64,000 nt of DNA from Anaerolineae bacterium (GTDB lineage: Bacteria > Chloroflexota > Anaerolineae > UBA1429): positions 2,688,001-2,752,000 of the forward strand of contig OY776562.1 in the NCBI GenBank assembly GCA_963675785.1. Reading direction: 5' to 3'. Positions 1 to 64,000 of this stretch are shown in pieces. Within the stretch, counting starts at the first letter, position 1; the number at the start of each line of letters is the position of its first letter. The notes beneath the pieces are model-generated. The model did not search any database and had not been told where the DNA came from. It saw nothing but the letters and a program-made list of their open reading frames with translations. The translations under genes were made by a program, and so were the position numbers.

Positions 1-2
1 GG

Positions 3-191
3 CTTTTTGGCGGCGGAGATGCCGCAGCTGCTGCAGGACAAGCCTGCCACAGTGCTTGCCACAGCGCCTGCGTACACGATGCTTGCCATAGTGCTTGCGT
101 GCATGATGCTTGCCACAGTGCCTGCCATAGCGCCTGTGTGCATAGCGCTTGCCACAGTGCCTGTCATAGCGCCTGCGTAAGCCGTGTCTAG
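3..191 (+). CDS. 3' end of a truncated CDS with a Cys/His-rich repeat tail; putative radical SAM substrate
   Basis: Manual translation from nt 3: [62 protein letters not shown], with TAG at 189-191. Repeat units differ mainly at synonymous positions. The ORF ends 30 nt before the radical SAM gene. Its start is outside the window. Confidence 0.85.
42..179 (+). repeat. Coding tandem repeat of 12/15-nt units (ACHS / ACVH[DS])
   Basis: gc(c/t)tg(c/t)ca(c/t)ag(t/c) units. 11 Cys codons, spaced 4,4,5,4,5,4,4,5,4,4 residues. Confidence 0.9.
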
Positions 192-221
192 TCGTAAGAA
201 AATACCTGGAAAGGCTATTTC

Positions 222-1634
222 ATGTCTATAGAATCTGCGGAACGGCTACAAAGCCTTGCAGATCAGCTCATCAACTCCACCAGGAGTTACATATACATTC
301 GGCCGGAGGACGGCCTTATCATCCTCCGCCCGAACCGTTTGCACTATTTGAACAAGACTGCCGTCTTTGAGCTGCAAACCCTATATGACGATCCCGACGG
401 GCCCAATACTGAAAAGGTCGTTCAACTGGTCTGTGAGCGTTACGGCGCCGAACCGAACCAAGTTCGCGAAGACTTGGAAAAGCTGCTTTACAGTCTTTCG
501 GCACTGCTAAACGACGACATCAGCATGGCACCCAGCGCGCATATCATGCGTTTTGGCTCGCACAATCGTCAATTGCCAGTACTCTCTGAAGTGGCACTGA
601 CCTACAACTGCCAGAACAAATGCACTTTTTGCTATGCCGATGCGCCCAAGCGTGGATCAGAATTGCCCGAAATGACCACCGAGCAGGTCAAGGTGATCAT
701 TGACCGCATCTATGACGAGGCCCACTGCCCAACGTTGTCGTTTACTGGGGGAGAGCCCACGCTGCGCAAGGATTTGCCCGAGCTGATTCGTTATGCCAAG
801 GGCAAAGGCTTGCGTGTCAACCTGATCACCAACGGCGTCAAGCTGGCTGATATGGCTTTTGTGCAAAGCCTGGCTGATGCCGGGCTGGATTCCGCTCAGG
901 TCAGCATCGAGGGTGGTTCGGCTGAGGTGCATGATGCCATTACCCGCAATCCGGGCTCGTGGGCCAAGGCCACACAGGGTGTCAAGAATCTACGTGCCTG
1001 TAATATTCATGCTCACACCAATACCACCATCTGTGGCCGTAACCGCGATCACCTGCAAGAGCTAGTGGAATTTGCAGCAAAAGAGCTGGGCTCTAGTTAT
1101 TTTTCGATGAACATGGTTATCCGCACGGGCACAGCCTTGCGGCACGATGAAGACGATATGTCTTACGAGAGCATGGCGCCCATCATCAAAGACGTGCAGC
1201 GCTTTGCCGATGAGGCCAACATCCATTTTGAGTGGTATTCGCCGGTGCCTTACTGCATGTTCAACCCTGTGCAGGCCGGTTTGGGCAGCAAGTCCTGTGC
1301 CTGCGTCGATGGCCTGCTCTCAGTAAATCCGGCAGGACAGCTCATTCCTTGCTCTAGCTTTGGCCAGGGCATTGGTGACTTGTTGAATGAGCCTTTTGAA
1401 AAAGTGTGGAATTCGCGTACGGCGCTGTATTGGCGTCGCAAAGAGTTTATGCCGCCCATGTGCCAAAAGTGTGAGATCAGCGATATCTGCTGCGGCGCCT
1501 GCCCGCTTTACTGGGAGCAGCGAGGCTGTTTTGATGAGCTAGAACCCTATGCGCCGGGGGGAAAGCTTTTTTCCAATGCACTATGGCGCCTACGAAAGCG
1601 CCTGTGGTCGGGTACACACGGCGTTGGGCTTTGA
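222..1634 (+). CDS. Radical SAM/SPASM peptide-maturase-like enzyme with N-terminal PqqD-like (RRE) domain
   Basis: CQNKCTFC (CxxxCxxC) and TGGEP motifs. SPASM-type cysteines in SCAC...PC...CQKC-x5-CCGAC. N-terminal ~95 aa resembles PqqD (LNKTA...LCERYG..PNQVREDL). Confidence 0.9.
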   Translation: MSIESAERLQSLADQLINSTRSYIYIRPEDGLIILRPNRLHYLNKTAVFELQTLYDDPDGPNTEKVVQLVCERYGAEPNQVREDLEKLLYSLSALLNDDISMAPSAHIMRFGSHNRQLPVLSEVALTYNCQNKCTFCYADAPKRGSELPEMTTEQVKVIIDRIYDEAHCPTLSFTGGEPTLRKDLPELIRYAKGKGLRVNLITNGVKLADMAFVQSLADAGLDSAQVSIEGGSAEVHDAITRNPGSWAKATQGVKNLRACNIHAHTNTTICGRNRDHLQELVEFAAKELGSSYFSMNMVIRTGTALRHDEDDMSYESMAPIIKDVQRFADEANIHFEWYSPVPYCMFNPVQAGLGSKSCACVDGLLSVNPAGQLIPCSSFGQGIGDLLNEPFEKVWNSRTALYWRRKEFMPPMCQKCEISDICCGACPLYWEQRGCFDELEPYAPGGKLFSNALWRLRKRLWSGTHGVGL

Positions 1635-1648
1635 TTGGGGAGGTATAC

Positions 1649-2833
1649 ATGCCTGATACTACCTATAAAACGCGTAGTGTAGAGCTGGGCAACTTTCACG
1701 GCTATTTGGAAAAGAAAATCCAAGAGCTAGAGCGCTGTGAAGAGAGCCTGAACCAAGCACGAACCCGTCTTACCGAGGAATTCAAAGCAGTGATGGCAAG
1801 CTGGCAAGAGCTTTATGGCTATTGCTATCCTACGCTCACGCAAATGCGGCATGAGGTGCCTGCTGATTTCAAGGAGCGAATCGACCGCATTGAGACCGAA
1901 GAGCTGAAAAAAATCAGTCAAGAGATTGCCGACTTACAGCAAGAAATCACAGAGAAACGCGCCCGCTCTGACGAACTACTCGGCCTGGCCCAGGGTGAAG
2001 TAGAGCAGATGCGCAAGCAAAACCCAGAGATCGACGAGCGCGAAGAAGCCCTCAAAGCTCAAGTCGTTAAATACCAGGATGACTATGCCGACGCCTATGA
2101 AGAAATCGATCGTCTCTCTCATGGTGCATTCGGCTGGTTGACTAACGCCGGATCCCTGCGTGCCCAGAAAAAGCGCCAAAAACAGGCGCGCAAGCAACAG
2201 GAAAAGGCACTGGAAAAACTGCGGCAAGTGCGCCAGGAATGGCTCACAAAAGTAGAAAGCGCCGCTGATACCCAATCCGAATTACGCGAAGAATGGCAAA
2301 CCGTGGGGGTGCGCCTGGCTGAAGCCGAGACGCGGCTAGAATATCTCACAAGCAACACAGAAAAACTGGGCGAACAGAATGCCATCAAGCGCATACTCGA
2401 CGAGATGACCACCTCCCCACAAGCCGACGGGGAATTGGGTGAAAAGCTTGCTGCCTTTGCTCAGCAAAATGTGCTACGCAAACAGTACGAACGTGGAGTC
2501 TCTGCCGCTGCCGAGTTTACTGGCTATACCCGCGGCGTCGTCAAAGGCGTGCGCACATTCGATAGCAGCGTGGCCAAGGTTATCACCGAGCAAAAACGCT
2601 ATAGCTTGAGCCGCGTCGAATTGGTCATCCAGGAATCGGCACAAGAGATGCTCGACATCTGGTACAACGTGCGCAGTGAACTGAGCAAGAACAAGGGATT
2701 CTCGCAACACCCGGCCGACCTGGCTGACTTGTTGGAACCCATCATCAAAACGCAACTGACCAACGAGAAAATTGCTGACCTTTTCGAATCGATGGGCAAA
2801 GCTCTTAATCGCGGAACCGCCGTTTGGGGCTAA
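1649..2833 (+). CDS. Long coiled-coil hypothetical protein
   Basis: E/Q/K/R-rich heptad pattern. GGAGG precedes ATG 1649, which is preferred over the track start at 1583. Confidence 0.7.
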   Translation: MPDTTYKTRSVELGNFHGYLEKKIQELERCEESLNQARTRLTEEFKAVMASWQELYGYCYPTLTQMRHEVPADFKERIDRIETEELKKISQEIADLQQEITEKRARSDELLGLAQGEVEQMRKQNPEIDEREEALKAQVVKYQDDYADAYEEIDRLSHGAFGWLTNAGSLRAQKKRQKQARKQQEKALEKLRQVRQEWLTKVESAADTQSELREEWQTVGVRLAEAETRLEYLTSNTEKLGEQNAIKRILDEMTTSPQADGELGEKLAAFAQQNVLRKQYERGVSAAAEFTGYTRGVVKGVRTFDSSVAKVITEQKRYSLSRVELVIQESAQEMLDIWYNVRSELSKNKGFSQHPADLADLLEPIIKTQLTNEKIADLFESMGKALNRGTAVWG

Positions 2834-2851
2834 CCTGACTGGAGTAATTCG

Positions 2852-3343
2852 ATGAAAAAGTTCCCATACATCCTACTTTCGCTGACTTCTATCCCGTTCC
2901 TGGCCTTGGGGCTCCTCTTTTTGATTTCGGCAGTAGGGAATAGCACGCGCCTATTGCCAGGGCTCGCCTTCATCGCCATCGGCATCTTTTTGCTAGTCAT
3001 CGGTCTGCGCAAGTTGCGTAGAATTGCGGCCACCAGCCCCGATGTGCTGCGCACCGGTGCCATTGACCTAGCCAAACAACTGGGGGGCGAACTCACTGTG
3101 TCGCAGCTCCGCGCCGAATTCAAAATCTCGCAGCAGCAGGCGCAAGATGTGTTGAGCCAGCTCGAGGCTGAAGGCAACTGTGAGCGTGAACAGCGCGAAG
3201 AGCGTCTCGTCTATGTATTCAACGGATTGCTGCCTTCTATGGTTGAAAAATCCTGCCCTTACTGCGGTAACAAACTCCCTGTTCGCAGTTCACTGCGCAA
3301 GTGTCCCAACTGCGGTGCTCAACTAGAAATCACCAAATCATGA
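2852..3343 (+). CDS. Membrane protein: 2 TM helices, winged-helix-like middle, C-terminal zinc ribbon
   Basis: Two N-terminal hydrophobic segments; GGELTVSQLRAEFKISQQQAQDVL; CPYC...CPNC. Confidence 0.75.
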   Translation: MKKFPYILLSLTSIPFLALGLLFLISAVGNSTRLLPGLAFIAIGIFLLVIGLRKLRRIAATSPDVLRTGAIDLAKQLGGELTVSQLRAEFKISQQQAQDVLSQLEAEGNCEREQREERLVYVFNGLLPSMVEKSCPYCGNKLPVRSSLRKCPNCGAQLEITKS

Positions 3344-5124
3344 AGCTCCAGCGTCTCCTGCTGGGCCTGGGTTTACTTTTGTGCATAGCCATCCTTGCCT
3401 CATTGGCAATTCGCGCAATACCAGGTCCCGCTGGAGAGATTGAGCCGTTCGATTCACTCTTTGAGGGTATCATCCGAGAGGATGAATACCCTCAAAGCAA
3501 AGAGTACGTCCTCGGTGATCTCGCCTCCATCCCCATCGTTCAAAACAGTACCTCAGATCGCACCTGGATCGAGGCCAGTCTGGTAGCTCAATCTGATGAC
3601 CTAGTCATCTGGTTGGAGGATGGCCTTGTCGTTGAGCAAGAGGCCTTCGATCACATCCTCTCTGTTTTTGAAGAGTCGTCTCTCCCAGTTCTCGCAGCCG
3701 TCTATCCCGACGAAACCAGTTCACTGGCTAGCGAGGAGCGTTTCAATATTGTCATTGCACAGTATAGTGGTTCGTCTGGCTATTTTTCCTCGTGGGTGAC
3801 CACAGACGCCCCCAGTAATGCCGTCTATGTTTCAGTCGTGTTGAACATCGCTGCTGAACCGGGCAATGATACCTTTGATTCGGTGCTAGTTCATGAGATG
3901 GGTCATTACTTGCAATGGCTGGCCGATGATGACGAAGACACCTGGGTCAGCGAGGGATTCTCGACGCTCATCGAAGACCTCTGCGGCTATACTACCTCAC
4001 AACGCGCCACCATTGCCTACGGTCTACCTTCGGATACCCAACTGAACACTTGGGGATCGCAAAACTCTGCCTCCCACTATGCCATCTCCTTTGCCTTTTT
4101 TCGTTTTCTCCATGACCGCTACGGCATAGAAGCCATTACCGATATCGCCCATTCGCCCGCGAATGGCTTGGAGGGCATACTCGACGGCCTGGCAGCAGCC
4201 GGTTTCGAGATCGACGAGCAAGACTTGATGGCAGATTGGGCCTTGGCTGGCGTCGCCGCCACAGCCGGTATGCCCGAATACGGCTATGCAGATATGGAGC
4301 CGCATGTCGTGCCCTATCCCTTGTCCTCCGCCTCAGATTCGTATGCCCAAGAAACTGCCGAATACGCCACCGACTATTACTTGATAGATACACGCACCCC
4401 CATCACCCTGACTTTCTCTGGAGAGACTACAACATCGCTCATGCCCCAGCCTCCAATGGAAACGAGGGTGTGGTGGTCGGGTAACGGAGACCGGCAAACA
4501 ACCTGGCTAGAGTTGGAACTGGATCTTACGGACATGCAGACTGCCAACCTGAGCTATGACCTCTGGTACGAGTTAGAAGAACGCTGGGATTGGGCCTATG
4601 CGCTGGTCTCAACACCTGATGATAAAGAATGGACACCTCTTCAAACCGCTAATATAGCTCAGGAGAATCAGGAAAACGGGTGGTTCGGTTATACCGGCAT
4701 GTCAGGTTCTGCAGAAGATGAGGGGAAATGGGTAGAAGAGATTGTGAATCTGGATGCCTATTGCGGCCAAGTCATCCATCTACGCATTCAGTGCGAGAGC
4801 GACGATGCCATCAATTTGGGGGGAATTGCCTTGTGTGATGTGCGGCTCAACGATGTGTCGGTGGCCTCTGGGGGAGCAGAAGCTCGTTCGGTGTGGCGCA
4901 CCCATGGATTCAAGCACGTTTGGCCAACCGTAACACAGGATTATGTGGTACAGATCATCTCTCCTGAGGCGAAAAGTGTGGAACGGCTCGAACTCACAGA
5001 GGAGGAAACACAAATCGCCCTCTCCCCTGAACAGGGTGAGAGTGTCATTCTGGCCATAACGCCCCTGGCCAGGTGGACCATCTATCCTGCCGAATACTCC
5101 CTAGACCTTGAATACCTCGACTAG
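3340..5124 (+). CDS. Secreted or anchored zinc metalloprotease (immune inhibitor A / M6-M30-like)
   Basis: N-terminal signal/TM. VLVHEMGH followed by TWVSEG. C-terminal WYELEERWDWAY beta-sandwich as in InhA-like proteins. ATGA overlap with the upstream stop. Confidence 0.75.
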   Translation: MKLQRLLLGLGLLLCIAILASLAIRAIPGPAGEIEPFDSLFEGIIREDEYPQSKEYVLGDLASIPIVQNSTSDRTWIEASLVAQSDDLVIWLEDGLVVEQEAFDHILSVFEESSLPVLAAVYPDETSSLASEERFNIVIAQYSGSSGYFSSWVTTDAPSNAVYVSVVLNIAAEPGNDTFDSVLVHEMGHYLQWLADDDEDTWVSEGFSTLIEDLCGYTTSQRATIAYGLPSDTQLNTWGSQNSASHYAISFAFFRFLHDRYGIEAITDIAHSPANGLEGILDGLAAAGFEIDEQDLMADWALAGVAATAGMPEYGYADMEPHVVPYPLSSASDSYAQETAEYATDYYLIDTRTPITLTFSGETTTSLMPQPPMETRVWWSGNGDRQTTWLELELDLTDMQTANLSYDLWYELEERWDWAYALVSTPDDKEWTPLQTANIAQENQENGWFGYTGMSGSAEDEGKWVEEIVNLDAYCGQVIHLRIQCESDDAINLGGIALCDVRLNDVSVASGGAEARSVWRTHGFKHVWPTVTQDYVVQIISPEAKSVERLELTEEETQIALSPEQGESVILAITPLARWTIYPAEYSLDLEYLD

Positions 5125-6474
5125 GCGTCGCGCCAATTGATCCTCTTGTTCCGGCAACACCGTGCGCAAATCGATCAAGAGACGATCCTGCTGAATGCGC
5201 GCTACCACCGCAGGGCTGCCAGTGCGTAGGGCAGCCGCTTGTTCCACCGTTACGGAGATGCTCAACAAAAAGGCGGGGAGGGTTTCATCGGGCAAGGAAC
5301 CGCCACCCACAGCCGAACGGCCTTCGACGATCTCCCAACTACTACCAACAGGCCCCACCTTTTCCAAAAGGGCCTCAGTGCGTTCAGCCAACTCGTCGAG
5401 GGTGGTAGAGATCATTCGCCAAACAGGTACGGCACGCTCAGCCTCGCCCCGCAGGTAATGCAGCAAATTTGCCTGAATGCCAGCGATGGTGGTCTTGTCG
5501 ACGCGTAGGGCACGTGTCAGCGGGAAACCTTTGAGTTGGGCAATGAGCTCGGCCTTGCCGACGATAATACCAGCCTGCGGCCCACCCAACAGTTTGTCGC
5601 CGCTAAAAGTAATGATATCGGCACCGGCCTGCACACTCTCTTGCACCGTAGGTTCGTGCACCAATCCATAGGCCTGCGTATCCAAGAGGGTGCCGCTGCC
5701 CAGGTCGTCAAAGACGGGAATATCGCGTTGATGGGCCAGCTCGACCAATTCTGTTAGTGAAGCTTCATGGGTGAACCCGCGAACCCGGAAATTGCTAGTA
5801 TGCACACGCATCAACGCAGCGGTACCTTCGCCAAGCGCAGCCTCGTAATCGCGAATGTAGGTGCGATTGGTCGTGCCAACCTCAACCAACTGAGCACCAC
5901 TTTGAGTCATCACATCGGGGATACGGAAGCCACCGCCAATCTCCACCAGTTGTCCACGTGAGATGACTACCTCCTGACCACGTGCCAAACAGGAGAGAGT
6001 AAGAAGCACAGCCCCGGCATTGTTGTTCACTAGCAGGGCTGCCTCGGCGCCGGTCAAACGGCATAACAAATTCTCAGCATGGGAATAGCGAGAGCCGCGC
6101 TTGCCGCTTTCCAGATCGAATTCGAGATTGCTATAGCCCTGGCCGGCCTGCTGCATGGCCTGCAACACGGCCCCGCTCAAAGGGGCCCTGCCCAAATTGG
6201 TGTGTAGCACTACACCTGTGGCATTGATCACCGGCACTAGCGAAGGGGCCAACAGAGCCTGGGCAGTAACAAGCACACGCTCACGCAACGTTTGATCACC
6301 ACAGTACTCGGCGCCAGCCAAAATGGCGTGGCGCTCTTGATCAACCTCACGGCGAGCCGCTTCCAAAAGAGTATCACGCCCCAGAGAGGCCAAATATTCA
6401 TCCAGGTCACGCAATAATGCATCTACCGAAGGAAGCGCGCTCAAACGCTGCTGCAAGTCTGTCATAAAAGGCAT
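5101..6474 (-). CDS. selA: L-seryl-tRNA(Sec) selenium transferase (selenocysteine synthase)
   Basis: VINATGVVLHTNLGRAPL, SRGQLVEIGGGFRIPDVM, FSGDKLLGGPQAG, RALRVDK. Confidence 0.97.
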   Translation of the reverse strand: MPFMTDLQQRLSALPSVDALLRDLDEYLASLGRDTLLEAARREVDQERHAILAGAEYCGDQTLRERVLVTAQALLAPSLVPVINATGVVLHTNLGRAPLSGAVLQAMQQAGQGYSNLEFDLESGKRGSRYSHAENLLCRLTGAEAALLVNNNAGAVLLTLSCLARGQEVVISRGQLVEIGGGFRIPDVMTQSGAQLVEVGTTNRTYIRDYEAALGEGTAALMRVHTSNFRVRGFTHEASLTELVELAHQRDIPVFDDLGSGTLLDTQAYGLVHEPTVQESVQAGADIITFSGDKLLGGPQAGIIVGKAELIAQLKGFPLTRALRVDKTTIAGIQANLLHYLRGEAERAVPVWRMISTTLDELAERTEALLEKVGPVGSSWEIVEGRSAVGGGSLPDETLPAFLLSISVTVEQAAALRTGSPAVVARIQQDRLLIDLRTVLPEQEDQLARRLVEVFKV

Positions 6475-6479
6475 ACCTT

Positions 6480-6788
6480 TTACATGTCATTCCATTGGAA
6501 GCGGGCCATATCCACATGGTTGCCAATGAACTCGACGCCCTCTTCTTCTAGCATGAGCCGTTGTAAGGGAACGTTGTTGGCCTCATCCTGGCCGGTACGA
6601 ATCTCCCCCTTGGCATTCACCACACGGTGCCAGGGCACGTCATTTTGAGGTGCAGAACATAAGGCGCGCAAAGCCCAGCCAACGGTTCGAGCAGCACCGG
6701 GAGACCCTACCGCGCGCGCTATCTGGCCATAAGTTACCACATAACCGGCCGGAACCTTGCGCAATGCCGCATAAATCTCCTCGAACAT
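6480..6788 (-). CDS. MGMT-family alkyltransferase-like protein (ATL/YbaZ type)
   Basis: VVTYGQIA, ARTVGWAL and PWHRVVN; Trp replaces the catalytic Cys. Start at ATG 6788 directly after the tsaD stop. Confidence 0.9.
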   Translation of the reverse strand: MFEEIYAALRKVPAGYVVTYGQIARAVGSPGAARTVGWALRALCSAPQNDVPWHRVVNAKGEIRTGQDEANNVPLQRLMLEEEGVEFIGNHVDMARFQWNDM

Positions 6789-6789
6789 G

Positions 6790-7878
6790 CTAGCCCTCCA
6801 CCAAAGCAAGGCTTGGCACCACATCGAGATCAAGGCCGCTACGCGTGCCGTCTAAATAAGCATAGTGGCCAGCCATAGCCACCATCGCGGCGTTATCAGT
6901 GCAGTATTGGATAGGGGGAACGCGCACAGGCACAGGCATGGTTTCGATCATACGCTCTCGCAGAACGCGGTTGGCCGAAACGCCACCAGCCAACAACACC
7001 ATTGCGGCACCGTAACGCTCTGCAGCGGCGCGTGTCTTACAAGTCAAAATATCAACCACGGCATCCTGAAAACTTGCAGCCAGATCAGCCACTGGCAAAA
7101 TCTCGTTGACGTTTTCGGGTGTGGCATCGACCAGCCTTTGGCCACTGGCCTCAACCTCAATGCCCCTCTCGCGTTGTAATTGCTGTACCAGCCTGAGCAC
7201 AGCCGTCTTGAGCCCGCTGAAAGAAAAATCAAATTCGTCGACGTTCAACGAACGAGGCAGTTCAAAAGCGTGAGGATTGCCGTTCTGGGCGGCCTTTTGA
7301 ATACTGGGGCCACCGGGATATTCGAGACCCAGCAGACGGGCGACCTTGTCAAAGGCTTCGCCAGCAGCGTCATCGATAGTACGACCCAACAGCGTGTAAT
7401 CATGATGATCCCGCACCAGTATGAGCGACGTATGCCCACCCGATACCACCAAACATACAGCCGGAAATGCTGGCGCCACAAAATCATCGATAGCAGTATT
7501 GGGCGGCACCAGCCAATTGGCGTATACATGGGCTTCTAGATGATTGATGCCCACCAAAGGCAGATTATGGGCCATGGCGATAGCCTTGGCCGCATTTAAA
7601 CCCACCAACAAAGAACCCGCTAATCCGGGTCCATACACCACGGCCACGGCATCCAGATCAGACCAGGTAACCTCCGCCTTTTCCATCGCCTCGCGGATAG
7701 TTGGTGTAATAGCCAATATGTGCTGGCGAGAGGCCATCTCAGGAAAAACCCCGCCGTACTTGCGGTGCAACTCTATTTGAGAAGCCACCACATTCGAAAG
7801 CAGCTCTCGCCCATCCCGTAGAACGGCAGCAGCCGTCTCGTCGCAAGAGCTTTCTATGCCTAGAATCATTGTCATCAA
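6790..7878 (-). CDS. tsaD: tRNA N6-threonylcarbamoyltransferase
   Basis: LGIESSCDETAAAV, GGVFPEMASRQH, HLEAH, VSGGHT, DDAAGEAFDK, CTDNAAM. Confidence 0.97.
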   Translation of the reverse strand: MMTMILGIESSCDETAAAVLRDGRELLSNVVASQIELHRKYGGVFPEMASRQHILAITPTIREAMEKAEVTWSDLDAVAVVYGPGLAGSLLVGLNAAKAIAMAHNLPLVGINHLEAHVYANWLVPPNTAIDDFVAPAFPAVCLVVSGGHTSLILVRDHHDYTLLGRTIDDAAGEAFDKVARLLGLEYPGGPSIQKAAQNGNPHAFELPRSLNVDEFDFSFSGLKTAVLRLVQQLQRERGIEVEASGQRLVDATPENVNEILPVADLAASFQDAVVDILTCKTRAAAERYGAAMVLLAGGVSANRVLRERMIETMPVPVRVPPIQYCTDNAAMVAMAGHYAYLDGTRSGLDLDVVPSLALVEG

Positions 7879-7887
7879 TCAGATCCC

Positions 7888-10464
7888 TTACAGTGAAGGC
7901 AGTGTTCCCAGCCACAACGAACGCCCGCTGAGCACAAAGATGCGCTGCGTCTCTTCATCTACATACAGGCCGCGAATGTCTTCCAACTCGCTGCCGCCGA
8001 TCTTGGACTGAAACTGGCGTACATAGTTGCCGTCTTTATCGAACTGGACGATGCGCTCGTTCCCAGAATCGGCCACATAGATGTAACCCACAGCTTCTGG
8101 GTCCTGCTCGCCAGACACGAAAATTGCCGTCGGGTTCAGCATGGATTCGGGTACGCTGAGAGAATTGAAAGGCTCTTGTACCCCATTGTAATACTTGTCG
8201 ATGTGCCCATCGGCAAAGAGGATGTACATATTGCCATCAACAGCCAAATCCACGGCGCCGGTTAGGTCAGATCCCAGATTGGCACTGATATAAGCAGAAG
8301 GAGCCTTGGTGTAGGCATCATCCACTGGCTCATACTTGAGCAGGGAGCCTAGCAGCGTATCGAGTACATAGAGGTTTCCATAATACGCCGACATGGCCAC
8401 AGGCTGGCGCCAGGTCTGGCTATTGGCCACCGGAAGTGCCGTTACACCCAAAGCATCATCAAAAGCAAATAAAGTTCCAGCGCGATCCAACACCGCAAAC
8501 ACCGAGGTACCCCGTAAACCATCATCGCTAATCCAGGCCATATCCACCAGCTCTGAGGCAGCCGTGCCATCGTACACCTGCCCCTCCTGGACGAGCAACG
8601 GGTCAGTGCCTACAGCCTCCAGAGCATCGCCTACATCATTCATCACATAGTGGTAGACACGGTTGCTGCCGCGATGAAGTAGGTATAAATCGTTATCCTG
8701 AAGCAGGATGCGCGCTGAATCGGTTGACGACGAGGTGTACTCATCCAGTTCGGCCAACTTGTAAAAAGTATAAATGCGCTCGACGACATTGATTTGGTCC
8801 AGGTCATGCTCAACGCGTGTCTTGAGTGTCGTTAACAGCGTGTCATCAGGGCGCATAGCCAAGCCTTGCTCGGACTGCAGTAGCGCCTCTTCAAGATACT
8901 GACGCTGTACGGCTGCATCCGTCGCAGAATCGGCCATCTGGTAGGCGTTCTGGGCAGCAAGCTGTATCGTATCGAATTGGGTTTCGATGGCCCGGTCATA
9001 TTGCACACGTGTGATGAGCACAAAAATCAACATCACAATGGGAATGGCCATGGCAATAAGTACAAGAGCCCGCCCACTCAGGGCAACTGTTTCCTTTTTT
9101 GCTGTCTCTTTTGGACGCTCTGGAAGCTTGTCTGGAAGAACACCCACGGCCCACTCCTCCATTCGACGAATAGCCCCACTAAACCAGGCCCTTGTTCGAT
9201 CCCAAGTCTCATGTCGACGCTGTTTTGTCACGGGGCGATCGACAGTCGACTCGTCGAGAGCATCGCCCTCATCCCAATAGTCTTCATCCTCGGGCTCATT
9301 GTCCAGCTCGACAGATACCGGTTCCTCTGGCGCAGCTTTTTCCCAAGGGAAGGCAAACTCGCTCTTCCCAGATTCCTCTTCCTCAGGTTCTGTTGGCCCC
9401 TGGGTTGATTCAGGTTCAGAATCTAGCTCTGGTTCTATATCCAGCTCTGGCTCGAAATCGGCTTCTGACTCAACAAGATCAACTTCTGTTGCGGACTCGA
9501 ACCCATCATCCGTTTCGTCTTGATCAATGTCTTCATCAGACTCTGTCGCGATGTCAGGGTCTGCAAAGAGCCCCTCGTCATCCTCAACTTTAATTACTGT
9601 CTTGATCGAATCAGATTCGTCGGCCTCTATCTCGGCCAACGCGTCAAATTCATTTTCTTCTTCGACGTACTCCTCATCATCGTCCAAAATCTCAACGATG
9701 GGCAAAGTCTCTTCCTGCACTTGCTCACTTGGCAATCGCGAGGGCGCATCGAGAAACTCGACGCGATGCAGAGGCACCGTCGAAGCCGGCATGTGCAAAT
9801 CTTGAGATGAGGTTGAGGCGACAAAAGCAGCGACACGGGCATCTCCGTTCAGCCCATCCCAATGTGTCTTGCCCTCAGCATCAGAATTGCCCACCAGACC
9901 AGCGAGCAGATCGCGCAAGTTTATATCGGGGGAATCACTCGTTAACAGCAAAGCATCCTGCTCAGCCAGGGGGACAGAGAAAAAGCGAGCGTTCACGCCC
10001 AACTCCAGACCTGCCACTCGGGTTGCATCCGCAAACTTGTTGGTTGAGTGGCCGTCTTCCAGACCATGAACTTCATAGAACTTGGTACCTGCCAGACCCG
10101 CCATACAGACAGGCCCAAGGAGCATAGCGTAGGCTATAGTCTGATCCCACAACAACGCACCAACGCCAGCCAGTATTTGATTCTCGACATCAGTGCGAAG
10201 GTTGTGCTCAAAGAGCATCTTGTTAGCTGCCGTCAGCGCCGCCTTTAAGCAAAGTCCCGGCTCATTCTCAGCGGCAAGAATGGCAGCGTCCATCGCTGCA
10301 AATATTTCTGTGCAAATGCGCTGAGGCAAATCGCTGGCAAAAGCCGGCGTAACCAAGCCAACAAAAGTCATCTGCTCATCAAGCTCTTGAACAGACACAT
10401 GCCAATCAGCCGACACAATATCTGCACCAGCTTTAAAGATCCGCACTCCCGTTAGGTCTGCCAT
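7888..10464 (-). CDS. Large membrane protein: degenerate PP2C-like N-domain, acidic disordered linker, TM helix, extracytoplasmic beta-propeller (NHL-like)
   Basis: LKAALTAANKMLF and DALLLTSD resemble the PP2C fold. D/E-rich region in the middle, one TM (ALVLIAMAIPIVMLIFVLI), and YIYVADSGNERIVQFD NHL-like blades. Confidence 0.65.
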   Translation of the reverse strand: MADLTGVRIFKAGADIVSADWHVSVQELDEQMTFVGLVTPAFASDLPQRICTEIFAAMDAAILAAENEPGLCLKAALTAANKMLFEHNLRTDVENQILAGVGALLWDQTIAYAMLLGPVCMAGLAGTKFYEVHGLEDGHSTNKFADATRVAGLELGVNARFFSVPLAEQDALLLTSDSPDINLRDLLAGLVGNSDAEGKTHWDGLNGDARVAAFVASTSSQDLHMPASTVPLHRVEFLDAPSRLPSEQVQEETLPIVEILDDDEEYVEEENEFDALAEIEADESDSIKTVIKVEDDEGLFADPDIATESDEDIDQDETDDGFESATEVDLVESEADFEPELDIEPELDSEPESTQGPTEPEEEESGKSEFAFPWEKAAPEEPVSVELDNEPEDEDYWDEGDALDESTVDRPVTKQRRHETWDRTRAWFSGAIRRMEEWAVGVLPDKLPERPKETAKKETVALSGRALVLIAMAIPIVMLIFVLITRVQYDRAIETQFDTIQLAAQNAYQMADSATDAAVQRQYLEEALLQSEQGLAMRPDDTLLTTLKTRVEHDLDQINVVERIYTFYKLAELDEYTSSSTDSARILLQDNDLYLLHRGSNRVYHYVMNDVGDALEAVGTDPLLVQEGQVYDGTAASELVDMAWISDDGLRGTSVFAVLDRAGTLFAFDDALGVTALPVANSQTWRQPVAMSAYYGNLYVLDTLLGSLLKYEPVDDAYTKAPSAYISANLGSDLTGAVDLAVDGNMYILFADGHIDKYYNGVQEPFNSLSVPESMLNPTAIFVSGEQDPEAVGYIYVADSGNERIVQFDKDGNYVRQFQSKIGGSELEDIRGLYVDEETQRIFVLSGRSLWLGTLPSL

Positions 10465-10668
10465 ATTCCCCTGTACTAGCCTAGATCATTTCCGCTTGCT
10501 CATGAAAAGCATCATTTCAGTTTAGGTTATATCGGGGCCCGTCAATTCCTACTTTTACTGTCTTATTATACTTTAATTTACTTTTATACAAGCTCTTTTG
10601 TAGAGTCTAACCCGCTACTTAATAACCCGCGCTTGATCTTTTCCCACCCAGATCCGCTTCGGATTCTT

Positions 10669-11940
10669 TCAAAAGGCCAGGCGCCGCCCCAGCAGAATAC
10701 TTTTCCGATCAGGATACCACAACACATCAACGCCATTCCGACTGGTAAAACTGCCGTATACGCTAAGATCCGCCCCTCCCACACCAGGTTCGCCCCGCTG
10801 CCCATCGATGTGGTAACCATCGGTGTCCGCGAACAGCATCGGAGGTTCAAACCAAAGGGGTTGACAAGCATCAGGATGATAGACTCCTACGGAAACATAC
10901 AGTGGCGCCCGGGGAAAAGCCTCCGATCCATCTCCCCTTAGGCAGTTGGCGTTAAAGTACAACAATACATATCTCCCATCGGATAGCTGGTAGATGGGGT
11001 CGGTAGTGACGGAATTGAGCATGGGCGATCCATGATCTCTGTCTAGCAGCGGTTGGGGATTGCTCCATGTGCGCCCATCATCTTTTGATCCGCTCCACCA
11101 GATGTACCCAGTACACGACCTCATCACACAGAAGAGGCTTTTATCGGGAAGCCGAACAAAGCTAGGTTCTTGAGCAGTACTCAAATGGGGATAAAGGTAA
11201 TGAGGTACCCTAAGGGCATCCTCCCCCCAGCCGCTATATTCGATGTCGATGTCGCAGGGTTCAGGGTCCGCATCAATATTCGTAAAACGCATAAACTCCA
11301 CCACTGAATCGCTCCATGTCCATCCCTTTTGATCAGAGGGACGGAAGGTAGATACAGTCGGATTGCACATGTGGGTATACCCCACAATGTATCCGCCCGA
11401 TAGATCCTTCATGGGCTTTTGCCATACGACCCATTCGGGAGGAACGATCCCTTGGGGATCGTCATAAGGACTAGTTGGCATGGGAATCGGCTGAGGCGAG
11501 GACCATGATTTCCCATTGTTGTCGGAATAGACGCCCTCCATACTACCGCAGTGCATCTGGACCCAGTATCCACCAGGCAGTACCGTGTTTCTACTATAGA
11601 GCACATATATCCTACCCGATGAGGACACCATGGGAAAAGCCCAGCTAGCCATGGGCTCATCGCCAGGATGCATCGGCCCCACCACGCGAGAGGGCGCATC
11701 CCAGGTAATGCCTTCATCGGCGCTCCTGGAAAACATGATCCGGTTACAACGAGAATTGCGCAACGGAGATTGGACCCACACGGCCATCAAAGAACCATCA
11801 GGGCCATCAAACACCAAAAAGTGCTCGTTCAGGCTGTCATTTTCCGATCCGTCATAGTGCCTGGGAATATATACGACATAATCGGGCTGGGTTCTGCTGG
11901 CCTCTTGTTTGAGTACTTGTCGTATGGTTTCTTGTCCCAT
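10669..11940 (-). CDS. Sialidase-like (BNR/Asp-box) beta-propeller protein
   Basis: Asp boxes SADEGITWD, SDNNGKSWS and SKDDGRTWS. No signal peptide. Confidence 0.8.
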   Translation of the reverse strand: MGQETIRQVLKQEASRTQPDYVVYIPRHYDGSENDSLNEHFLVFDGPDGSLMAVWVQSPLRNSRCNRIMFSRSADEGITWDAPSRVVGPMHPGDEPMASWAFPMVSSSGRIYVLYSRNTVLPGGYWVQMHCGSMEGVYSDNNGKSWSSPQPIPMPTSPYDDPQGIVPPEWVVWQKPMKDLSGGYIVGYTHMCNPTVSTFRPSDQKGWTWSDSVVEFMRFTNIDADPEPCDIDIEYSGWGEDALRVPHYLYPHLSTAQEPSFVRLPDKSLFCVMRSCTGYIWWSGSKDDGRTWSNPQPLLDRDHGSPMLNSVTTDPIYQLSDGRYVLLYFNANCLRGDGSEAFPRAPLYVSVGVYHPDACQPLWFEPPMLFADTDGYHIDGQRGEPGVGGADLSVYGSFTSRNGVDVLWYPDRKSILLGRRLAF

Positions 11941-12114
11941 ATTTTCCAGACTTTATGTCGGTCCACAGCGAGTTCAACAAGTTCTGCTGTTCCACCAGTC
12001 ATTGATTGCAAATGGAAGGATCCAGCTTTTTGTGCAGAGCCAAGAATGGAAAAACAACCACTCTGCGCCCTTAAACCGACGGACAGATAAACATGCCGTT
12101 GCGACAGGAAATGA

Positions 12115-13674
12115 CTATTCCCACTCAATCGTCGCGGGTGGTTTGCTAGAGATATCATAAACCACCCGGTTCACCGCCGCCACTTCATTGACAATTCGGT
12201 TCGACATCCGTGCCAACACCTCGGCAGGAATCCGCGCCCAATCGGCGGTCATTCCATCTTCACTGGTTATTGCACGAATGGCCACCACATACGCATAGGT
12301 GCGACCATCACCCATTACGCCCACGCTCCTGATATTGGTCAGCACAGCAAAGTACTGCCATATCTCGCGATCCAGGCCAGCTGCGGCGATCTCTTCACGT
12401 ACAATAGCGTCAGCATCGCGAAGGGTGGCCAGCTTTTCCGCTGTAATATCACCGATGATGCGTACTGCCAGACCCGGCCCTGGGAAAGGTGGGCGGTAAA
12501 CCATCTCTTCGGGCAAATCCAAAGCCATGCCTACTGCGCGAACTTCATCCTTGAAAAGGAAGCGTAGCGGCTCGATGAGCTCCATGCGCATATCCTCGGG
12601 CAAGCCGCCCACATTGTGGTGGGTCTTGATGCGCGCTGCAGATTTGGTGGTAGCCGACGTGGCGCTCTCGATGACATCGGGATATAGCGTGCCCTGCGCC
12701 AAAAAATCCACATGGCCCAGTTTGGCCGCTTCGCTTTCAAAAACATCCACAAAGGTGTGGCCGATGATATGACGTTTGGTCTCAGGATCGGTAACACCCT
12801 CTAGCTCGTGCAAAAACCGCTTGGAGGCATCGACATACACCAAATTGCTATCCAGATACTCTTCATAGCGGTCAACTGTCTCTTGAGCCTCATCTTTGCG
12901 CAAAAGGCCGTTATCCACAAAGATAGCCGTCAACTGATCGCCAATGGCCCGAGATAACAACGTGGCCACAACAGTCGAATCGACGCCGCCAGAGACGCCG
13001 CAAATCACCTTGCGATCGCCCACACGTTTGCGAATGGAGTCTATGGCCTCCTCCACAAATGAGCCTGCCGTCCAATTGCCACTGCAACCACAGATAGTCC
13101 GACAAAAAGCGTTTAGCAGAGCCATGCCCTGGGTAGTATGCACAACTTCGGGGTGGAACTGGAGCCCGTAAAGCCCTCGGGAGACATTGGACATGGAAGC
13201 ATAAGGCGAATTGGTCGAGTGCGAGGTAACGACAAAGCCTTCTGGCAGTGCCGCCAACCGATCGCCGTGGCTCATCCATACTTGCATAGGGAATTCGAGC
13301 GCACCAAGCAGCGGATCATTAACAACATCCAGCTCGACAAAAGCCAAGCCATATTCGCGCTCGTTCGAGGGGATGACCTGCCCACCGAGGTTATAGGCAA
13401 ACAACTGCATGCCATAGCATATACCCAGAACCGGCACTCCCAATTCGAGAATAAAGGGTGAAAGGGAAGGTGCACCCTCATCATAAACACTATTGGGGCC
13501 ACCAGAGAGAATAATACCCCTGGGAGAATAGCTGCGAATGGTTTCCTCGTTCGCATCCCAAGGTAACATCTCGCAATAGACCTGGCATTCACGTACACGC
13601 CGCGTGATGAGCTGGCTGTATTGAGAACCATAATCCAGCACGAGAATCGTCTCGCGTGTCATTCCATCCGTCAT
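12115..13674 (-). CDS. guaA: GMP synthase (glutamine-hydrolysing)
   Basis: [51 protein letters not shown]. Confidence 0.98.
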
Positions 13675-13720
13675 TCGTGTCTATCTCCCAGATCTATTCC
13701 AATGATATCATTACTTGGCG

Positions 13721-13749
13721 ATTATAACGTCGTGACGGGTCTCCATCAA
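13721..13749 (-). promoter_or_regulatory. Putative sigma70 promoter of guaA
   Basis: Minus strand TTGATG-17 nt-TATAAT. Confidence 0.55.
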
Positions 13750-13764
13750 GTAGGCAAAACTGCA

Positions 13765-13793
13765 TTGACTCTTGGCAAACCCTCAACTATCAT
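13765..13793 (+). promoter_or_regulatory. Putative sigma70 promoter of the HNH gene
   Basis: TTGACT-17 nt-TATCAT, 40 nt before the ATG. Confidence 0.55.
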
Positions 13794-13833
13794 GCCTGTA
13801 GGATGCTGCAAAGATTGAGGAGTCGTATCATCT

Positions 13834-14364
13834 ATGGGATCTGTACTTGTTCTTAATGCTACGTATCAACCTCTAAGCACGGTAAGCACTCGCCGAGCAG
13901 TCGTCCTGCTGCTTAAAGAAAAGGCAGAACTGCTTGAAGCAGCCGAGAGCCGCTTACGCTCGGCCAATATTAGCCTGCCCGTTCCCCTCGTGATCCGCCT
14001 CGTCTACTATGTGCGAGTGCCAAACCACTTTGGCATTCATCTCAACCGGGCCAATGTGCTCTTGCGCGACAACTACACTTGTCAATATTGCGGCGCCACG
14101 CCCAGCCGCAAAGAACTCACCATCGACCACGTCGTACCACGCGTTCTTGGCGGAACCACCACCTGGGATAATCTGGTATGTGCCTGCAAGCCGTGCAATC
14201 TCAAAAAAGGTGGCCGGACTCCCGAGCAGGCCAATATGCCTTTGAGAAAAATACCCGGTGAGCCCCGCTACATGGCACTTGTGGTAGCTGGAAGCGTAGA
14301 ACAGCCCCAGGTGTGGGACAAGTATCTGGCTGCCTGGGTAACCAAAATGCCTTCTCTTAATTGA
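13834..14364 (+). CDS. HNH endonuclease (McrA-like, VLVLN family)
   Basis: VLVLNATYQPL, RDNYTCQYCG, TIDHVVPR..GG.TTWDNLVCACKPCN.KKG. Confidence 0.92.
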   Translation: MGSVLVLNATYQPLSTVSTRRAVVLLLKEKAELLEAAESRLRSANISLPVPLVIRLVYYVRVPNHFGIHLNRANVLLRDNYTCQYCGATPSRKELTIDHVVPRVLGGTTTWDNLVCACKPCNLKKGGRTPEQANMPLRKIPGEPRYMALVVAGSVEQPQVWDKYLAAWVTKMPSLN

Positions 14365-16696
14365 TTACAACTGTGAGAGGGAGAACCCAAGAGTCCTGGG
14401 CTGAATCGGAATCTGCTATTGTTAGCCGCGCACCATCTGCTGCAGAATAGAGCCCGATCTCTATGGTATACTCGCCAGCAGGTGCACTGGCATCAATCTG
14501 GATGATATGCCGATCCAGTACAAGATCACCGACTTGCCAATCCAAAGCACTTACCGCACCACCAGCTGGTATTGCGTCACTCTGCCCCCACACTGGCCCC
14601 GCCGTTGCAGGATTAAAAGCCTCACCCAGCAAATGGCTGAACACCACCAACTCTTGCTGTGGCTCACCAGCCTCCCACACCAAATCTAGAATGAGCACAT
14701 CCCCTGCATGCGCCGTCGAAACGGCATTGCCGTCACCATCCGTCAGAGCATAGCCTCGCAGGCAAGCCGTATCGTCAAAGCAAGGCATGGAAGCTGTCGA
14801 GAAGATCTCTTTGGTCAAGCTGGCAGTACATACTACCCACAAAGTGCCCAGTTCGACGATCTCATTGCCAGTTCTAACCCGAATTTGATACTTGCCAGAA
14901 GGCCATCCCTCATCGATTGCCCAATCGGCCTGTTGACGTGCCCCGGGTTCTAGGGCCTGTGTGGCAATCAACTGACCATCCGACGTCAAGAGTTCGATAG
15001 AAACTGCCTCAGTCGGTTCCTGCTGCCAAAGCAAAGCGATATGCATATAGCGCTCGGGCATGAATTCGTCGACGGGCATCTCCCAACCGGCTAGAACGCC
15101 GCCACCCAGGCTCGTGTCCGCAACATTGTACTGCGGCGAATAGGACTCCAAGTTGAGCGAAACAGCCTCAGCCTCACGTGCATAAAGCGTCAACCCATTA
15201 TAGCTATAGGCCTCACTGAGAATCTGCGTATAGTTTTCATCCAGCCAGGTACGTGCCACTCCATCGGGATCAGTTAAATTGGTCTCCACCTCAGCCAGCC
15301 ATATTCGTTGGGCATCGCCTACTAGTGCCTGCAATGTGGCGACATTGGCCTCAGCAGATGTAGCCAGGCTCAGCTCGGGCGTCCAGAGCACATCTGGGCG
15401 TTCACCCCCATATTCGAGGCCATCATAATAATAGAGAAACACCGGATAGCGACTACCAGAATCGAGCAAGACCACATCTCTTGGCTCAGCCTGACTGAGA
15501 ATACAGCGGGCCATGCTCTGCAACTCGTCGTTTAGCACACGTCCATTATAATAGCGCGGCAAAAAACTGGCAGAGACCAACACTACAACCACACCGATAA
15601 CCAGCCCAACACGCTGCCAGTGTTTGGAGATTAGCTCCACAGCCCAACCGGCCATAACCCACACCATGGGAGCAAAAGGCAACAAATAGCGAGCTTCTAT
15701 GTTCGGGGTATAAAAGATACTACGCGGGAGCGTCGCGGCGTAAACAAACAGCACTGGCAAAAATCCCGACAGACCGATGGCAGCAACATGCGACCAGCGC
15801 AGTTCCTTGCGGACCAAGGGAAGCAAGGCAATGATGCCGCCTGCCAGAAGCGTTGCCAATAGCGGCACTGCGCCCCACCACACCGCATCGATGTTTACGG
15901 ATACGCCCGTGCCCAGCAGGATGGCGTACAGCTTGGCCACAAAGGTCAGTGTTGTGGGTGTTGAAACAGACCATGTCTGCATGCGATCCCAGCTAAATAT
16001 CAGCCAGATGGCAACCAGCACCCCAACGGCCAGTTCGGCCAGCACCCACCGCCAGAAAATACGTTTACGGTTGTAATGCCCGGAGAATAGCGCCAACAGC
16101 ACAGCGATATTCTGAGCAACTACCACAATGCCCACTAAAAAGATGGTATAGAGCGAGGCCGTGGTTGCTGCGATATAGGCCCAAAACCAAGGAGACAGTC
16201 GCCCCTGGCGGGGCGAATCATCGCGTTCATCATCAAGCCAACGAATAAGGGCATAAAGAGAGAGAACGCACAAGAGGCCTGCGAGAATGTACATACGCAT
16301 CTCTTGTGACCACCACACATGAAAAGGTGCGATGGTTGTGAGCAGTGAAGCAACAATGGCCGCACGTTTGCCCGCCACACGATGCGCCAGTGCATATACC
16401 GCTGCTACAGTCAGCACGCCAAAAGCCACCGAAAGCAGTCGCATGGCGAACTCGGATTCGCCCAGAGCCGAAACCCAGGCCCACAGTGACCAAAAATACA
16501 GCGGCGGATGAACATCGCCGGCCGTCCAGACAGTAACGCCCACAAACCCTTTGCGCACCGCCCAGATGGCCAGTGCTTCATCCCACCAGAGGTTGCTATC
16601 ACCGAGTCGCCACAAGCGAAGGATAAACGCCAATCCCAGAATAGCTGCAGGAACAAGCCATCGCCTGTGCGCCCAGGTAGTAATCCTAGTCCTCAT
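14357..16696 (-). CDS. GT-C fold glycosyltransferase (GT39/ArnT/PMT-like) with extracytoplasmic C-terminal domains
   Basis: LWWDEA, DVHPPLYF, SEFAMRLLS, SQEMRMY; many TM helices; C-terminal WQVGDLVLDRH...GEYTIEIGLY module. Confidence 0.85.
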   Translation of the reverse strand: MRTRITTWAHRRWLVPAAILGLAFILRLWRLGDSNLWWDEALAIWAVRKGFVGVTVWTAGDVHPPLYFWSLWAWVSALGESEFAMRLLSVAFGVLTVAAVYALAHRVAGKRAAIVASLLTTIAPFHVWWSQEMRMYILAGLLCVLSLYALIRWLDDERDDSPRQGRLSPWFWAYIAATTASLYTIFLVGIVVVAQNIAVLLALFSGHYNRKRIFWRWVLAELAVGVLVAIWLIFSWDRMQTWSVSTPTTLTFVAKLYAILLGTGVSVNIDAVWWGAVPLLATLLAGGIIALLPLVRKELRWSHVAAIGLSGFLPVLFVYAATLPRSIFYTPNIEARYLLPFAPMVWVMAGWAVELISKHWQRVGLVIGVVVVLVSASFLPRYYNGRVLNDELQSMARCILSQAEPRDVVLLDSGSRYPVFLYYYDGLEYGGERPDVLWTPELSLATSAEANVATLQALVGDAQRIWLAEVETNLTDPDGVARTWLDENYTQILSEAYSYNGLTLYAREAEAVSLNLESYSPQYNVADTSLGGGVLAGWEMPVDEFMPERYMHIALLWQQEPTEAVSIELLTSDGQLIATQALEPGARQQADWAIDEGWPSGKYQIRVRTGNEIVELGTLWVVCTASLTKEIFSTASMPCFDDTACLRGYALTDGDGNAVSTAHAGDVLILDLVWEAGEPQQELVVFSHLLGEAFNPATAGPVWGQSDAIPAGGAVSALDWQVGDLVLDRHIIQIDASAPAGEYTIEIGLYSAADGARLTIADSDSAQDSWVLPLTVVIN

Positions 16697-17366
16697 TGGC
16701 GATGATCCTGCGCAGCTCCTTTAGGCGTGCCGTCGATATTTTCGGCGCGTTATCGAGTTTCTCTTTGAAAAAATCAGCCACATTATCAGGCTGTACCACA
16801 GGCACCGGTGGGTTATCGAGTTCCAATTCGATCTCTGGATTAACAAAGACGACGAGTCCGTTTACAGGTACGTCTTCCATGCCGCGCTTAGCCAACCATT
16901 TTTGCATCGTGCGTATATCTTGAGCAACATCCAGTTCGGGTCGCCCCACACCGGGTTCACCAAAAAATTGCTTGACTTTGCTGAATCCTGCCTTGTGATG
17001 CCATCTTTTACCGTCATACCACACACGGCCCTTTTGCATGCGCGGAATCACAACGGTAATGCCATGATGAGAAAGGATGACGTTATCACTAGGAAGATAG
17101 TAGCTGTAAAGAGAGTACCGACGATCAACCTGACGAAGAGCTTTGGCAATGACCTGATCTGCACGCGGCTCTCGCACGTATTGATACATGATAAAAGAGG
17201 CTACCGTCGCACAAATGAACCCAACAATCAGAAACACATACGAGAGAGTGACATTTGTCCCAACGACAAATAGACCAAGAACAAGGACAGCTAGGCCGAT
17301 AATGCTTCCCCAACGGGCTATCTTGGCCCTTTTTGCCAGGAACGCTTCATTCACAAATACTTGCAT
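16686..17366 (-). CDS. Membrane protein with NERD-like domain
   Basis: Two N-terminal TM helices followed by a soluble domain (DNVILSHHGITVV; GLVVFVNP). Confidence 0.6.
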   Translation of the reverse strand: MQVFVNEAFLAKRAKIARWGSIIGLAVLVLGLFVVGTNVTLSYVFLIVGFICATVASFIMYQYVREPRADQVIAKALRQVDRRYSLYSYYLPSDNVILSHHGITVVIPRMQKGRVWYDGKRWHHKAGFSKVKQFFGEPGVGRPELDVAQDIRTMQKWLAKRGMEDVPVNGLVVFVNPEIELELDNPPVPVVQPDNVADFFKEKLDNAPKISTARLKELRRIIANED

Positions 17367-18388
17367 TACGCTTCCTCAGAATCTTCTAACGCGATGCTTC
17401 CAAGCCCTTCGCGTATATGATCAACCACTTTTTGCTGAACTGCCTCTCGGGCAACCCGGACGGCATTCTGAATTGCTAACGCATCCGATCGCCCATGGGC
17501 GATAATCACTACACCATTAACGCCAAGTAGGGGGCCTCCACCATATTCACGGTAGTCAAGCATCCCCTTGACCTTGTTGAACGCGGGCTTGGCCAACAAG
17601 GCTCCCAACGAAGTCAAGATGCCCGCCTGAAGGTATTCTTTGAGCGCAGAGAGAAGTACATTGGAGACGCCTTCGGCCGTCTTAATCGCCACATTCCCCA
17701 CAAAACCGTCTGCTACAATAACATCGGCATAGCCAGAAAGAATGCCTTTCCCCTCGACATTGCCGACGAAATTCAAGCTCGACCCCTTGAGAAGTTCATG
17801 CGCAGCGATGACTGCTTCGTTTCCCTTGGTGTCTTCTTCTCCGTTTGATAAAAGCGCCACACGGGGGGAGGGGATTTCCAGAACACGCTCAGCATAAATA
17901 GAACCCATGTGAGCGAACTGAAATAACCAATCCGGCTTGCAGTCCGTGTTTGCGCCGATATCCAGAATAAAGCACTTTCCGGTGCGGGTGGGCAACACGG
18001 TAGAAATAGCCGGGCGCCGAATGCCCTTGACACGTCCCAGGCGGGAACGGGACAAGAGCGCCGTGGCCAATACGCCTCCCGAGTTTCCGGCAGATACAAA
18101 TGCATCCGCCTGACCATCACGCACCAAGCCCATGGCAACCACCATGGATGAATCGGGCTTGGCTCGCACCGCCATCGCCGGGTGGTCGCTCATCGTGATT
18201 ACATCCGATGCATGAACAATTTCTATATCCAGACCGGCGGTATCATACTTGGAGAGTTCCTGCTGAACTATCTCCTTCTCTCCCACCAGCGTGATAGCCA
18301 CATCATATTTGCGGGCCGCCCAGATCGCCCCTTCTACATCGGGGCCAGGGGCACTATCGCTCCCCATTGCGTCTACGACGATTCGCAT
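17366..18388 (-). CDS. plsX: Phosphate acyltransferase PlsX
   Basis: RIVVDAMGSD.AP, VSAGNSG, LDIGANTD, NGEEDTKGN, DGFVGN, HGRS. Confidence 0.97.
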   Translation of the reverse strand: MRIVVDAMGSDSAPGPDVEGAIWAARKYDVAITLVGEKEIVQQELSKYDTAGLDIEIVHASDVITMSDHPAMAVRAKPDSSMVVAMGLVRDGQADAFVSAGNSGGVLATALLSRSRLGRVKGIRRPAISTVLPTRTGKCFILDIGANTDCKPDWLFQFAHMGSIYAERVLEIPSPRVALLSNGEEDTKGNEAVIAAHELLKGSSLNFVGNVEGKGILSGYADVIVADGFVGNVAIKTAEGVSNVLLSALKEYLQAGILTSLGALLAKPAFNKVKGMLDYREYGGGPLLGVNGVVIIAHGRSDALAIQNAVRVAREAVQQKVVDHIREGLGSIALEDSEEA

Positions 18389-18447
18389 CTTATCCTCCCA
18401 TGAGTCTGCAGACGTTCAACATGAATTGTACCTGTGGGCATGGTGAG

Positions 18448-18475
18448 TTGACAAGTCATATTGTCTGTCTATAAT
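18448..18475 (+). promoter_or_regulatory. Consensus sigma70 promoter of tRNA-Leu
   Basis: Perfect TTGACA-16 nt-TATAAT, 10 nt before the tRNA. Confidence 0.85.
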
Positions 18476-18485
18476 AATCCTCGTT

Positions 18486-18568
18486 GCCCCTGTGGCGGAA
18501 TTGGCATACGCGGCAGGTTGAGGGCCTGTGCTCGTAAGGGCGTACTGGTTCGAGTCCAGTCAGGGGCA
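18486..18568 (+). tRNA. tRNA-Leu (anticodon GAG)
   Basis: Acceptor stem GCCCCTG/CAGGGGC, D arm GCGGAATTGGCATACGC, anticodon arm GCAGG-TTGAGGG-CCTGT, long variable arm, T arm ACTGG-TTCGAGT-CCAGT. CCA is not encoded. Confidence 0.95.
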
Positions 18569-18570
18569 CA

Positions 18571-18602
18571 GAGGAGCTGACTTTGATGTCGGCTCCTTTT
18601 TT
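18571..18602 (+). terminator. Intrinsic terminator after tRNA-Leu
   Basis: GGAGCTGAC/GTCGGCTCC stem followed by T6. Confidence 0.8.
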
Positions 18603-18654
18603 CGTCAATCACCATTGAGACAAAACACTGGAAGGGTCAAATAGTGGCGGCTCA

Positions 18655-18683
18655 TTGACACAAAGGCCCAGCACTGATACCAT
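18655..18683 (+). promoter_or_regulatory. Putative promoter of the lipoprotein pair
   Basis: TTGACA-17 nt-TACCAT, with TG extended -10. Confidence 0.65.
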
Positions 18684-18746
18684 CCGAATTGTCAGATTGG
18701 AAGGCGTGCCTGGTAGAGGCACTATGAACATCCCCGGGGGGGAGCA

Positions 18747-19394
18747 ATGAGAAAAAGACTGGTACTCATCCTTGTTGTATCCATGATACTAAGCCTGCTG
18801 ACCGCTGGCTGTGGTTTGCTTGGTATTGGCGGTGGTAGCAATGGAGAGGCCTTGTACGAAGACGATTTCTCGGACGATAGTTCGGGATGGGAAATCGGCG
18901 AATACTTGGATGGTTGGGTTGGTTATGCCGATGGCACCTATGAAGTGGGCGCTACCTATACAGGCTCGCCAATGTGGGGCGTCGCTGGCCAAAAGTTCTC
19001 CGATGTCTCTGTCACGGTAGAAGCTACCCAATACGACGCACCGTCCAACAGCAACAACGACTTTGGCATCATCCTGCGCGAGCAGGGTAACGCTGATGGC
19101 TATCACTTTTTGATCTCGGGTGACGGCTACTATGCCATCTACTTGCTTGAAGACAGCTACTTTACACCCTTGGTCGACTTTGCAACGAGCAACGTCATTA
19201 AGCAGGGCGATACTACCAACACGATTACGGCAATTGCCAATGGCACAGAGCTGACACTCATCGTGAATGGTGAGACCGTAGCCAGCATCACAGACAGCAC
19301 TTTTTCTTCTGGCGATATCGGCCTGGCAGTAACAACCTATGAAGAGGAACAGTCTGTCATCCGCTTTGATAACCTGGTAGCAGTCGCACCCTAA
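18747..19394 (+). CDS. Lipoprotein with one ConA/DUF1080-like beta-sandwich domain
   Basis: Lipobox LTAG|C. Domain LYEDDFSD..SGW ... FSSGDIGL ... IRFDNLVAVAP. Confidence 0.8.
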   Translation: MRKRLVLILVVSMILSLLTAGCGLLGIGGGSNGEALYEDDFSDDSSGWEIGEYLDGWVGYADGTYEVGATYTGSPMWGVAGQKFSDVSVTVEATQYDAPSNSNNDFGIILREQGNADGYHFLISGDGYYAIYLLEDSYFTPLVDFATSNVIKQGDTTNTITAIANGTELTLIVNGETVASITDSTFSSGDIGLAVTTYEEEQSVIRFDNLVAVAP

Positions 19395-19484
19395 ATAGCT
19401 ATATTGGCGACAGCACTGTAGATATTGTGTTCACCAGCAGTGTGTGCCTGGTAGAGGCACTATGAATATCCCCGGGGGGGAGCA

Positions 19485-20903
19485 ATGAGAAAAAGACTGG
19501 TACTCATCCTTGTTGTATCCATGATACTAAGCCTGCTGACCGCTGGCTGTGGTTTGCTTGATGGTTTGCTCAATGATGATAGTGGTAGCAATGGAGAGAC
19601 CTTGTACGAAGACGATTTCTCGGATGATAGTTCGGGATGGGAAGTCGGTGAATACACGGATGGTTGGGTTGGCTATGCAAAAGGCACCTATGAAGTGGGC
19701 GCCACTTATACGAGTTCGCCAATGTGGGGTGTCGCTGGCCAAAAGTTCTCCGATGTCTCTGTCACGGTAGAAGCTACCCAGTACGACGCACCGTCCAACA
19801 GCAACAACGACTTTGGCATCATCCTGCGCGAGCAGGGTAACGCTGATGGCTATCACTTTTTGATCTCGGGTGACGGTTACTATGCCATCTACTTGCTTGA
19901 AGATGGCTACTTTACACCCTTGGTCGACTTTACAACAAGCAGTGTTATCAAGCAGGGCGATACCACTAACACGATTACGGCAATTGCCAATGGCACAGAG
20001 TTGACACTCATCGTGAATGGTGAGACCGTAGCCAGTACCACAGACAGCACTTTTTCTTCTGGCGATATCGGCCTTGCAGCAACGACCTACGAAGAGGAAC
20101 AGACTGTCATTCGCTTTGATAATCTAGTAGCAGTCGCGCCCTCGGGAAGCAGTGCTAGTAGCAGCTCTGGGAAAGCCTCGCTCGGCAGCACGTCTGAGCC
20201 ACAACCTACCAATACTACTGCACCGCTGCCCACCAACACCACAGAACCACAACCCACCAATACTGCAGAGCCGCTGCCCACCAACACCGCAGAGCCGCTA
20301 CCTACCAACACCGCTGAGCCGCTGCCCACTGATGCTGCTGGTGGTGACACCGGAACGATCTTGTATGAAGACGATTTCTCGAATTCCCGTTCAGGATGGG
20401 AAATCGGCGAATATGAGGATGGTTGGGTTGGCTATGCTGATGGCACCTATGAGGTGGGCGCCACTTATACAGGCTCGCCGATGTGGGGCGTTCCCGATCA
20501 AAACTTTTCCGATGTTTCTGTCACAGTAGAGGCCACGCAGTATCAGTCGCCTTCCAACAGCAACAACGACTTTGGCATCATCCTACGTGAGCAGGGTAAC
20601 GCTGATGGCTATCACTTTTTGATCTCGGGTGACGGTTACTATGCCATCTACTTGCTTGAGAACAGTGAATTTACACCTTTGGTCAGCTTTACGGCGAGCA
20701 GTGTCATCAAACAAGGCTTTGCTACCAACACGATCACGGCAATTGCCAATGGCACAGAGCTAACACTCATCGTGAACGGTCAGACCGTTGCCAGTATCAC
20801 AGACAGCACTTTCTCGTCTGGCAATATAGGCCTGGCAGTGACAAGCTACGAAGAGGATTCAGCTGTTATTCGCTTTGATAATCTAGTGGCAGTCGCTCCC
20901 TGA
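19485..20903 (+). CDS. Paralogous lipoprotein with two ConA/DUF1080-like domains and a Pro/Thr linker
   Basis: Signal peptide identical to that of 18747..19394; two copies of the same domain. Confidence 0.8.
   Translation: MRKRLVLILVVSMILSLLTAGCGLLDGLLNDDSGSNGETLYEDDFSDDSSGWEVGEYTDGWVGYAKGTYEVGATYTSSPMWGVAGQKFSDVSVTVEATQYDAPSNSNNDFGIILREQGNADGYHFLISGDGYYAIYLLEDGYFTPLVDFTTSSVIKQGDTTNTITAIANGTELTLIVNGETVASTTDSTFSSGDIGLAATTYEEEQTVIRFDNLVAVAPSGSSASSSSGKASLGSTSEPQPTNTTAPLPTNTTEPQPTNTAEPLPTNTAEPLPTNTAEPLPTDAAGGDTGTILYEDDFSNSRSGWEIGEYEDGWVGYADGTYEVGATYTGSPMWGVPDQNFSDVSVTVEATQYQSPSNSNNDFGIILREQGNADGYHFLISGDGYYAIYLLENSEFTPLVSFTASSVIKQGFATNTITAIANGTELTLIVNGQTVASITDSTFSSGNIGLAVTSYEEDSAVIRFDNLVAVAP
20196..20333 (+). 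repeat. 24-nt coding tandem repeat (EPLPTNTA-like, ~6 units)
   Basis: EPQPTNTT APLPTNTT EPQPTNTA EPLPTNTA EPLPTNTA EPLPTD. Confidence 0.9.
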
Positions 20904-20910
20904 TTCTAGC

Positions 20911-20959
20911 AAAAAAGAGGGGAGATATGGGCATTCCGCCCTACATCTCCCCTCTTTTT
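20911..20959. terminator. Bidirectional intrinsic terminator
   Basis: AAAAAGAGGGGAGAT...ATCTCCCCTCTTTTT between convergent genes. Confidence 0.8.
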
Positions 20960-20977
20960 GTATTCACCAATCCGATA

Positions 20978-21319
20978 CTAGTGGTTCCTTCTCAGTCGTA
21001 AATACAGTAAATATGTGATCAAGCCGACCGTGCCAACAATAGCCATAACCAGAACCCAAGTCAGTACATCGAGCCCCTGAGAAAAAGTCTCCTCAGGCAG
21101 ATCAATCTGCACCCGAGTTGGCAAGGGGGTTGGTTTGGGCGTCGCTGTAGGTACAACACCAGTTGACTGCGCGGCCACCAGGGCAAAAGTATCCACACCT
21201 GAAAATACCCGCACATTGCTGTCCTCTGTAAGAAGGGGGACGCCAAATAGGAATAACCCCATCAGCAGGATGAAAAAAAACAATGCCCTCTTGTGCCTGC
21301 GTTGCCAATGCTTTATCAT
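20978..21319 (-). CDS. Small membrane protein with Pro/Thr linker
   Basis: N-terminal hydrophobic segment, PTATPKPTPLPT, C-terminal TM and basic tail. Confidence 0.65.
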   Translation of the reverse strand: MIKHWQRRHKRALFFFILLMGLFLFGVPLLTEDSNVRVFSGVDTFALVAAQSTGVVPTATPKPTPLPTRVQIDLPEETFSQGLDVLTWVLVMAIVGTVGLITYLLYLRLRRNH

Positions 21320-23073
21320 TTTGCCTGCTCACCGGAAAACACCAACTCGACATCGCCAGTCAACATAAAGTCCGTCTCTTCGCCAAATGGTGTCATCACC
21401 GAGACAGCGATATCCGTTCTACCAGCTTGCCCTTGAAGCATCAGACTATAATCGCCCTGTTCAATGCAAACAGCAACCTGAGCGGGGAGTAGATATTTGA
21501 GCACAAGCGTGTACGTCTCTCCCTTGGGAACCACGATAAAGGTGCCCCATATCTGTTTCCCCTGGCTGATACTCGCATCAACGGGTTCGTCAGTTCCAGT
21601 AATAGAAAGCAACTCACACCCCGGTTGCGCATAAACCCGAACATAATCCCAATAGCAATCATTTGCCAACTCGGCATAGGTATCCCGATAATAGGAGCGG
21701 TGGTCGCATGCGTTACCATCAGGTGTCGATAGATTCGTATAAGTAATCTCTAGTGTAGCAGTAAGCCCATCAGCAGTCTCTGCAACTGCATAATTGATGG
21801 CTTGTTCAATGTTGCGATCAACTTTGTTCCAGCCCATATTTGTATCTACAACCATCAAATAGTCACAGTCAGACGATTTAATATCTCCGGCAAGGCCCGC
21901 ATCCTCAATATCGGCCTGCACAGCTGAATTCTCGCTCCAGGCAAAAAGGTGTTTCTGTTCAGCACCCTGCACGACTGCCTGAAGAACATTGAGCAGCTCT
22001 CTGGCTCCCATGTCATGGGCAGCAGAGACGAATGAGTCCATCACATCGCCGCCAAAATCTTTGTGATGGGCAAGCCAATCGGCAAAACCACCTGCTTCGC
22101 CCAGCGCCGCCGCATCCTTGGGCTGTTCCCAATAGGAGATAAAAAGATCATAGAAATTCTCGCCAGTGACCTCGACCCCGTCATACCCCTCTACGTCGAT
22201 GCCACCCACTGCATCCAGAACAAGTTGCAAAAAGTCCATGTCGATGGCAATCACGCCATCGATGGATTTTTCTGTGTCCATTTCATAAAGAGAGGCCATA
22301 ACCGCAGCAGAGGAAGAAAAATCAGGGGACCAATTCGCATCGCGCATCAATAGAACGCTTGCACCCATGTAGGTTTGCAACGGGATCGGAGGTGTTGGGT
22401 GCACCTCATAGTAGGCTTCAATATCTTGCGAACTCGAATAATTAGAGACATCAAGATTGCCATCAGATATCGTGATCAGAGCCACAGCACTGATGAACCC
22501 GCCTGTTGCTCGAATCTCATCCTTGTTCTGAAAACAGGCCAGCCAAGTTTGATCTTCCAAACCCGAATCGGCCACTGCTAAGAGGGCACTAGAAACAAGA
22601 CTCAATTGTTTGGCCCTGTCTGCCCACACACCATCGAGACCCACACTCGCTCGTTCCGCGGCATCACGTGCCTCTGTTAACACCTCTCGATGAAGGGCCA
22701 TCTCGTACGCCGCGCCCTGCAGCGAAGAATCAGTCTCTCCCATGCCAAGTAAAGCCCACGATCCTGATTCGACCAGGCCGCTTATGCAAATTCCCAAGTC
22801 GCCAAACTCACCGGCCTTTTTAAAACCCACAAAATCCGCGACGTCCAGTACAAACTCGGTTTTATCAGCAAACCAACTTAGATGGCGAGATATCTTTTGC
22901 ACCTGGTCAGCAAGGTTCAAAACAACTTCAGAGTCGTCCAAGCCTGAGTCAGATAGATCCCGGGCTGCCATGTAGGTACGCAAGGCAGCCCGGCTCAATT
23001 GCGAAGCGTGATACAGGGGAAAAGCCAAAAGCAGGCCAAGGATGACAATAACCCCAAGCCAACCTTTTTTCAT
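21316..23073 (-). CDS. DUF4012-domain protein
   Basis: QNKDEIRATGGFI, RDANWSPDF, IDGVIAID, VDTNMGWNKVD, YWDYVRVY; N-terminal TM. Confidence 0.85.
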   Translation of the reverse strand: MKKGWLGVIVILGLLLAFPLYHASQLSRAALRTYMAARDLSDSGLDDSEVVLNLADQVQKISRHLSWFADKTEFVLDVADFVGFKKAGEFGDLGICISGLVESGSWALLGMGETDSSLQGAAYEMALHREVLTEARDAAERASVGLDGVWADRAKQLSLVSSALLAVADSGLEDQTWLACFQNKDEIRATGGFISAVALITISDGNLDVSNYSSSQDIEAYYEVHPTPPIPLQTYMGASVLLMRDANWSPDFSSSAAVMASLYEMDTEKSIDGVIAIDMDFLQLVLDAVGGIDVEGYDGVEVTGENFYDLFISYWEQPKDAAALGEAGGFADWLAHHKDFGGDVMDSFVSAAHDMGARELLNVLQAVVQGAEQKHLFAWSENSAVQADIEDAGLAGDIKSSDCDYLMVVDTNMGWNKVDRNIEQAINYAVAETADGLTATLEITYTNLSTPDGNACDHRSYYRDTYAELANDCYWDYVRVYAQPGCELLSITGTDEPVDASISQGKQIWGTFIVVPKGETYTLVLKYLLPAQVAVCIEQGDYSLMLQGQAGRTDIAVSVMTPFGEETDFMLTGDVELVFSGEQAK

Positions 23074-24284
23074 GAGCCAAACTCTGCTATCAGTCTGGGT
23101 ACCATATCGATATAGAACTGGCCCAATGGGTAGGACAGATGGGTAAAGGGATCATATAAGGCGCCCCCGAAAATCTCACTGTCATCTACATTGGGGTCAT
23201 CACGATAGTCTTCACCGGGATGAGCCATGCTGTACCAAAGCCAACGCTGCACCAGCAGATTGCCATCAGTGGGACACCCAATCGCGGCGTCAGTTGCTGA
23301 GAGCATGTAGCGATAGCTGGTCTCCATAAAGTCTGCCATAATCGCCTCGCCTTCAGCCCCAAACCACTCCTGCGGGTTGAGGAACCCGAACTCACTAACA
23401 ATCAGCTCGCATTCTCGGTAGCCGTTGTCGGCCATCCACTGGCGGAACGTGAGCATATGGTTCTCAAAGATATCCATATCATCCTGGTTCCACCACTGAT
23501 ATGTCTCTCCCTGCTCAGCATCAAGCCCCACCGGGATGCCAGCACCAGATTGGCCCTCGACTTCCTGTAAAATCTGATTGTGGACGGTCCACACATCCAC
23601 CGGCATGGCCACACCATAAAGGCGCTCATACTCGGCTAATACCCGGTCCAGCCATTCCAAGCGCAACGCCGTAGGCTCTACAACTCCGCCCACCGCCACA
23701 CGCGCCGTAAGATCTGCCTCTTTGAGCTCTGTATAGCAGGTATGATAGATGACAGCATACTGCTCAGGGGTACGCGCTCCTTGGCCATATGGGCACTCGG
23801 GCTCATTGCCAATGATCCACAAAGAGCCAGGATTAGCTGCTGCTGCAGCCTGAGCCTGGCTTAAATACGTGGGGTCTCCTAAAGGGTCTGCCCCATAAAT
23901 CGATTCGCGCACCATGATCATCTGCACGTATTCGGCATCGCCAATATCTGGTAGAGTCATACGATAACTATAATCAGCATAAAGACCATACAAGCCGCCG
24001 AGAGCGGGATAATCGCTGGCGGCTCCGTAAGCAGCACAAAACCCCATGCGCTCCAACACGGTGTAGGGATGTTGGTGGTTACGCATGAGTAAAGGCAAAA
24101 AGGTAACATAACTGCTGGCCACCGCCGTTGGTGCCACAGTTGGCGTAGCAATCTCTGCAGGCGTTTCTGCATAGGGTTCGATAGAAAAAGCTGCTGTCGC
24201 AAACACAGCTATCAATAAAACACAGAGTATCCCCCAGACGGGCAGTCGTCTGCGATCTTGGCTATGCATAACAGTTTGACGCAT
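23070..24284 (-). CDS. Secreted clan GH-A-like glycoside hydrolase
   Basis: Signal peptide. WIIGNEP (acid/base) and LIVSEFG (nucleophile) patterns. TFLPLLMR motif precedes the catalytic domain. Confidence 0.65.
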   Translation of the reverse strand: MRQTVMHSQDRRRLPVWGILCVLLIAVFATAAFSIEPYAETPAEIATPTVAPTAVASSYVTFLPLLMRNHQHPYTVLERMGFCAAYGAASDYPALGGLYGLYADYSYRMTLPDIGDAEYVQMIMVRESIYGADPLGDPTYLSQAQAAAAANPGSLWIIGNEPECPYGQGARTPEQYAVIYHTCYTELKEADLTARVAVGGVVEPTALRLEWLDRVLAEYERLYGVAMPVDVWTVHNQILQEVEGQSGAGIPVGLDAEQGETYQWWNQDDMDIFENHMLTFRQWMADNGYRECELIVSEFGFLNPQEWFGAEGEAIMADFMETSYRYMLSATDAAIGCPTDGNLLVQRWLWYSMAHPGEDYRDDPNVDDSEIFGGALYDPFTHLSYPLGQFYIDMVPRLIAEFGS

Positions 24285-24532
24285 TCGAGTCCTTTCATCA
24301 ACCAGTTTACAGGATTCCGAGTTTGCTCAACCGAGCCACGATTCCCAAATATTCCATTCGCAGGACGCTGGCACAAACACAAATCTATATGAAACCTGCC
24401 GGAAAGTACAAAAGCAGATCGAGATAAGAGATTATTCGATTCCAAAGCGCTGAAACAATTCCTTTATCAACCGATCAGGCAACGAAAAGATAGCAAGCGA
24501 GTCGAAACATATCTCTAGCTTTTGAAAAAAGA

Positions 24533-26152
24533 CTAGTCGCCCTCCACACTGTCAGAGGCTTCGTTAGCACTTGATTGATAAGCTACTTGAATCAGTCCCG
24601 CTAGAATCCAGAAAAACACGCCTGTTTTAGCGCCAAGGGCTATGGTATCGGCAATGCCATAAACACCAAAGCCCGCCAGCACAGCCACTACGCCCCCACC
24701 CAAGCCAGCTAGCCACCCTCGCCCACGTTGCGCAACACGAATTCCCTGCCATAAAATGATGCCACAAAAAGCTAGGAAAGCGGCTGTGCCGAGCAAACCA
24801 AGGTCGTACACAAGCTGAAGCACGAGATTGTGAGCGTGCGGCATAATTGCACTATACGTTCCCTTGTCGATCGCCACGTAATTTCTAAAGGTTCCTAAAC
24901 CATTCCCCAACCAGGGCGATTTTTGTATCTCATCTAGAGCCTGTGCCCACACGATGGGGCGAGAATGCAAATCCCAGTCACCCAAAGGAGTGGAAAAAGT
25001 TTGGCCGCTCAAGAGTTCATTGGCAATCTCCTGAACAACATCAAGGGGGACAAATATCAGAAATAGAAGAATAGAAATGATCAGAGCCCAGATGACTGTT
25101 TTCCGCAACCAACGCCAGCGAACCATGAACACAACCAACGCACTAACCAAGGCCCCAGCCCAGCCACTATGCGACTGAGTAAGCACAAGGGTTACGCTCA
25201 TTAGGAGTGTGCTTACTAGCGCTATCGTCCTCAAGACGCCCATCTTGTCTCCGTGAGACGGAGCCACAGACAACGACAAAGCAACAGGCATAAGGAATAA
25301 TAGCGTCCCTGCCAATTGATTTTGGTTGGCAGCTCCGCCCAAGGCCTCAGGTAGCTTTTCAATAATGTGAGGCAGATGACTGTATAAAATTGCCATGAAT
25401 GAGGATTGATGAGGCTCCTTCACAAAGAAAAAGCCCACGATGGCAAATATAGCACCTGAAGCAAGGTATAGCCCCACCAACCCCTTGAGCTGTTTTTCGC
25501 CGCGGAACAGCAAAGCCACCGAATAGGCGGCCAGGCCAACAACAACGCCCGCGATTTTGCTTAGCGTGAGTTCGTTATCCCCGCCCAGAATGGCCGCGAT
25601 GGCTACTGCGACGAGGGTAAAAACCAAGGCCAAGTCCTGCTTGCCCAGAATCCAGGGAGTGCCAGACTGCCAAAGATATAACGTAAGCCAAACGAGCACG
25701 ACCAAAATAGCCGAAAGCAGTGTCAACAGAGCACGTTGTGTTGGAAAAAGCAGGCCGGGCACAGCCAACAAGGCCAACAACGTGACAAAAACAAGTATCG
25801 TCGAGCGATATGGGGGACGCTCCAAGGGTACAAAGGAAGGAAAAGAAAAGCCCTCACGCTTTTGCCAGAATTTCCTGACAAAAAGAATCAAGCCCAACCC
25901 CATGCCAAGTGCGCCAGCATAAAGAGTCAGGCTTTCCGCGGTCATCAACAGGCCTACACCAAGCATCTCCAGAGCGATGCTGAATCCCAGAGTTCTTCTG
26001 GACTCATCTCGCGCTGATGATGCCTCGCCAACAAGATACCAGCTAAAGAGAGCGATCAGCAGAGCTGCGCCCATAATAATCAGACCAGCTGAAATCAGAG
26101 TAAGCGGATCAACATTCCAGACTACCGTTGTGCTTGTCAAGGCTGATTCCAA
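24533..26152 (-). CDS. O-antigen ligase (Wzy_C)-family membrane protein; start uncertain
   Basis: NQNQLAGTL, LTQSHSGW, R..VW..AL..I..SPWLGNGLGTF, PHAHNLVLQLVYDLGLLG. Confidence 0.85.
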   Translation of the reverse strand: MESALTSTTVVWNVDPLTLISAGLIIMGAALLIALFSWYLVGEASSARDESRRTLGFSIALEMLGVGLLMTAESLTLYAGALGMGLGLILFVRKFWQKREGFSFPSFVPLERPPYRSTILVFVTLLALLAVPGLLFPTQRALLTLLSAILVVLVWLTLYLWQSGTPWILGKQDLALVFTLVAVAIAAILGGDNELTLSKIAGVVVGLAAYSVALLFRGEKQLKGLVGLYLASGAIFAIVGFFFVKEPHQSSFMAILYSHLPHIIEKLPEALGGAANQNQLAGTLLFLMPVALSLSVAPSHGDKMGVLRTIALVSTLLMSVTLVLTQSHSGWAGALVSALVVFMVRWRWLRKTVIWALIISILLFLIFVPLDVVQEIANELLSGQTFSTPLGDWDLHSRPIVWAQALDEIQKSPWLGNGLGTFRNYVAIDKGTYSAIMPHAHNLVLQLVYDLGLLGTAAFLAFCGIILWQGIRVAQRGRGWLAGLGGGVVAVLAGFGVYGIADTIALGAKTGVFFWILAGLIQVAYQSSANEASDSVEGD

Positions 26153-26190
26153 ATCGCTGCAAAGATACCACTGTCGAAATCGCCCCGTCG

Positions 26191-26793
26191 CTATTTGCCC
26201 GTAGCGGGGAGAATGGCACGTGGTGCATCCAAAGTAACCTCTTGGGCATCAAAGATATCATCCATTGATGCCATGACTGTAACCGTAAAAGAGTCTCCAG
26301 GCCATAGATCGTCTGGAACCTGAATCGTAACCTGTAGTGAGTCTGCTTCACCAGGGTCCAGAGCAGCTACCACAGTATTAAAAACCATCTCCCCTGATGC
26401 CTCAACGATGGCAAGGCCATTCGCGTTGACCGTCACAGGATTCAAGTCCGAAAACGCTGTGCCTACATTTTCGACCATTATATTCAACTCGACCAGATCG
26501 CCCGGAGCAATTTCAAAAAAGGTGTCTTCGAGTGTAACCCAAGGTTGAGCATAACCTTCTTCAACAGGGGCATCTGTCGGCTGAGGGACAGCGGTAGGCC
26601 TAGGAGCCGTAGTAGGAGCAGATGTGGGTGAAGTAGTCGGTGCTATGGGAGTCCATGTTGCCGGGGGCGTCAAAGGCACGGTCTGCCGCAAAGGCGATTC
26701 CAAAGACATGGCCCAAGCCGTACTTGTAGAAGAAGCCCAAACTATGGCCAAAAGCAACAAAAGGCCCACAAAGTAGTGCTGCTTTTTTATCAC
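26191..26793 (-). CDS. Secreted Pro/Thr-rich protein with Ig-like domain ending in LPATGK
   Basis: Signal peptide (AWA), Pro/Thr linker, PGDLVELNIMVENVG beta-sandwich, terminal LPxTG. Confidence 0.75.
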   Translation of the reverse strand: MIKKQHYFVGLLLLLAIVWASSTSTAWAMSLESPLRQTVPLTPPATWTPIAPTTSPTSAPTTAPRPTAVPQPTDAPVEEGYAQPWVTLEDTFFEIAPGDLVELNIMVENVGTAFSDLNPVTVNANGLAIVEASGEMVFNTVVAALDPGEADSLQVTIQVPDDLWPGDSFTVTVMASMDDIFDAQEVTLDAPRAILPATGK

Positions 26794-26845
26794 AGGACAC
26801 CTGCTCCTATCTTGGTATCTTGAACATATAAGCGTTTTCTAGATG

Positions 26846-27529
26846 TCACTTGTTCCCCACCACAGCCGTGACGATTAAGCGATGCGTATAACCCCACTCG
26901 GGCCAACATGTAACTAGGGTGAGCCGTGTATCTTCTGTGGCATCCAACACCTCGGCCGCCTCGATTTGTTCACCCACCTCAAGGCCCGACTGCTGTATGC
27001 GAACAGATCCGGTCACTGTATAACTCGTCTCAGTTCCCGACATATCTCTGAGGATGATCTCATCGCCCTCTTGCAGTGCCTCTAGCTGTGCAAAGGGACT
27101 GCTTTCTGTGCCGCCGCTATGCCCTGCAAGTACGCAATTACCCTGATCGCCCAACGCAGCTGAACCGATCAGGTAACTGACATAGGCATCATCAGCATCC
27201 CAAACTGCAACAGAGATGCCATCGAGTTGTTCAATATGCCAAGAAACTTTGACAATGGGTTCTTCGAGTTCAACACTGGGGATAACGATCCAGCCTATCT
27301 GCCCCGTTATCGGAGTAGGCGTGGCCGTTGGTGTAACTCGTGTACGTACAGGCGTAGCCGTCCTCACGGAAGTAGTTGTAAGCACAGGTGTTTGAGTTAA
27401 TGCGCTGGCCGCAGATGGCGTCAGCGTAGTCTCTGTAGAGGAATGCCTACACCCAAGTGACAGAAAAATCAGAGAGATGAGAATAACAGATCGGACAATT
27501 ATATTATGTAAATGCACTTTACCTACCAC
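26846..27529 (-). CDS. Sortase
   Basis: GNCVLAGHS, LTLVTCWP, THRLIV catalytic triad; N-terminal anchor (possible lipobox LSLG|C). Confidence 0.92.
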   Translation of the reverse strand: MVGKVHLHNIIVRSVILISLIFLSLGCRHSSTETTLTPSAASALTQTPVLTTTSVRTATPVRTRVTPTATPTPITGQIGWIVIPSVELEEPIVKVSWHIEQLDGISVAVWDADDAYVSYLIGSAALGDQGNCVLAGHSGGTESSPFAQLEALQEGDEIILRDMSGTETSYTVTGSVRIQQSGLEVGEQIEAAEVLDATEDTRLTLVTCWPEWGYTHRLIVTAVVGNK

Positions 27530-27705
27530 CGCAAGCGTATTTTAGCTAGTTTCTGGTATAGCCTATAGACACCTGGCGAGTCAAGCTTTTGTTCATACCT
27601 CTCTGCCTAAATATAGAAACTGAAAGGCCTTGCATCAGCGAATCCTTTCTTGCCGACATCCAGAGAGACGAATATACTTGTAGAAACGAATATTGGAGAC
27701 CGGGT

Positions 27706-27879
27706 GTGGGATTTGGAAAAGGAACTGGCGATTTTTCAGCACGACAGCTCTGGGATTGGGTTCTGATAACCCTTGTGCTAACGATTACGTTTTTCGTTCT
27801 ACTCCAGATAATCGGAGAGCAGGTAAGGGAAATCCTGGAAGTAGTTCGCGCCTTTCTTGCTGATCTGATATCCGCATAG
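27706..27879 (+). CDS. Small single-TM protein, weakly Flp-pilin-like
   Basis: GGAG precedes GTG 27706. One hydrophobic helix followed by an amphipathic tail. Confidence 0.4.
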   Translation: MGFGKGTGDFSARQLWDWVLITLVLTITFFVLLQIIGEQVREILEVVRAFLADLISA

Positions 27880-27917
27880 ATGAGACTAGCATAACAAGAA
27901 CCTTTGGGAGGTACAAC

Positions 27918-28265
27918 CTGGACTATCTAGATGTTGCGAAACTGGCAGTCGATGCAGCTTCTGCCAAGATGGCAGAAGACCTTTTATTGCTTGACCTGCA
28001 AGAACTTACCATCATTGCCGACTATTTTGTCATCGCTTCAGCCGACACTGGCCGTCAAATCGATGCTATCACTGAGGCAATCGATGGCGAGATCAAACAA
28101 AAGCTGGGGCTTGATCCTCTCCATATAGAGGGCACTGCAGATTCTGGCTGGGTATTGATGGATTATGGCGGAGTGGTTATCCATCTCTTTTCCAAACCGC
28201 AACGCGAGCGTTATCAACTCGAAGATCTATGGCGAGATGCGCGAGTCATTGTGAGAATAGCCTAA
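27918..28265 (+). CDS. rsfS: Ribosome silencing factor (probable CTG start)
   Basis: IADYFVIASA, WVLMDYGGVVIHLF, RERYQLEDLW. GGGAGG lies 6 nt before the in-frame CTG at 27918. Confidence 0.92.
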   Translation: MDYLDVAKLAVDAASAKMAEDLLLLDLQELTIIADYFVIASADTGRQIDAITEAIDGEIKQKLGLDPLHIEGTADSGWVLMDYGGVVIHLFSKPQRERYQLEDLWRDARVIVRIA

Positions 28266-28268
28266 CAG

Positions 28269-28297
28269 AAAGAGCCATCCAACGAGGATGGCTCTTT
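28269..28297. terminator. Bidirectional terminator between rsfS and ndk
   Basis: AAAGAGCCATCC/GGATGGCTCTTT 12-bp stem. Confidence 0.8.
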
Positions 28298-28307
28298 ACT
28301 ATCCGAA

Positions 28308-28760
28308 TTATTCCAGAATCCAGCAGTCCGAGTCGCGCTTCCAATCGACGAGTTCGTCCTCGGCAAAAAAGAGGGCTATTTCGTGAGCGGCCGTTTCTGG
28401 GGCATCGGAGCCATGAACCAGATTCCGACCAATTTCCATGCCAAAATCTGCGCGAATGGTGCCCGGATTGGCATTGACCGGATTGGTTGCCCCCATGGTA
28501 TTGCGCACCACCTGAATTGCATTCGGGCCTTCCAACGCCATCACCACAACTGGCGCAGCAGTAATATACTCAATGAGCCCGGCAAAAAAGGGCTTACCCT
28601 CATGCACAGCATAATGCCGCCTGGCCAGTGTTTCATCAATCTGCATCAGTTTGAGCCCTACGAGCTTGAGTCCACGCTTTTCAAAGCGTGCGACGATCTC
28701 ACCCACCAAACCACGCTGCACAGCATCCGGCTTGGCAATGACAAGTGTTCGTTCTACCAT
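28308..28760 (-). CDS. ndk: Nucleoside diphosphate kinase
   Basis: ERTLVIAKPDAVQRGL, PGTIRADFG, NLVHGSD. Confidence 0.98.
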   Translation of the reverse strand: MVERTLVIAKPDAVQRGLVGEIVARFEKRGLKLVGLKLMQIDETLARRHYAVHEGKPFFAGLIEYITAAPVVVMALEGPNAIQVVRNTMGATNPVNANPGTIRADFGMEIGRNLVHGSDAPETAAHEIALFFAEDELVDWKRDSDCWILE

Positions 28761-28789
28761 TCAAAACCTCCAAACAAGTTTATGTAAGA

Positions 28790-30016
28790 TTAGTTTCTAA
28801 ACCGATTTAGCTCGTCACGAGCTTCACGCAAGAGTCCCCCCAAGCTTTGCTCCTGAGGAAACCGGCGAGTCAGAAATTCGAGATCACCAACAACTTCGCG
28901 AAGCAGTTCGCGATTATGAGAGACGAGATAGCTATAGTGCTCTACGGCCAGAGAAATGCTCTTCTCATCACGATAGCGCCGCGCCAGATCAAGCCGAGCC
29001 TGCCAGTCATCAGGATGGTCGTTCACATACATCCGCTGAATGTCTGTAATCGACAACCCTGGATCGATCTCGTTATCTTCTTTCTCTTCCCGAATGGGCT
29101 GAATGACTAAATCGACCGCTGTAACAGAACCCCCTTCAGGAATTGGCTCTGACCAACCAAACCACTCATCAATCATATCCTGAGGCGCTTCGCTTTCAGT
29201 CTCAGCTTCGGCAGCCGCATCATCCAAATAAGAGAGATCAAGAGGTGGTAACTCTTCCTCCAAGGCGGGGACGCGTACGTTACGTGGGGCAAGGGGCGAT
29301 CTGGCGCCAAAGAGGCTTTGCGCCATGGCATTGTCAGGATCGAGACTTTGAGCACGTTCCAAAAGCATACGCCCCTGCTCATCCCGAAAAGTACCCAGCC
29401 ACAAATTGCCCAAAAGCAAATTCGCTATTAGACAATCAGGAAGCAAAGCTAGAATACGCTGACTTTGCGCCTCAACTCGGTTCACATCCTGAAGATTCCA
29501 TGAGCATTCAAGCAGAGAAACGAGAATATCTGTGCGCTCTGTTTTGTGCTCTAAATTCTCCAACTCCCATTGAGCGCGCGTGTAGAGCAATCCGCGCATA
29601 TACGTTCGCGCCAAACCAACTCTTGTAAGCTGCACTTGCTCTACAGAAATGCCCTGTTCGTGGTACAGCCGCAAAAGTTCTTGTTGAAGCTCTGGGTTTG
29701 CGGGCGCCATCTCAAAAGCTCGTTCCAAATACCAGAGTGCACGGGATGTATCGCCAGCAGCGTCATAAATAGCGGCCAAACTGGCGTTTGCCAGAGGATC
29801 ATTGGGATAGACACCCAGCACCCGGAAGAAGGCATCCGCTGCATGATCATCCTGGCCCAAAGCCAAATAAGCCTGCCCCACTATGCCAAAAGCACGGCCA
29901 TGTTTGGGATAGGCCTTTAGCACCCTGAGGCAAAACTCTTTAGCCTGATTGGGTTGTCCCACACGTACCATGTGCTGTGCCCGTTCAAGCAGGGCAGCCA
30001 CACTAAGTTCAGACAT
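28790..30016 (-). CDS. Tetratricopeptide repeat protein
   Basis: Repeated helical TPR-like units (ALWYLERAFEMAP.N; LERAQSLDPDN). Confidence 0.8.
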   Translation of the reverse strand: MSELSVAALLERAQHMVRVGQPNQAKEFCLRVLKAYPKHGRAFGIVGQAYLALGQDDHAADAFFRVLGVYPNDPLANASLAAIYDAAGDTSRALWYLERAFEMAPANPELQQELLRLYHEQGISVEQVQLTRVGLARTYMRGLLYTRAQWELENLEHKTERTDILVSLLECSWNLQDVNRVEAQSQRILALLPDCLIANLLLGNLWLGTFRDEQGRMLLERAQSLDPDNAMAQSLFGARSPLAPRNVRVPALEEELPPLDLSYLDDAAAEAETESEAPQDMIDEWFGWSEPIPEGGSVTAVDLVIQPIREEKEDNEIDPGLSITDIQRMYVNDHPDDWQARLDLARRYRDEKSISLAVEHYSYLVSHNRELLREVVGDLEFLTRRFPQEQSLGGLLREARDELNRFRN

Positions 30017-30136
30017 TTATTTTCCTATAGACACTGAAATCGAGCTGGCCCATTATGGCCCACACAAGGTTTGATGTCAACGTAGGGTAGGCACAATCTC
30101 CTCTCAGGCACCTTAGGCAGCTCTAACAAAGGCAAC

Positions 30137-30165
30137 TTGACACACTGTGCACCCTGATGTATCGT
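30137..30165 (+). promoter_or_regulatory. Putative promoter of the aminotransferase operon
   Basis: TTGACA-17 nt-TATCGT. Confidence 0.55.
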
Positions 30166-30187
30166 TTCAAGATACTTTTTTCGTTTT

Positions 30188-30233
30188 GACACCGTGCAAG
30201 GGCGCTCGGGCGCCACGCATGGTGTCTTTTTTT
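30188..30233 (+). terminator. Terminator-like hairpin in the 5' leader (possible attenuator)
   Basis: GACACCGTGC/GCATGGTGTC stem with inner GGCGC/GCGCC stem, followed by T7. Confidence 0.5.
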
Positions 30234-30253
30234 ATTTGACTGGAGGTCTTGGC

Positions 30254-31405
30254 ATGAAGGCGCTATCAACTGCTGTTTCGAACATGAGCCGTTCCCCAAT
30301 TCGGGCTATGTTTGACGCAGCCGCTGCTGTGCCCGATGCCATCTACCTGGCGTTGGGCCAACCAGATTTTCCGATTCCGGCGCATGTTGCCCAAACCGCA
30401 GCCAAAGCGTGTACTGATTCGTACACTGGTTACACCTCCAACGCGGGAATTATGGAACTTCGTCAGGCAATCTGTAAAAAGCTGGCACGAGAAAACAACC
30501 TCCACGTCGAAACAGACAACATTATCGTCACCAGCGGTGCCATGCAATCCATTCATTTAGCAATGAGTGCACTGCTCAGCCCGGGAGACGACATTCTCTT
30601 GCCGAATCCTGGCTATGGCAATTTCATCATGGCCGCCAAGCTCTGCTATGGAAATCCCATTGAATACCCAACACCACCAGAGCTGGACTTTACACCTGAT
30701 TTTGATGCCTTGGAAGAGTTGGTTACGCCGAACACAAAGGTCATGCTCATAAACAGCCCCTCCAATCCGACGGGAGCTGTATGGAACGCTGAAATCATGC
30801 GGGCTTGCTTTGAGTTCTGCCAGCGGCATGATCTCTATTTGATCTCGGACGAGACCTATGATCAGTTAGTGTACGAAGGCGAACATATCAGCCCAGCGAT
30901 TTGGGATACTGAAGGTCGCGTGCTCACCATCTTTACTCTTTCCAAAACGTATTCAATGACGGGATGGCGCGTAGGTTGGACTGTGGCCTCCAAAGAGATT
31001 GTTTCTGCCATGTCAATGTGCCAGGAACCCGTTGTAAGCTGCATCAACACCGTTGCCCAGTATGCGGCAATTGCTGCTCTGGAAGGACCGCAGGATTGCG
31101 TTGTCGATATGGTGGCGGATTATCGGCATCGACGAGATCTGGCCGTTGAGACAGCAAAAAAACTGGGATTGGATATTTATTACCCTCACGGTGCTTTCTA
31201 TCTGTTGATCAACATCAAAGAGAGTGATCTCACCTCGGTGCCGTTTAGTGAGTCACTTCTCCAAACAGAACATGTCGCTGTTGCACCTGGCGCAGGATTC
31301 GGTAGTATGTGTGATGATTATGTACGCATCAGCCTGTGTGCAGCGGAAAATGATGTGATCCAGGGCATCAAAAGAATTGCCCGACACATGGATCGAGCCG
31401 TCTGA
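30254..31405 (+). CDS. PLP-dependent aminotransferase class I/II
   Basis: GQPDF, NSPSNPTGAV, ISDETYD, SKTYSMTGWRVG, YVRIS. GGAGG precedes ATG 30254. Confidence 0.92.
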   Translation: MKALSTAVSNMSRSPIRAMFDAAAAVPDAIYLALGQPDFPIPAHVAQTAAKACTDSYTGYTSNAGIMELRQAICKKLARENNLHVETDNIIVTSGAMQSIHLAMSALLSPGDDILLPNPGYGNFIMAAKLCYGNPIEYPTPPELDFTPDFDALEELVTPNTKVMLINSPSNPTGAVWNAEIMRACFEFCQRHDLYLISDETYDQLVYEGEHISPAIWDTEGRVLTIFTLSKTYSMTGWRVGWTVASKEIVSAMSMCQEPVVSCINTVAQYAAIAALEGPQDCVVDMVADYRHRRDLAVETAKKLGLDIYYPHGAFYLLINIKESDLTSVPFSESLLQTEHVAVAPGAGFGSMCDDYVRISLCAAENDVIQGIKRIARHMDRAV

Positions 31406-31436
31406 CACAGGCCAGTGTTCGCAGGAGGCCTCGGAC

Positions 31437-32384
31437 GTGCAGCAGGCAATATCGTGTCAGAATCTTACAAAGCATTTTGGCGAGAAGAAAGCCGTTCAAG
31501 GACTTGATCTTGAGATCGGCCAGGGCGAGGTCTTTGGTTTTCTGGGGCCGAACGGTGCCGGGAAAACCACCACCGTTCGCCTGCTCAATGGCCTTCTTGC
31601 GCCCACCAGCGGCAGCGCTACCGTACTTGGTATGAATATTCTAGAGGACGCATCGGCTATCCGTGCGTCCTCTGGTGTTTTGACCGAAACACCCGGTCTC
31701 TATGAATCCCTCACGCTGGAAGAAAACCTCCGCTTTTACGGCGAACTTTACCGCGTACCAGCAAATGATCTCGATAAGCGCATCACTGATTTGTTGGAAG
31801 AATTTGACTTGGTTGACCGCGCTCATGATCATGTAGGTACTCTGAGCAAAGGTCTTCATCAACGCATGGCTATTCTCCGAGCTCTGATCCACGATCCGCA
31901 GATTCTCTTTTTGGACGAGCCCACCGCAGGTCTGGACCCAGCCGCCACGCGCCAGGTTATCGAACTGATTAGTGATATGAGCCAAAAACGCGGACGAACT
32001 GTCTTTTTGTGTACCCATAACCTGGATGTTGCCCAAAAACTGTGTGACCGCATTGGTGTCATCGATCACGGTATTCTGCAAGCTGTAGGCACACCAAAAG
32101 AACTAGCAAGCGAACTCTGGAGACAATGCCAGGTTGAACTTGTGCTGGGTAATGTAAACGACAGTCGTCTGGACGCGCTCAGAGAGGCCCCGTTCATGCT
32201 GAATCTTGCAGTCCATGGCGACCAAGTCTCTGTCACTCTATCAGATGATGAAAAGATACCCGAATTGACCCGCTGGCTTGTACAAAACGAACTGGATGTT
32301 TATTCAGTCACGCCACAACAGCACACACTCGAAGATATCTATTTCAAGATCCAGGGAAACGATGAGAGCGAGGCAGGCGAATGA
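31437..32384 (+). CDS. ABC-2 type transporter ATP-binding protein
   Basis: GPNGAGKTT, LSKG, FLDEPTAGLD. GGAGG precedes GTG 31437. Confidence 0.92.
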   Translation: MQQAISCQNLTKHFGEKKAVQGLDLEIGQGEVFGFLGPNGAGKTTTVRLLNGLLAPTSGSATVLGMNILEDASAIRASSGVLTETPGLYESLTLEENLRFYGELYRVPANDLDKRITDLLEEFDLVDRAHDHVGTLSKGLHQRMAILRALIHDPQILFLDEPTAGLDPAATRQVIELISDMSQKRGRTVFLCTHNLDVAQKLCDRIGVIDHGILQAVGTPKELASELWRQCQVELVLGNVNDSRLDALREAPFMLNLAVHGDQVSVTLSDDEKIPELTRWLVQNELDVYSVTPQQHTLEDIYFKIQGNDESEAGE

Positions 32385-33205
32385 TGAAATTCGAATGGCG
32401 CACCATCAAAGCAATCGCCCGCAAAGACCTTAGGCTAGCTCTGCAGAATAAGAACATTCTGGTGCCGACAATCCTCGTCCCCGCTATCATTCTAGTCATC
32501 ATCCCCGCTATCATGGTTTCTGTGCCACGTTGGGCCTCGTTGGATGAAATGTCTTATGACGATATCGAGCCCTTTATTCGCATGATAACCGCTGCTGGGC
32601 TAAACATCGACATGAGCGATTACGTTGAGGCTTGGATCATTGGGAGCGCAAGCTATATGTTTGCCCCCATGTTCCTCATTATTCCGCTTATGACTTCATC
32701 AATCCTGGCATCAGACTCGTTCGTGGGAGAAAGGGAAAGACACACCATGGAGGGTCTGCTGTATACGCCGGTTAGCACGCGAGATTTGTTTATCGGCAAA
32801 GTACTCTCGGCCTTTGTACCAGCCCTCATTATTGAGGCTGTCTCTTTTGTCGCCTATGCCGTCGTGGTCAACGCGGCGGGATACTATGCCATGCAGCGAA
32901 TCTTTTTCCCGCCGACTTTTTGGTGGGTGCTGCTTCTGTGGCTTGGCCCTGGCGTATCTCTCTCCGGCATCGGTATCACGGTTATGATCTCTTCCAAAAC
33001 ACAGACCTTTGTAGAGGCCCAACAATGGAGCGGCATTCTTGTGCTGCCCATTGTGCTCGTCATGGTCGGCCAACTCGCTGGTGTATTTGTTTTGGGAACG
33101 GGCATCGTCTTTTTGATCGGCGCCATATTCTGGGCTGTAGGCATAGCCGCCACCTTGTACGGAGCCAAAACGTTTCACCGCTCCGAACTCATTAGCCAGG
33201 TATAG
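32381..33205 (+). CDS. ABC-2 type permease
   Basis: About 6 TM helices; SFVGERERHTMEGLLYTPVS..DLFIGK. Confidence 0.88.
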   Translation: MMKFEWRTIKAIARKDLRLALQNKNILVPTILVPAIILVIIPAIMVSVPRWASLDEMSYDDIEPFIRMITAAGLNIDMSDYVEAWIIGSASYMFAPMFLIIPLMTSSILASDSFVGERERHTMEGLLYTPVSTRDLFIGKVLSAFVPALIIEAVSFVAYAVVVNAAGYYAMQRIFFPPTFWWVLLLWLGPGVSLSGIGITVMISSKTQTFVEAQQWSGILVLPIVLVMVGQLAGVFVLGTGIVFLIGAIFWAVGIAATLYGAKTFHRSELISQV

Positions 33206-33220
33206 CCAAAGGAATGCTAT

Positions 33221-34231
33221 ATGCTCAGTAATCTGCATCAGCAAAAACGCTTTCTGAGGCAACGCGAGAGCAGTTACAATCGCAACGGCGGAAATCGCGA
33301 TTACATCGTCATCGAGGCTGGAACATCCTATGCGGCGCCTCAACTCCTAGGGGCAGGCATCATTCGCCATTTGTGGTTTACAGTGGTTCCTGGCTCTGAA
33401 GATGCCTACCGAAAATTAGTTTTGCAAATCACCTTTGATGAGGTTGGTGAACCTCAAGTCAACGTACCCCTTGCTGACTTGTTCATGTTCGGTCACGGCC
33501 ATCTCGTCGATATAAATAATGCTGCTGTGCAGGTGAGCCGCCAGCCCCATCTCACGGAGCCTCCCTACCGCGGATCGCTCAACTGTATGTTCCCCATGCC
33601 TTTTGAGCATTCAGCCAAGGTAGTGCTCACTAACCATTCAACTGTAGATGCCAACGTTTTTTACTATGTCGATTGGGAAGCACACGAGTTGTTAGAAGAA
33701 CCCGTGCTCTACTTTCATGCTACGTTGAATCAGGAACACACTACACCACCTATGAATCAGCCCGTGCAACCTCACGGCAACTTTGATGCCAACATCACAA
33801 ATCTGGGCTGGGATGAGAATTATTGCCTTTTGGATGCCCGAGGCTATCTGGGGCATTATGTGGGGACAAGTCTTTCCATCTACTGCCAACCGGGAGAATC
33901 AGGCAAGTGGTGGGAGGGTGATGATATGTTCATCATCGATGGCGAGCCATGGCCGCCCCGTTTACATGGTACCGGCACAGAGGATTATTTCAACCTCGCC
34001 TGGGGATTCAGAAAAGTAGATTGCCGCCCCGAGTACGGCGTGACTTATCTTGATAAAGGCCCCGGCGATACTAACCAAATAGACGGCAAGTTTTCCATGT
34101 ACCGTCTACATATCAGCGACTCAATACCTTTTAAAACGTCTTTGTTGGCGACACTAGAGCATGGCCATGCGAATGATTGCAGCGCCGAGTACCGGTCTGT
34201 CGCCTATTGGTATGGCAGAAAGCTAGTGTGA
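33221..34231 (+). CDS. DUF2961 / glycoside hydrolase family 172-like protein
   Basis: GIIRHLWFT, NCMFPMPF, WWEGDDMFIIDGE, HGTGTEDYFN.AWG, EHGHAN, SVAYWY. Confidence 0.85.
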   Translation: MLSNLHQQKRFLRQRESSYNRNGGNRDYIVIEAGTSYAAPQLLGAGIIRHLWFTVVPGSEDAYRKLVLQITFDEVGEPQVNVPLADLFMFGHGHLVDINNAAVQVSRQPHLTEPPYRGSLNCMFPMPFEHSAKVVLTNHSTVDANVFYYVDWEAHELLEEPVLYFHATLNQEHTTPPMNQPVQPHGNFDANITNLGWDENYCLLDARGYLGHYVGTSLSIYCQPGESGKWWEGDDMFIIDGEPWPPRLHGTGTEDYFNLAWGFRKVDCRPEYGVTYLDKGPGDTNQIDGKFSMYRLHISDSIPFKTSLLATLEHGHANDCSAEYRSVAYWYGRKLV

Positions 34232-34239
34232 GAACAGTC

Positions 34240-35628
34240 ATGTCATTGAATCAAACCCATCTGACCGAAACACTCTATGCACAATACCGGGCAAGGTTTC
34301 CCAAATCGGCTCAGGCCCATGAGCGTTCATTGAACAGCCTGGTCGACGGCGTAAGCCACACTGCCCGCCTGGTCGAGCCTTATCCTATTCGAATTGAAAA
34401 TGCTCGCGGTGCTATCGTCGAGGATATTGATGGGCACGAAATTGTCGATCTGTGGCAGGGCCACTATGCTAACATCATCGGTCATAACCCCGAGCCAGTA
34501 CGCCGCGCACTGATAGAGGCCCTTGAGGCAGGAAATGGCCTGCAAACAGGTCATGTGGAAGAAGCCCAGGCCACCTTTGCCGAAATGCTGCTCAAGGATA
34601 CCGGAGATGACCGTGTTAGGATGACAACCGCCGGTACTCTGGCCACTATGTATGCCATGATGCTGGCAAGGGGCTATACTGGACGCCAAATCGTAGTCAA
34701 GACCGCCGGTGGCTGGCACGGCGCCAGTCCGTCGGGCTTGCGCGGAGTACAGCGAAACCGCGATGGCTATAACCATACCGATTCGCAGGGCATTACAGCA
34801 CAAGATAATGAGACCACCCTGGTCATCGCTTTTAACGACAGCCAGGCGCTGATTGATCTGTTTGAAACACGGGGAAACGAGATCGCCTGCTTTATCTGCG
34901 AGCCTGTGCTGGGATCTGCAGGGTTTATCCCCGCCACCCGCGAATATCTTCAGACTGCACGCCAACTCACCGAGCGTTTTGGCTCACTCTTGATTTTGGA
35001 CGAGATCATCACTGGTTATCGCTATTGTTTGGGTGGCGTCCAGCAGATGTACAACGTAAAAGCCGACCTCACAACCTACGGCAAAGTCATCGGCGGGGGT
35101 ATGCCTATGGCAGCTATCACTGGTCGAGCGGATATTATGGATCTTATGAGCGTCAAGAGCCCCAGACGCGTTTGGGGTAGCGGCGGCACCTTCTCTGCTC
35201 ATCCTTCAAGCCTGATTGCTGGCACAGCCATGATCTCGTACCTTCATGAACACAAAGCTGAAGTCTACCCTGTATTGGCAAACACCACCGAAATACTGCG
35301 CAACCGCATCGAAGAGACTTTTGCCAGACACAACATTATCGCCAGATGCACGGGCCACAGTGATGGGCCACTCGATGGCTCACTCGTATCCGTATATTTT
35401 CCAAAAGAGGTGAATTGGGTGCCGTCGTCGGCAGAAGAGATGCTCAATCCGCTCTATTGCAATGCAGCCTTGCGCGAAAATCTGCTGCGCTTGGGCATGT
35501 TGATCAACGATGTAAACGTGGTACATGGCTTTGGCGCGCTTTCTACAACACACACTCTGCAGCATATCGACCGTATCGTTCAAGCTTATGATGCTTTTGC
35601 CCAAATGATCGAGGATCACACCGACTAG
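34240..35628 (+). CDS. Class III aminotransferase (glutamate-1-semialdehyde aminomutase-like)
   Basis: DIDGHEIVD, LILDEIITGYR, DLTTYGKVIGGGMP, GGTFSAHP. Alternative start GTG 34228. Confidence 0.85.
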   Translation: MSLNQTHLTETLYAQYRARFPKSAQAHERSLNSLVDGVSHTARLVEPYPIRIENARGAIVEDIDGHEIVDLWQGHYANIIGHNPEPVRRALIEALEAGNGLQTGHVEEAQATFAEMLLKDTGDDRVRMTTAGTLATMYAMMLARGYTGRQIVVKTAGGWHGASPSGLRGVQRNRDGYNHTDSQGITAQDNETTLVIAFNDSQALIDLFETRGNEIACFICEPVLGSAGFIPATREYLQTARQLTERFGSLLILDEIITGYRYCLGGVQQMYNVKADLTTYGKVIGGGMPMAAITGRADIMDLMSVKSPRRVWGSGGTFSAHPSSLIAGTAMISYLHEHKAEVYPVLANTTEILRNRIEETFARHNIIARCTGHSDGPLDGSLVSVYFPKEVNWVPSSAEEMLNPLYCNAALRENLLRLGMLINDVNVVHGFGALSTTHTLQHIDRIVQAYDAFAQMIEDHTD

Positions 35629-35640
35629 TCGGAGAATACT

Positions 35641-36624
35641 ATGAGCGACGTAGAGAATCACGACGATAAAAAGAATGCCAAAAAAGATTTACTATGGGCC
35701 TTTATTGCCCTGGTAATTTTTATAGCGATCTGTCTGGCCGTGCTCATCTCTCATAATCCAACTGCTGGACGTTCTGTGCAGGCGGACGGGCTAGAGCTAA
35801 CGGTTTTGCACACCAACGACACTTTGGGGTACTTGACCGGCTGTGGTTGAGCGCACGACACCGGAGGAGTTGCCCGTCGGGCAACTTTAATTCAAGAGAC
35901 CCAGGCGACCTATACGAACACGCTCGTACTGGATGCAGGTAATTCACTGCTCTATGACACATCGCCTGCCACCACAACTTACGGTAGAACTAGCATCGAG
36001 GCTATGAACCTACTGGGATATGATGTTCTCAACCTAGGGCTGAGCGACATCACCTTTTTGACGCAAACCCAACTGGAAGCGCGTATCACTGAGGCAGAAT
36101 TCGCCGTCATCAGCGCTAACGCTTATTCACTTGCCACGGGCGATCTCATCACCGATCCCTATGTAGTTCTGGAGAGAGGTGGCTATAGCATCGGCATCAT
36201 CGGCCTCAGTGAGCCGGGAGATGGCGAGGAGATGGCGGCAAGCGATCCGGAAGAAGCCTTGGAAAGATGGTTGCCAGAAGTAGCCAAGCAAGCAGATATC
36301 GTCATCCTTCTTTCTCACACAGGTGTGGATACCGACGCTGCTCTGGGTGAAGAGTTCGAGGATATTGATCTCGTTGTGAGCGGCAGGAACAGAGTGCTGG
36401 ACGCTCCCATGACCCTTTCAACAGGAGCAGTGCTCATTCATGCTGACTATGCCAGTTCGGGAAGCGCTGGGGAACGCGTCGGCATTGCCCAGCTGAGTTT
36501 TTCGTCCAAGGGCGAGCTAGCTGATATCAGCTGGGAAAAAATCTTGCTGGATGAGGACGTGCCTGTTGATGAGGAAATGAGTGCCTGGGTCGACGAGGTA
36601 TTGGCAGATAGTAGCAATTACTAG
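35641..36624 (+). CDS. Membrane-anchored UshA-like (metallophosphoesterase-fold) selenoprotein; UGA at 35848-35850 read as Sec
   Basis: Track ORFs 35641..35850 and 36004..36624 are in frame and joined across one TGA: ...HTNDTLGYLTGCG-U-AHDTGGVARRATLIQETQ...LVLDAGN... A hairpin lies 17 nt downstream, and selA is in the window. Confidence 0.85.
35866..35888 (+). promoter_or_regulatory. Putative bacterial SECIS element
   Basis: GGAGTTGCCC-GTC-GGGCAACTTT: 8 Watson-Crick pairs plus 2 G-U pairs, with G in the apical loop, just after the in-frame TGA. Confidence 0.7.
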
Positions 36625-38018
36625 TAGGCGTTCTTTCTGTCGCGGAATATGCTAAAGACAGTGCGAAGAATGATCTTGATATCAAAGAGGATCGACCAGT
36701 TCTCGATGTAATACAGATCGTATTTGGTCCGTTCGATGATCGAAGTTTCGCCGCGCAGCCCATTGACCTGAGCCCATCCAGTCATACCACCCTTTTCCAT
36801 GTGGCGTTCCATGTATCGGGGAACCACCTGCTTGAACTGTTCTACAAAAACCGGCCTCTCTGGACGTGGCCCCACAAGGCTCATATCACCCATGAGTACA
36901 TTGATGAGCTGGGGTAGTTCATCCAGGGAGGTTTTGCGTAAAAAAGCCCCCAACCGCGTTTTTCTGGGGTCATCCTTGGTCGCCCACACTGGCCCCGTAT
37001 CCGATTCAGCCCCCACTCGCATAGAACGGAACTTGAGCATGCCAAAGGGCTTGCCATCCAGCCCCACACGCACCTGGGTATATAGAACCGAACCGGGCGA
37101 ATCAAGTTTGATAGCCAGTGCTATGGCAAAAAGCAGCGGAGAGATAACAACTAGGCCAGTAGCGCTAACGATGATATCCATGGCTCGCTTAACAGCCAAT
37201 TTCCAGCCATCCAAAGCAATATCCCGCACCATTAGCATAGGCAGGCCGTCCAAGTCTCCAATAGAAACCTGTGATGCCATAATCTGGAACATATCAGGCA
37301 AAATGCGTACCGAAGCCTTGGCAGCAGCGCAATCCGCAATCATATCCAAGAGATCGGCATGTGTCGGTTCCAGCAGAGCGATGATCACTTCGGTCACTTT
37401 TTGTTCCCGAATGATTCGCTCCAGGTCTTTGGGTGTGCCGAGCACAGGTACACCAGCTACATCCTTCAGTGTCGTATTCGCATCGACAAACCCCACGACC
37501 TCATAGCCAAGATGAGCAGACTGGATGGTCTTTTGTAGAATTACTCGGGCCAGTTCGCCAGTGCCCACAAGAATCAGTCGCTCGGGATGCCTACGGCGTA
37601 GCGTCGAGGCCAGTTTGGAAACCAACGCACGGTCGATGATGACAAAGATGATTGTCAGCGCCCAGGTATAGAGAATAATGCCACGGCTCACCAGTTGTAT
37701 ACCGCTAGAAACAAGCATACTCGCTGCTGTATCCACAACGGTAGCGACACTCACAGCAGAGACGACACTGGAAAAAAGATCAATACGAGATTGATTATGG
37801 TTGCGGTGATAAAGCTGTGTAAAGAAAAAAGTCACCACAACGACCATCACATGCACAATACCCAAAGCTATATAGCCGCTAAAAGATCCCAGCTTGATAG
37901 GCGTAGGAAGTGGAATAGCGAGGCGTAAAACATAGGCACCATAAAACGCTAGTGCTGCGGCAATAGAATCCGCCAGCACGGTTATTGCTGTAATCAAAGT
38001 ACGCTGTTGCTTGCTCAC
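36621..38018 (-). CDS. Undecaprenyl-phosphate glucose phosphotransferase (WcaJ/WbaP family)
   Basis: VKRAMDI, KFRSM, DDPR.T..G.FLRKTSLDELPQL.NVL.GDMSLVGPRPE, GMTGWAQVNG. GAGG precedes GTG 38018. Confidence 0.92.
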   Translation of the reverse strand: MSKQQRTLITAITVLADSIAAALAFYGAYVLRLAIPLPTPIKLGSFSGYIALGIVHVMVVVVTFFFTQLYHRNHNQSRIDLFSSVVSAVSVATVVDTAASMLVSSGIQLVSRGIILYTWALTIIFVIIDRALVSKLASTLRRRHPERLILVGTGELARVILQKTIQSAHLGYEVVGFVDANTTLKDVAGVPVLGTPKDLERIIREQKVTEVIIALLEPTHADLLDMIADCAAAKASVRILPDMFQIMASQVSIGDLDGLPMLMVRDIALDGWKLAVKRAMDIIVSATGLVVISPLLFAIALAIKLDSPGSVLYTQVRVGLDGKPFGMLKFRSMRVGAESDTGPVWATKDDPRKTRLGAFLRKTSLDELPQLINVLMGDMSLVGPRPERPVFVEQFKQVVPRYMERHMEKGGMTGWAQVNGLRGETSIIERTKYDLYYIENWSILFDIKIILRTVFSIFRDRKNAY

Positions 38019-38025
38019 ATTCACC

Positions 38026-38943
38026 TCAGGCCGATGCAACGTGTTTGCGATCATCCGGACGCAGGGCATTTTGCGCCAGTGAAAAATGGTGCTTGAGCCA
38101 GATACCAGCATCGATAAGCCAATTCAAGAGAAAGAACGTTTGCTGGCGGTAATATTTGCGATGAAAGATGCGCATTGCCTCGTAAAAAGCGTCGATAGAT
38201 CTGGTGCTGCGCTTTGAACTGGCCGCCCCTTTGATGTGGGTCACAACAGTGCGGGGATAATACACAACGCGCCAACCAGCCTCTTTGATGCGATAACAGA
38301 GATCCAAGTCCTCACCGTACATAAAAAAGGCTTCATCAAGCAATCCCACATCCTGCAGGGCTTCCCGACGCATGAACATAAAAGCGCCAACCACTGAATC
38401 CACATCCACTTGCTCATCGACATCCAAAAACGACAGATTATAGCGAGCAAATATCTTACTCTGCGGGAACAAGCGATCCAGGTAGAGCATGTGAAAAGCT
38501 GATACCCTGGGCGTAGGAAAGCTGCGCCGACAAGCTTTGTCCAGGCTGCCATCAAGCCGTACTAGTTTAGGACCTACCACACCCACATCCGGGTTCGCCT
38601 CGGCAAACTCGAAAACGTGTTGCAGTGCATCGGGCGGCAGCAGCGTATCTGGGTTCAATAGCAGTGCGTAGCACGGGCTCTCAACAGCGTCATTCTCAAA
38701 GCCCATCGCGCGAAGGCCAATGTTATTGGCATAAGCATACCCGCCATTACGTTCTGCCGCAATGACCTGCACCCAGGGGTGCCGTTCCCGAACCATCTCA
38801 ATGCTGGCATCCGTAGAATGATTATCAACGACGACCACCCGCAACTCAAAACTGTATACACTGGCGGCCAACGTACAAAGGCAATCATCCAGTTCATCTT
38901 TTGTATTATAGTTTACTATAACGATTGCCAAGTCGGCCATCAA
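38026..38943 (-). CDS. Glycosyltransferase family 2 (WbbL-like)
   Basis: IVIVNYNT, VVDNHSTD, LLNPD, LDEAFFMYGEDLDLC. Confidence 0.9.
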   Translation of the reverse strand: MMADLAIVIVNYNTKDELDDCLCTLAASVYSFELRVVVVDNHSTDASIEMVRERHPWVQVIAAERNGGYAYANNIGLRAMGFENDAVESPCYALLLNPDTLLPPDALQHVFEFAEANPDVGVVGPKLVRLDGSLDKACRRSFPTPRVSAFHMLYLDRLFPQSKIFARYNLSFLDVDEQVDVDSVVGAFMFMRREALQDVGLLDEAFFMYGEDLDLCYRIKEAGWRVVYYPRTVVTHIKGAASSKRSTRSIDAFYEAMRIFHRKYYRQQTFFLLNWLIDAGIWLKHHFSLAQNALRPDDRKHVASA

Positions 38944-38988
38944 GTCTCCTGCTCTAGATTTCTCTCGGCCCGAACGGAATCAGATGCG

Positions 38989-39966
38989 CTAGAATCGTCT
39001 ACGAGCCCAAGGGCTCTTGGGCGCATTCCCCCGCAAACGCCACGCCAGACCTGCCGGATAACCGCACATCTTGGCGACATCGCCAATGATGCGCAAGCCG
39101 ATAGCGCCCAAGTAATCTACTATCCTCGCATCTTTTAAACCAGAAGCGAGCCGGCGCGTGGGTTCTAAGGATAAAAAGGCCAGAACTGACAGACATAGCA
39201 GCATCCAGCTAGGGCCGACTGTGAAGGTCAAAATCAACCCGGCAAGCAAAGCGCAGTAGGTGCCATATCGCAGCAGATGCCGAAATACGTAAAGGCCAGC
39301 CTTGCCATCTCCCCGGGCATAACGGTAATACTGCCGCCAAAAAGAGCGCACACTGAGCCTAGGCCGAAAATGAACCAATGCATTAGGTACAAATACAAAC
39401 TTGAGCCCAGCATCATAGAGGCTGAAATCAAAGATCAAATCTTCGCAGTAATCGAGCCATTCGGGATATCCGCCCACACTCTCCCACGCAGATCGGGTAA
39501 ATGCCACCGAACGCGATGAAGGGCAAAAATGGGCAGCATCAATCTCTTGCAGTGTCGGTAGTGTGATGGCCCCGAGCACAGCCTCAAAGCGCGTCTGCGG
39601 AGCCGCCATAAAAAAGCCGCTCACGATATCCGGAGGATTATCACTCTCAAAGGGAGCAGTGAGCGCCTCGATCCAATGAGGATCGAGGGAGACGCCAGCA
39701 TCCGTAACGGCCACGACCGCATAGGTGGCACTAGCAATGGCCTTGTTCCTCCCCTGAGCGATATTCAGCCCTGGTGCAGAGATTATCCGCAGCAGAAAAG
39801 GCAATTCAGGTATAAGACGCTGCATCAAAGCCACAGTTCCATCGGTCGAGCCTCCATCGACAATGACCATCTCATCAGGTAGCCTTGTCTGCTCGCTAAT
39901 GGATTTCAGCAGCGCCTGAATGGAACCTGCTTCATTGTAGACGGTTGCTACAAGGGATATTTGCAT
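38989..39966 (-). CDS. Glycosyltransferase family 2 with C-terminal TM helices
   Basis: TVYNE, VDGGSTDGT, TDAG, GGYPEWLDYCED, RQYYRYARGDG. Confidence 0.9.
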   Translation of the reverse strand: MQISLVATVYNEAGSIQALLKSISEQTRLPDEMVIVDGGSTDGTVALMQRLIPELPFLLRIISAPGLNIAQGRNKAIASATYAVVAVTDAGVSLDPHWIEALTAPFESDNPPDIVSGFFMAAPQTRFEAVLGAITLPTLQEIDAAHFCPSSRSVAFTRSAWESVGGYPEWLDYCEDLIFDFSLYDAGLKFVFVPNALVHFRPRLSVRSFWRQYYRYARGDGKAGLYVFRHLLRYGTYCALLAGLILTFTVGPSWMLLCLSVLAFLSLEPTRRLASGLKDARIVDYLGAIGLRIIGDVAKMCGYPAGLAWRLRGNAPKSPWARRRF

Positions 39967-40090
39967 CCTGCCTCCAGAGTTGAATTATACGAGCCCCTGC
40001 GCAGCCCGGCAAAGCAAACCGTTAAACAGGCGTTGTCTGAATGCACAGCGAATGCTATACTCCACACAACAGCTCTTTTGGGAGAAACCC

Positions 40091-41746
40091 ATGCCATCAT
40101 CCACATCCGAACAGATTATCGCCGGGAGATACCGAATCATCGAGACCCACCAAGTAGGGGGCGGCCTCGTTGTTTATCTCGCTCATGACGAATTGACCGG
40201 CAAGATGGTTCGTGTTCGTGAGTTGGTTGCCAGTGAGGTCACCGAATCCTTCTGGAATGAGACGCTCAAGGGCTGGCAAAAGAGCCTCAAGGTCTCACGG
40301 CAGTGCAGTAGTAGCGAGCATATCATCAAGTCGTTGACCATAGAGCAAAATCAACTCAACGGCAACATCTATCTCATCACCGAAAACATAACTGGCACTT
40401 GCCTGCCTGACCCTATAACTACCAAACCAGCCGATATCGAGCAGGTGTTGTTGGTGATGCGTTCCGCAGCAATGGCCATTCAGGACCTTGCCGAGGCTGG
40501 CATCACCCACCGCGATATCAAACCTGCCAATATCATCATTTGCGAGGACGGAATCCGGCTTGGTGGTCTGGATATCGCTCAGATAGCTTCAGATACAGCC
40601 ATATTGCAAGCCTCAGAAGCGCATCCGGGCACGCCAGCCTATAAATCGCCTGAACAGGCCATGTTCACTGGACTGCTCGACCAGCGTTCGGACATCTATG
40701 CCCTTGGCCTGGTCGCTTATGAGATGCTGACCGGTAGGCGTTACACGCAGGATCACCTCCCTGCTCATGTTCATCGGCCTGATATGCCCCGTCCGCTGAG
40801 TAATATTGTGATGCGCTGCCTGGAAAAAGACCCCGAAACGCGCTACCAAACGGCACAGACTCTCATCCATGACCTTGGCCAGGTAGAACAAGAAAGTGTG
40901 TCTGGTCAACTCAAGATTGCCGCTCGCCCGATTTCAGGCCCGCGTTTTTGGCAAACCTCGGCAATACTAGCCGTCGTCATTCTTGCTGCATTATTGATAC
41001 GCGCTAGCACAACCCGTGCCCTTTTGCCTCAAACTGGAGAGGGTACTCCTACATTAGCCAGTCAGGCGACGGCAGAGTCGACATCGGAGTCCGCGGGTAT
41101 CCAAACCGTCAACATAGAAAGCGGAGATGCCTTTGAACCTGATGAGACAGAACCTGCGCCTCTAGCGATTGGTGAACTACAGGCACATACCTTTTCCTAC
41201 AATGGCGATATTGACCGGGCTACCATTCAGGTTAACCAGGGGTGGACTTATACCATTGCGGCAAGCAACCTCTCTGCTGGTGTGGATACCGTCTTGGAAG
41301 TGTTGGTAGATGGCCAAAGCTATGTGAACGACAACAGCGTCGCCGACTCGCTGGCATCTCGCGTCGAATTTACTGCCATGAACAACAGTGTAGCTCTGAT
41401 CACTATCACCAACCTCGGCACCTATGGCGAGGAACAGGGTTATTATCTCAGTGCCCAACAGGTGGCCTCGGCCACAATAACCCCCAACTATACACAGGTA
41501 GGGACAACACCCAGCCGCACACCGCGCCCAACCTATACAGCGACACCTATCGCAACAGCTACCTCAACCACAGGCGCCACGCGCACACCAACGCGGACGA
41601 TAGCTCCCACCTCTACCAGAACACCGACGATCACCTCGACGCCCTCTGTAACGCCGACACCAAGCAACACGCCCACCGTTACAGCAACAGCCACGCCCTA
41701 CCGCACGCCGCTGCCCGCACGGACTGTCGGCCCCGTCCAAGAATAA
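40091..41746 (+). CDS. Hanks-type Ser/Thr kinase-like membrane protein (degenerate motifs) with PPC-like extracellular domain and Thr/Pro tail
   Basis: IAGRYRII, THRDIKPANI, GTPAYKSPEQ, SDIYALG; one TM; DAFEPDE...GDID beta domain; TPT-rich C-terminus. Confidence 0.85.
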   Translation: MPSSTSEQIIAGRYRIIETHQVGGGLVVYLAHDELTGKMVRVRELVASEVTESFWNETLKGWQKSLKVSRQCSSSEHIIKSLTIEQNQLNGNIYLITENITGTCLPDPITTKPADIEQVLLVMRSAAMAIQDLAEAGITHRDIKPANIIICEDGIRLGGLDIAQIASDTAILQASEAHPGTPAYKSPEQAMFTGLLDQRSDIYALGLVAYEMLTGRRYTQDHLPAHVHRPDMPRPLSNIVMRCLEKDPETRYQTAQTLIHDLGQVEQESVSGQLKIAARPISGPRFWQTSAILAVVILAALLIRASTTRALLPQTGEGTPTLASQATAESTSESAGIQTVNIESGDAFEPDETEPAPLAIGELQAHTFSYNGDIDRATIQVNQGWTYTIAASNLSAGVDTVLEVLVDGQSYVNDNSVADSLASRVEFTAMNNSVALITITNLGTYGEEQGYYLSAQQVASATITPNYTQVGTTPSRTPRPTYTATPIATATSTTGATRTPTRTIAPTSTRTPTITSTPSVTPTPSNTPTVTATATPYRTPLPARTVGPVQE

Positions 41747-41807
41747 TCTGGCTCGCAAATGAATTCTGGAATAGGCCTACCTTAACCTTACACTCCTACT
41801 AATGAAA

Positions 41808-41843
41808 AACTAGCGTTGCGTTCATCCGAACGCAACGCTAGTT
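41808..41843. terminator. Perfect 16-bp inverted repeat between convergent genes
   Basis: AACTAGCGTTGCGTTC-ATCC-GAACGCAACGCTAGTT. A-run on the left gives a U-tract on the minus strand. Confidence 0.65.
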
Positions 41844-42024
41844 ACATAGATATGGCCTGTTCAAAATATTCTGTTCGTACCAAGCCAATCAGGCAAACAA
41901 GCCGGCTCAATAGAATATATAACCGTAATGGAAGGCAAAAAAATCGGCATGCTCAGGTTATTACCGGTTTGTCTGAATCAGTGGCTCGAAATCACCCAAG
42001 AACGTCAGAGCAACAGTACCCTTG

Positions 42025-42246
42025 TTAACCAGCATCGACCTCGTGCTCGGCATCCGACAAAAGCTGCGATACCCTAAGCTCTGCCTGTTCCAGTTGTTGT
42101 TCGCAGTGCCTTACCAGTGAGATACCCTTTTCGTATAGAGCAACCGACTCATCCAAGGGTAGCTCACCCTCTTCAAGCTTTTGAATGACCTGTTCAAGCA
42201 TTTTGTAGCTTTCTTCAAAAGCCCGGGCCTTATTATCTGTCATCAT
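42025..42246 (-). CDS. xseB: Exodeoxyribonuclease VII small subunit
   Basis: FEESYKMLEQVIQKLEEGELPLDESVALYEKG; follows xseA. Confidence 0.93.
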   Translation of the reverse strand: MMTDNKARAFEESYKMLEQVIQKLEEGELPLDESVALYEKGISLVRHCEQQLEQAELRVSQLLSDAEHEVDAG

Positions 42247-43462
42247 TCTTGCCTTCCTCATCTTTGTTGTCAGCAATTGAAACTATTGCAACCTCCATGT
42301 CCCCATCAGCAAACCGAACCTCTAGTACTTGTCCTTTGACCACCATCCATCGTCGGGTGATCAGTTTACCCGTCATATCAGAAACAAGCGCATAACCTCT
42401 CTCCAAAACCCGACGGGGGTTCAAGGCCTCTAAGCGCAACTTCTCTCTGGCTATCAGCGATTCCTTACGTTCCAGAATCCCCATTATGACTGTGTTCAAA
42501 CGCAGGGCATTCTCGGCCAATCTGCGCCCGTATTCGGTCAACCGTTGAACCGGTGTCTGCCGCTCCAGACGCATGCCAGCGCGATCTAGCATCTCCCATC
42601 GCTGCTCGATTGCACGCTGCATGGCCTCATCCAGGGCAAAGGTCAGGCCGTTCAGCCGCTCTACGATCTCGACACGATCGGGCACAGCTGCTGCTGCCGC
42701 AGCAGAAGGCGTTGGTTCACGACGGTCCGCACAAAAGTCTGCCAGCGTGAAATCCGTTTCATGGCCAACACCAGTTATTATAGGGATTGGACAATCAAAG
42801 ATCGTTCGAGCGACACCTTCGTCATTAAAAGCCCATAGATCTTCGAGGGAACCGCCGCCCCTTGCAACAAGAATCACGTCAATGCTGGGCTGCTTCTCTA
42901 ACTGCCGGATGGCATCAACAATACTGGCCGGAGCCTCTACGCCCTGCACCAGAGTGGGTGAGATAATCAGTTCGACAAGGGGATATCGGGCCTCAATGAC
43001 GTTTTGTATATCGCGCAATGCCGCCCCTGTTGGCGAAGTCACCACACCAATGCGCCGCGGCCACTCGGGGATATTCTTTTTGTGCTCAGCATCAAACAAG
43101 CCCTCACGTTCAAGCTTGTCTTTGAGTTCCAGAAACCGCTGCCACAAATCCCCAGCACCAACGCTCGATAGTCTATTTACATAGAGTTGGTAATTGCCGC
43201 CGCGCTCATAAACAGAAACATAACCGCGTACCTGCACCAGTTCGCCTTGTTCGGGCAGCCTGTGCATATAGGCCGCCAGCGTCTTCCACATCACACAACG
43301 AATCTCTGAAGACGCGTCTTTGAGTGTGAAATAACAATGTCCCGAAGAAGCCTGCTTGAAATTGGAAACTTCGCCTTCAACCAGCACATCTTGGAGTATC
43401 TCACTACTATCAAAAAGTTCTTTGATGTACTGGGTTACCTGACTGACCGAGTAAAGAATCAT
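42233..43462 (-). CDS. xseA: Exodeoxyribonuclease VII large subunit
   Basis: VEGEVSN, SGHCYFTLKD, VTSPTGAALRD, RGGGSLEDLWAFN, GVGHETD. Confidence 0.97.
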   Translation of the reverse strand: MILYSVSQVTQYIKELFDSSEILQDVLVEGEVSNFKQASSGHCYFTLKDASSEIRCVMWKTLAAYMHRLPEQGELVQVRGYVSVYERGGNYQLYVNRLSSVGAGDLWQRFLELKDKLEREGLFDAEHKKNIPEWPRRIGVVTSPTGAALRDIQNVIEARYPLVELIISPTLVQGVEAPASIVDAIRQLEKQPSIDVILVARGGGSLEDLWAFNDEGVARTIFDCPIPIITGVGHETDFTLADFCADRREPTPSAAAAAAVPDRVEIVERLNGLTFALDEAMQRAIEQRWEMLDRAGMRLERQTPVQRLTEYGRRLAENALRLNTVIMGILERKESLIAREKLRLEALNPRRVLERGYALVSDMTGKLITRRWMVVKGQVLEVRFADGDMEVAIVSIADNKDEEGKNDDR

Positions 43463-43522
43463 GCGCCTATTATAGCAAACCTTTCGCGGTTTGTGTGCGT
43501 ATATCTTTTAGCATCTTTATCC

Positions 43523-43551
43523 TTGACGCTCTACCAGGGGGAGGTTAGAAT
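43523..43551 (+). promoter_or_regulatory. Putative sigma70 promoter
   Basis: TTGACG-17 nt-TAGAAT upstream of 43651. Confidence 0.55.
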
Positions 43552-43650
43552 AAATCCAGAGAGACAAATACCCAAGTCTCGTTTCTTTGTCAATGTCGAG
43601 GGTTACCGCGTTAACAATATGCCAGAGTACTCGCAAGAAAGGTCGGGAAC

Positions 43651-44469
43651 ATGAAAGTTCAAGTCGCCCAAGTGCGTATTTTCACGTTTATCGAACAGCA
43701 ATCAATGGATCGCGCCGAAGGCCTCGCCTGGGCTCGAAAAGCAGATGCTTTCGGCACTTTGAGCAAACTCTTTTCACGCCCCAAGGATGAGGAGTTTGAG
43801 CTGCTCTACAAAGAGCGCCGCTACATTCCCTTCTGGCACGCCACCGCCAAGTCCCTCATCACTTTTGATCGTTCGGCCCAATATCCTATTCCCGTCAAAG
43901 GGGCTGAGATCAAGTCAGTAACCATTGAAGGTAACGATTACGGCATCGTTGATGGCAAAGCCATTATTACAGGCATTGAGCACTGCGAACTCGCTGACAG
44001 TGTCCAAGTCTATGTGGATGCCCTGACCGGAGCCAAGAATGCCAAGTTGGCCGAATACCTGGCATTGCAGGCCACCGAAGTCAGCCCCGAGGAGATCGAT
44101 CAGTTGGTGACAGACGGGGCCATCGTCGTCCCGCCCGTTATGGCTGCTCCCAGCATCGCTCGTGAGGCTGTGGCAGGCCTGCCCAAAAAGATCAACGCAG
44201 ACGTGGTCAACGAGGAAACTCTTGAACTCGAAACACTGGACATCTATTTTAGGCCGGTGTACGCCTTCCAGTATCGTTGGCTGACCAAAGAACGCGAAGC
44301 CGTGATCGAGTATGACGGACTGACTGGCAAGCTGGAGATGGATGGACGTGTCTATCCTGAAGCGGCCGATCAGGCAGTGCCAGCAGATATGTTCAAGGGT
44401 GTGAATGAGGAGACCATTCTGGGTCTCTTGCCAGAGGGGCGACTGGCCATTCTTGAGGTTAAAGAATAG
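43651..44469 (+). CDS. Hypothetical protein
   Basis: 272-aa ORF with its own promoter and terminator; no family recognised. Confidence 0.7.
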   Translation: MKVQVAQVRIFTFIEQQSMDRAEGLAWARKADAFGTLSKLFSRPKDEEFELLYKERRYIPFWHATAKSLITFDRSAQYPIPVKGAEIKSVTIEGNDYGIVDGKAIITGIEHCELADSVQVYVDALTGAKNAKLAEYLALQATEVSPEEIDQLVTDGAIVVPPVMAAPSIAREAVAGLPKKINADVVNEETLELETLDIYFRPVYAFQYRWLTKEREAVIEYDGLTGKLEMDGRVYPEAADQAVPADMFKGVNEETILGLLPEGRLAILEVKE

Positions 44470-44481
44470 TTTGAGTCAATT

Positions 44482-44515
44482 AAAGAGAGAACCCGTAATG
44501 GGTTCTCTCTTTTTT
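44482..44515. terminator. Bidirectional terminator
   Basis: AAAGAGAGAACCC/GGGTTCTCTCTTTTTT. Confidence 0.8.
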
Positions 44516-44516
44516 G

Positions 44517-45857
44517 TTAGTATTCGTAACAGCTTCCACCAATAAATTCGCGCAGCAGCGAATCGGGCGGAATGGGCGAATCATCCTCAATAGGGGTAAT
44601 CTCGCGGAACAACTTGGCAACCCGTTCGGCACGGGTAAAGGCGTCCTGACGAAGAGGATCACCACGATATTCATCTGCCCACTGCTTGAATTGTTCACCC
44701 AGCCTGGCTTTGAAAATGGGCAGTTCGTAGGGCAGTGCACTATTGACCACATAATCCACCGTGCTCACATAGGGGATGATGTTACGAAGCTCGCTGCTCC
44801 TCACATAATGCCAATGTTCCAGGGTCTGTTTGGGGTTATAGGCCCTATGCGTAGCATCGCGCAGCATCCTACGCATCAGGCGGATATCCGTCCAGTGCGC
44901 GTAATCCCCTTGCGAATCTTTGACCTGCATGAGTGGCTCGATGTACAGCCTAAAGCAGGACTCTGCTGGAATCCCCTCCAACATGGGGGGATACAACCCA
45001 TGCAGACTGTCGATAAGAATCGCCTCGTTGGACGCCAGCTTCATAGGCGTTTGCGCCAAATGCCGCTTGCCCGTTTTGAAATCATAAAAAGGAATCATTA
45101 CCTCTTTGCCAGCAATGAGCTGACTGAGTTGGGTGTTGATCAGCTCCAGGTCCAAAGCTTGGGGTGTCTCATAATCGTAATCACCAAACTCGTCACGCGG
45201 GTGCATCTCCAGGTCAAAGAAGTAGTTATCTACCGTGAGCGGCACCAAGGAAAGCCCCATCTTGGTCAAAAGGTGACTCAATTTGGTGGTTGTTGTCGTC
45301 TTACCAGATGAAGAAGGTCCGGCTATAATAACAATGCGTATTTGATCCTGTCGTTCGCGAACCAGCTCGGAGGCACAAGTAATATCTTCGTTATAGGCGT
45401 GATCAGTCTCACGAACGATATCAGGGAACTCACCGCGGGCAATGCGCTCGTTCAATCCCTCTGTGGTATTGACGCCGTGCTCTACGGCCCAATCTAGCAC
45501 ATGCCAGAGCTTGTGCCAGGGAATATTGCTGCTCTCTTCAGAGAATTTGCGTGCCGCTCTCTGACGTGAACGGGCTCGCTCATCACGATAGAGGATGTAG
45601 GCCTTGGCCGTACGTGCGTGGCCGTTCTCAATGAGAACCTTTTCGACGACATCCTGAATCTCTTCAACCGAAGGTATATGCCCTTCAGAAGCCTGCTGCT
45701 CCAGCATCTGCACAACTAGATCGGATAGTTCCTCGGCAGTGCTGCGATCACGGCCTCCTACGGCTACGGCAGCCCTATAGATTGCATTGGTGATGCGATC
45801 CTGGTTAAAGGGCACCACAGCGCCAGTTCGTTTGACGACATGTGTAATTTTGGCCAT
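44517..45857 (-). CDS. ATP-cone domain fused to a uridine kinase/phosphoribulokinase-like P-loop domain
   Basis: VVKRTGAVVPFNQDRITNAI...VEEIQDVVEKVL...TAKAYILYR (ATP cone); AGPSSSGKTT; DIRLMRRMLRD. GGAGG precedes ATG 45857. Confidence 0.85.
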   Translation of the reverse strand: MAKITHVVKRTGAVVPFNQDRITNAIYRAAVAVGGRDRSTAEELSDLVVQMLEQQASEGHIPSVEEIQDVVEKVLIENGHARTAKAYILYRDERARSRQRAARKFSEESSNIPWHKLWHVLDWAVEHGVNTTEGLNERIARGEFPDIVRETDHAYNEDITCASELVRERQDQIRIVIIAGPSSSGKTTTTTKLSHLLTKMGLSLVPLTVDNYFFDLEMHPRDEFGDYDYETPQALDLELINTQLSQLIAGKEVMIPFYDFKTGKRHLAQTPMKLASNEAILIDSLHGLYPPMLEGIPAESCFRLYIEPLMQVKDSQGDYAHWTDIRLMRRMLRDATHRAYNPKQTLEHWHYVRSSELRNIIPYVSTVDYVVNSALPYELPIFKARLGEQFKQWADEYRGDPLRQDAFTRAERVAKLFREITPIEDDSPIPPDSLLREFIGGSCYEY

Positions 45858-45931
45858 GGTTCCTCCTGATGTAAAACCTTTATGGCTCGAATATACATGA
45901 CATAAACAGAAAAGTACAGAGGAGTCGCCCG

Positions 45932-47353
45932 ATGGCGAAACGCACCAAGATCGTATGCACACTCGGTCCAGCTACCAGTTCTCCGGATATCATTCGCCAA
46001 CTCATTCAAGCCGGTATGGATGTCGCCCGTCTGAATTTGTCGCATGGTTCTCATGAGGAACATGCCGAACGTATTCGGGTGCTCCGTGATGAGGCCAAAC
46101 TCGCCGGAAGGCCCATTGCCATACTTCTCGATTTGCAGGGACCCAAGATCAGGACGAGCTCCCTTGTAGACGGCAAGCCAGTTGAACTCATTGACGGGCA
46201 GGAGCTGATCATCACCACGGATTGCTGTGATGGCACTGCCGAGCGCGTTGGCACAAGCTATGAGAACCTAGCCCAGGACGTAAAACCGGGGGACAAGATT
46301 CTCGTATCTGATGGGCTTATTGAACTGCGCGTTCAAGAGGTGCGCGGACACGAAGTCATTACCACGGTGACCAACGGCGGTGAGCTTCGCGAACATCAGG
46401 GCATCAACCTGCCGGGTATTCGGATCAGTACGCCGGCCATCACCGAAAAAGATATGGAAGACCTGATCTTTGGCATCGAACAAGGTGTCGACTATGTGGG
46501 GCTTTCCTTTGTACGTAACCCCAGCGATATCATCGAGCTCAAAGAACTCATCAAACAGCACAGTGCCGAAACCAAGGTCATTGCCAAGTTAGAAAAGCCA
46601 GAAGCAATTGAGCATCTTGAGGCCATTGCCCACGTTTCTGACGGATTGATGGTGGCTCGGGGCGATCTGGGCGTCGAAATGTCGCCCGAAAAGGTCCCCG
46701 GTATTCAAAAAGAGATCATCCGTGTGGCTAATTCGTTGGCTTTACCGGTGATTACAGCCACCCAAATGCTAGAATCCATGATCCACAATCCCCAGCCTAC
46801 GCGTGCCGAAGTGAGCGACGTGGCCAACGCCATTTTTGATGGTACGGATGCGGTTATGCTGAGTGGAGAAACGGCTGTAGGCAAGTACCCGGTGAATGCC
46901 GTACGCATGATGAACCGAATTGCTAGCACATGCGACGCACAGGCGGCCAGCCTTGGGACACACAGGCCAAAGGACGAGTTTGAAGCGTTGGGTACTAGAC
47001 CGCAAGCCATCGGTGCAGCCGTAAGTGCCGTGGTGAACAGCATCCCTGTTAAGGCTCTTTGCGTTGTTACCAAAACCGGCAACAGCGCCCGTATGGCTGC
47101 TCATTATAGGCCAAACGTGCCCATCCTGGCTGTAACGCCTGATGAGGTTACTTCTAGAGAACTCTGTCTGTTCTGGGGGGTTGAGCCAGTGCTTTCTACT
47201 TATGCCCGCACCGAGCAAGAATATTATAACAAAGTGAGGCGACTAGTCATTGATCTAGGTTACTGTAAGACCGGCGACTATGTGGTGCTTACTGGGGGGC
47301 GCCCCATTGGCGATGGTGGGCCAACCAACTTTTTGGAGATTATGGGCATCTAG
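45932..47353 (+). CDS. pyk: Pyruvate kinase
   Basis: RTKIVCTLGPA, LDLQGPKIR, MVARGDLGVE, ATQMLESM, DAVMLSGETA. Confidence 0.98.
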   Translation: MAKRTKIVCTLGPATSSPDIIRQLIQAGMDVARLNLSHGSHEEHAERIRVLRDEAKLAGRPIAILLDLQGPKIRTSSLVDGKPVELIDGQELIITTDCCDGTAERVGTSYENLAQDVKPGDKILVSDGLIELRVQEVRGHEVITTVTNGGELREHQGINLPGIRISTPAITEKDMEDLIFGIEQGVDYVGLSFVRNPSDIIELKELIKQHSAETKVIAKLEKPEAIEHLEAIAHVSDGLMVARGDLGVEMSPEKVPGIQKEIIRVANSLALPVITATQMLESMIHNPQPTRAEVSDVANAIFDGTDAVMLSGETAVGKYPVNAVRMMNRIASTCDAQAASLGTHRPKDEFEALGTRPQAIGAAVSAVVNSIPVKALCVVTKTGNSARMAAHYRPNVPILAVTPDEVTSRELCLFWGVEPVLSTYARTEQEYYNKVRRLVIDLGYCKTGDYVVLTGGRPIGDGGPTNFLEIMGI

Positions 47354-48063
47354 TTGGCCCAATCCGGAACAAGACGGGATGCTTGTTGCAGATCCCGCCG
47401 ACAACTATTGGCATCAGGTACAAAACGCCGTACGAGTTGCCAAAAAGCTTGGGAATGATTCAATTCGACTGTATGGCACAGCTCATGAACCAGTACATAG
47501 CGTACCAGCCGAGGGGGTAAAAACAACAGCTTGTAATTGAGACTGACCGTGCCTGACGAGGAATAGCTTCCCCAGCGGGTCTTTTGCCCGCGAATGACCA
47601 CGCGCGAATAACCAAAGCCGCACTGAGCAGCTAGACGATCGAGTGCGGCGGTAAACGAGCGCTTGGCCCGTCGCTTTAACCAACGAATCAGAGCCTCTCG
47701 GCACGCCTGCTGATCACTCACGTTGCCACTGACAAGCAACACCCCTGGTTTTTGTTCCCGCACAGCGACGCTGTCCTGCTCTGCTGTGCGATAGATCACA
47801 CGCCACGTCTCACCAACCACCGGCAGCTTGATCTCGTGGGGTAGCCGGGCCTCTGCCGCACTCGCTGGCGCCTGATTGAGCCGTGTTAGATGCTTTTCCA
47901 CCCAATCGCGCTTTTGCTCAACAATCTCTGGAATGAGACTATGATCAAAACCAGGCGGCACAACTACTACAAGACCAACCTGCGGGGATATCGTCAAAGA
48001 GATATTCCGTGCCCGTTTGCTCTCGCGAACCGAATACTCGATTGGACTCAACCGAACCTCCAA
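47350..48063 (-). CDS. YgjP/DUF45 (M48/SprT-like) metal-dependent hydrolase
   Basis: QKTRWGS, YVLVHELCH...NHSQAFW. Confidence 0.88.
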   Translation of the reverse strand: MEVRLSPIEYSVRESKRARNISLTISPQVGLVVVVPPGFDHSLIPEIVEQKRDWVEKHLTRLNQAPASAAEARLPHEIKLPVVGETWRVIYRTAEQDSVAVREQKPGVLLVSGNVSDQQACREALIRWLKRRAKRSFTAALDRLAAQCGFGYSRVVIRGQKTRWGSYSSSGTVSLNYKLLFLPPRLVRYVLVHELCHTVELNHSQAFWQLVRRFVPDANSCRRDLQQASRLVPDWAN

Positions 48064-48108
48064 TTAGGCCTAGTTCTTGTATTCTATCGTACAAGGGCAA
48101 GATATGAA

Positions 48109-48135
48109 AAGGGCCCTCGCTAAGCGAGGGCCCTT
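48109..48135 (-). terminator. Terminator after the glutamate synthase-like gene
   Basis: AAGGGCCCTCGC/GCGAGGGCCCTT with flanking A-run. Confidence 0.75.
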
Positions 48136-48146
48136 GGGTTCATCAC

Positions 48147-49739
48147 CTAGCCGGCAATGATGCCGTATGCCTCATCACGATAAGCATCCATCACATAAGC
48201 AATACCGGTCACATCTTCAGCTTCACGCGTAAGGGACATGATGTCCTTACGGGCGATGCTCGGCAGAGAGAAATTGCGGCTGCCGGCCATGAGCTGCTGT
48301 AAACCGACTTGGAGTTTGTCAACATAGGTGTACCAGCCCACAGCACCGAGCGGCAGTTCATTCACCTCATCGCCAAAACGCTCCTTGAGGGTCTCATAGG
48401 TCACAAATATCTCTTCAACCGAATCGCCAAACTGGCTCACAGTGCGCGGAAGTTTGCCTTCTTTCAGCCACATACCAATATTTTTGCCGACCATACCAGG
48501 GATCATGATGGCCCGACCGAGACACACGGCGGTCACATACGGTGCTCCCATAGCCAACACCTTAAACATGTGATCCTCTGTAGAGAGACCACCGCCTATC
48601 GCCAGATCGGGGATATAGGCACCACGTTCGGCTAGCTTGTTGCAGAGGTCATAGGTCATGGCTTCGAGGTAAACGGTGGGCACACCCCACTCTACCATCA
48701 TCCGCCAGGGGCTCATGCCCGTGCCGCCAGAGGCGCCGTCGATGGTGAGCAGGTCGATGCCAGCATCCGACGACCACTTGAGTGCCATGGCCAGTTCGCG
48801 CATGGGGTAGGCACCAGTCTTGAGAGTAACGCGCTTAGCCCCCAGGCCACGAAGGCGCTCTACCTCTCGGGCAAACGAGTCTTCATCGACAAAACCAAGG
48901 CGTGAATGACGCTCAAACTGTTTGAGGGCGCCATCCTTGTAGGCCTGCTGAATGGCCAGATTCGAAGGATCTGGCGTTACCAGGTAACCACGCCGTTGTA
49001 GTTCGAGTGCCCGCTCCAGCGAATTCACTTTGATCTCGCCGCCGATACACTTGGCGCCCTGGCCCCATTTGAGCTCGATCGTCTCGACGCCCAGCTTTTC
49101 GATGGCGTATTCAGCCACACCAAAACGCGTATCTTCAACGTTCATCTGCACATGAATATCGCCGCGGCCATCATACCAGCGCCGATAAGTCTCTACTCTA
49201 CGTTTGAGCTCGGGTGAGTTGACCACCTTGCCATCAGCATTTAGCTCCAAACCAGGGTCAATGCCGCACACATTCTCACCGCAAGTTAGCACTACACCCG
49301 AGATAGCCGCACCGGCAGCAAAATGCTCCCAGTTAGCCCGCGCCACCTCAGTTGAACCTAATGCGCCCGAAATAATGGGCATGGTGAGGAGCTCTTTGTT
49401 GGTATTGCCAATCTCACGCTCAGTAGAGACCATGGTGAACAGGGTGTTATCCGGCGTCCCCTCTACACCATCGGGCAATCCCTCAGCACCCAGTGCATAG
49501 CCCTGCACGTTGAAATGCGAGAAATCTACGGGATAGTCTTTATTGCCACCAGCCGTAATCTCACCAAACGGGCCGGGGTAAATCACCTCACGTCCGCGGA
49601 ACGTGGACTTGAAAACTTCACAGTTTCCCGTGCAGCCGTCCACGCAGCGTGTGCATAGGCCAGATTGCGGGACAACGTCCCTGGATCGGTTAGAAGTCTG
49701 GGATATTTCGCTGGAATTGGGACGGGCCAAGTTTGCCAT
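48147..49739 (-). CDS. FMN-binding glutamate synthase family protein (stand-alone, N-terminal Cys cluster)
   Basis: CTRCVDGCTGNC, IELKWGQGAK..GGE, TIDGASGGTGMSP, GGG. AAGGAG precedes ATG 49739. Confidence 0.9.
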   Translation of the reverse strand: MANLARPNSSEISQTSNRSRDVVPQSGLCTRCVDGCTGNCEVFKSTFRGREVIYPGPFGEITAGGNKDYPVDFSHFNVQGYALGAEGLPDGVEGTPDNTLFTMVSTEREIGNTNKELLTMPIISGALGSTEVARANWEHFAAGAAISGVVLTCGENVCGIDPGLELNADGKVVNSPELKRRVETYRRWYDGRGDIHVQMNVEDTRFGVAEYAIEKLGVETIELKWGQGAKCIGGEIKVNSLERALELQRRGYLVTPDPSNLAIQQAYKDGALKQFERHSRLGFVDEDSFAREVERLRGLGAKRVTLKTGAYPMRELAMALKWSSDAGIDLLTIDGASGGTGMSPWRMMVEWGVPTVYLEAMTYDLCNKLAERGAYIPDLAIGGGLSTEDHMFKVLAMGAPYVTAVCLGRAIMIPGMVGKNIGMWLKEGKLPRTVSQFGDSVEEIFVTYETLKERFGDEVNELPLGAVGWYTYVDKLQVGLQQLMAGSRNFSLPSIARKDIMSLTREAEDVTGIAYVMDAYRDEAYGIIAG

Positions 49740-50053
49740 GGTATTACTCCTTCTGAATGACGGAAACACAAATAACGTGACGAAAACCAACACCTGTCAC
49801 TTTTTCCGCCACAACGGGGAATCAGACGGGGACACTCCACAGCTCTGTGGCCGCCTCGCTGGCCGAGGTAAGAGTATTGTCGGAAATGCACAATCTCTAT
49901 AGGTCAACATGACTAATTTTAGTCGGGTTCCCTTGCTATTTCAACTTGTAGAGTTCAAGAAGAGCTTTTGAACATTCCAAAGATGGGAAAAAGAAAAACA
50001 GAGCACATACAAAGCGCTCTGTTTTTATGAAAGGGAATGACCATTCTTTAGGA

Positions 50054-51040
50054 CTATATCCAGCCCCGCTTTCGCATCCAACTGAACATACTGACCGGCA
50101 AAGCCACGATGGCAACAAGCCCAACAATAAACACTGGCTGACTGGTCCACGCAGAAAAGTCAACCGTCGGTTGAAAAAAGTTCATCCCCCAAAAACCCGT
50201 CAAAAAGGAAAGGGGCATGAATAGTGTGGTGATGATGGTCAATACTTTCATCACATCGTTCATACGATTGTTGATGACGGAAAGATACGTCTCTAGTACG
50301 CCGCCTAATAGATCACGCAAGCTTTCGGTGATGTCATAGAGGCGCACCAGGTGATCATAAATATCGCGAAAGAACACGCGATCCTTATCTCCGACAAGAG
50401 CATAATCGCCACGGGCCAGCTTGTTGATAACCTCTCGCTGAGGCGCAATCATTCGCCTGAGGCGAAGCAGCGAGCGCTTGAGTGTAAACACTTGCTCCAA
50501 CAACTCGTTGGCGGGGTTATTAAAAACATCATCCTCGATATCGTCGATAGCCTGATCGAGGGATTCTATTACCGGCATATAGTCAGCTACCAGCTCATCT
50601 GCAATCCTATACATTAAATAAGCTGCATTGTTACTGCGCAGATGATGATCGCTTTGTGTAACAACTCCCCAGATACGTTCCACAGCCTCCAGAGGGCGAG
50701 GCTGGTAAGTCACAATATAGTTGGCACCCCAGAATACGTCGAGCTCTTCAGTGGTGATTTGCCAAGCGTTCTCAGGATCAAGAACGACTGCGTGCAACGT
50801 AAGATAAAGATACTCGCCCCAGTCATTCAGCCTGGGGGTGTGTGTTTCCTGTAATGCATCTTCAACAGAAAGTGGGTGAAAACCGAAAACATCCAACAAA
50901 ATAGGCTGGCACTCGTTGACATCCTCAGAGACAATGTGAACCCACAGCATCCCCTCTTTATCCTGCAATGCGGCAGAGATTTTATCTGCGTCGAGATTCA
51001 ATGTACCAGAAATGCTCGACCAATAGGCAGAACGAATCAT
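50054..51040 (-). CDS. corA: Magnesium/cobalt transporter CorA
   Basis: FGFHPLSVED, FRDIYDHL, MNDVMKVLT, GMNF. Confidence 0.93.
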   Translation of the reverse strand: MIRSAYWSSISGTLNLDADKISAALQDKEGMLWVHIVSEDVNECQPILLDVFGFHPLSVEDALQETHTPRLNDWGEYLYLTLHAVVLDPENAWQITTEELDVFWGANYIVTYQPRPLEAVERIWGVVTQSDHHLRSNNAAYLMYRIADELVADYMPVIESLDQAIDDIEDDVFNNPANELLEQVFTLKRSLLRLRRMIAPQREVINKLARGDYALVGDKDRVFFRDIYDHLVRLYDITESLRDLLGGVLETYLSVINNRMNDVMKVLTIITTLFMPLSFLTGFWGMNFFQPTVDFSAWTSQPVFIVGLVAIVALPVSMFSWMRKRGWI

Positions 51041-51153
51041 GTCCCCCTCCCCACTATAGGATGGCAAGCTACTGATTCATTATGAGGCGCACATCCATAT
51101 GCGATCGACCAAAGTATACGTCTAGAATCAAAGACGTACAGAAGCAAGTGTGG

Positions 51154-52680
51154 CTAGGAGAATTCCTGTCGCCTATATTGAAGAGCTTCTGCCAGATGCG
51201 TCACCTCGATTTGAACAGAGCCAGCCAGATCGGCGATAGTGCGAGCGAGTTTGAGCACGCGGTGATAGCCACGTGCAGAAAGGCCGAGTTGAATGGTGGC
51301 TGCCCGAATGATCGCCCGCCCCTGCTCGTCCAACACACACTGTTTGCGTATTTCGCCAGGTCCCATATCAGCATTACTCTGAAGCGCTGTGCCCTTGAAG
51401 CGTTCACGTTGGATCTCGCGAGCCTTTTCCACGCGCTCGCGAATCGCAAGAGAGGATTCTCCCGGCTCCAGCCCAGAGATTTTTTCATAGGGAACACGTG
51501 GTACGGCCATATGAATATCGATGCGATCAAGTAACGGCCCTGAAACTCGCTTTTGATAGCCCTCGATCTGGCCACGCGAACAGGTGCACTCGTGGGTTTC
51601 ATCGCCGTAATAGCCGCATGGACAGGGATTCATGGCGGCAATAAGCATACAGTTCGCCGGAAAACTCAACGACCCTGAAGCTCGCGAAATGGTGACCACG
51701 TGATCTTCCAATGGTTGCCGTAGCACTTCGAGCGTCCGTTGGCCGAATTCGGGCAGCTCATCCAAAAAGAGCACGCCACGATGTGCTAGCGAAATCTCAC
51801 CGGGGCGAGGCCAATTGCCGCCGCCAACCAATCCCGCCTGCGAGATGGTGTGGTGCGGAGCGCGGAAAGGCCGGCGGGTAAGCAGCGGCTCGTCAGAGGG
51901 AAGCAAACCCGCAACAGAGTATATTCGCGTCACATCCAAAGCCTCGTTGATGTCCAGCCTCGGTAGAATAGAGGGCATCGACCGGGCCAGAAGCGTTTTA
52001 CCCGACCCGGGAGGTCCCACCATCAGTGCACAATGCCCCCCTGCTGCGGCAACCTCCAGAGCGCGCTTGACGTGTTCCTGGCCTCGAATTTCGGAAAAAT
52101 CGCTGGCATATTCTGGCTTGAGTAGATTCAAGTCGGCAGACGCCCCATCATCACAGGGTTCAATCAACATCAGGTTGTTCAGGTGCATAGCCAACTCTGC
52201 GAGAGAGGTAACTGGAATCACCTCAAGGCCAGGCACCAATGCAGCCTCAGGCGCATCCACTGCCGGCACATAAGCCACCTTGATGCCCTGTTCGCAGGCG
52301 TGCGAAGCCATGGAGATGACGCCGTTGACATGCCGCAATGAGCCATCTAGTGAAAGTTCGCCAATAAAGATGGATTCGGCAAATTCCAAAGGAAGTTGAT
52401 TCGCTCCAGCCAGAATACCCACAGCAATGGGCAGATCAAAAGCCGGACCGTTCTTGCGCAAATCGGCCGGTGCAAGATTCACCGTCACCCGCTGTTGCGG
52501 AAATTGCAGACCCGAATTGACGATGGCCGAGCGAACTCGCTCACGCGATTCCTGAACGGCCGCTCCGGGCAGCCCCACCATATCAAAGCGGCCAATCTGT
52601 CCACGGTGTACATCGACTTCGACATCAATCAAAACACCCTCGAGTCCAATGAGGGCGCAGCTTTTGATTCTAGCCAGCAT
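51154..52680 (-). CDS. comM: YifB/ComM family Mg-chelatase-like AAA+ ATPase
   Basis: VGLPGAAVQESRERVR, GPPGSGKT, RAPHHT, HRGVLFLDELPEF, NPCPCG. Confidence 0.93.
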   Translation of the reverse strand: MLARIKSCALIGLEGVLIDVEVDVHRGQIGRFDMVGLPGAAVQESRERVRSAIVNSGLQFPQQRVTVNLAPADLRKNGPAFDLPIAVGILAGANQLPLEFAESIFIGELSLDGSLRHVNGVISMASHACEQGIKVAYVPAVDAPEAALVPGLEVIPVTSLAELAMHLNNLMLIEPCDDGASADLNLLKPEYASDFSEIRGQEHVKRALEVAAAGGHCALMVGPPGSGKTLLARSMPSILPRLDINEALDVTRIYSVAGLLPSDEPLLTRRPFRAPHHTISQAGLVGGGNWPRPGEISLAHRGVLFLDELPEFGQRTLEVLRQPLEDHVVTISRASGSLSFPANCMLIAAMNPCPCGYYGDETHECTCSRGQIEGYQKRVSGPLLDRIDIHMAVPRVPYEKISGLEPGESSLAIRERVEKAREIQRERFKGTALQSNADMGPGEIRKQCVLDEQGRAIIRAATIQLGLSARGYHRVLKLARTIADLAGSVQIEVTHLAEALQYRRQEFS

Positions 52681-52774
52681 GTCTTGCTCCTTGTTATCAC
52701 AGCCTATGCCACTCTACCACGCCAAAGCTATGTTTTCCAACTCATTTTGTTCTCTTACATGACAAGAAGGGATA

Positions 52775-52803
52775 TTGACAGGCTATGGGCCCAAATCTAG
52801 ACT
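52775..52803 (+). promoter_or_regulatory. Putative promoter of nnr
   Basis: TTGACA-17 nt-TAGACT. Confidence 0.55.
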
Positions 52804-52832
52804 GGTAATAATCCTATGATGAGGAGTACCTA

Positions 52833-54476
52833 ATGAAGATCGTCTCGATTGAACAAATGCGTGCTCTTGAGGCTGAAACAAATAACAGAGGCGTAAGCTA
52901 TGCTCAAATGATGGAATGTGCAGGTCGCGCTGTGGCCGATGAAACTATAAAAAGAACCCAACTTGATAGCCCAGTCCTCGTGTTAGTTGGCCCTGGCAAC
53001 AATGGCGGCGATGGATTGGTCGCCGCACGATACCTCGCCTTGCGAGGCTATGACACAGCCATTTACATCTGGAACCGTGCCCCGCAACAGGATCCCAACC
53101 TGGATGCAGCACAAGAGCTCAACATTCCCATCTTTTACGCGACTGACGACCCTGGCTTTACTGAGCTCAGTCGCCTGGCCAGTGAGTGTCTGATCATTGA
53201 TGCCTTGTTGGGAACAGGGGCTCAAGGCGAGTTACGCCCAGCACTGCGTGAACTCATCAAGACAGTCCGACGAGCTCGGACAGCGGAGACCAAGAGTATT
53301 TTTACCATCATGCCCCAAGCTCACTGCTGCCGCACCGGCAACAAGCCCCTCGTCATCGCTGTGGACGTACCAACAGGTTTGGACGCCGATAGCGGTTGGG
53401 CTGACCCTGATACATTGCCAGCGGATGTAACGGTCACCTTTGTCGCTCCAAAGAGCGGTCATCTAGGGGCAAACAGTCATCTACTGGGCGAATTGCTTGT
53501 CGCCGATATCGGCGTCCCTCAAGACCTGCTAGAGGACATTCCGCTGCGTCTGGCAGATACAGCACTTATTGCCGGTCTTTTACCAGCACGCCCCGAGGAT
53601 TCGCACAAAGGGACGTTTGGACGGGTGCTTATCATTGGCGGCTCTGCCAATTATGTGGGGGCTCCCTGTCTTTCCGCTCAAGCAGCCTATCGCGCTGGCG
53701 CCGGATTGGTCACGCTAGCCGTACCAAGCTCCGTTGCTGGCAGTGTCAGCCGCGTCACCGAAGCTACCCTGCTACACCTGCCCAGCGATATGGGGGCCAT
53801 CATTCCCCGCGCCCTCGGGATTGTGGCAGAGGTAATCTCGACAGTCAAAGCTTTGTTGGTTGGCCCCGGCCTGGGCACTGATCCCCAGACAAGCGAATTC
53901 GTTAAAAGCCTAGTAGCAGGGCATCTCAATGGAATTGACAAGCCCGTGGGCTTTGTGTCCGGGCAGTCTACGAGAGCGCCTTTCGATTTACCTCCTATGG
54001 TGCTAGATGCCGATGCGCTTAACCATTTAGCAAACACGCCCAGCTGGTGGGAAAACACAGCCGCGCCACTAATCCTCACCCCACACCCTGGCGAGATGGC
54101 CCGATTGCTGAATACAACGACCGCCGAGATACAAGCCCACAGGCAAGACTATGCCACCCGTGCCGCCGAAAAGTGGAATGTCATGGTAGTGCTCAAGGGG
54201 GCTCATACCGTCATTGCTTCGCCGCAGGGACATATCACACTGCTTCCCTTTGCCAATCCCGCCCTGGCAACGGCTGGCACTGGTGATGTACTGGCCGGAA
54301 CCATTGCTTCCTTTTTGGCGCAAGGCCTATCCTGTGAAGATGCCGCCCTATGCGGTAGTTACATCCACGGCTTGGCGGGCGAGTTGCGCAGAAAGGAAAT
54401 CGGCGAGGCGGGTCTTTTGGCGGGCGACCTTTTGCCATTGATTCCTCAGGCGCTACGCCTAACCAAACAAGCATAG
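52833..54476 (+). CDS. nnr: Bifunctional NAD(P)H-hydrate epimerase/dehydratase
   Basis: GPGNNGGDG, DALLGTG, AVDVPTG, HKGTFG, TPHPGEM, AGTGDVL. Confidence 0.93.
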   Translation: MKIVSIEQMRALEAETNNRGVSYAQMMECAGRAVADETIKRTQLDSPVLVLVGPGNNGGDGLVAARYLALRGYDTAIYIWNRAPQQDPNLDAAQELNIPIFYATDDPGFTELSRLASECLIIDALLGTGAQGELRPALRELIKTVRRARTAETKSIFTIMPQAHCCRTGNKPLVIAVDVPTGLDADSGWADPDTLPADVTVTFVAPKSGHLGANSHLLGELLVADIGVPQDLLEDIPLRLADTALIAGLLPARPEDSHKGTFGRVLIIGGSANYVGAPCLSAQAAYRAGAGLVTLAVPSSVAGSVSRVTEATLLHLPSDMGAIIPRALGIVAEVISTVKALLVGPGLGTDPQTSEFVKSLVAGHLNGIDKPVGFVSGQSTRAPFDLPPMVLDADALNHLANTPSWWENTAAPLILTPHPGEMARLLNTTTAEIQAHRQDYATRAAEKWNVMVVLKGAHTVIASPQGHITLLPFANPALATAGTGDVLAGTIASFLAQGLSCEDAALCGSYIHGLAGELRRKEIGEAGLLAGDLLPLIPQALRLTKQA

Positions 54477-54479
54477 AAA

Positions 54480-54505
54480 AACGGGCCGCCCAAAGGCGGC
54501 CCGTT
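54480..54505. terminator. Terminator hairpin between convergent genes
   Basis: AACGGGCCGCC/GGCGGCCCGTT. Confidence 0.75.
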
Positions 54506-54524
54506 AAGCAATCTTGTAGAAAAG

Positions 54525-54884
54525 CTAGAGCTCTATTTCGGCAACTTCGATCGAGCCGTCATCCTCTTTGCCCATATCTGGGTTTTCGATCTGCTGCAAC
54601 AGCTCTTCTTTGCGACGGGCAGCTGCCTCTTTGCCCTCCTGAATGGCCACTTGAATGCGACCGCGCTGTTCCTCAACGAAACCACGCCCACGAGAAGCAA
54701 AGCTGTGAACCGCTTCTGGATCACCGGAAATTTCTGCAGCGCGCTGCTCCAGCTCAATGCCCTTTTCCTTGATCTGCTCTCGGAGCTCGGATCCGCTAGA
54801 AGGTGCAAACATCAAGGCCGCCGCGGCGCCAGATACTGCCCCCAGGATAAAACCAATAACAAAACCCCCAGATCTGTTGCTCAT
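54525..54884 (-). CDS. YtxH-domain protein
   Basis: FVIGFILGAVSGAAAALMFAPSSGSELREQI. Confidence 0.88.
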   Translation of the reverse strand: MSNRSGGFVIGFILGAVSGAAAALMFAPSSGSELREQIKEKGIELEQRAAEISGDPEAVHSFASRGRGFVEEQRGRIQVAIQEGKEAAARRKEELLQQIENPDMGKEDDGSIEVAEIEL

Positions 54885-55280
54885 TTACAGTACCTCCTCA
54901 TCCTTCAAAGCCGAGGTTCTCTTATTCACCTGGCCGTTATCTGGCACATCGATTTCAATTTCTTCATCCACAACAGGTTCTGAACGAACGGGGCCGACCT
55001 TGCGGCCTATCGCAAAAAGCGTGTGCAGCGCCTGCATAGTGCCAGCATAATAACTCTTGATCTTGATCAAGGGGGTAACTACCGTCTCACTCACGAATTG
55101 AGTAGTTCCCTTGACGTTCTTAACCGTATCATTGGCCGATTCGAGCATCGGTTTGATTTCTTCCTGAAGCATACGGATCAGTTTTCGAATCTGGATCAGC
55201 AGCACCGTCAACAGGACGCCGATGACGATGGATTCGACTGCTAAAAGGATGATTGCCACATCTCTGGTTCCGGCAAGCAA
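54885..55280 (-). CDS. Membrane protein (YtxG/DUF948-like)
   Basis: One TM helix followed by a coiled segment; directly upstream of the YtxH gene. Confidence 0.65.
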   Translation of the reverse strand: MLAGTRDVAIILLAVESIVIGVLLTVLLIQIRKLIRMLQEEIKPMLESANDTVKNVKGTTQFVSETVVTPLIKIKSYYAGTMQALHTLFAIGRKVGPVRSEPVVDEEIEIDVPDNGQVNKRTSALKDEEVL

Positions 55281-55322
55281 CTTACTAGACCTCCTTGACT
55301 GGTCTGCCTACGCCACAGTATA

Positions 55323-55577
55323 TCACAAGCCCAGCCAGCGAACAATGAACATCGCCAACCAGCTTCCAACCGTTCCTTCAACAGCATGAACATCGCCCAA
55401 TTGAAGAAAAGAAAGCCCCAAAAGATCTGCGACATAATGGCCAATAAAGAAGCCTGCCAGTGAGGCAATCCAGTAGAGAAAGAGATCCGGCAATTTTTTG
55501 CCGCATAGGGCATAACAGATGCCTGCCCACAATGTCGCCAACACCGATCCAATCAGGAAAATGGGTGAGCTAAACAC
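55323..55577 (-). CDS. Small integral membrane protein
   Basis: Three hydrophobic segments; GGAGG precedes GTG. Confidence 0.65.
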   Translation of the reverse strand: MFSSPIFLIGSVLATLWAGICYALCGKKLPDLFLYWIASLAGFFIGHYVADLLGLSFLQLGDVHAVEGTVGSWLAMFIVRWLGL

Positions 55578-55598
55578 CTCGCCTGACCTCCTGAGTAC

Positions 55599-56672
55599 CT
55601 ACGTGGATTGTGCAATTATACCGCCCCCGATGACGCGACTGCCTTCATAAAGGACGACAGCCTGACCGGGGGTAATATCGCGAAGAGATGTATCAAACTC
55701 GATCCGTGCTGCCTCAGCTCCGAGCGCATAATAGGTGCAACCTGTCGGCTTGCCCTGATAACGAATCTGAGCTTCAAAGCGGCTGCCGTCTTGAGGGGTT
55801 ATACCCTCTATATAGGCCATGTTTTCTGCCACAAGGCCTGAACGTCCCAACTCTTCTATATATCCTACGATAACAGCGTTTTGTAAAGGGTCAAGCTCCA
55901 AAACATACAGGGCCGCAGGAGCAGAAACGCCCAAGCCACCTCGCTGGCCAATGGTATACGCGGCTAGCCCCTGATGAGTGCCTAACCGATTGCCCCACTT
56001 GTCCAGAATAGGGCCAGGATTAAAGGCCTGTGGCGCATGTTCGGCTACAAAACGACGATAGTCGCCATCACAAGAAAAGCACAAGTCCTGGCTCTCGGCT
56101 TTTTCTGCGTTGGGCAAAGACAACTCGGTGGCCAAAATACGCACACGGTCCTTGGCCAACTCTCCAAGGGGGAATAGAATCCTCCCCAGTTGTCTTTGGT
56201 TCAGGCGGTGCAAGAAATAAGATTGATCCTTGCGCTCATCCATACCACGATGTAGTTCCCAGCCTGTCTCACTCTGCAAAATCTTGGCGTAATGGCCGGT
56301 GGCAAGGTAATTCAAGCCCAAATCATCAAGTGCTGCCAGCAATACGCCGAATTTTGTTGTGGGGTTGCAATAGACGCAGGGATTTGGTGTTCGGCCTTGT
56401 GCATATTCACTTATAAATGGCGTAACCACCTGATTATAGAACTGTTGTCTGGCATCCAGTGTGATATGAGGAATGCCAAGATGAATACAAACATCCCGGG
56501 CTTCGTGCGCGGGCGAATAGCCGCACTCGTGCCAAAACTCGAGTGTTGCGCCGGTAACCTCATAGCCTTGTTGAACCAGCAACGCCGCCGTAACAGCGCT
56601 GTCCAGCCCCCCACTCATGGCTACAAGCACCCGAGGGTGCTTGGAATCCTTTCTAGCTCTCTGCCGGGGCAT
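55599..56672 (-). CDS. mnmA: tRNA 2-thiouridylase
   Basis: AMSGGLDS, GRTPNPCVYCN, ATGHYA, KDQSYFL, ESQDLCF, TIGQR, TPGQA. Confidence 0.96.
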   Translation of the reverse strand: MPRQRARKDSKHPRVLVAMSGGLDSAVTAALLVQQGYEVTGATLEFWHECGYSPAHEARDVCIHLGIPHITLDARQQFYNQVVTPFISEYAQGRTPNPCVYCNPTTKFGVLLAALDDLGLNYLATGHYAKILQSETGWELHRGMDERKDQSYFLHRLNQRQLGRILFPLGELAKDRVRILATELSLPNAEKAESQDLCFSCDGDYRRFVAEHAPQAFNPGPILDKWGNRLGTHQGLAAYTIGQRGGLGVSAPAALYVLELDPLQNAVIVGYIEELGRSGLVAENMAYIEGITPQDGSRFEAQIRYQGKPTGCTYYALGAEAARIEFDTSLRDITPGQAVVLYEGSRVIGGGIIAQST

Positions 56673-57045
56673 CAGCAACCGCATGTTCTGCTATATACTT
56701 TTCAACGGCTTTGTGTATGGCCGAGGCAGCCAAATTTGAGCAATGAAGCTTGGGATCGGGCAATCCGCCAAGGGCGGCTACTACATCATCGTCCGTCAAA
56801 GCCATCGCTTCGTCAAGAGTCATCCCCTTGACCATCTCAGTGGCGATAGAGCTAGAAGCAATCGCCGCGCCGCACCCAAAGGTGCGGAAACTAATATTCT
56901 GAATGCGACCATCCTCAACCATGAGATAAACTTCCATAAAATCGCCACAAACAGGGCTGCCCACCCGGCTGTAGGCATCCGGGGTATCCATCACGCCCAC
57001 ATTACGTGGATTCTGAAAGTGCTCGATAAATTTGTCTGTATACAT
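56653..57045 (-). CDS. iscU: Fe-S cluster scaffold IscU/NifU-N
   Basis: HFQNPRNVG, CGD, TFGCGAAIASSS, KLHCS. Confidence 0.93.
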   Translation of the reverse strand: MYTDKFIEHFQNPRNVGVMDTPDAYSRVGSPVCGDFMEVYLMVEDGRIQNISFRTFGCGAAIASSSIATEMVKGMTLDEAMALTDDDVVAALGGLPDPKLHCSNLAASAIHKAVEKYIAEHAVADAPAES

Positions 57046-57059
57046 TCTCTAACCTCTTG

Positions 57060-58244
57060 TTATGACAGCATGCCGACGCTATAAATTGGCGAAAGATCAC
57101 GGATACCTTGCACAATTGGCGGCAATACCTCGATAACGCGATCCACATCCTCTTCTGTATTCTCTCTGCCTAAGGTAAGCCGAATGCTGGCTCGGGCAAG
57201 TAATTTTTTAATGCCGCAAGCTACCAGCACATGCGAAGGTTCAGCCTCTTCCGAAGCACAGGCCGAGCCAGTGCTGCAAGCGATACCTGCCCAATCTAGC
57301 TTCATCTGCACGGCCTCACCCTCAATACCGGCAAATATGAAATTGGCATTATTCGCCAGACGCCGCATGGGGTGCCCGTTCAAGCACGAATCTGGTACCA
57401 AGGTAAGCACGCCTTTGATTAGTCTGTCGCGCAGGGCAACCAAACGCGCTTGCTCTTGCTCGCGATCCTGATGGGCTAATACCAAAGCCTCGCCAAGCCC
57501 CACGATGTAAGGCACGTTCGATGTGCCAGCACGCATTCCCCGCTCTTGGCCACCGCCGGTTTGAATGGGCACGATCGGCGTCCCCCTACGAATATAGAGC
57601 ACACCTACTCCCTTGGGGGCATAGAACTTGTGACCAGAAAGGGACAGCAAATCGACATTGAGTTGATCGACGTCCAACGGCAGGCTTCCGCCAGCTTGAA
57701 CGGCATCTGTATGAAAAACTACACCCGCTTTACGAGCAATAGCACCAATTTCGGCGATTGGCTGAATGGTGCCGATTTCGTTGTTCGCATACATCACACT
57801 GATGAGCACCGTATCAGGTCGGATAGCTTTGCGCACATCATCGGGGTCAACCATGCCCATAGCATCCACAGGCAAATAGGTCACCTTATAGCCATCCAAT
57901 TGCTCGAGCTGTTCGCAGGTTCGCAAAATGGCATGGTGTTCAATGGTCGTGGTGATGATATGCTTACCCTTGCTCCGCAAAGCCGTGGTTACACCGCGAA
58001 TCGCGAGGTTATCGCTCTCGGTGCCGCAACTGGTAAACACAGTTTCATTATCGTTGCAGCCCAGGATACCGGCTACCTGCTTGCGGGCACGATTCAACCC
58101 CTCAGCAGCACCACGTCCCTGGTCATAAAGGCTGGCAGGATTGCCATAATGTTCCGTCCAATAAGGCAGCATGGCTTTGAGAACCCGGGGGTCCACCGCC
58201 GTCGTTGCTGCATGGTCAAGGTATATCCTGGTTAGTTGGGGCAT
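57060..58244 (-). CDS. iscS: Cysteine desulfurase (IscS/NifS)
   Basis: IYLDHAATT, FHTDAVQ, SGHKFYAPKG, STGSAC. Confidence 0.93.
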   Translation of the reverse strand: MPQLTRIYLDHAATTAVDPRVLKAMLPYWTEHYGNPASLYDQGRGAAEGLNRARKQVAGILGCNDNETVFTSCGTESDNLAIRGVTTALRSKGKHIITTTIEHHAILRTCEQLEQLDGYKVTYLPVDAMGMVDPDDVRKAIRPDTVLISVMYANNEIGTIQPIAEIGAIARKAGVVFHTDAVQAGGSLPLDVDQLNVDLLSLSGHKFYAPKGVGVLYIRRGTPIVPIQTGGGQERGMRAGTSNVPYIVGLGEALVLAHQDREQEQARLVALRDRLIKGVLTLVPDSCLNGHPMRRLANNANFIFAGIEGEAVQMKLDWAGIACSTGSACASEEAEPSHVLVACGIKKLLARASIRLTLGRENTEEDVDRVIEVLPPIVQGIRDLSPIYSVGMLS

Positions 58245-58256
58245 CTTACTCCAATA

Positions 58257-58961
58257 CTATGCTGGCTTGGCCGAACCAAGGGCGGCCGTGCTCGAAACCA
58301 ATGCTTCTGTCTGCTCAAGCAATCGGGCCATCTCGAACAGACGCGTTTCCAATTCGTCTACACGGCCGATAAGCCGTTGGCAAGTATCGCACACAGGATC
58401 AGGGAGCTTGCCGTGTTCCATCGTTTCCTCTAGCGTGTGCTCCAAATGCGGCCCACGCACCACACGTGCTGGCACACCCACTGCCGTCGAATCTCGCGGT
58501 ATCGGCTTGACCACTACGGCACCCGAGCCGATGCGAGCATAATCATCCACCAAAATGGGGCCCAGTACAATGGCGTTTGAGCCCAAAATTACGCCCTTGC
58601 CAATTGTTGGGTGGCGCTTGCCCTTTTCCAGTGACGTACCGCCCAACACCACACCTTTGTACATGAGCACATCATCACCAACTTCGGCCGTCTCACCAAT
58701 CACACAGCCCATGCCGTGATCGATAAACACCCTGCGACCGATGGTAGCGCCGGGATGAATCTCGATTCCCGTTCTTCGCCGCGTCAAGTGCGAGATGAGC
58801 CTCGCCAAATAATGAAAATTGTGCGTCCACAGCCAATGGGCAATGCGGTACATCCATATGGCACGCAAACCCGGATAGCAAGTCAAAGCCTCAAACGTGC
58901 TGCGTACAGCCGGGTCTTTTTCAAATATAGTGGCAACATCTTCACGAATTCTATCTAACAT
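58257..58961 (-). CDS. cysE: Serine O-acetyltransferase
   Basis: [33 protein letters not shown]. Confidence 0.95.
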
Positions 58962-59407
58962 GCCAGTATCTCCCGGTTTCCTGTAAACATTGCCTCCCCG
59001 CTCGATTCATCAGTGAGCACATCAGCAATTGTCAGATTATCAAGGGCGTCAGAAATACGCAGAGCCAACGTCGCAAAAACACTTTTGGTAACACAATGAG
59101 GATCCATACAACATCCCGGTGACGCGTGGGCGCAATCGACATTGAGCAGCGTTCCCTCGACTGCACGAATCACATCGCCCACGGAAATCGAATCGGGAGG
59201 CAGAGCCAGCATATAACCACCCTGGGCACCACGAACGCTCTGCAGCACACCCTCTCGCTTAAGGCGCACGGCAATACGCGCGAGGTAGGCCTGGGGCATC
59301 TCGCTGTCGTCCGCCAAAGCGGTCAACGATATTGGGCCCTCGCCATATCGGCGGCCCAGCTCGACAGTCAAACGCAAAGCTAAACGCTCTTTTGATGAAA
59401 GTCTCAT
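58955..59407 (-). CDS. Rrf2-family regulator (IscR/CymR-like, Cys-bearing)
   Basis: [24 protein letters not shown]-x6-CC-x4-C. Confidence 0.92.
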
Positions 59408-59415
59408 AAAGCATC

Positions 59416-59439
59416 AATCCTTACTTGCAAATCAGGATT
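59416..59439. promoter_or_regulatory. Imperfect palindrome; candidate Rrf2 autoregulatory operator
   Basis: AATCCTTACTTG|CAAATCAGGATT, 10 of 12 pairs symmetric. Lies between the minus-strand promoter (TTGACC-17-TATTCT, 59440-59468) and the Rrf2 start. Confidence 0.5.
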
Positions 59440-59561
59440 AGAATACCACGAATGCCTAGTATGGTCAAAGAGAATACGTGTGACTTTGCACGAATGATTT
59501 GCGCCGCATATCCAATCGTTGTAAACTTGCCGTGGTCGTTATGCCATCAAGGGAGATCGCT

Positions 59562-61652
59562 ATGTTGGATATGTTTTCAAACCCTCGCAGTGTCGCCATC
59601 ATTGGTGCCTCTGCTAACCCAAGTAAGATCGGTTACGATGTCCTTCATAACTTGATTACATCTGGTTATGAAGGCGATGTTTATCCCATCAACCCTAGCT
59701 CGGATGAGATTCTGGGGCTCAAAGCCTACAAGAGCGTAACGGATGTTCCAGGGTCTATCGATCTGGTAGTCATTGTTGTGCCTGCGCGCTTTGTTCCTCA
59801 GCTCATGGTTGAATGTGGGGAAAAGGGTGTCAAAGGCGTCATCGTCATTACGGCGGGCTTTAAGGAGATGGGTCTCGAAGGCGCCGAGATGGAGAAGCAG
59901 CTCGTTGAGATCGCCAAGCAGTATGGTATGCGTGTTATTGGCCCCAACTGCCTGGGCATTATCGAAACCCCCATCAAAATGAACGCTTCATTCGCCCCGG
60001 CCACGCCAGAACCCGGTTCAATCGCCTTTATGTCACAGTCTGGCGCCCTTTGCGGTTCTATTCTCGACTATGCTCTGGCAGAAGACATCGGCTTTTCGCA
60101 TTTCTACAGCCTGGGCAACAAAGCTGATATCGACGAAGTCTCCCTCCTGGAAGACTGGGCCAATGATCCTAACACCAATGTAGTCATTGCCTACATCGAA
60201 GGCCTAAAGGACGGCAAAGCTTTTATCGAAACAGCCTCCAAGGCCACCCGCAAACTTCCCATCGTCGCTCTCAAATCGGGCCGTACCGCCTCTGGTTCCA
60301 AGGCCGTCTCTTCTCACACTGGGAGCCTAGCTGGTTCGGATGCAGCCTATGACGCAGCCTTTGCCCAGAGTGGCGTGCTTCGTGCCGACACGGTGCAAGA
60401 CCTCTTTGACTTTTCAACGGCATTTGCCTACCAGCCCAACATCAAGGGCAACCGCATCTGCCTGATTACCAATGCTGGTGGCCCTGGCGTTATGGCCACC
60501 GACGCCCTTGAGCAGAATGACCTGGTACTGGCCGAACTCAAGCCAGAGACCCAGCAGGCCCTCGAAGCTGTGTTGCCCGCTGCAGCCAACACGCACAACC
60601 CTGTCGATGTGCTGGGTGATGCTCGCGCTGATCGTTACGGCCAAGCTATTGAGATCGTCCTCAAAGATGAGGGTGTGGATGGCGTCATCGTCATTCTTAC
60701 ACCGCAGTCCAGCACCGAAATCGTTCGTACAGCCGAAGTCCTCGTCGAAAAGGTTGCCGAGATCGACAAACCTGTAATGGGCTGTTGGATGGGCAAAAAA
60801 GAAATCGACCATGGCATTCGTGTTCTCTCGCAGAACAAGCTTCCGAACTATCCCTTCCCCTCTCGCGCTGTTCGTGCTATGGGCGCCATGTGGAAGTATG
60901 CCCAGTACCTGGCCAAGCCGATTGAAGAGCCCGTCGTCTTTGACGTCGACAAAAAGGCTGTCGCTGACCTCTTTGCGGAAATTCGCACCGAAGGCCGCAA
61001 TGGCATTGGCGACTCTGAAGCCCAGGCCATCATGAAGGCTTACGGTATCACTATTCCGCAATCTACCGTAGCCGCCACGGCAGATGAAGCAGTCGCTTTC
61101 TGCAAAAAGATCGGTTATCCCGTGGTGATGAAAATTGCCTCTCCCGATATTCTCCACAAATCGGATGCGGGCGGCATCGCCGTGGGTGTATCGGGTGATG
61201 ATGAAGTCCGCGCCACTTTTGCCAAGATCGTTGCAAACGCCAAGGCTTACAAAGCTGACGCCGAAATCTGGGGCACCCAGATCCAGGAAATGGTCACAGG
61301 CGCCAAAGAGATCATCATCGGCATGAACCGCGACCCACAGTTCGGCCCCCTGGTGATGTTCGGTCTTGGGGGTATCTATGTTGAAGTCCTCAAAGATGTC
61401 AAGTTCCGCGTAGCCCCAATGACCCGTACACAGGCTTACGAGATGGTCCAGTCCATTCGTTCCTACGCATTGCTCAAGGGTGTTCGCGGTCAGGCGCCTT
61501 CTGATATCGAAGCAACAGTAGACGTGCTCTTGCGCGTCGCACAGCTCGTGACCGATTTCCCTGAAATCGCCGAGCTCGACATTAACCCGCTGTTGGTGCG
61601 TGAAGCTGGCAAGGGAGCCGTCGGTGTTGACATGCGGCTCATCCTCAAGTAG
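59562..61652 (+). CDS. Acetate-CoA ligase (ADP-forming), fused alpha-beta
   Basis: PRSVAIIGAS, IGPNCLG, SQSGAL, SSHTGSLAG, HKSDAGG, DPQFGP, ELDINPL. GGGAG precedes ATG 59562. Confidence 0.92.
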   Translation: MLDMFSNPRSVAIIGASANPSKIGYDVLHNLITSGYEGDVYPINPSSDEILGLKAYKSVTDVPGSIDLVVIVVPARFVPQLMVECGEKGVKGVIVITAGFKEMGLEGAEMEKQLVEIAKQYGMRVIGPNCLGIIETPIKMNASFAPATPEPGSIAFMSQSGALCGSILDYALAEDIGFSHFYSLGNKADIDEVSLLEDWANDPNTNVVIAYIEGLKDGKAFIETASKATRKLPIVALKSGRTASGSKAVSSHTGSLAGSDAAYDAAFAQSGVLRADTVQDLFDFSTAFAYQPNIKGNRICLITNAGGPGVMATDALEQNDLVLAELKPETQQALEAVLPAAANTHNPVDVLGDARADRYGQAIEIVLKDEGVDGVIVILTPQSSTEIVRTAEVLVEKVAEIDKPVMGCWMGKKEIDHGIRVLSQNKLPNYPFPSRAVRAMGAMWKYAQYLAKPIEEPVVFDVDKKAVADLFAEIRTEGRNGIGDSEAQAIMKAYGITIPQSTVAATADEAVAFCKKIGYPVVMKIASPDILHKSDAGGIAVGVSGDDEVRATFAKIVANAKAYKADAEIWGTQIQEMVTGAKEIIIGMNRDPQFGPLVMFGLGGIYVEVLKDVKFRVAPMTRTQAYEMVQSIRSYALLKGVRGQAPSDIEATVDVLLRVAQLVTDFPEIAELDINPLLVREAGKGAVGVDMRLILK

Positions 61653-61704
61653 GCTTAGCTTAGAGGTTCTAGGAGTTATTTCTGCATTTCTGTTGCAAGA
61701 ACAT

Positions 61705-61729
61705 AGAGCCCCTCACATAGAGGGGCTCT
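61705..61729 (+). terminator. Hairpin, possible terminator
   Basis: AGAGCCCCTC/GAGGGGCTCT followed by TCTT. Confidence 0.55.
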
Positions 61730-61735
61730 TCTTGA

Positions 61736-63070
<1,335 letters not shown>

Positions 63071-63083
63071 GCCATGTTATACC

Positions 63084-63111
63084 AGAGGGCGGGGAATCCC
63101 CGCCCTCTTTT
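63084..63111 (+). terminator. Intrinsic terminator after eno
   Basis: AGAGGGCGGGG/CCCCGCCCTCT followed by a T-run. Confidence 0.8.
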
Positions 63112-63133
63112 CATATGAAAGGCAGAGCAAGTG

Positions 63134-64000
63134 ATGCAGGCATTGCTCTGGTGGGCTCTATTAACGATCAGTGGGTGGGCCGCTTTACCGCTGATGTCGC
63201 ACATCCTCAAGACACCAGACAACAGCCTTGCGCTTGCGCATGTCCTCGGGCTAGCCCTGACCACTTTCACTATATGGCTCATCACTGTCGTCAGCCCAAT
63301 CCCCTTTTCGCAAGCTACCGTCCTGATCGTCATTGCCCTGTTGCTAGCAGTTTCTTTCTGGGCGTGGTTCAGGGATAAATCACTCACTCAGCAAGTCAAA
63401 CAGTCTTTTAAAAGCCTTCTCGTTGTTGAACTGCTTTTCGCGGCCTCTTTTGTGGCCTGTTTAGCGTTCCGCGCCAGCCTTCCGGCTGCAACCCATACGG
63501 AACAGCCCATGGATATGGCTATGCTCAGCTCGCTACTGCGCTCCTCGGCAATGCCCCCGGCCGATCCTTGGCTTTCTGGTCATACCATCAACTATTATTA
63601 TGGTGGATACCTGCAAATTGCCCTCGTTGCCAAAGCAACGGGCGCCAGTGCTGGTGCCGCCTACAACCTCGGCCTAGCCCAAGTCTTTGCTTTAGCGGTT
63701 ACAAGCTTGTACGGCCTCATCAAGCAGCTTTTACCAGCAAGACAATCCACAAAAACAAGAATCGCCCTAGCAGCCTTGGGCAGCCTGTCGATTATGCTAT
63801 CGGGCAATCTGGCCAGCCTGCTGCAATTAGCCGAGTCAGTCGGCATTTTCCCCACAGTCATCGTGAACTGGCTCTCACTGCCGAGTATTGGTAGTACTGG
63901 CGATTACTGGTGGTGGTTCAACGCTTCACGCATTGCCCAGGACACAAACGTCTTTGGCAGGCTGGCCACACTCATCACCGAATTTCCCTCTTTTGGTTTT
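63134..64000 (+). CDS. DUF2298 (Chlor_Arch_YYY) membrane protein, truncated at the window end; absent from the ORF track
   Basis: Manual translation: MQALLWWALLTISGWAALPL...EQPMDMAMLSSLLRS..MPPADPWLSGHTINYYYGGYL...WWWFNASRI...ITEFPSF. Confidence 0.88.
   Translation, partial: MQALLWWALLTISGWAALPLMSHILKTPDNSLALAHVLGLALTTFTIWLITVVSPIPFSQATVLIVIALLLAVSFWAWFRDKSLTQQVKQSFKSLLVVELLFAASFVACLAFRASLPAATHTEQPMDMAMLSSLLRSSAMPPADPWLSGHTINYYYGGYLQIALVAKATGASAGAAYNLGLAQVFALAVTSLYGLIKQLLPARQSTKTRIALAALGSLSIMLSGNLASLLQLAESVGIFPTVIVNWLSLPSIGSTGDYWWWFNASRIAQDTNVFGRLATLITEFPSFGF

Follow-up and report, generated by a model that had tools for sequence, protein, structure and literature searches.

A conserved Cys-His repeat tail on a DUF2207-like membrane protein and its neighbouring RRE-radical SAM-SPASM enzyme: a candidate protein-tail modification system in Anaerolineae

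The window analysed here, a stretch of 64,000 nucleotides from an Anaerolineae bacterium (contig OY776562.1), opens inside a gene. Frame +3 meets no stop before a TAG at 189-191, and its translation gives 13 residues and then a 49-residue Cys-His repeat, (ACHS/ACVHD)n, at positions 42..188 of the forward strand, the presumed modification site. The 11 Cys, 10 His and Cys spacing of 4 or 5 described in an initial annotation, made from the sequence alone, were borne out by translation and residue count. That annotation had also suspected the tail of a larger protein rather than a short precursor. Extending the reading into the upstream contig recovered the whole open reading frame and agreed with this suspicion: the complete gene (G000:C1:2686428-2688191) starts with an ATG 1573 nt left of the window, has AGAGGGGGAA before that ATG, and thus lacks neither a start nor a ribosome-binding site. 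It encodes a protein of 587 aa, of which the window holds the last 62 codons and the stop (3..191, forward strand). Across 48 complete relatives, the tail proteins measure 263–935 aa (median 576).

Weak similarity to PF09972, an AlphaFold2 (AF2) model and hydropathy together describe this protein as a single-pass, DUF2207-like membrane protein composed of a signal peptide, a beta-sandwich ectodomain, one transmembrane helix, a cytoplasmic helical domain and the tail. The model places the beta-sandwich at residues 28–238, the transmembrane helix at 292–307 and a helical, wHTH-like domain at 336–448. The only hydrophobic segments are residues 1–25 and 283–308, the latter followed by RKRK, and the predicted topology has the protein anchored in the membrane with its tail in the cytoplasm. 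The match to PF09972 (DUF2207) is weak, at 23.1 bits just below the cut-off of 24.4; some relatives carry precomputed PF09972 or PF27846 annotations, and language-model neighbours in the ESM Atlas carry DUF2207/DUF2207_C (score 0.92). Among the 48 complete relatives, many show by a crude hydropathy measure a second hydrophobic stretch where the model has a buried helix, and the membrane topology of distant relatives is less certain. Foldseek likened the ectodomain to ribophorin I and to the N-domains of M1 aminopeptidases (TM 0.22–0.25), which we set aside as a general beta-sandwich likeness giving no functional clue. No leader-like stretch ahead of the tail is conserved across the whole family.

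The repeat itself follows a strict grammar. Among 137 unique tails, successive Cys are four residues apart in 1079 of 1246 gaps; within the unit, His occupies position 2 in 1011 of 1082 cases, position 3 is Ser (771), Asp (180) or Asn (24), and position 4 is Ala in 996 of 1011. The motif pattern matched three times in the 3.2-Mb genome, always within the window tail, while a reversed-pattern control gave no match; the tail far exceeds what chance would produce. Its codons are mixed (TGC 9/TGT 2, CAC 5/CAT 5, AGC 5/AGT 4, GCC 6/GCT 5). Tandem Repeats Finder detects periods of 27 and 39 nt over window positions 53–178, and the tail has a pLDDT below 50 in the AF2 model. A comparison of the window with Rfam gave no match.

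A 30-nt spacer (192..221, forward strand) containing a Shine-Dalgarno-like GGAAAGG at 208-214 separates the tail gene from that of a 470-aa enzyme (222..1634, forward strand). No terminator-like site was found between the two genes on the forward strand, and they are probably co-transcribed. The initial annotation had read the second gene as a radical SAM enzyme with a PqqD-like N-terminus and SPASM cysteines; its ATG at 222 and all three expected Pfam domains are indeed present. PqqD (PF05402) matches residues 33–93 with 28.9 bits against a cut-off of 23.4, within an RRE spanning residues 24–96; Radical_SAM (PF04055) scores 94.9 bits, and SPASM (PF13186) 28.0 bits against a cut-off of 21.5. 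In the AF2 model (pLDDT 93.7), the RRE adopts the canonical fold of three strands (24–42) and three helices (45–96) with pLDDT above 90. The CX3CX2C motif (C130/C134/C137) is nearly invariant in 33 homologues. Of the cysteines in the SPASM region (345, 359, 361, 377, 414, 417, 423, 424, 427 and 436), C359..G..C377 and C414-x2-C417-x5-C423-x3-C427, plus C345 and C436, reproduce the seven-Cys pattern for two auxiliary clusters, and C359, C377, C417 and C423 are invariant in the same homologues. SkfB, SuiB, anSME, ChlB and CteB are the best fold matches, SuiB aligning over the full length (456 columns, TM 0.64). On domain content and fold, the enzyme is, at superfamily level, a predicted RRE-dependent radical SAM/SPASM peptide maturase. 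A complex prediction with the enzyme, tail residues 488–587, three 4Fe-4S clusters and SAM returned a score of 0.00, which speaks neither for nor against binding.

Three further genes follow on the forward strand. The first encodes a coiled-coil protein of ~394 aa (1649..2833) without a Pfam family; its likely start is the ATG at 1649 behind GGGGAGG, the longest open reading frame running from 1583. The second (2852..3343) encodes a 163-aa protein that starts with hydrophobic segments and carries a zinc ribbon at its C-terminus (PF13248, 29.1 bits against 27); its wHTH-like similarity is weak and below cut-offs. These two are the third and fourth genes of a cassette form seen in Chloroflexota and Myxococcota. 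Both are kept in two genomes from other families of the class (G040 and G034), where the coiled-coil gene again lies beside the enzyme; among the matches listed from the motif scan described below, the coiled-coil gene occurs in 10 loci and the 163-aa gene in at least seven. The third is an InhA-like (M6-type) HExxH metalloprotease with a MAM domain (3301..5124; PF20773, 70.6 bits). It is a neighbour only in the window's own family, was not found in the G040 and G034 loci and does not belong to the more widely conserved cassette. Within the window's bacterial family, the module lies in conserved synteny with housekeeping genes.

Comparison of 23 orthologs revealed the tail as the most conserved part of the protein, with a column identity of 0.98–0.99 against 0.37–0.92 elsewhere. 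In a 16-aa tail block compared across 22 of them (231 pairs), amino acid identity is 1.000 and nucleotide identity 0.805; all 1808 codon differences are synonymous and none is nonsynonymous. The tail peptide is demonstrably under extreme purifying selection, and the initial reading of its synonymous codon variation as selection on the peptide holds among orthologs that keep the peptide while their DNA drifts.

The tail and enzyme genes also occur together. Among 41 related genomes, 28 have both genes and 12 have neither, including a 98% complete genome of the same family (G008); the single genome with the enzyme only (G010) is 82% complete and its gene sits at a contig edge. Of 29 enzyme loci in the class, 25 could be assessed, and a CH tail lies directly upstream in 22 of these, a (CA)n tail in two, and in one the tail gene is 2.1 kb off behind an inserted gene. 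A Cys-repeat neighbour had been predicted for the homologues of the enzyme, and the prediction also succeeds when approached from the motif. A scan of GTDB species genomes with a degenerate DNA motif encoding three CHxA units yielded at least 120 stretches in at least 80 loci, and ~71 of the loci listed are true (CH[SD]A)n C-terminal tails. Among these listed tails, the enzyme lies on the same strand 0–300 nt downstream in 57 and elsewhere in the locus in three; it is absent from the 8-kb locus in 11, and in six of these the flank that could hold it is very short or missing. In all five exception genomes tested, it was found elsewhere in the genome. Linkage is not obligatory, because a minority of tail genes (e.g. 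L087, L101, L129) do not adjoin the enzyme. The CHxA grammar appears, with differing DNA, in ~17 phylum-level groups among the matches listed, and the two genes adjoin in lineages from Chloroflexota to Asgard archaea. The tail sequence is nearly frozen over this range, which takes in Spirochaetota, Planctomycetota and Bacillota. One culturable organism that has the pair is Desulfobulbus alkaliphilus DSM 24258 (locus L146). In a quick tree of the enzymes, grouping follows tail class, including the (CA)n tails without His. The third gene recurring among the ~71 listed diverse loci encodes an uncharacterised membrane protein; no transporter or protease recurs across them.

No model in Pfam, NCBIfam or PADLOC covers the tail, the tail protein family or the enzyme clade. 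Among the best 25 of 80 NCBIfam families matching the enzyme (the lowest of them at 72.4 bits), none reaches its own cut-off: AhbD (TIGR04545) scores 145.7 and NirJ2 (TIGR04055) 135.3 bits against 500, HxsC4 (NF038332) 99 against 500, StsB (NF045574) 91.5 against 625, the ACGX-type model TIGR04340 90.1 against 400 and HxsC (TIGR03977) 78.5 against 267.9. A (CA)n-type enzyme scores 67.5 bits with TIGR04340 and is the only one for which the SkfB (TIGR04403, 92.5 against 300) and AlbA (NF012164, 89.5 against 850) models appear, again below cut-off. The CXXX-repeat models TIGR04114 and TIGR04115, proposed at the outset as a check, likewise indicate no characterised family; TIGR04115 stays below its cut-off and must score under 72 bits because it falls outside the best 25 of 80. 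Our search of the main texts of papers for the tail strings, for tail and rSAM/SPASM membrane proteins and for Cys-His repeats found no description among the matches listed. With no NCBIfam cut-off reached by the enzyme, no family matched by the tail protein and no description among those papers, the repeat retains its initial standing as an undescribed class.

We consider it likely, on sequence evidence, that the cytoplasmic Cys-His tail of this DUF2207-like membrane protein is modified by the adjacent RRE-rSAM-SPASM enzyme, most plausibly through Cys-centred crosslinks. We infer that the tail is the substrate and, more weakly, that the chemistry is one such crosslink per unit. The cytoplasmic enzyme would modify the tail post-translationally, placing in each four-residue unit a sactionine- or ranthionine-type thioether from Cys onto a neighbouring residue, and the crosslinks would yield a rigid ladder with the His side chains presented in a row, perhaps to bind metal. 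Since the tail sits on a 587-aa protein and the enzyme is cytoplasmic, the substrate would be the membrane protein as a whole, in contrast to leader-core peptides, which undergo cleavage and export. Other SPASM chemistries, namely C-C crosslinking, epimerisation and Cys oxidation, are equally compatible with the data.

An unlikely but not negligible alternative is that the tail stays unmodified and binds metal or iron-sulfur clusters in the manner of metallothionein or the SlyD tail. The enzyme would then act on some other target, such as a small molecule, a lipid or a different protein, with the membrane protein as its partner, scaffold or donor of metal or clusters. An RRE is, within the radical SAM/SPASM superfamily, the mark of peptide or protein substrates, and the one found here exceeds its Pfam cut-off and shows the canonical three-strand/three-helix fold, which argues against this reading, as does the tracking of tail type by enzyme clade down to the His-free (CA)n tails. 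The presence of the non-peptide SPASM enzymes AhbD, NirJ2 and GDGT-MAS among the best sequence matches would suit it, but the AhbD/NirJ scores are generic (130–155 bits against cut-offs of 500). Also in its favour are the abundance of Cys and His at regular i, i+4 spacing, the tail genes unlinked from the enzyme, and the precedent of the BURP-domain cyclases, whose Cu sites are reported to be built by CH-Xn motifs (PMC12164859).

A classical RiPP on a giant carrier, whose modified tail a protease such as the InhA-like one would clip and set free as a peptide product, appears quite improbable to us. RiPP maturases typically show the RRE-rSAM-SPASM architecture, and the window does encode the metalloprotease downstream of the enzyme with two genes in between, but its confinement to the window's own family and the lack of any recurrent transporter or protease in the listed loci speak against release. 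So do the predicted cytoplasmic position of the tail on a membrane-anchored protein and the carrier itself, which is conserved and always large (at least 263 aa).

Attachment of tetrapyrroles by the enzyme to overlapping haem-c-type motifs is a very improbable reading, attractive at first sight in that CHSACH reads as CX3CH and CVHDACH as CX4CH and that haem-pathway SPASM enzymes, AhbD and NirJ2, are the top NCBIfam matches. We rejected it on searches for haem genes: neither the window's genome, a single contig with a completeness of 94.84%, nor four of five other system-bearing genomes yielded porphobilinogen synthase (ALAD, PF00490), and ferrochelatase was found in none of those five. Cytochrome c maturation is moreover extracytoplasmic, whereas the tail is predicted to be cytoplasmic; related (CA)n tails have no His, and the AhbD score is far below its cut-off. 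Finally, a meaningless low-complexity or DNA-level tandem repeat placed by accident before a radical SAM gene, which only the 27- and 39-nt periods would favour, is hardly conceivable and is refuted by the complete absence of nonsynonymous differences in the core block and by motif-scan loci that preserve peptide grammar and gene linkage across phyla with differing DNA.

The proposed tail modification shares features with several known systems. Sactipeptide maturases (SkfB, AlbA), the ranthipeptide/SCIFF maturase CteB and the freyrasin enzyme PapB, which acts on CX3D repeats, are similar in layout: sactipeptide and ranthipeptide systems have in common with the present enzyme the order of RRE, radical SAM and two-cluster SPASM domains, and a gene for a Cys-rich, regularly spaced substrate directly upstream. 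SkfB, SuiB and CteB are the best matches in structure, yet by sequence the enzyme falls well short of the cut-off of each family. Their precursors measure 40–60 aa compared with a membrane protein of ~580 aa here, the unit C-H-[S/D]-A with its invariant His is unlike their substrates, and no protease or exporter is conserved beside the present system. A tandem four-residue Cys repeat paired with a SPASM radical SAM enzyme is also found in Haft's in-silico ACGX-repeat (TIGR04340 enzyme) and CXXX-repeat (TIGR04114/04115) systems, for which we found no paper, and Ala-Cys is common to ACGX, ACHS and (CA)n units; their substrates are short peptides, in contrast to the protein tail here. Two SPASM enzymes set a precedent for work on Cys of proteins that are left whole: QhpD (with QhpC) builds Cys thioethers into a protein subunit, and anSME, one of the best fold matches, carries out Cys oxidation on folded sulfatases. 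Neither gives a sequence-level family match, and neither acts on a membrane-anchored protein or on one with a repeat tail.

The DUF2207 proteins (PF09972/PF20990) have the same succession of signal peptide, beta-sandwich ectodomain, transmembrane segment, cytoplasmic domain and low-complexity C-terminal tail, and some relatives end in ...GGGW or GGGR. Unlike them, the window protein has one internal transmembrane helix; a Cys-His tail with an rSAM partner is undescribed for DUF2207, and our search found no paper that joins DUF2207 with radical SAM. We know of no function for these widespread proteins. One member is SMU.243 of S. mutans, reported as a DUF2207 membrane protein (PMC10457818).

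The HXS antiphage system offers another parallel. Its repeat protein HxsA reportedly undergoes maturation by two rSAM enzymes, HxsB and HxsC (PMC13128918), and it resembles the present proposal in being a full-size protein with short His-containing tandem repeats whose rSAM-matured product is a functional protein, not a secreted natural product. HXS employs these two enzymes plus HxsD on H-x-S repeats without Cys, and HxsA is periplasmic with a peptidoglycan-binding domain; here there is one enzyme, the unit is C-H-S-A and the tail is predicted to be cytoplasmic. A role in antiphage defence found no support and was dropped: unlike HXS, the module keeps a stable synteny with housekeeping genes in one bacterial family, and PADLOC gives only generic viperin-core (rSAM) and coiled-coil matches.

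More tentatively, the system may represent a pan-prokaryotic tail maturation in which a dedicated enzyme turns the (Cys-His-Ser/Asp-Ala)n tail of DUF2207-type membrane proteins into a protein-borne polymer by chemistry new to the superfamily, such as a Cys-to-His (H-x-x-C) ladder. The product would serve as a membrane-tethered metal-binding or redox element on the cytoplasmic face, and the system would be ancient, given its spread over many phyla of bacteria and the Asgard archaea; we regard this wider reading as possible, with clear reservations. RRE-bearing radical SAM/SPASM enzymes have mostly been studied as producers of small secreted peptides, and here the RRE-SPASM machinery appears to be coupled to the C-terminal tail of a full-size membrane protein. 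If so, the system would be a second case of rSAM-matured repeat proteins after HXS (reported in 2026) and, as a compact two-gene system amenable to direct testing, would provide a first mechanistic handle on DUF2207-type proteins.

Frame +3 of the window was open from the left edge through the TAG at 189-191 and ended in a linker followed by a 49-residue tail with 11 Cys and 10 His. The enzyme gene (470 aa; 222-1634, + strand) starts at an ATG at position 222, 30 nt past the stop of the tail gene, and is preceded by GGAAAGG at 208-214. ORF reading and Pfam analysis thus show that the initial annotation, which placed a Cys-His repeat directly upstream of an RRE-radical SAM-SPASM gene with a 30-nt gap, was correct as written. 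Two open frames overlapping the tail in other frames or on the opposite strand (7-180, +; 3-167, −) are by-products of the repeat and unlikely to be real genes. In high-GC relatives, the strand opposite the enzyme gene repeatedly shows shadow ORFs of this kind.

The window (G000:C1:2688001-2752000) belongs to a genome, G000, that is a single contig of 3.22 Mb, and adding the upstream DNA yielded a complete tail gene: a 587-aa ORF with an ATG behind AGAGGGGGAA. The start was therefore present, and the tail belongs to a larger protein, as had been suspected from the linker. By hydropathy, the protein has only two hydrophobic segments: the signal peptide (residues 1-25) and residues 283-308, with RKRK after the second. 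An AlphaFold2 model (52-row alignment, mean pLDDT 75.5) contained a confident beta-sandwich (residues 28-238), a transmembrane helix (292-307), a confident helical, wHTH-like domain (336-448) and a poorly defined tail region from residue 521 (pLDDT < 50). An N-out/C-in topology would place the tail in the cytoplasm, within reach of an Fe-S enzyme without a signal peptide. The ectodomain scored 23.1 bits against PF09972 (DUF2207 N-domain; cut-off 24.4) and shared only a general fold likeness with ribophorin I and M1 aminopeptidase N-domains. Language-model neighbours were DUF2207/DUF2207_C carriers. Upstream of the window (L002, 3-7011) lie three large membrane proteins in a row (730-820 aa; the third a PMT_2 protein, 62.6 bits), with GT4 and WecG/TagA glycosyltransferases between them and the tail gene. 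This gene content suggests a cell-envelope glycan neighbourhood within the window's family.

The enzyme matched PqqD (residues 33-93, 28.9 bits; cut-off 23.4), Radical_SAM (94.9 bits) and SPASM (28.0 bits; cut-off 21.5), and carried the radical SAM cysteines C130-x3-C134-x2-C137 and a complete SPASM set (345, 359, 361, 377, 414, 417, 423, 424, 427 and 436). In its model (pLDDT 93.7), the RRE (residues 24-96) formed three strands and three helices. The best structural matches, SkfB, SuiB (456 aligned columns, TM 0.64), anSME, ChlB and CteB, are RiPP maturases plus anSME. No curated NCBIfam cut-off was reached (AhbD 145.7 bits, cut-off 500; ACGX 90.1, 400; HxsC 78.5, 267.9; StsB 91.5, 625), and the enzyme paired with His-free (CA)n tails and five enzymes from other phyla likewise fell below every curated family cut-off. 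NCBIfam models also gave no match to the tail proteins of the window, the (CA)n type or other phyla. About 258 clusters (50% identity) matched the enzyme at E <= 1e-30. In a quick tree, enzymes clustered according to tail class, which is consistent with co-diversification but short of proof because relatives share labels.

Across 23 class orthologs, column identity was 0.98-0.99 in the tail versus 0.37-0.92 elsewhere in the protein. A 16-residue tail block in 22 orthologs had an amino acid identity of 1.000 at a nucleotide identity of 0.805, with 1808 synonymous and 0 nonsynonymous codon differences over 231 pairs, in agreement with the earlier reading of synonymous drift as selection on the peptide. 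The tail DNA was only loosely periodic, and the motif was not found in the rest of the G000 genome. These observations show that very strong purifying selection acts on the tail as a peptide, and a drifting low-complexity repeat was rejected on the same grounds. Among 137 unique tails, Cys-Cys spacing was 4 in 1079 of 1246 gaps, His followed Cys in 1011 of 1082 units, the third position was Ser (771), Asp (180) or Asn (24), and the fourth was Ala in 996 of 1011. Tails had a median of 7 units (range 3-10), usually with VSG after the last Cys and then ~6 residues to the C-terminus.

In a set of 41 related genomes, the enzyme (E <= 1e-40) was present in 29, comprising 23 of 24 other same-family genomes and 5 of 16 other families, and the membrane protein in 28. 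Both genes occurred in 28 genomes and neither in 12, including the same-family genome G008 (98% complete); the enzyme stood alone only in G010 (82% complete), where the gene lies at a contig edge. Four of the 29 enzyme loci were cut by contig ends, leaving 25 assessable. The expected Cys-repeat neighbour was found at all of these: a directly upstream frame (215-498 aa or more) with the near-invariant tail in 22, a similar upstream protein ending in ...CACACACAGCACACAGGGR in two (32% identical enzymes), and, in G034, a tail gene 2.1 kb upstream with a 687-aa gene inserted in between. The inserted protein (L070, 10620-12683, −) is of a beta-helix/repeat surface type, and L196 (G045) looks similar. 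Same-family genomes were syntenic over the entire region and hence uninformative for linkage; in G040 and G034, from two other families, only four genes stayed joined, encoding the tail protein, the enzyme, a coiled-coil protein and a TM/zinc-ribbon protein.

Residues 300-587 as a query returned 90 proteins, most with a C-terminal (ACH[S/D/N])n...ACVSGGxx, including entries labelled Helarchaeota, Odinarchaeota and Promethearchaeota. Two of the latter (P0078 and P0089) carry CHSx units followed by CACACACAGGGW, and these hybrids join the Cys-His and Cys-Ala tail types in one protein. A degenerate DNA pattern of three units, searched in one genome per GTDB species, gave at least 120 stretches in at least 80 loci, some on contigs common to the relatives set. 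Labels among the matches listed included Chloroflexota, Bacillota, Spirochaetota, Planctomycetota, Myxococcota, Acidobacteriota, Hydrogenedentota, Kiritimatiellota, Abditibacteriota, Pseudomonadota, Gemmatimonadota, Desulfobulbus alkaliphilus DSM 24258, Nitrospiraceae, Omnitrophota, Aminicenantes, Sumerlaeota, Vecturithrix and Thorarchaeota. One contig labelled Propionibacteriaceae (L155, UBA8946) is nearly identical to the Anaerolineae contig L133 (enzyme branch lengths 0.002) and is probably in the wrong bin.

Among the matches listed, 74 of 80 loci contained an ORF whose last 70 residues include three or more CHxxC, and setting aside L082, L099 and L127 as short or odd left ~71 tail loci. 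An enzyme homologue followed on the same strand within 0-300 nt in 57 of these 71 (in L100 as a fragment at a contig end) and lay elsewhere in the locus in three: 1.1 kb downstream in L088, 0.5 kb downstream in L137, and divergent on the opposite strand, 617 nt upstream of the tail gene, in the Thorarchaeota locus L079 (2274-6435). No enzyme was found within the 8-kb locus in the other 11. Three of these (archaeal L080, L111 and L132) lacked upstream room, L113, L124 and L095 had little downstream room, L139 and L150 belong to the inserted-gene clade, and the L087 gene is a second copy, its genome carrying a linked pair as well; none of these explanations applies to L101 and L129. The enzyme was present elsewhere in all five exception genomes searched, and in those of L101 and L129 no tail was found in the enzyme's own upstream gene. 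The 48 complete tail proteins listed measured 263-935 aa (median 576), with no short precursor among them.

For linked loci among the matches listed with at least 2.3 kb of downstream room, the gene after the enzyme encoded a ~300-340-aa membrane protein in 21 of 33. This family (L086, 2597-3538, and 29 further loci) matched nothing in Pfam, and its neighbours in the Atlas were unnamed clusters from Spirochaetota and Thorarchaeota. The remaining 12 were mostly of the Chloroflexota/Myxococcota form, with a coiled-coil protein in its place. A sister form (L071 in G026, 2236-7281; also L029, L057 and L058) encodes a 560-aa DUF2207-like protein ending in ...GGCACACACAGCACACAGGGR and then an RRE-rSAM-SPASM enzyme of 32% identity; the flanking genes encode a TM and zinc-ribbon protein of 142 aa and a PHP hydrolase of the CehA/McbA type. 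Elsewhere in the window, a SelA-like gene (5101-6474, −), named by sequence reading and with tblastn matches to orthologs in relatives, suggests selenocysteine use by the organism; its proximity to the cassette reflects only synteny at the family level. An 858-aa protein (7888-10464, −) with a long acidic low-complexity middle and one hydrophobic segment is conserved in relatives only over its C-terminal half.

Taken as a predicted enzyme-substrate pair, these genes are best explained by an RRE-rSAM-SPASM enzyme that would modify the cytoplasmic tail of a membrane protein that stays intact. Two-cluster SPASM enzymes with Cys-rich substrates typically install Cys-to-carbon thioethers, as established for sactipeptides and ranthipeptides, and by analogy the same chemistry would apply to the tail. 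The (CHxA)n and (CA)n tails have nothing in common but Ala-Cys, and the H-x-x-C register resembles the N-x-x-C and C-x3-D repeats that are substrates of other thioether enzymes. Because of this family chemistry, the common Ala-Cys and the register, we prefer a picture in which Cys-centred crosslinks would form a ladder displaying a row of His. The main rival is a metal-binding tail that stays unmodified; if the tail is modified, C-C crosslinks, epimerisation or Cys oxidation may take the place of thioethers. Haem attachment, which the overlapping CX3CH motifs would allow, is disfavoured: a PF00490 (ALAD/porphobilinogen synthase) query detected no tetrapyrrole synthesis in the one-contig G000 genome (94.84% complete), ALAD was not found in four of five other carrier genomes, ferrochelatase was found in none of those five, and (CA)n tails have no His. 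With no conserved protease or exporter, a released RiPP peptide is unlikely.

The papers searched held no description of the tail or of its pairing with the enzyme, and together with NCBIfam scores below every cut-off this upholds the initial impression that the His-rich repeat belongs to no recognised class. The nearest concept in print is that of the HXS system, where a repeat-bearing protein effector is matured by rSAM enzymes; it differs in enzymes, repeats and localisation (PMC13128918). Both the machinery and the logic of a Cys repeat are familiar; what is new is the DUF2207-type membrane-protein tail as a putative substrate class with its C-H-[S/D]-A unit, together with the wide phylogenetic range and candidate accessory genes.

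Follow-up and report, generated by a model that had tools for sequence, protein, structure and literature searches.

UshA-like selenoproteins with a CxU motif (COG0737-like) appear as table rows in the available parts of three sources (PMC2398784, PMC9312934, and PMC13188914), and a second UshA-like family, with a CxxU motif, is also tabulated in PMC13188914. In the available part of PMC2398784, UshA-like proteins constitute one of 20 major selenoprotein families in ocean metagenomes, with 76 sequences, and are singled out as one of three families that fall outside the Cys-based redox motifs. The later reviews (PMC9312934, PMC13188914), in the parts available, give UshA-like proteins as table rows with no function. 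Within the partly covered literature on UshA-like, Geobacter, and Anaerolineae/Chloroflexi selenoproteins and on calcineurin-like and cytochrome c554 proteins, no account of the branch described here or of its function was found. Additionally, no mention of UshA was found in deep-Sep, in the main text of BSepDB (its family table lay outside this scope), or in the Haft and Gwadz preprint; BSepDB, compiled from known families through homology, may already contain these genes. The UshA-like selenoprotein type and its CxU motif are thus already catalogued. What is new is a standalone, membrane-anchored, and catalytically eroded branch in the Chloroflexota, a compact single-domain version that occurs in dozens of Anaerolineae genomes together with a clean, covarying SECIS.

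The protein considered here is encoded in a 64-kb stretch of Anaerolineae DNA (hereafter, the window), and its best family match is NF041198 (UshA_like_PCGU; E 2.2e-34), which has the same fold and carries CxU in the same N-terminal loop after strand 1. The two differ in that the window protein reads TGCGU, not PCGU (Pro replaced by Gly; Pro is present in 68 of 74 family rows), and in that it scores 118.9 bits against a cut-off of 275, over profile positions 11-270 of 519. None of the 18 Sec relatives tested (domain only) reaches this cut-off, the best scoring 222.5, and the sole two proteins that pass are long cytochrome c554 fusions. NF049981 (UshA_like_Sel_2) is a single domain of similar length (262 positions) that matches residues 53-316 of the window protein with 60.4 bits, the cut-off being 140; of the relatives tested, 0/18 pass and the highest score is 85.6. 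The motif of this family is CxxU, as given in the available part of PMC13188914, versus CxU in the window protein, with CxxU seen in four relatives (L004, L059, L065, and L072). Given these scores, the window protein is built like the members of both families but is a member of neither. With the two-metal 5'-nucleotidases (UshA, Thermus 2z1a, CD73, and SoxB) it has the N-terminal domain fold and an exported location in common; it instead lacks most metal ligands, the catalytic His, and the C-terminal domain, and has a predicted Cys-Gly-Sec loop.

An Internal TGA in an Anaerolineae Gene

The gene and the features around it that are referred to below are as follows.

35641..36624 (+), predicted selenoprotein gene; 327 codons read through one TGA, which is kept in relatives
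35842..35850 (+), predicted Cys68-Gly69-Sec70 (TGT GGT TGA); Cys in 73/74 aligned rows
35631..35634 (+), GGAG ribosome-binding-like site, as judged from sequence; 6 nt before the ATG and 2 nt past the upstream stop
35689..35745 (+), putative N-terminal hydrophobic anchor, residues 17-35, no lipobox; hydropathy maximum 3.15, modelled helix 9-37
35791..36612 (+), lone 5'-nucleotidase-type metallophosphoesterase N-terminal domain, residues 51-324, from AlphaFold, VIA, and motif columns
35866..35888 (+), candidate bacterial SECIS hairpin; core 35868-35886, GUC loop 35876-35878, 25 nt past the UGA
5101..6474 (-), selA, selenocysteine synthase; Pfam SelA E 2.7e-141, TIGR00474 above cut-off
30194..35628 (+), upstream co-oriented genes: class I/II aminotransferase, ABC ATPase, ABC-2 permease, DUF2961, class III aminotransferase

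An earlier note, made from this DNA alone, had described one 327-codon frame interrupted solely by the TGA at 35848-35850, and translation of 35641-36624 reproduced this frame. The residues around the TGA read G-C-G-U-AHDTGGVARRAT. The downstream ORF, under translation table 11, starts at 36004, and 51 codons therefore separate it from the TGA; the residues LVLDAGN fall within these 51 codons. The gene ends 257 codons past its TGA, and the genes of relatives end 249-292 codons past theirs (L001-L004 and later loci, among those listed). The class III aminotransferase gene upstream ends 12 nt ahead of the ATG, and the GGAG in this interval may serve as a ribosome-binding-like site.

Conservation of the TGA and Cysteine Homologs

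A scan of GTDB genomes confirmed at least 520 relatives among 599 candidate stretches, of which the best 80 were analyzed. An in-frame TGA was found at the Sec site in 73 of these 80 loci, 69 at the same aligned column and 4 one codon later as CxxU. In L078 (about 10058-10075) the TGA is present, and one nucleotide is missing from a run of A behind it, probably an assembly error; another six of the 80 are nucleotidase-type proteins without the loop. The 74 TGA loci stand at about 30-48% protein identity, and 73 of the 74 are labelled Chloroflexota, mostly Anaerolineae. The same TGA in related loci indicates that it is no sequencing error in the window. TGA is also an ordinary stop codon here: of the 36 window genes checked, 8 end in it, as do 34 of the 74 genes of the family. 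Codon reassignment was rejected because TGA ends ordinary genes in the same genomes. The remaining locus, L020, lies on a 2523-bp contig labelled Gammaproteobacteria, yet it is sister to a Chloroflexota gene (SH-aLRT 99), a placement that reflects mis-binning or transfer.

Protein databases hold these genes in truncated form. In a first protein search, the 45 closest single-domain matches, taken from the 120 matches listed (the remainder, mostly canonical nucleotidases, being set aside), all start downstream of the Sec position. The same is true of all 120 matches listed by a profile search, which are annotated as separate downstream proteins; the branch is thereby cut at the UGA, and the fragments are named '5'-nucleotidase' or hypothetical. 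The profile and SECIS pattern could be used to correct the annotation of many genomes. Among the best 150 matches in a library clustered at 50% identity, 14 carry CxC or CxxC at the Sec site, as was to be looked for under the Sec reading; the others are N-truncated past the Sec position (73), canonical (54), mixed (5), or other (4).

The phylogeny comprised 106 domains (74 Sec, 17 Cys, and 15 canonical) and was built with a quick IQ-TREE run with SH-aLRT supports only and midpoint rooting for drawing. Five Cys forms (P0129, P0132, P0140, P0167, and P0250) sit with all 74 Sec genes in a 79-row clade (SH-aLRT 95), and one nested Cys form is sister to L040 (SH-aLRT 97). The nesting of five Cys forms among Sec genes suggests that exchange, probably from Sec to Cys, occurred repeatedly. 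The sites of the homologs thus hold either TGA or Cys, which the Sec reading required. The window gene groups with L001-L004 (SH-aLRT 99). It should be noted that L001 (6707-6763) has kept the TGA and SECIS and lost the Cys (RAIG-U), with a Cys two residues from its C-terminus. Divergent paralog pairs were also observed within single assemblies (L003/L058, L005/L041, L044/L047, and L059/L065).

The Putative SECIS Element and the Selenocysteine Pathway

The 8-bp perfect hairpin that the earlier note had reported was found where claimed: it occupies 35868-35886, begins 17 nt past the TGA, has a GUC loop, and grows to 10 bp with two G-U pairs, with a folding energy of -14.2 kcal/mol. By itself it is only modestly beyond chance. 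Folding of 53 nt gave z -1.36, with 16 of 200 shuffles as good, and folding of 36 nt gave z -2.89, with 4 of 200 as good; further, an 8-bp perfect hairpin follows at a distance of 10-30 nt for 8 of the 2240 TGA triplets in the window. The case for selenocysteine rests on the homologs, that is, on the conserved TGA and a stem that covaries.

Covariation was assessed on 71 ungapped sequences, three with shorter spacing being left out. The 8-pair stem is 87% paired in this set, and cells changed on both sides numbered 31 versus 9.3 in shuffles, with 0/500 shuffles as high. Controls in which the stem was slid were all far lower, and RNAalifold recovered the same 6-bp core unaided. Because the stem overlaps the V-A-R-R-A codons, constraint on the protein had to be excluded, and two pairs between third codon positions were examined against expectations computed from the codon usage of each gene. 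The first is Watson-Crick in 71 and G-U in 2 of 74 genes (25 expected), and the second is Watson-Crick in 73 and G-U in 1 of 74 (22 expected). With those codons excluded from the tree, the two sides of pair 1 changed 8 and 9 times, 10 jointly, and those of pair 2 changed 10 and 9 times, 10 jointly; most changes at these two synonymous pairs were therefore coupled. The Arg codon in the loop is always CGG or CGT and never CGC in family genes, in which CGC is the commonest Arg codon (386/940). The loop sequence is GGC in 50, GUC in 22, and GGA in 2 of 74, and lies 25 nt from the UGA in 71 and 22 nt in 3.

The bacterial SECIS model given in the available part of PMC13188914 has a loop of 3-9 nt, a stem of 4-16 bp, a G in the first two loop positions, a distance of 16-37 nt from the UGA, and an MFE of at most -7.5. 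The window hairpin agrees with all four published criteria of that model and is like the bacterial consensus in its 3-nt apical loop, 8-10 bp stem, loop that begins with G then U, spacing, and folding energy, with no difference found from the consensus as set out there. A stricter filter of our own passed 65 of 73 family TGAs versus 203 of 5394 other TGAs sampled. Rfam, at gathering score, gave no SECIS family match within the 64-kb window. With the TGA conserved, Cys homologs present, and the stem covarying, the earlier proposal of a hidden selenoprotein with UshA-like fold, CxU motif, and SECIS is upheld, and UGA70 almost certainly encodes selenocysteine. Further selenoproteins in the window were considered and rejected: 7 sites among 2234 TGA stops combine a TGA with a hairpin, and their frames are short or overlap other genes.

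The presence of selA in the window, noted earlier, was borne out by a TIGR00474 score of 556.7 bits (cut-off 267.9) and a retained SGDK lysine motif. The gene is intact and, at 29 kb from the selenoprotein gene, shows the Sec pathway and is unlinked to that gene. No tRNA-Sec was found in the window with ARAGORN or Rfam and none was flagged in related loci, and selB, selC, and selD were not found within the window. In two of 73 loci (L042 and L050), no more than about 1.1 kb separates selA from the end of the family gene.

An Eroded 5'-Nucleotidase Domain

An AlphaFold model based on the alignment of 74 read-through rows has a mean pLDDT of 96.1; it replaced a first model, made from truncated homologs, in which the CGU loop had pLDDT below 50. 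The closest structures by VIA are 2z1a (Z 36.6, rmsd 2.1, 270 aligned), 1ush (Z 34.8), and SoxB 2wdc (Z 34.4). Overall, the N-terminal domains of 5'-nucleotidases and SoxB match with Z 34-37 and rmsd 1.8-2.4, and other metallophosphoesterases with Z 19 and below; Foldseek matched the metallophosphoesterase N-terminal fold with E 5e-22. In Pfam, no match to the window protein was found even at E 0.01, Metallophos included, and a look-alike search of the ESM Atlas gave no result for it.

Relative to 2z1a, motif I has changed from DTH to DTL, motif II from GD to GN, motif III from GNHE to GLSD, and motif V from GHSH to GRNR, and the His of motif IV is kept. The altered positions are presumably the metal ligands and catalytic His of UshA. 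Across the 74 rows, His is not among the seven commonest residues in the motif I His column, the motif II residue is Asn in 34 and Asp in 32, and the Asn and His columns of motif III are unconserved. Asp60 is D in 72 of 74 rows and His226 is H in 49, a retention that fits residual metal binding, and Asp98, Asp/Glu136, and a GGxxRRA helix are near-invariant in the family. The C-terminal nucleotidase (substrate-binding) domain is absent from the gene. Thus, of the earlier reading of LVLDAGN as a 5'-nucleotidase-like pattern, the fold stands and the catalytic function does not, the catalytic motifs being degenerate. The CGU loop aligns with the two-Cys loop that precedes GGVAR in CD73 and the venom 5'-nucleotidases, which we take to form a disulfide in CD73.

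A rough rule picks out an N-terminal hydrophobic segment in 70 of the 74 genes of the family and, in 44 of these, a lipobox as well; a Pro/Thr linker often follows. Loss of the hydrolase motifs together with this anchor suggests a surface-tethered pseudo-nucleotidase with the Cys/Sec pair as its conserved chemistry.

Fusion Partners and Gene Neighborhoods

Cys relatives occur fused to DsbA-like, cytochrome c554, DUF1573, PCYCGC, or LysM domains. A search with the domain (residues 20-300) of P0207 listed 120 matches of lengths 429-1365, for which precomputed Pfam labels were used, and these fall into two classes. Among the matches listed that bear GNH, 69 of 70 have the nucleotidase C-domain and 1 of 70 has CxC; among those without GNH, CxC or CxxC is present in 49 of 50 and the nucleotidase C-domain in 0 of 50. 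These 50 include 24 with cytochrome c554, 13 with a redoxin domain, and 12 that match a thioredoxin-plus-membrane protein of L065. The latter has a separate gene next to the Sec gene in L065 and likewise in L044 and L017 (E 1e-35 to 1e-41); genes for a thioredoxin-like protein and for a CcdA/DsbD membrane protein adjoin it there. The majority of the fused Cys relatives branch outside the Chloroflexota clade and retain more of the metal site (GDQE, SH, GHxQ), so that their function may differ. The catalytic loss and the division between GNH with C-domain and CxC with redox domains turn an unknown function into a concrete assay.

Redox- or arsenic-type neighbors (ArsE-type thioredoxin, CcdA/ArsG, thioredoxin-like membrane protein, ArsR, ArsP, Acr3, ArsC, and small Fe-S protein) were found within 3 kb of the gene in 11 of 73 loci (364 kb examined), with queries that were picked after the neighbors had been viewed. 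No locus has such neighbors solely at 3-10 kb (528 kb examined), and 10 loci, from several tree branches, remain when self and sister queries are removed. In the other 62 loci, many of them on short contigs, no such neighbors were seen, and none of ArsR, ArsE, CcdA, or Acr3 type adjoin the gene in the window. A family-wide conserved operon was considered and rejected, since the largest neighbor cluster (20 loci) consists of generic ABC ATPases and the others are clade-specific.

A second hidden selenoprotein is probable in L040 at 6224-6724 (-), convergent with the family gene. It has a membrane anchor, a DUF1573/Ig-like domain (Pfam DUF1573 E 2e-9), and Gly-Cys-TGA with a GU-loop hairpin 19 nt downstream, and scores 26 bits versus 100 on NCBIfam OS_HP2_seleno. 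In P0207, the Cys-form domain likewise carries a DUF1573 fusion.

Possible Functions of the Cys-Gly-Sec Loop

In the mechanism proposed here, SelB bound to the in-frame SECIS, with its G(G/U)C loop 25 nt downstream, would recode UGA70 to selenocysteine, a step that we regard as close to certain. It is very likely that the N-terminal anchor tethers the protein to the membrane on its external side; many relatives are lipoproteins. The domain would keep the 5'-nucleotidase N-terminal fold, yet, from sequence and model, it is in all likelihood no canonical two-metal phosphoesterase because the His of motif I, Asp of motif II, Asn-His of motif III, and His of motif V are replaced and the substrate-binding domain is absent. 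With recoding signals, fold, loss of the hydrolase site, and an export signal emerging from comparison, we infer that the Cys-Gly-Sec loop may be the working site, Cys68 and Sec70 alternating between selenol/thiol and selenenylsulfide. The protein would then act as an extracytoplasmic thiol-redox enzyme or relay, re-reduced by a CcdA/DsbD-type membrane protein and a thioredoxin-like partner or, in other lineages, by a multihaem cytochrome.

A selenol/thiol redox module that works outside the cytoplasm and is built on a dead nucleotidase scaffold is, on balance, the best reading, if by no means a secure one, because the TGA is conserved, Cys homologs nest among Sec genes, the SECIS covaries, catalytic residues are lost, and redox domains occur as fusion partners and redox genes as neighbors. 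Against it stand the absence of redox neighbors from the window gene and from 62 of 73 loci, the choice of neighbor queries after the fact, the position of most fused relatives outside the clade, the persistence of Asp60 and His226, and the loss of the Cys in L001. The function, which the earlier note had left unknown, can accordingly be narrowed to an extracytoplasmic thiol/selenol role in a protein that is no working UshA. More tentatively, a nucleotidase fold may have become a Cys/Sec redox module outside the thioredoxin fold through stepwise erosion of its metal site, with electrons supplied by CcdA/thioredoxin or a multihaem cytochrome. If true, this would provide UshA-like selenoproteins, catalogued since 2008 with no function in the available parts of the sources above, with a mechanism open to testing, which might concern the handling of arsenic or metalloids.

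Alternatively, the CxU loop might serve at the cell surface to trap, chaperone, or reduce a soft metal or metalloid (As(III), an organoarsenical, Cu, or Hg) that it binds or handles, with or without the help of Asp60 and His226. We consider this unlikely, though less so than the rivals that follow. Within 3 kb of the gene lie Acr3 (L017, L040), an ArsP-family permease (L017, L055), an ArsC-like protein (L044), ArsR (L030, L040), and ArsF/ArsG (L005), and Asp60 is almost invariant. The gene types just named are described as arsenic resistance genes in the available part of PMC9144182. Arsenic-type neighbors, however, occur in a minority of loci and in none of the subclade of the window gene, and the fusion partners are electron-transfer domains, not metal transporters. 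Moreover, a general redox role would suit these neighbors equally well, since ArsE, ArsF, and ArsG themselves resemble thioredoxin and CcdA. It is improbable that the protein is a hydrolase or transferase of new mechanism, its pocket binding a phospho- or sulfo-ester and a Sec nucleophile replacing the two-metal center. The fully retained fold, the near-invariance of Asp98, Asp/Glu136, Asp60, and the GGxxRRA helix, and the position of the CGU loop directly after motif I would suit such an enzyme; the missing substrate-binding domain, the mixed motif II, and the association of the CxC form with redox-domain fusions speak against it, and the overlapping SECIS partly accounts for the conservation of RRA.

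Still less credible is an ordinary, active 5'-nucleotidase in which Sec belongs to a structural loop, as the two Cys at the same place do in CD73 and the venom nucleotidases. Strong sequence and structure matches in the PDB are all to 5'-nucleotidases, the Cys-containing loop of which aligns with the CGU loop, and database fragments carry the name 5'-nucleotidase, but the window protein and the family at large have lost GNH, DxH, and GHxH, no Pfam Metallophos match is obtained at E 0.01, and there is no C-terminal domain. The reading that dispenses with Sec altogether, in which only the downstream ORF is made and the TGA is a true stop, arises from a pseudogene lesion or a sequencing error, or has been reassigned to Trp or Gly, is largely refuted and has scarcely any probability left. 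It would accommodate the lack of a tRNA-Sec in the window or of one flagged in the loci, the lack of selB and selD in the 64-kb window, the weak significance of the hairpin alone, and the annotation of all 120 listed matches as separate downstream proteins. It does not accommodate the same TGA in 74 divergent loci, the conservation of the first beta-strand and motif I upstream of the TGA, the covarying SECIS, or the use of TGA to end ordinary genes in the same genomes; in relatives, Cys takes the site, and no Trp form was seen.

Genomic Surroundings

The co-oriented genes at 30194..35628 probably share one transcript with the selenoprotein gene, which comes last. The order ATPase, permease, class III aminotransferase precedes the gene in all four nearest relatives (L001-L004), which may reflect inheritance of an operon without a functional link; scans for promoters and terminators were close to shuffle levels. 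Genes at 36621-39966 and 44517-45962 of the window have counterparts around the family gene elsewhere: genes for WcaJ-like sugar transferases or GT2 proteins flank it in L002, L003, L041, L052, L063, and L064, and the ATP-cone/uridine-kinase gene is close to it in six other loci. These WcaJ-like, GT2, and ATP-cone surroundings are an old chromosomal neighborhood. Elsewhere in the window, three ORFs have no Pfam match (7888-10464 (-), 858 aa; 23070-24284 (-), 404 aa; 43651-44469 (+), 272 aa), and a small HNH endonuclease of 176 aa is encoded at 13834-14364 (+), with 64 bits versus 175 on an IscB model. At 222-2833, a radical SAM/SPASM protein with an N-terminal PqqD-like domain is followed by a coiled-coil-like protein of 416 aa without a Pfam match, a possible peptide-modifying locus clipped by the window edge.
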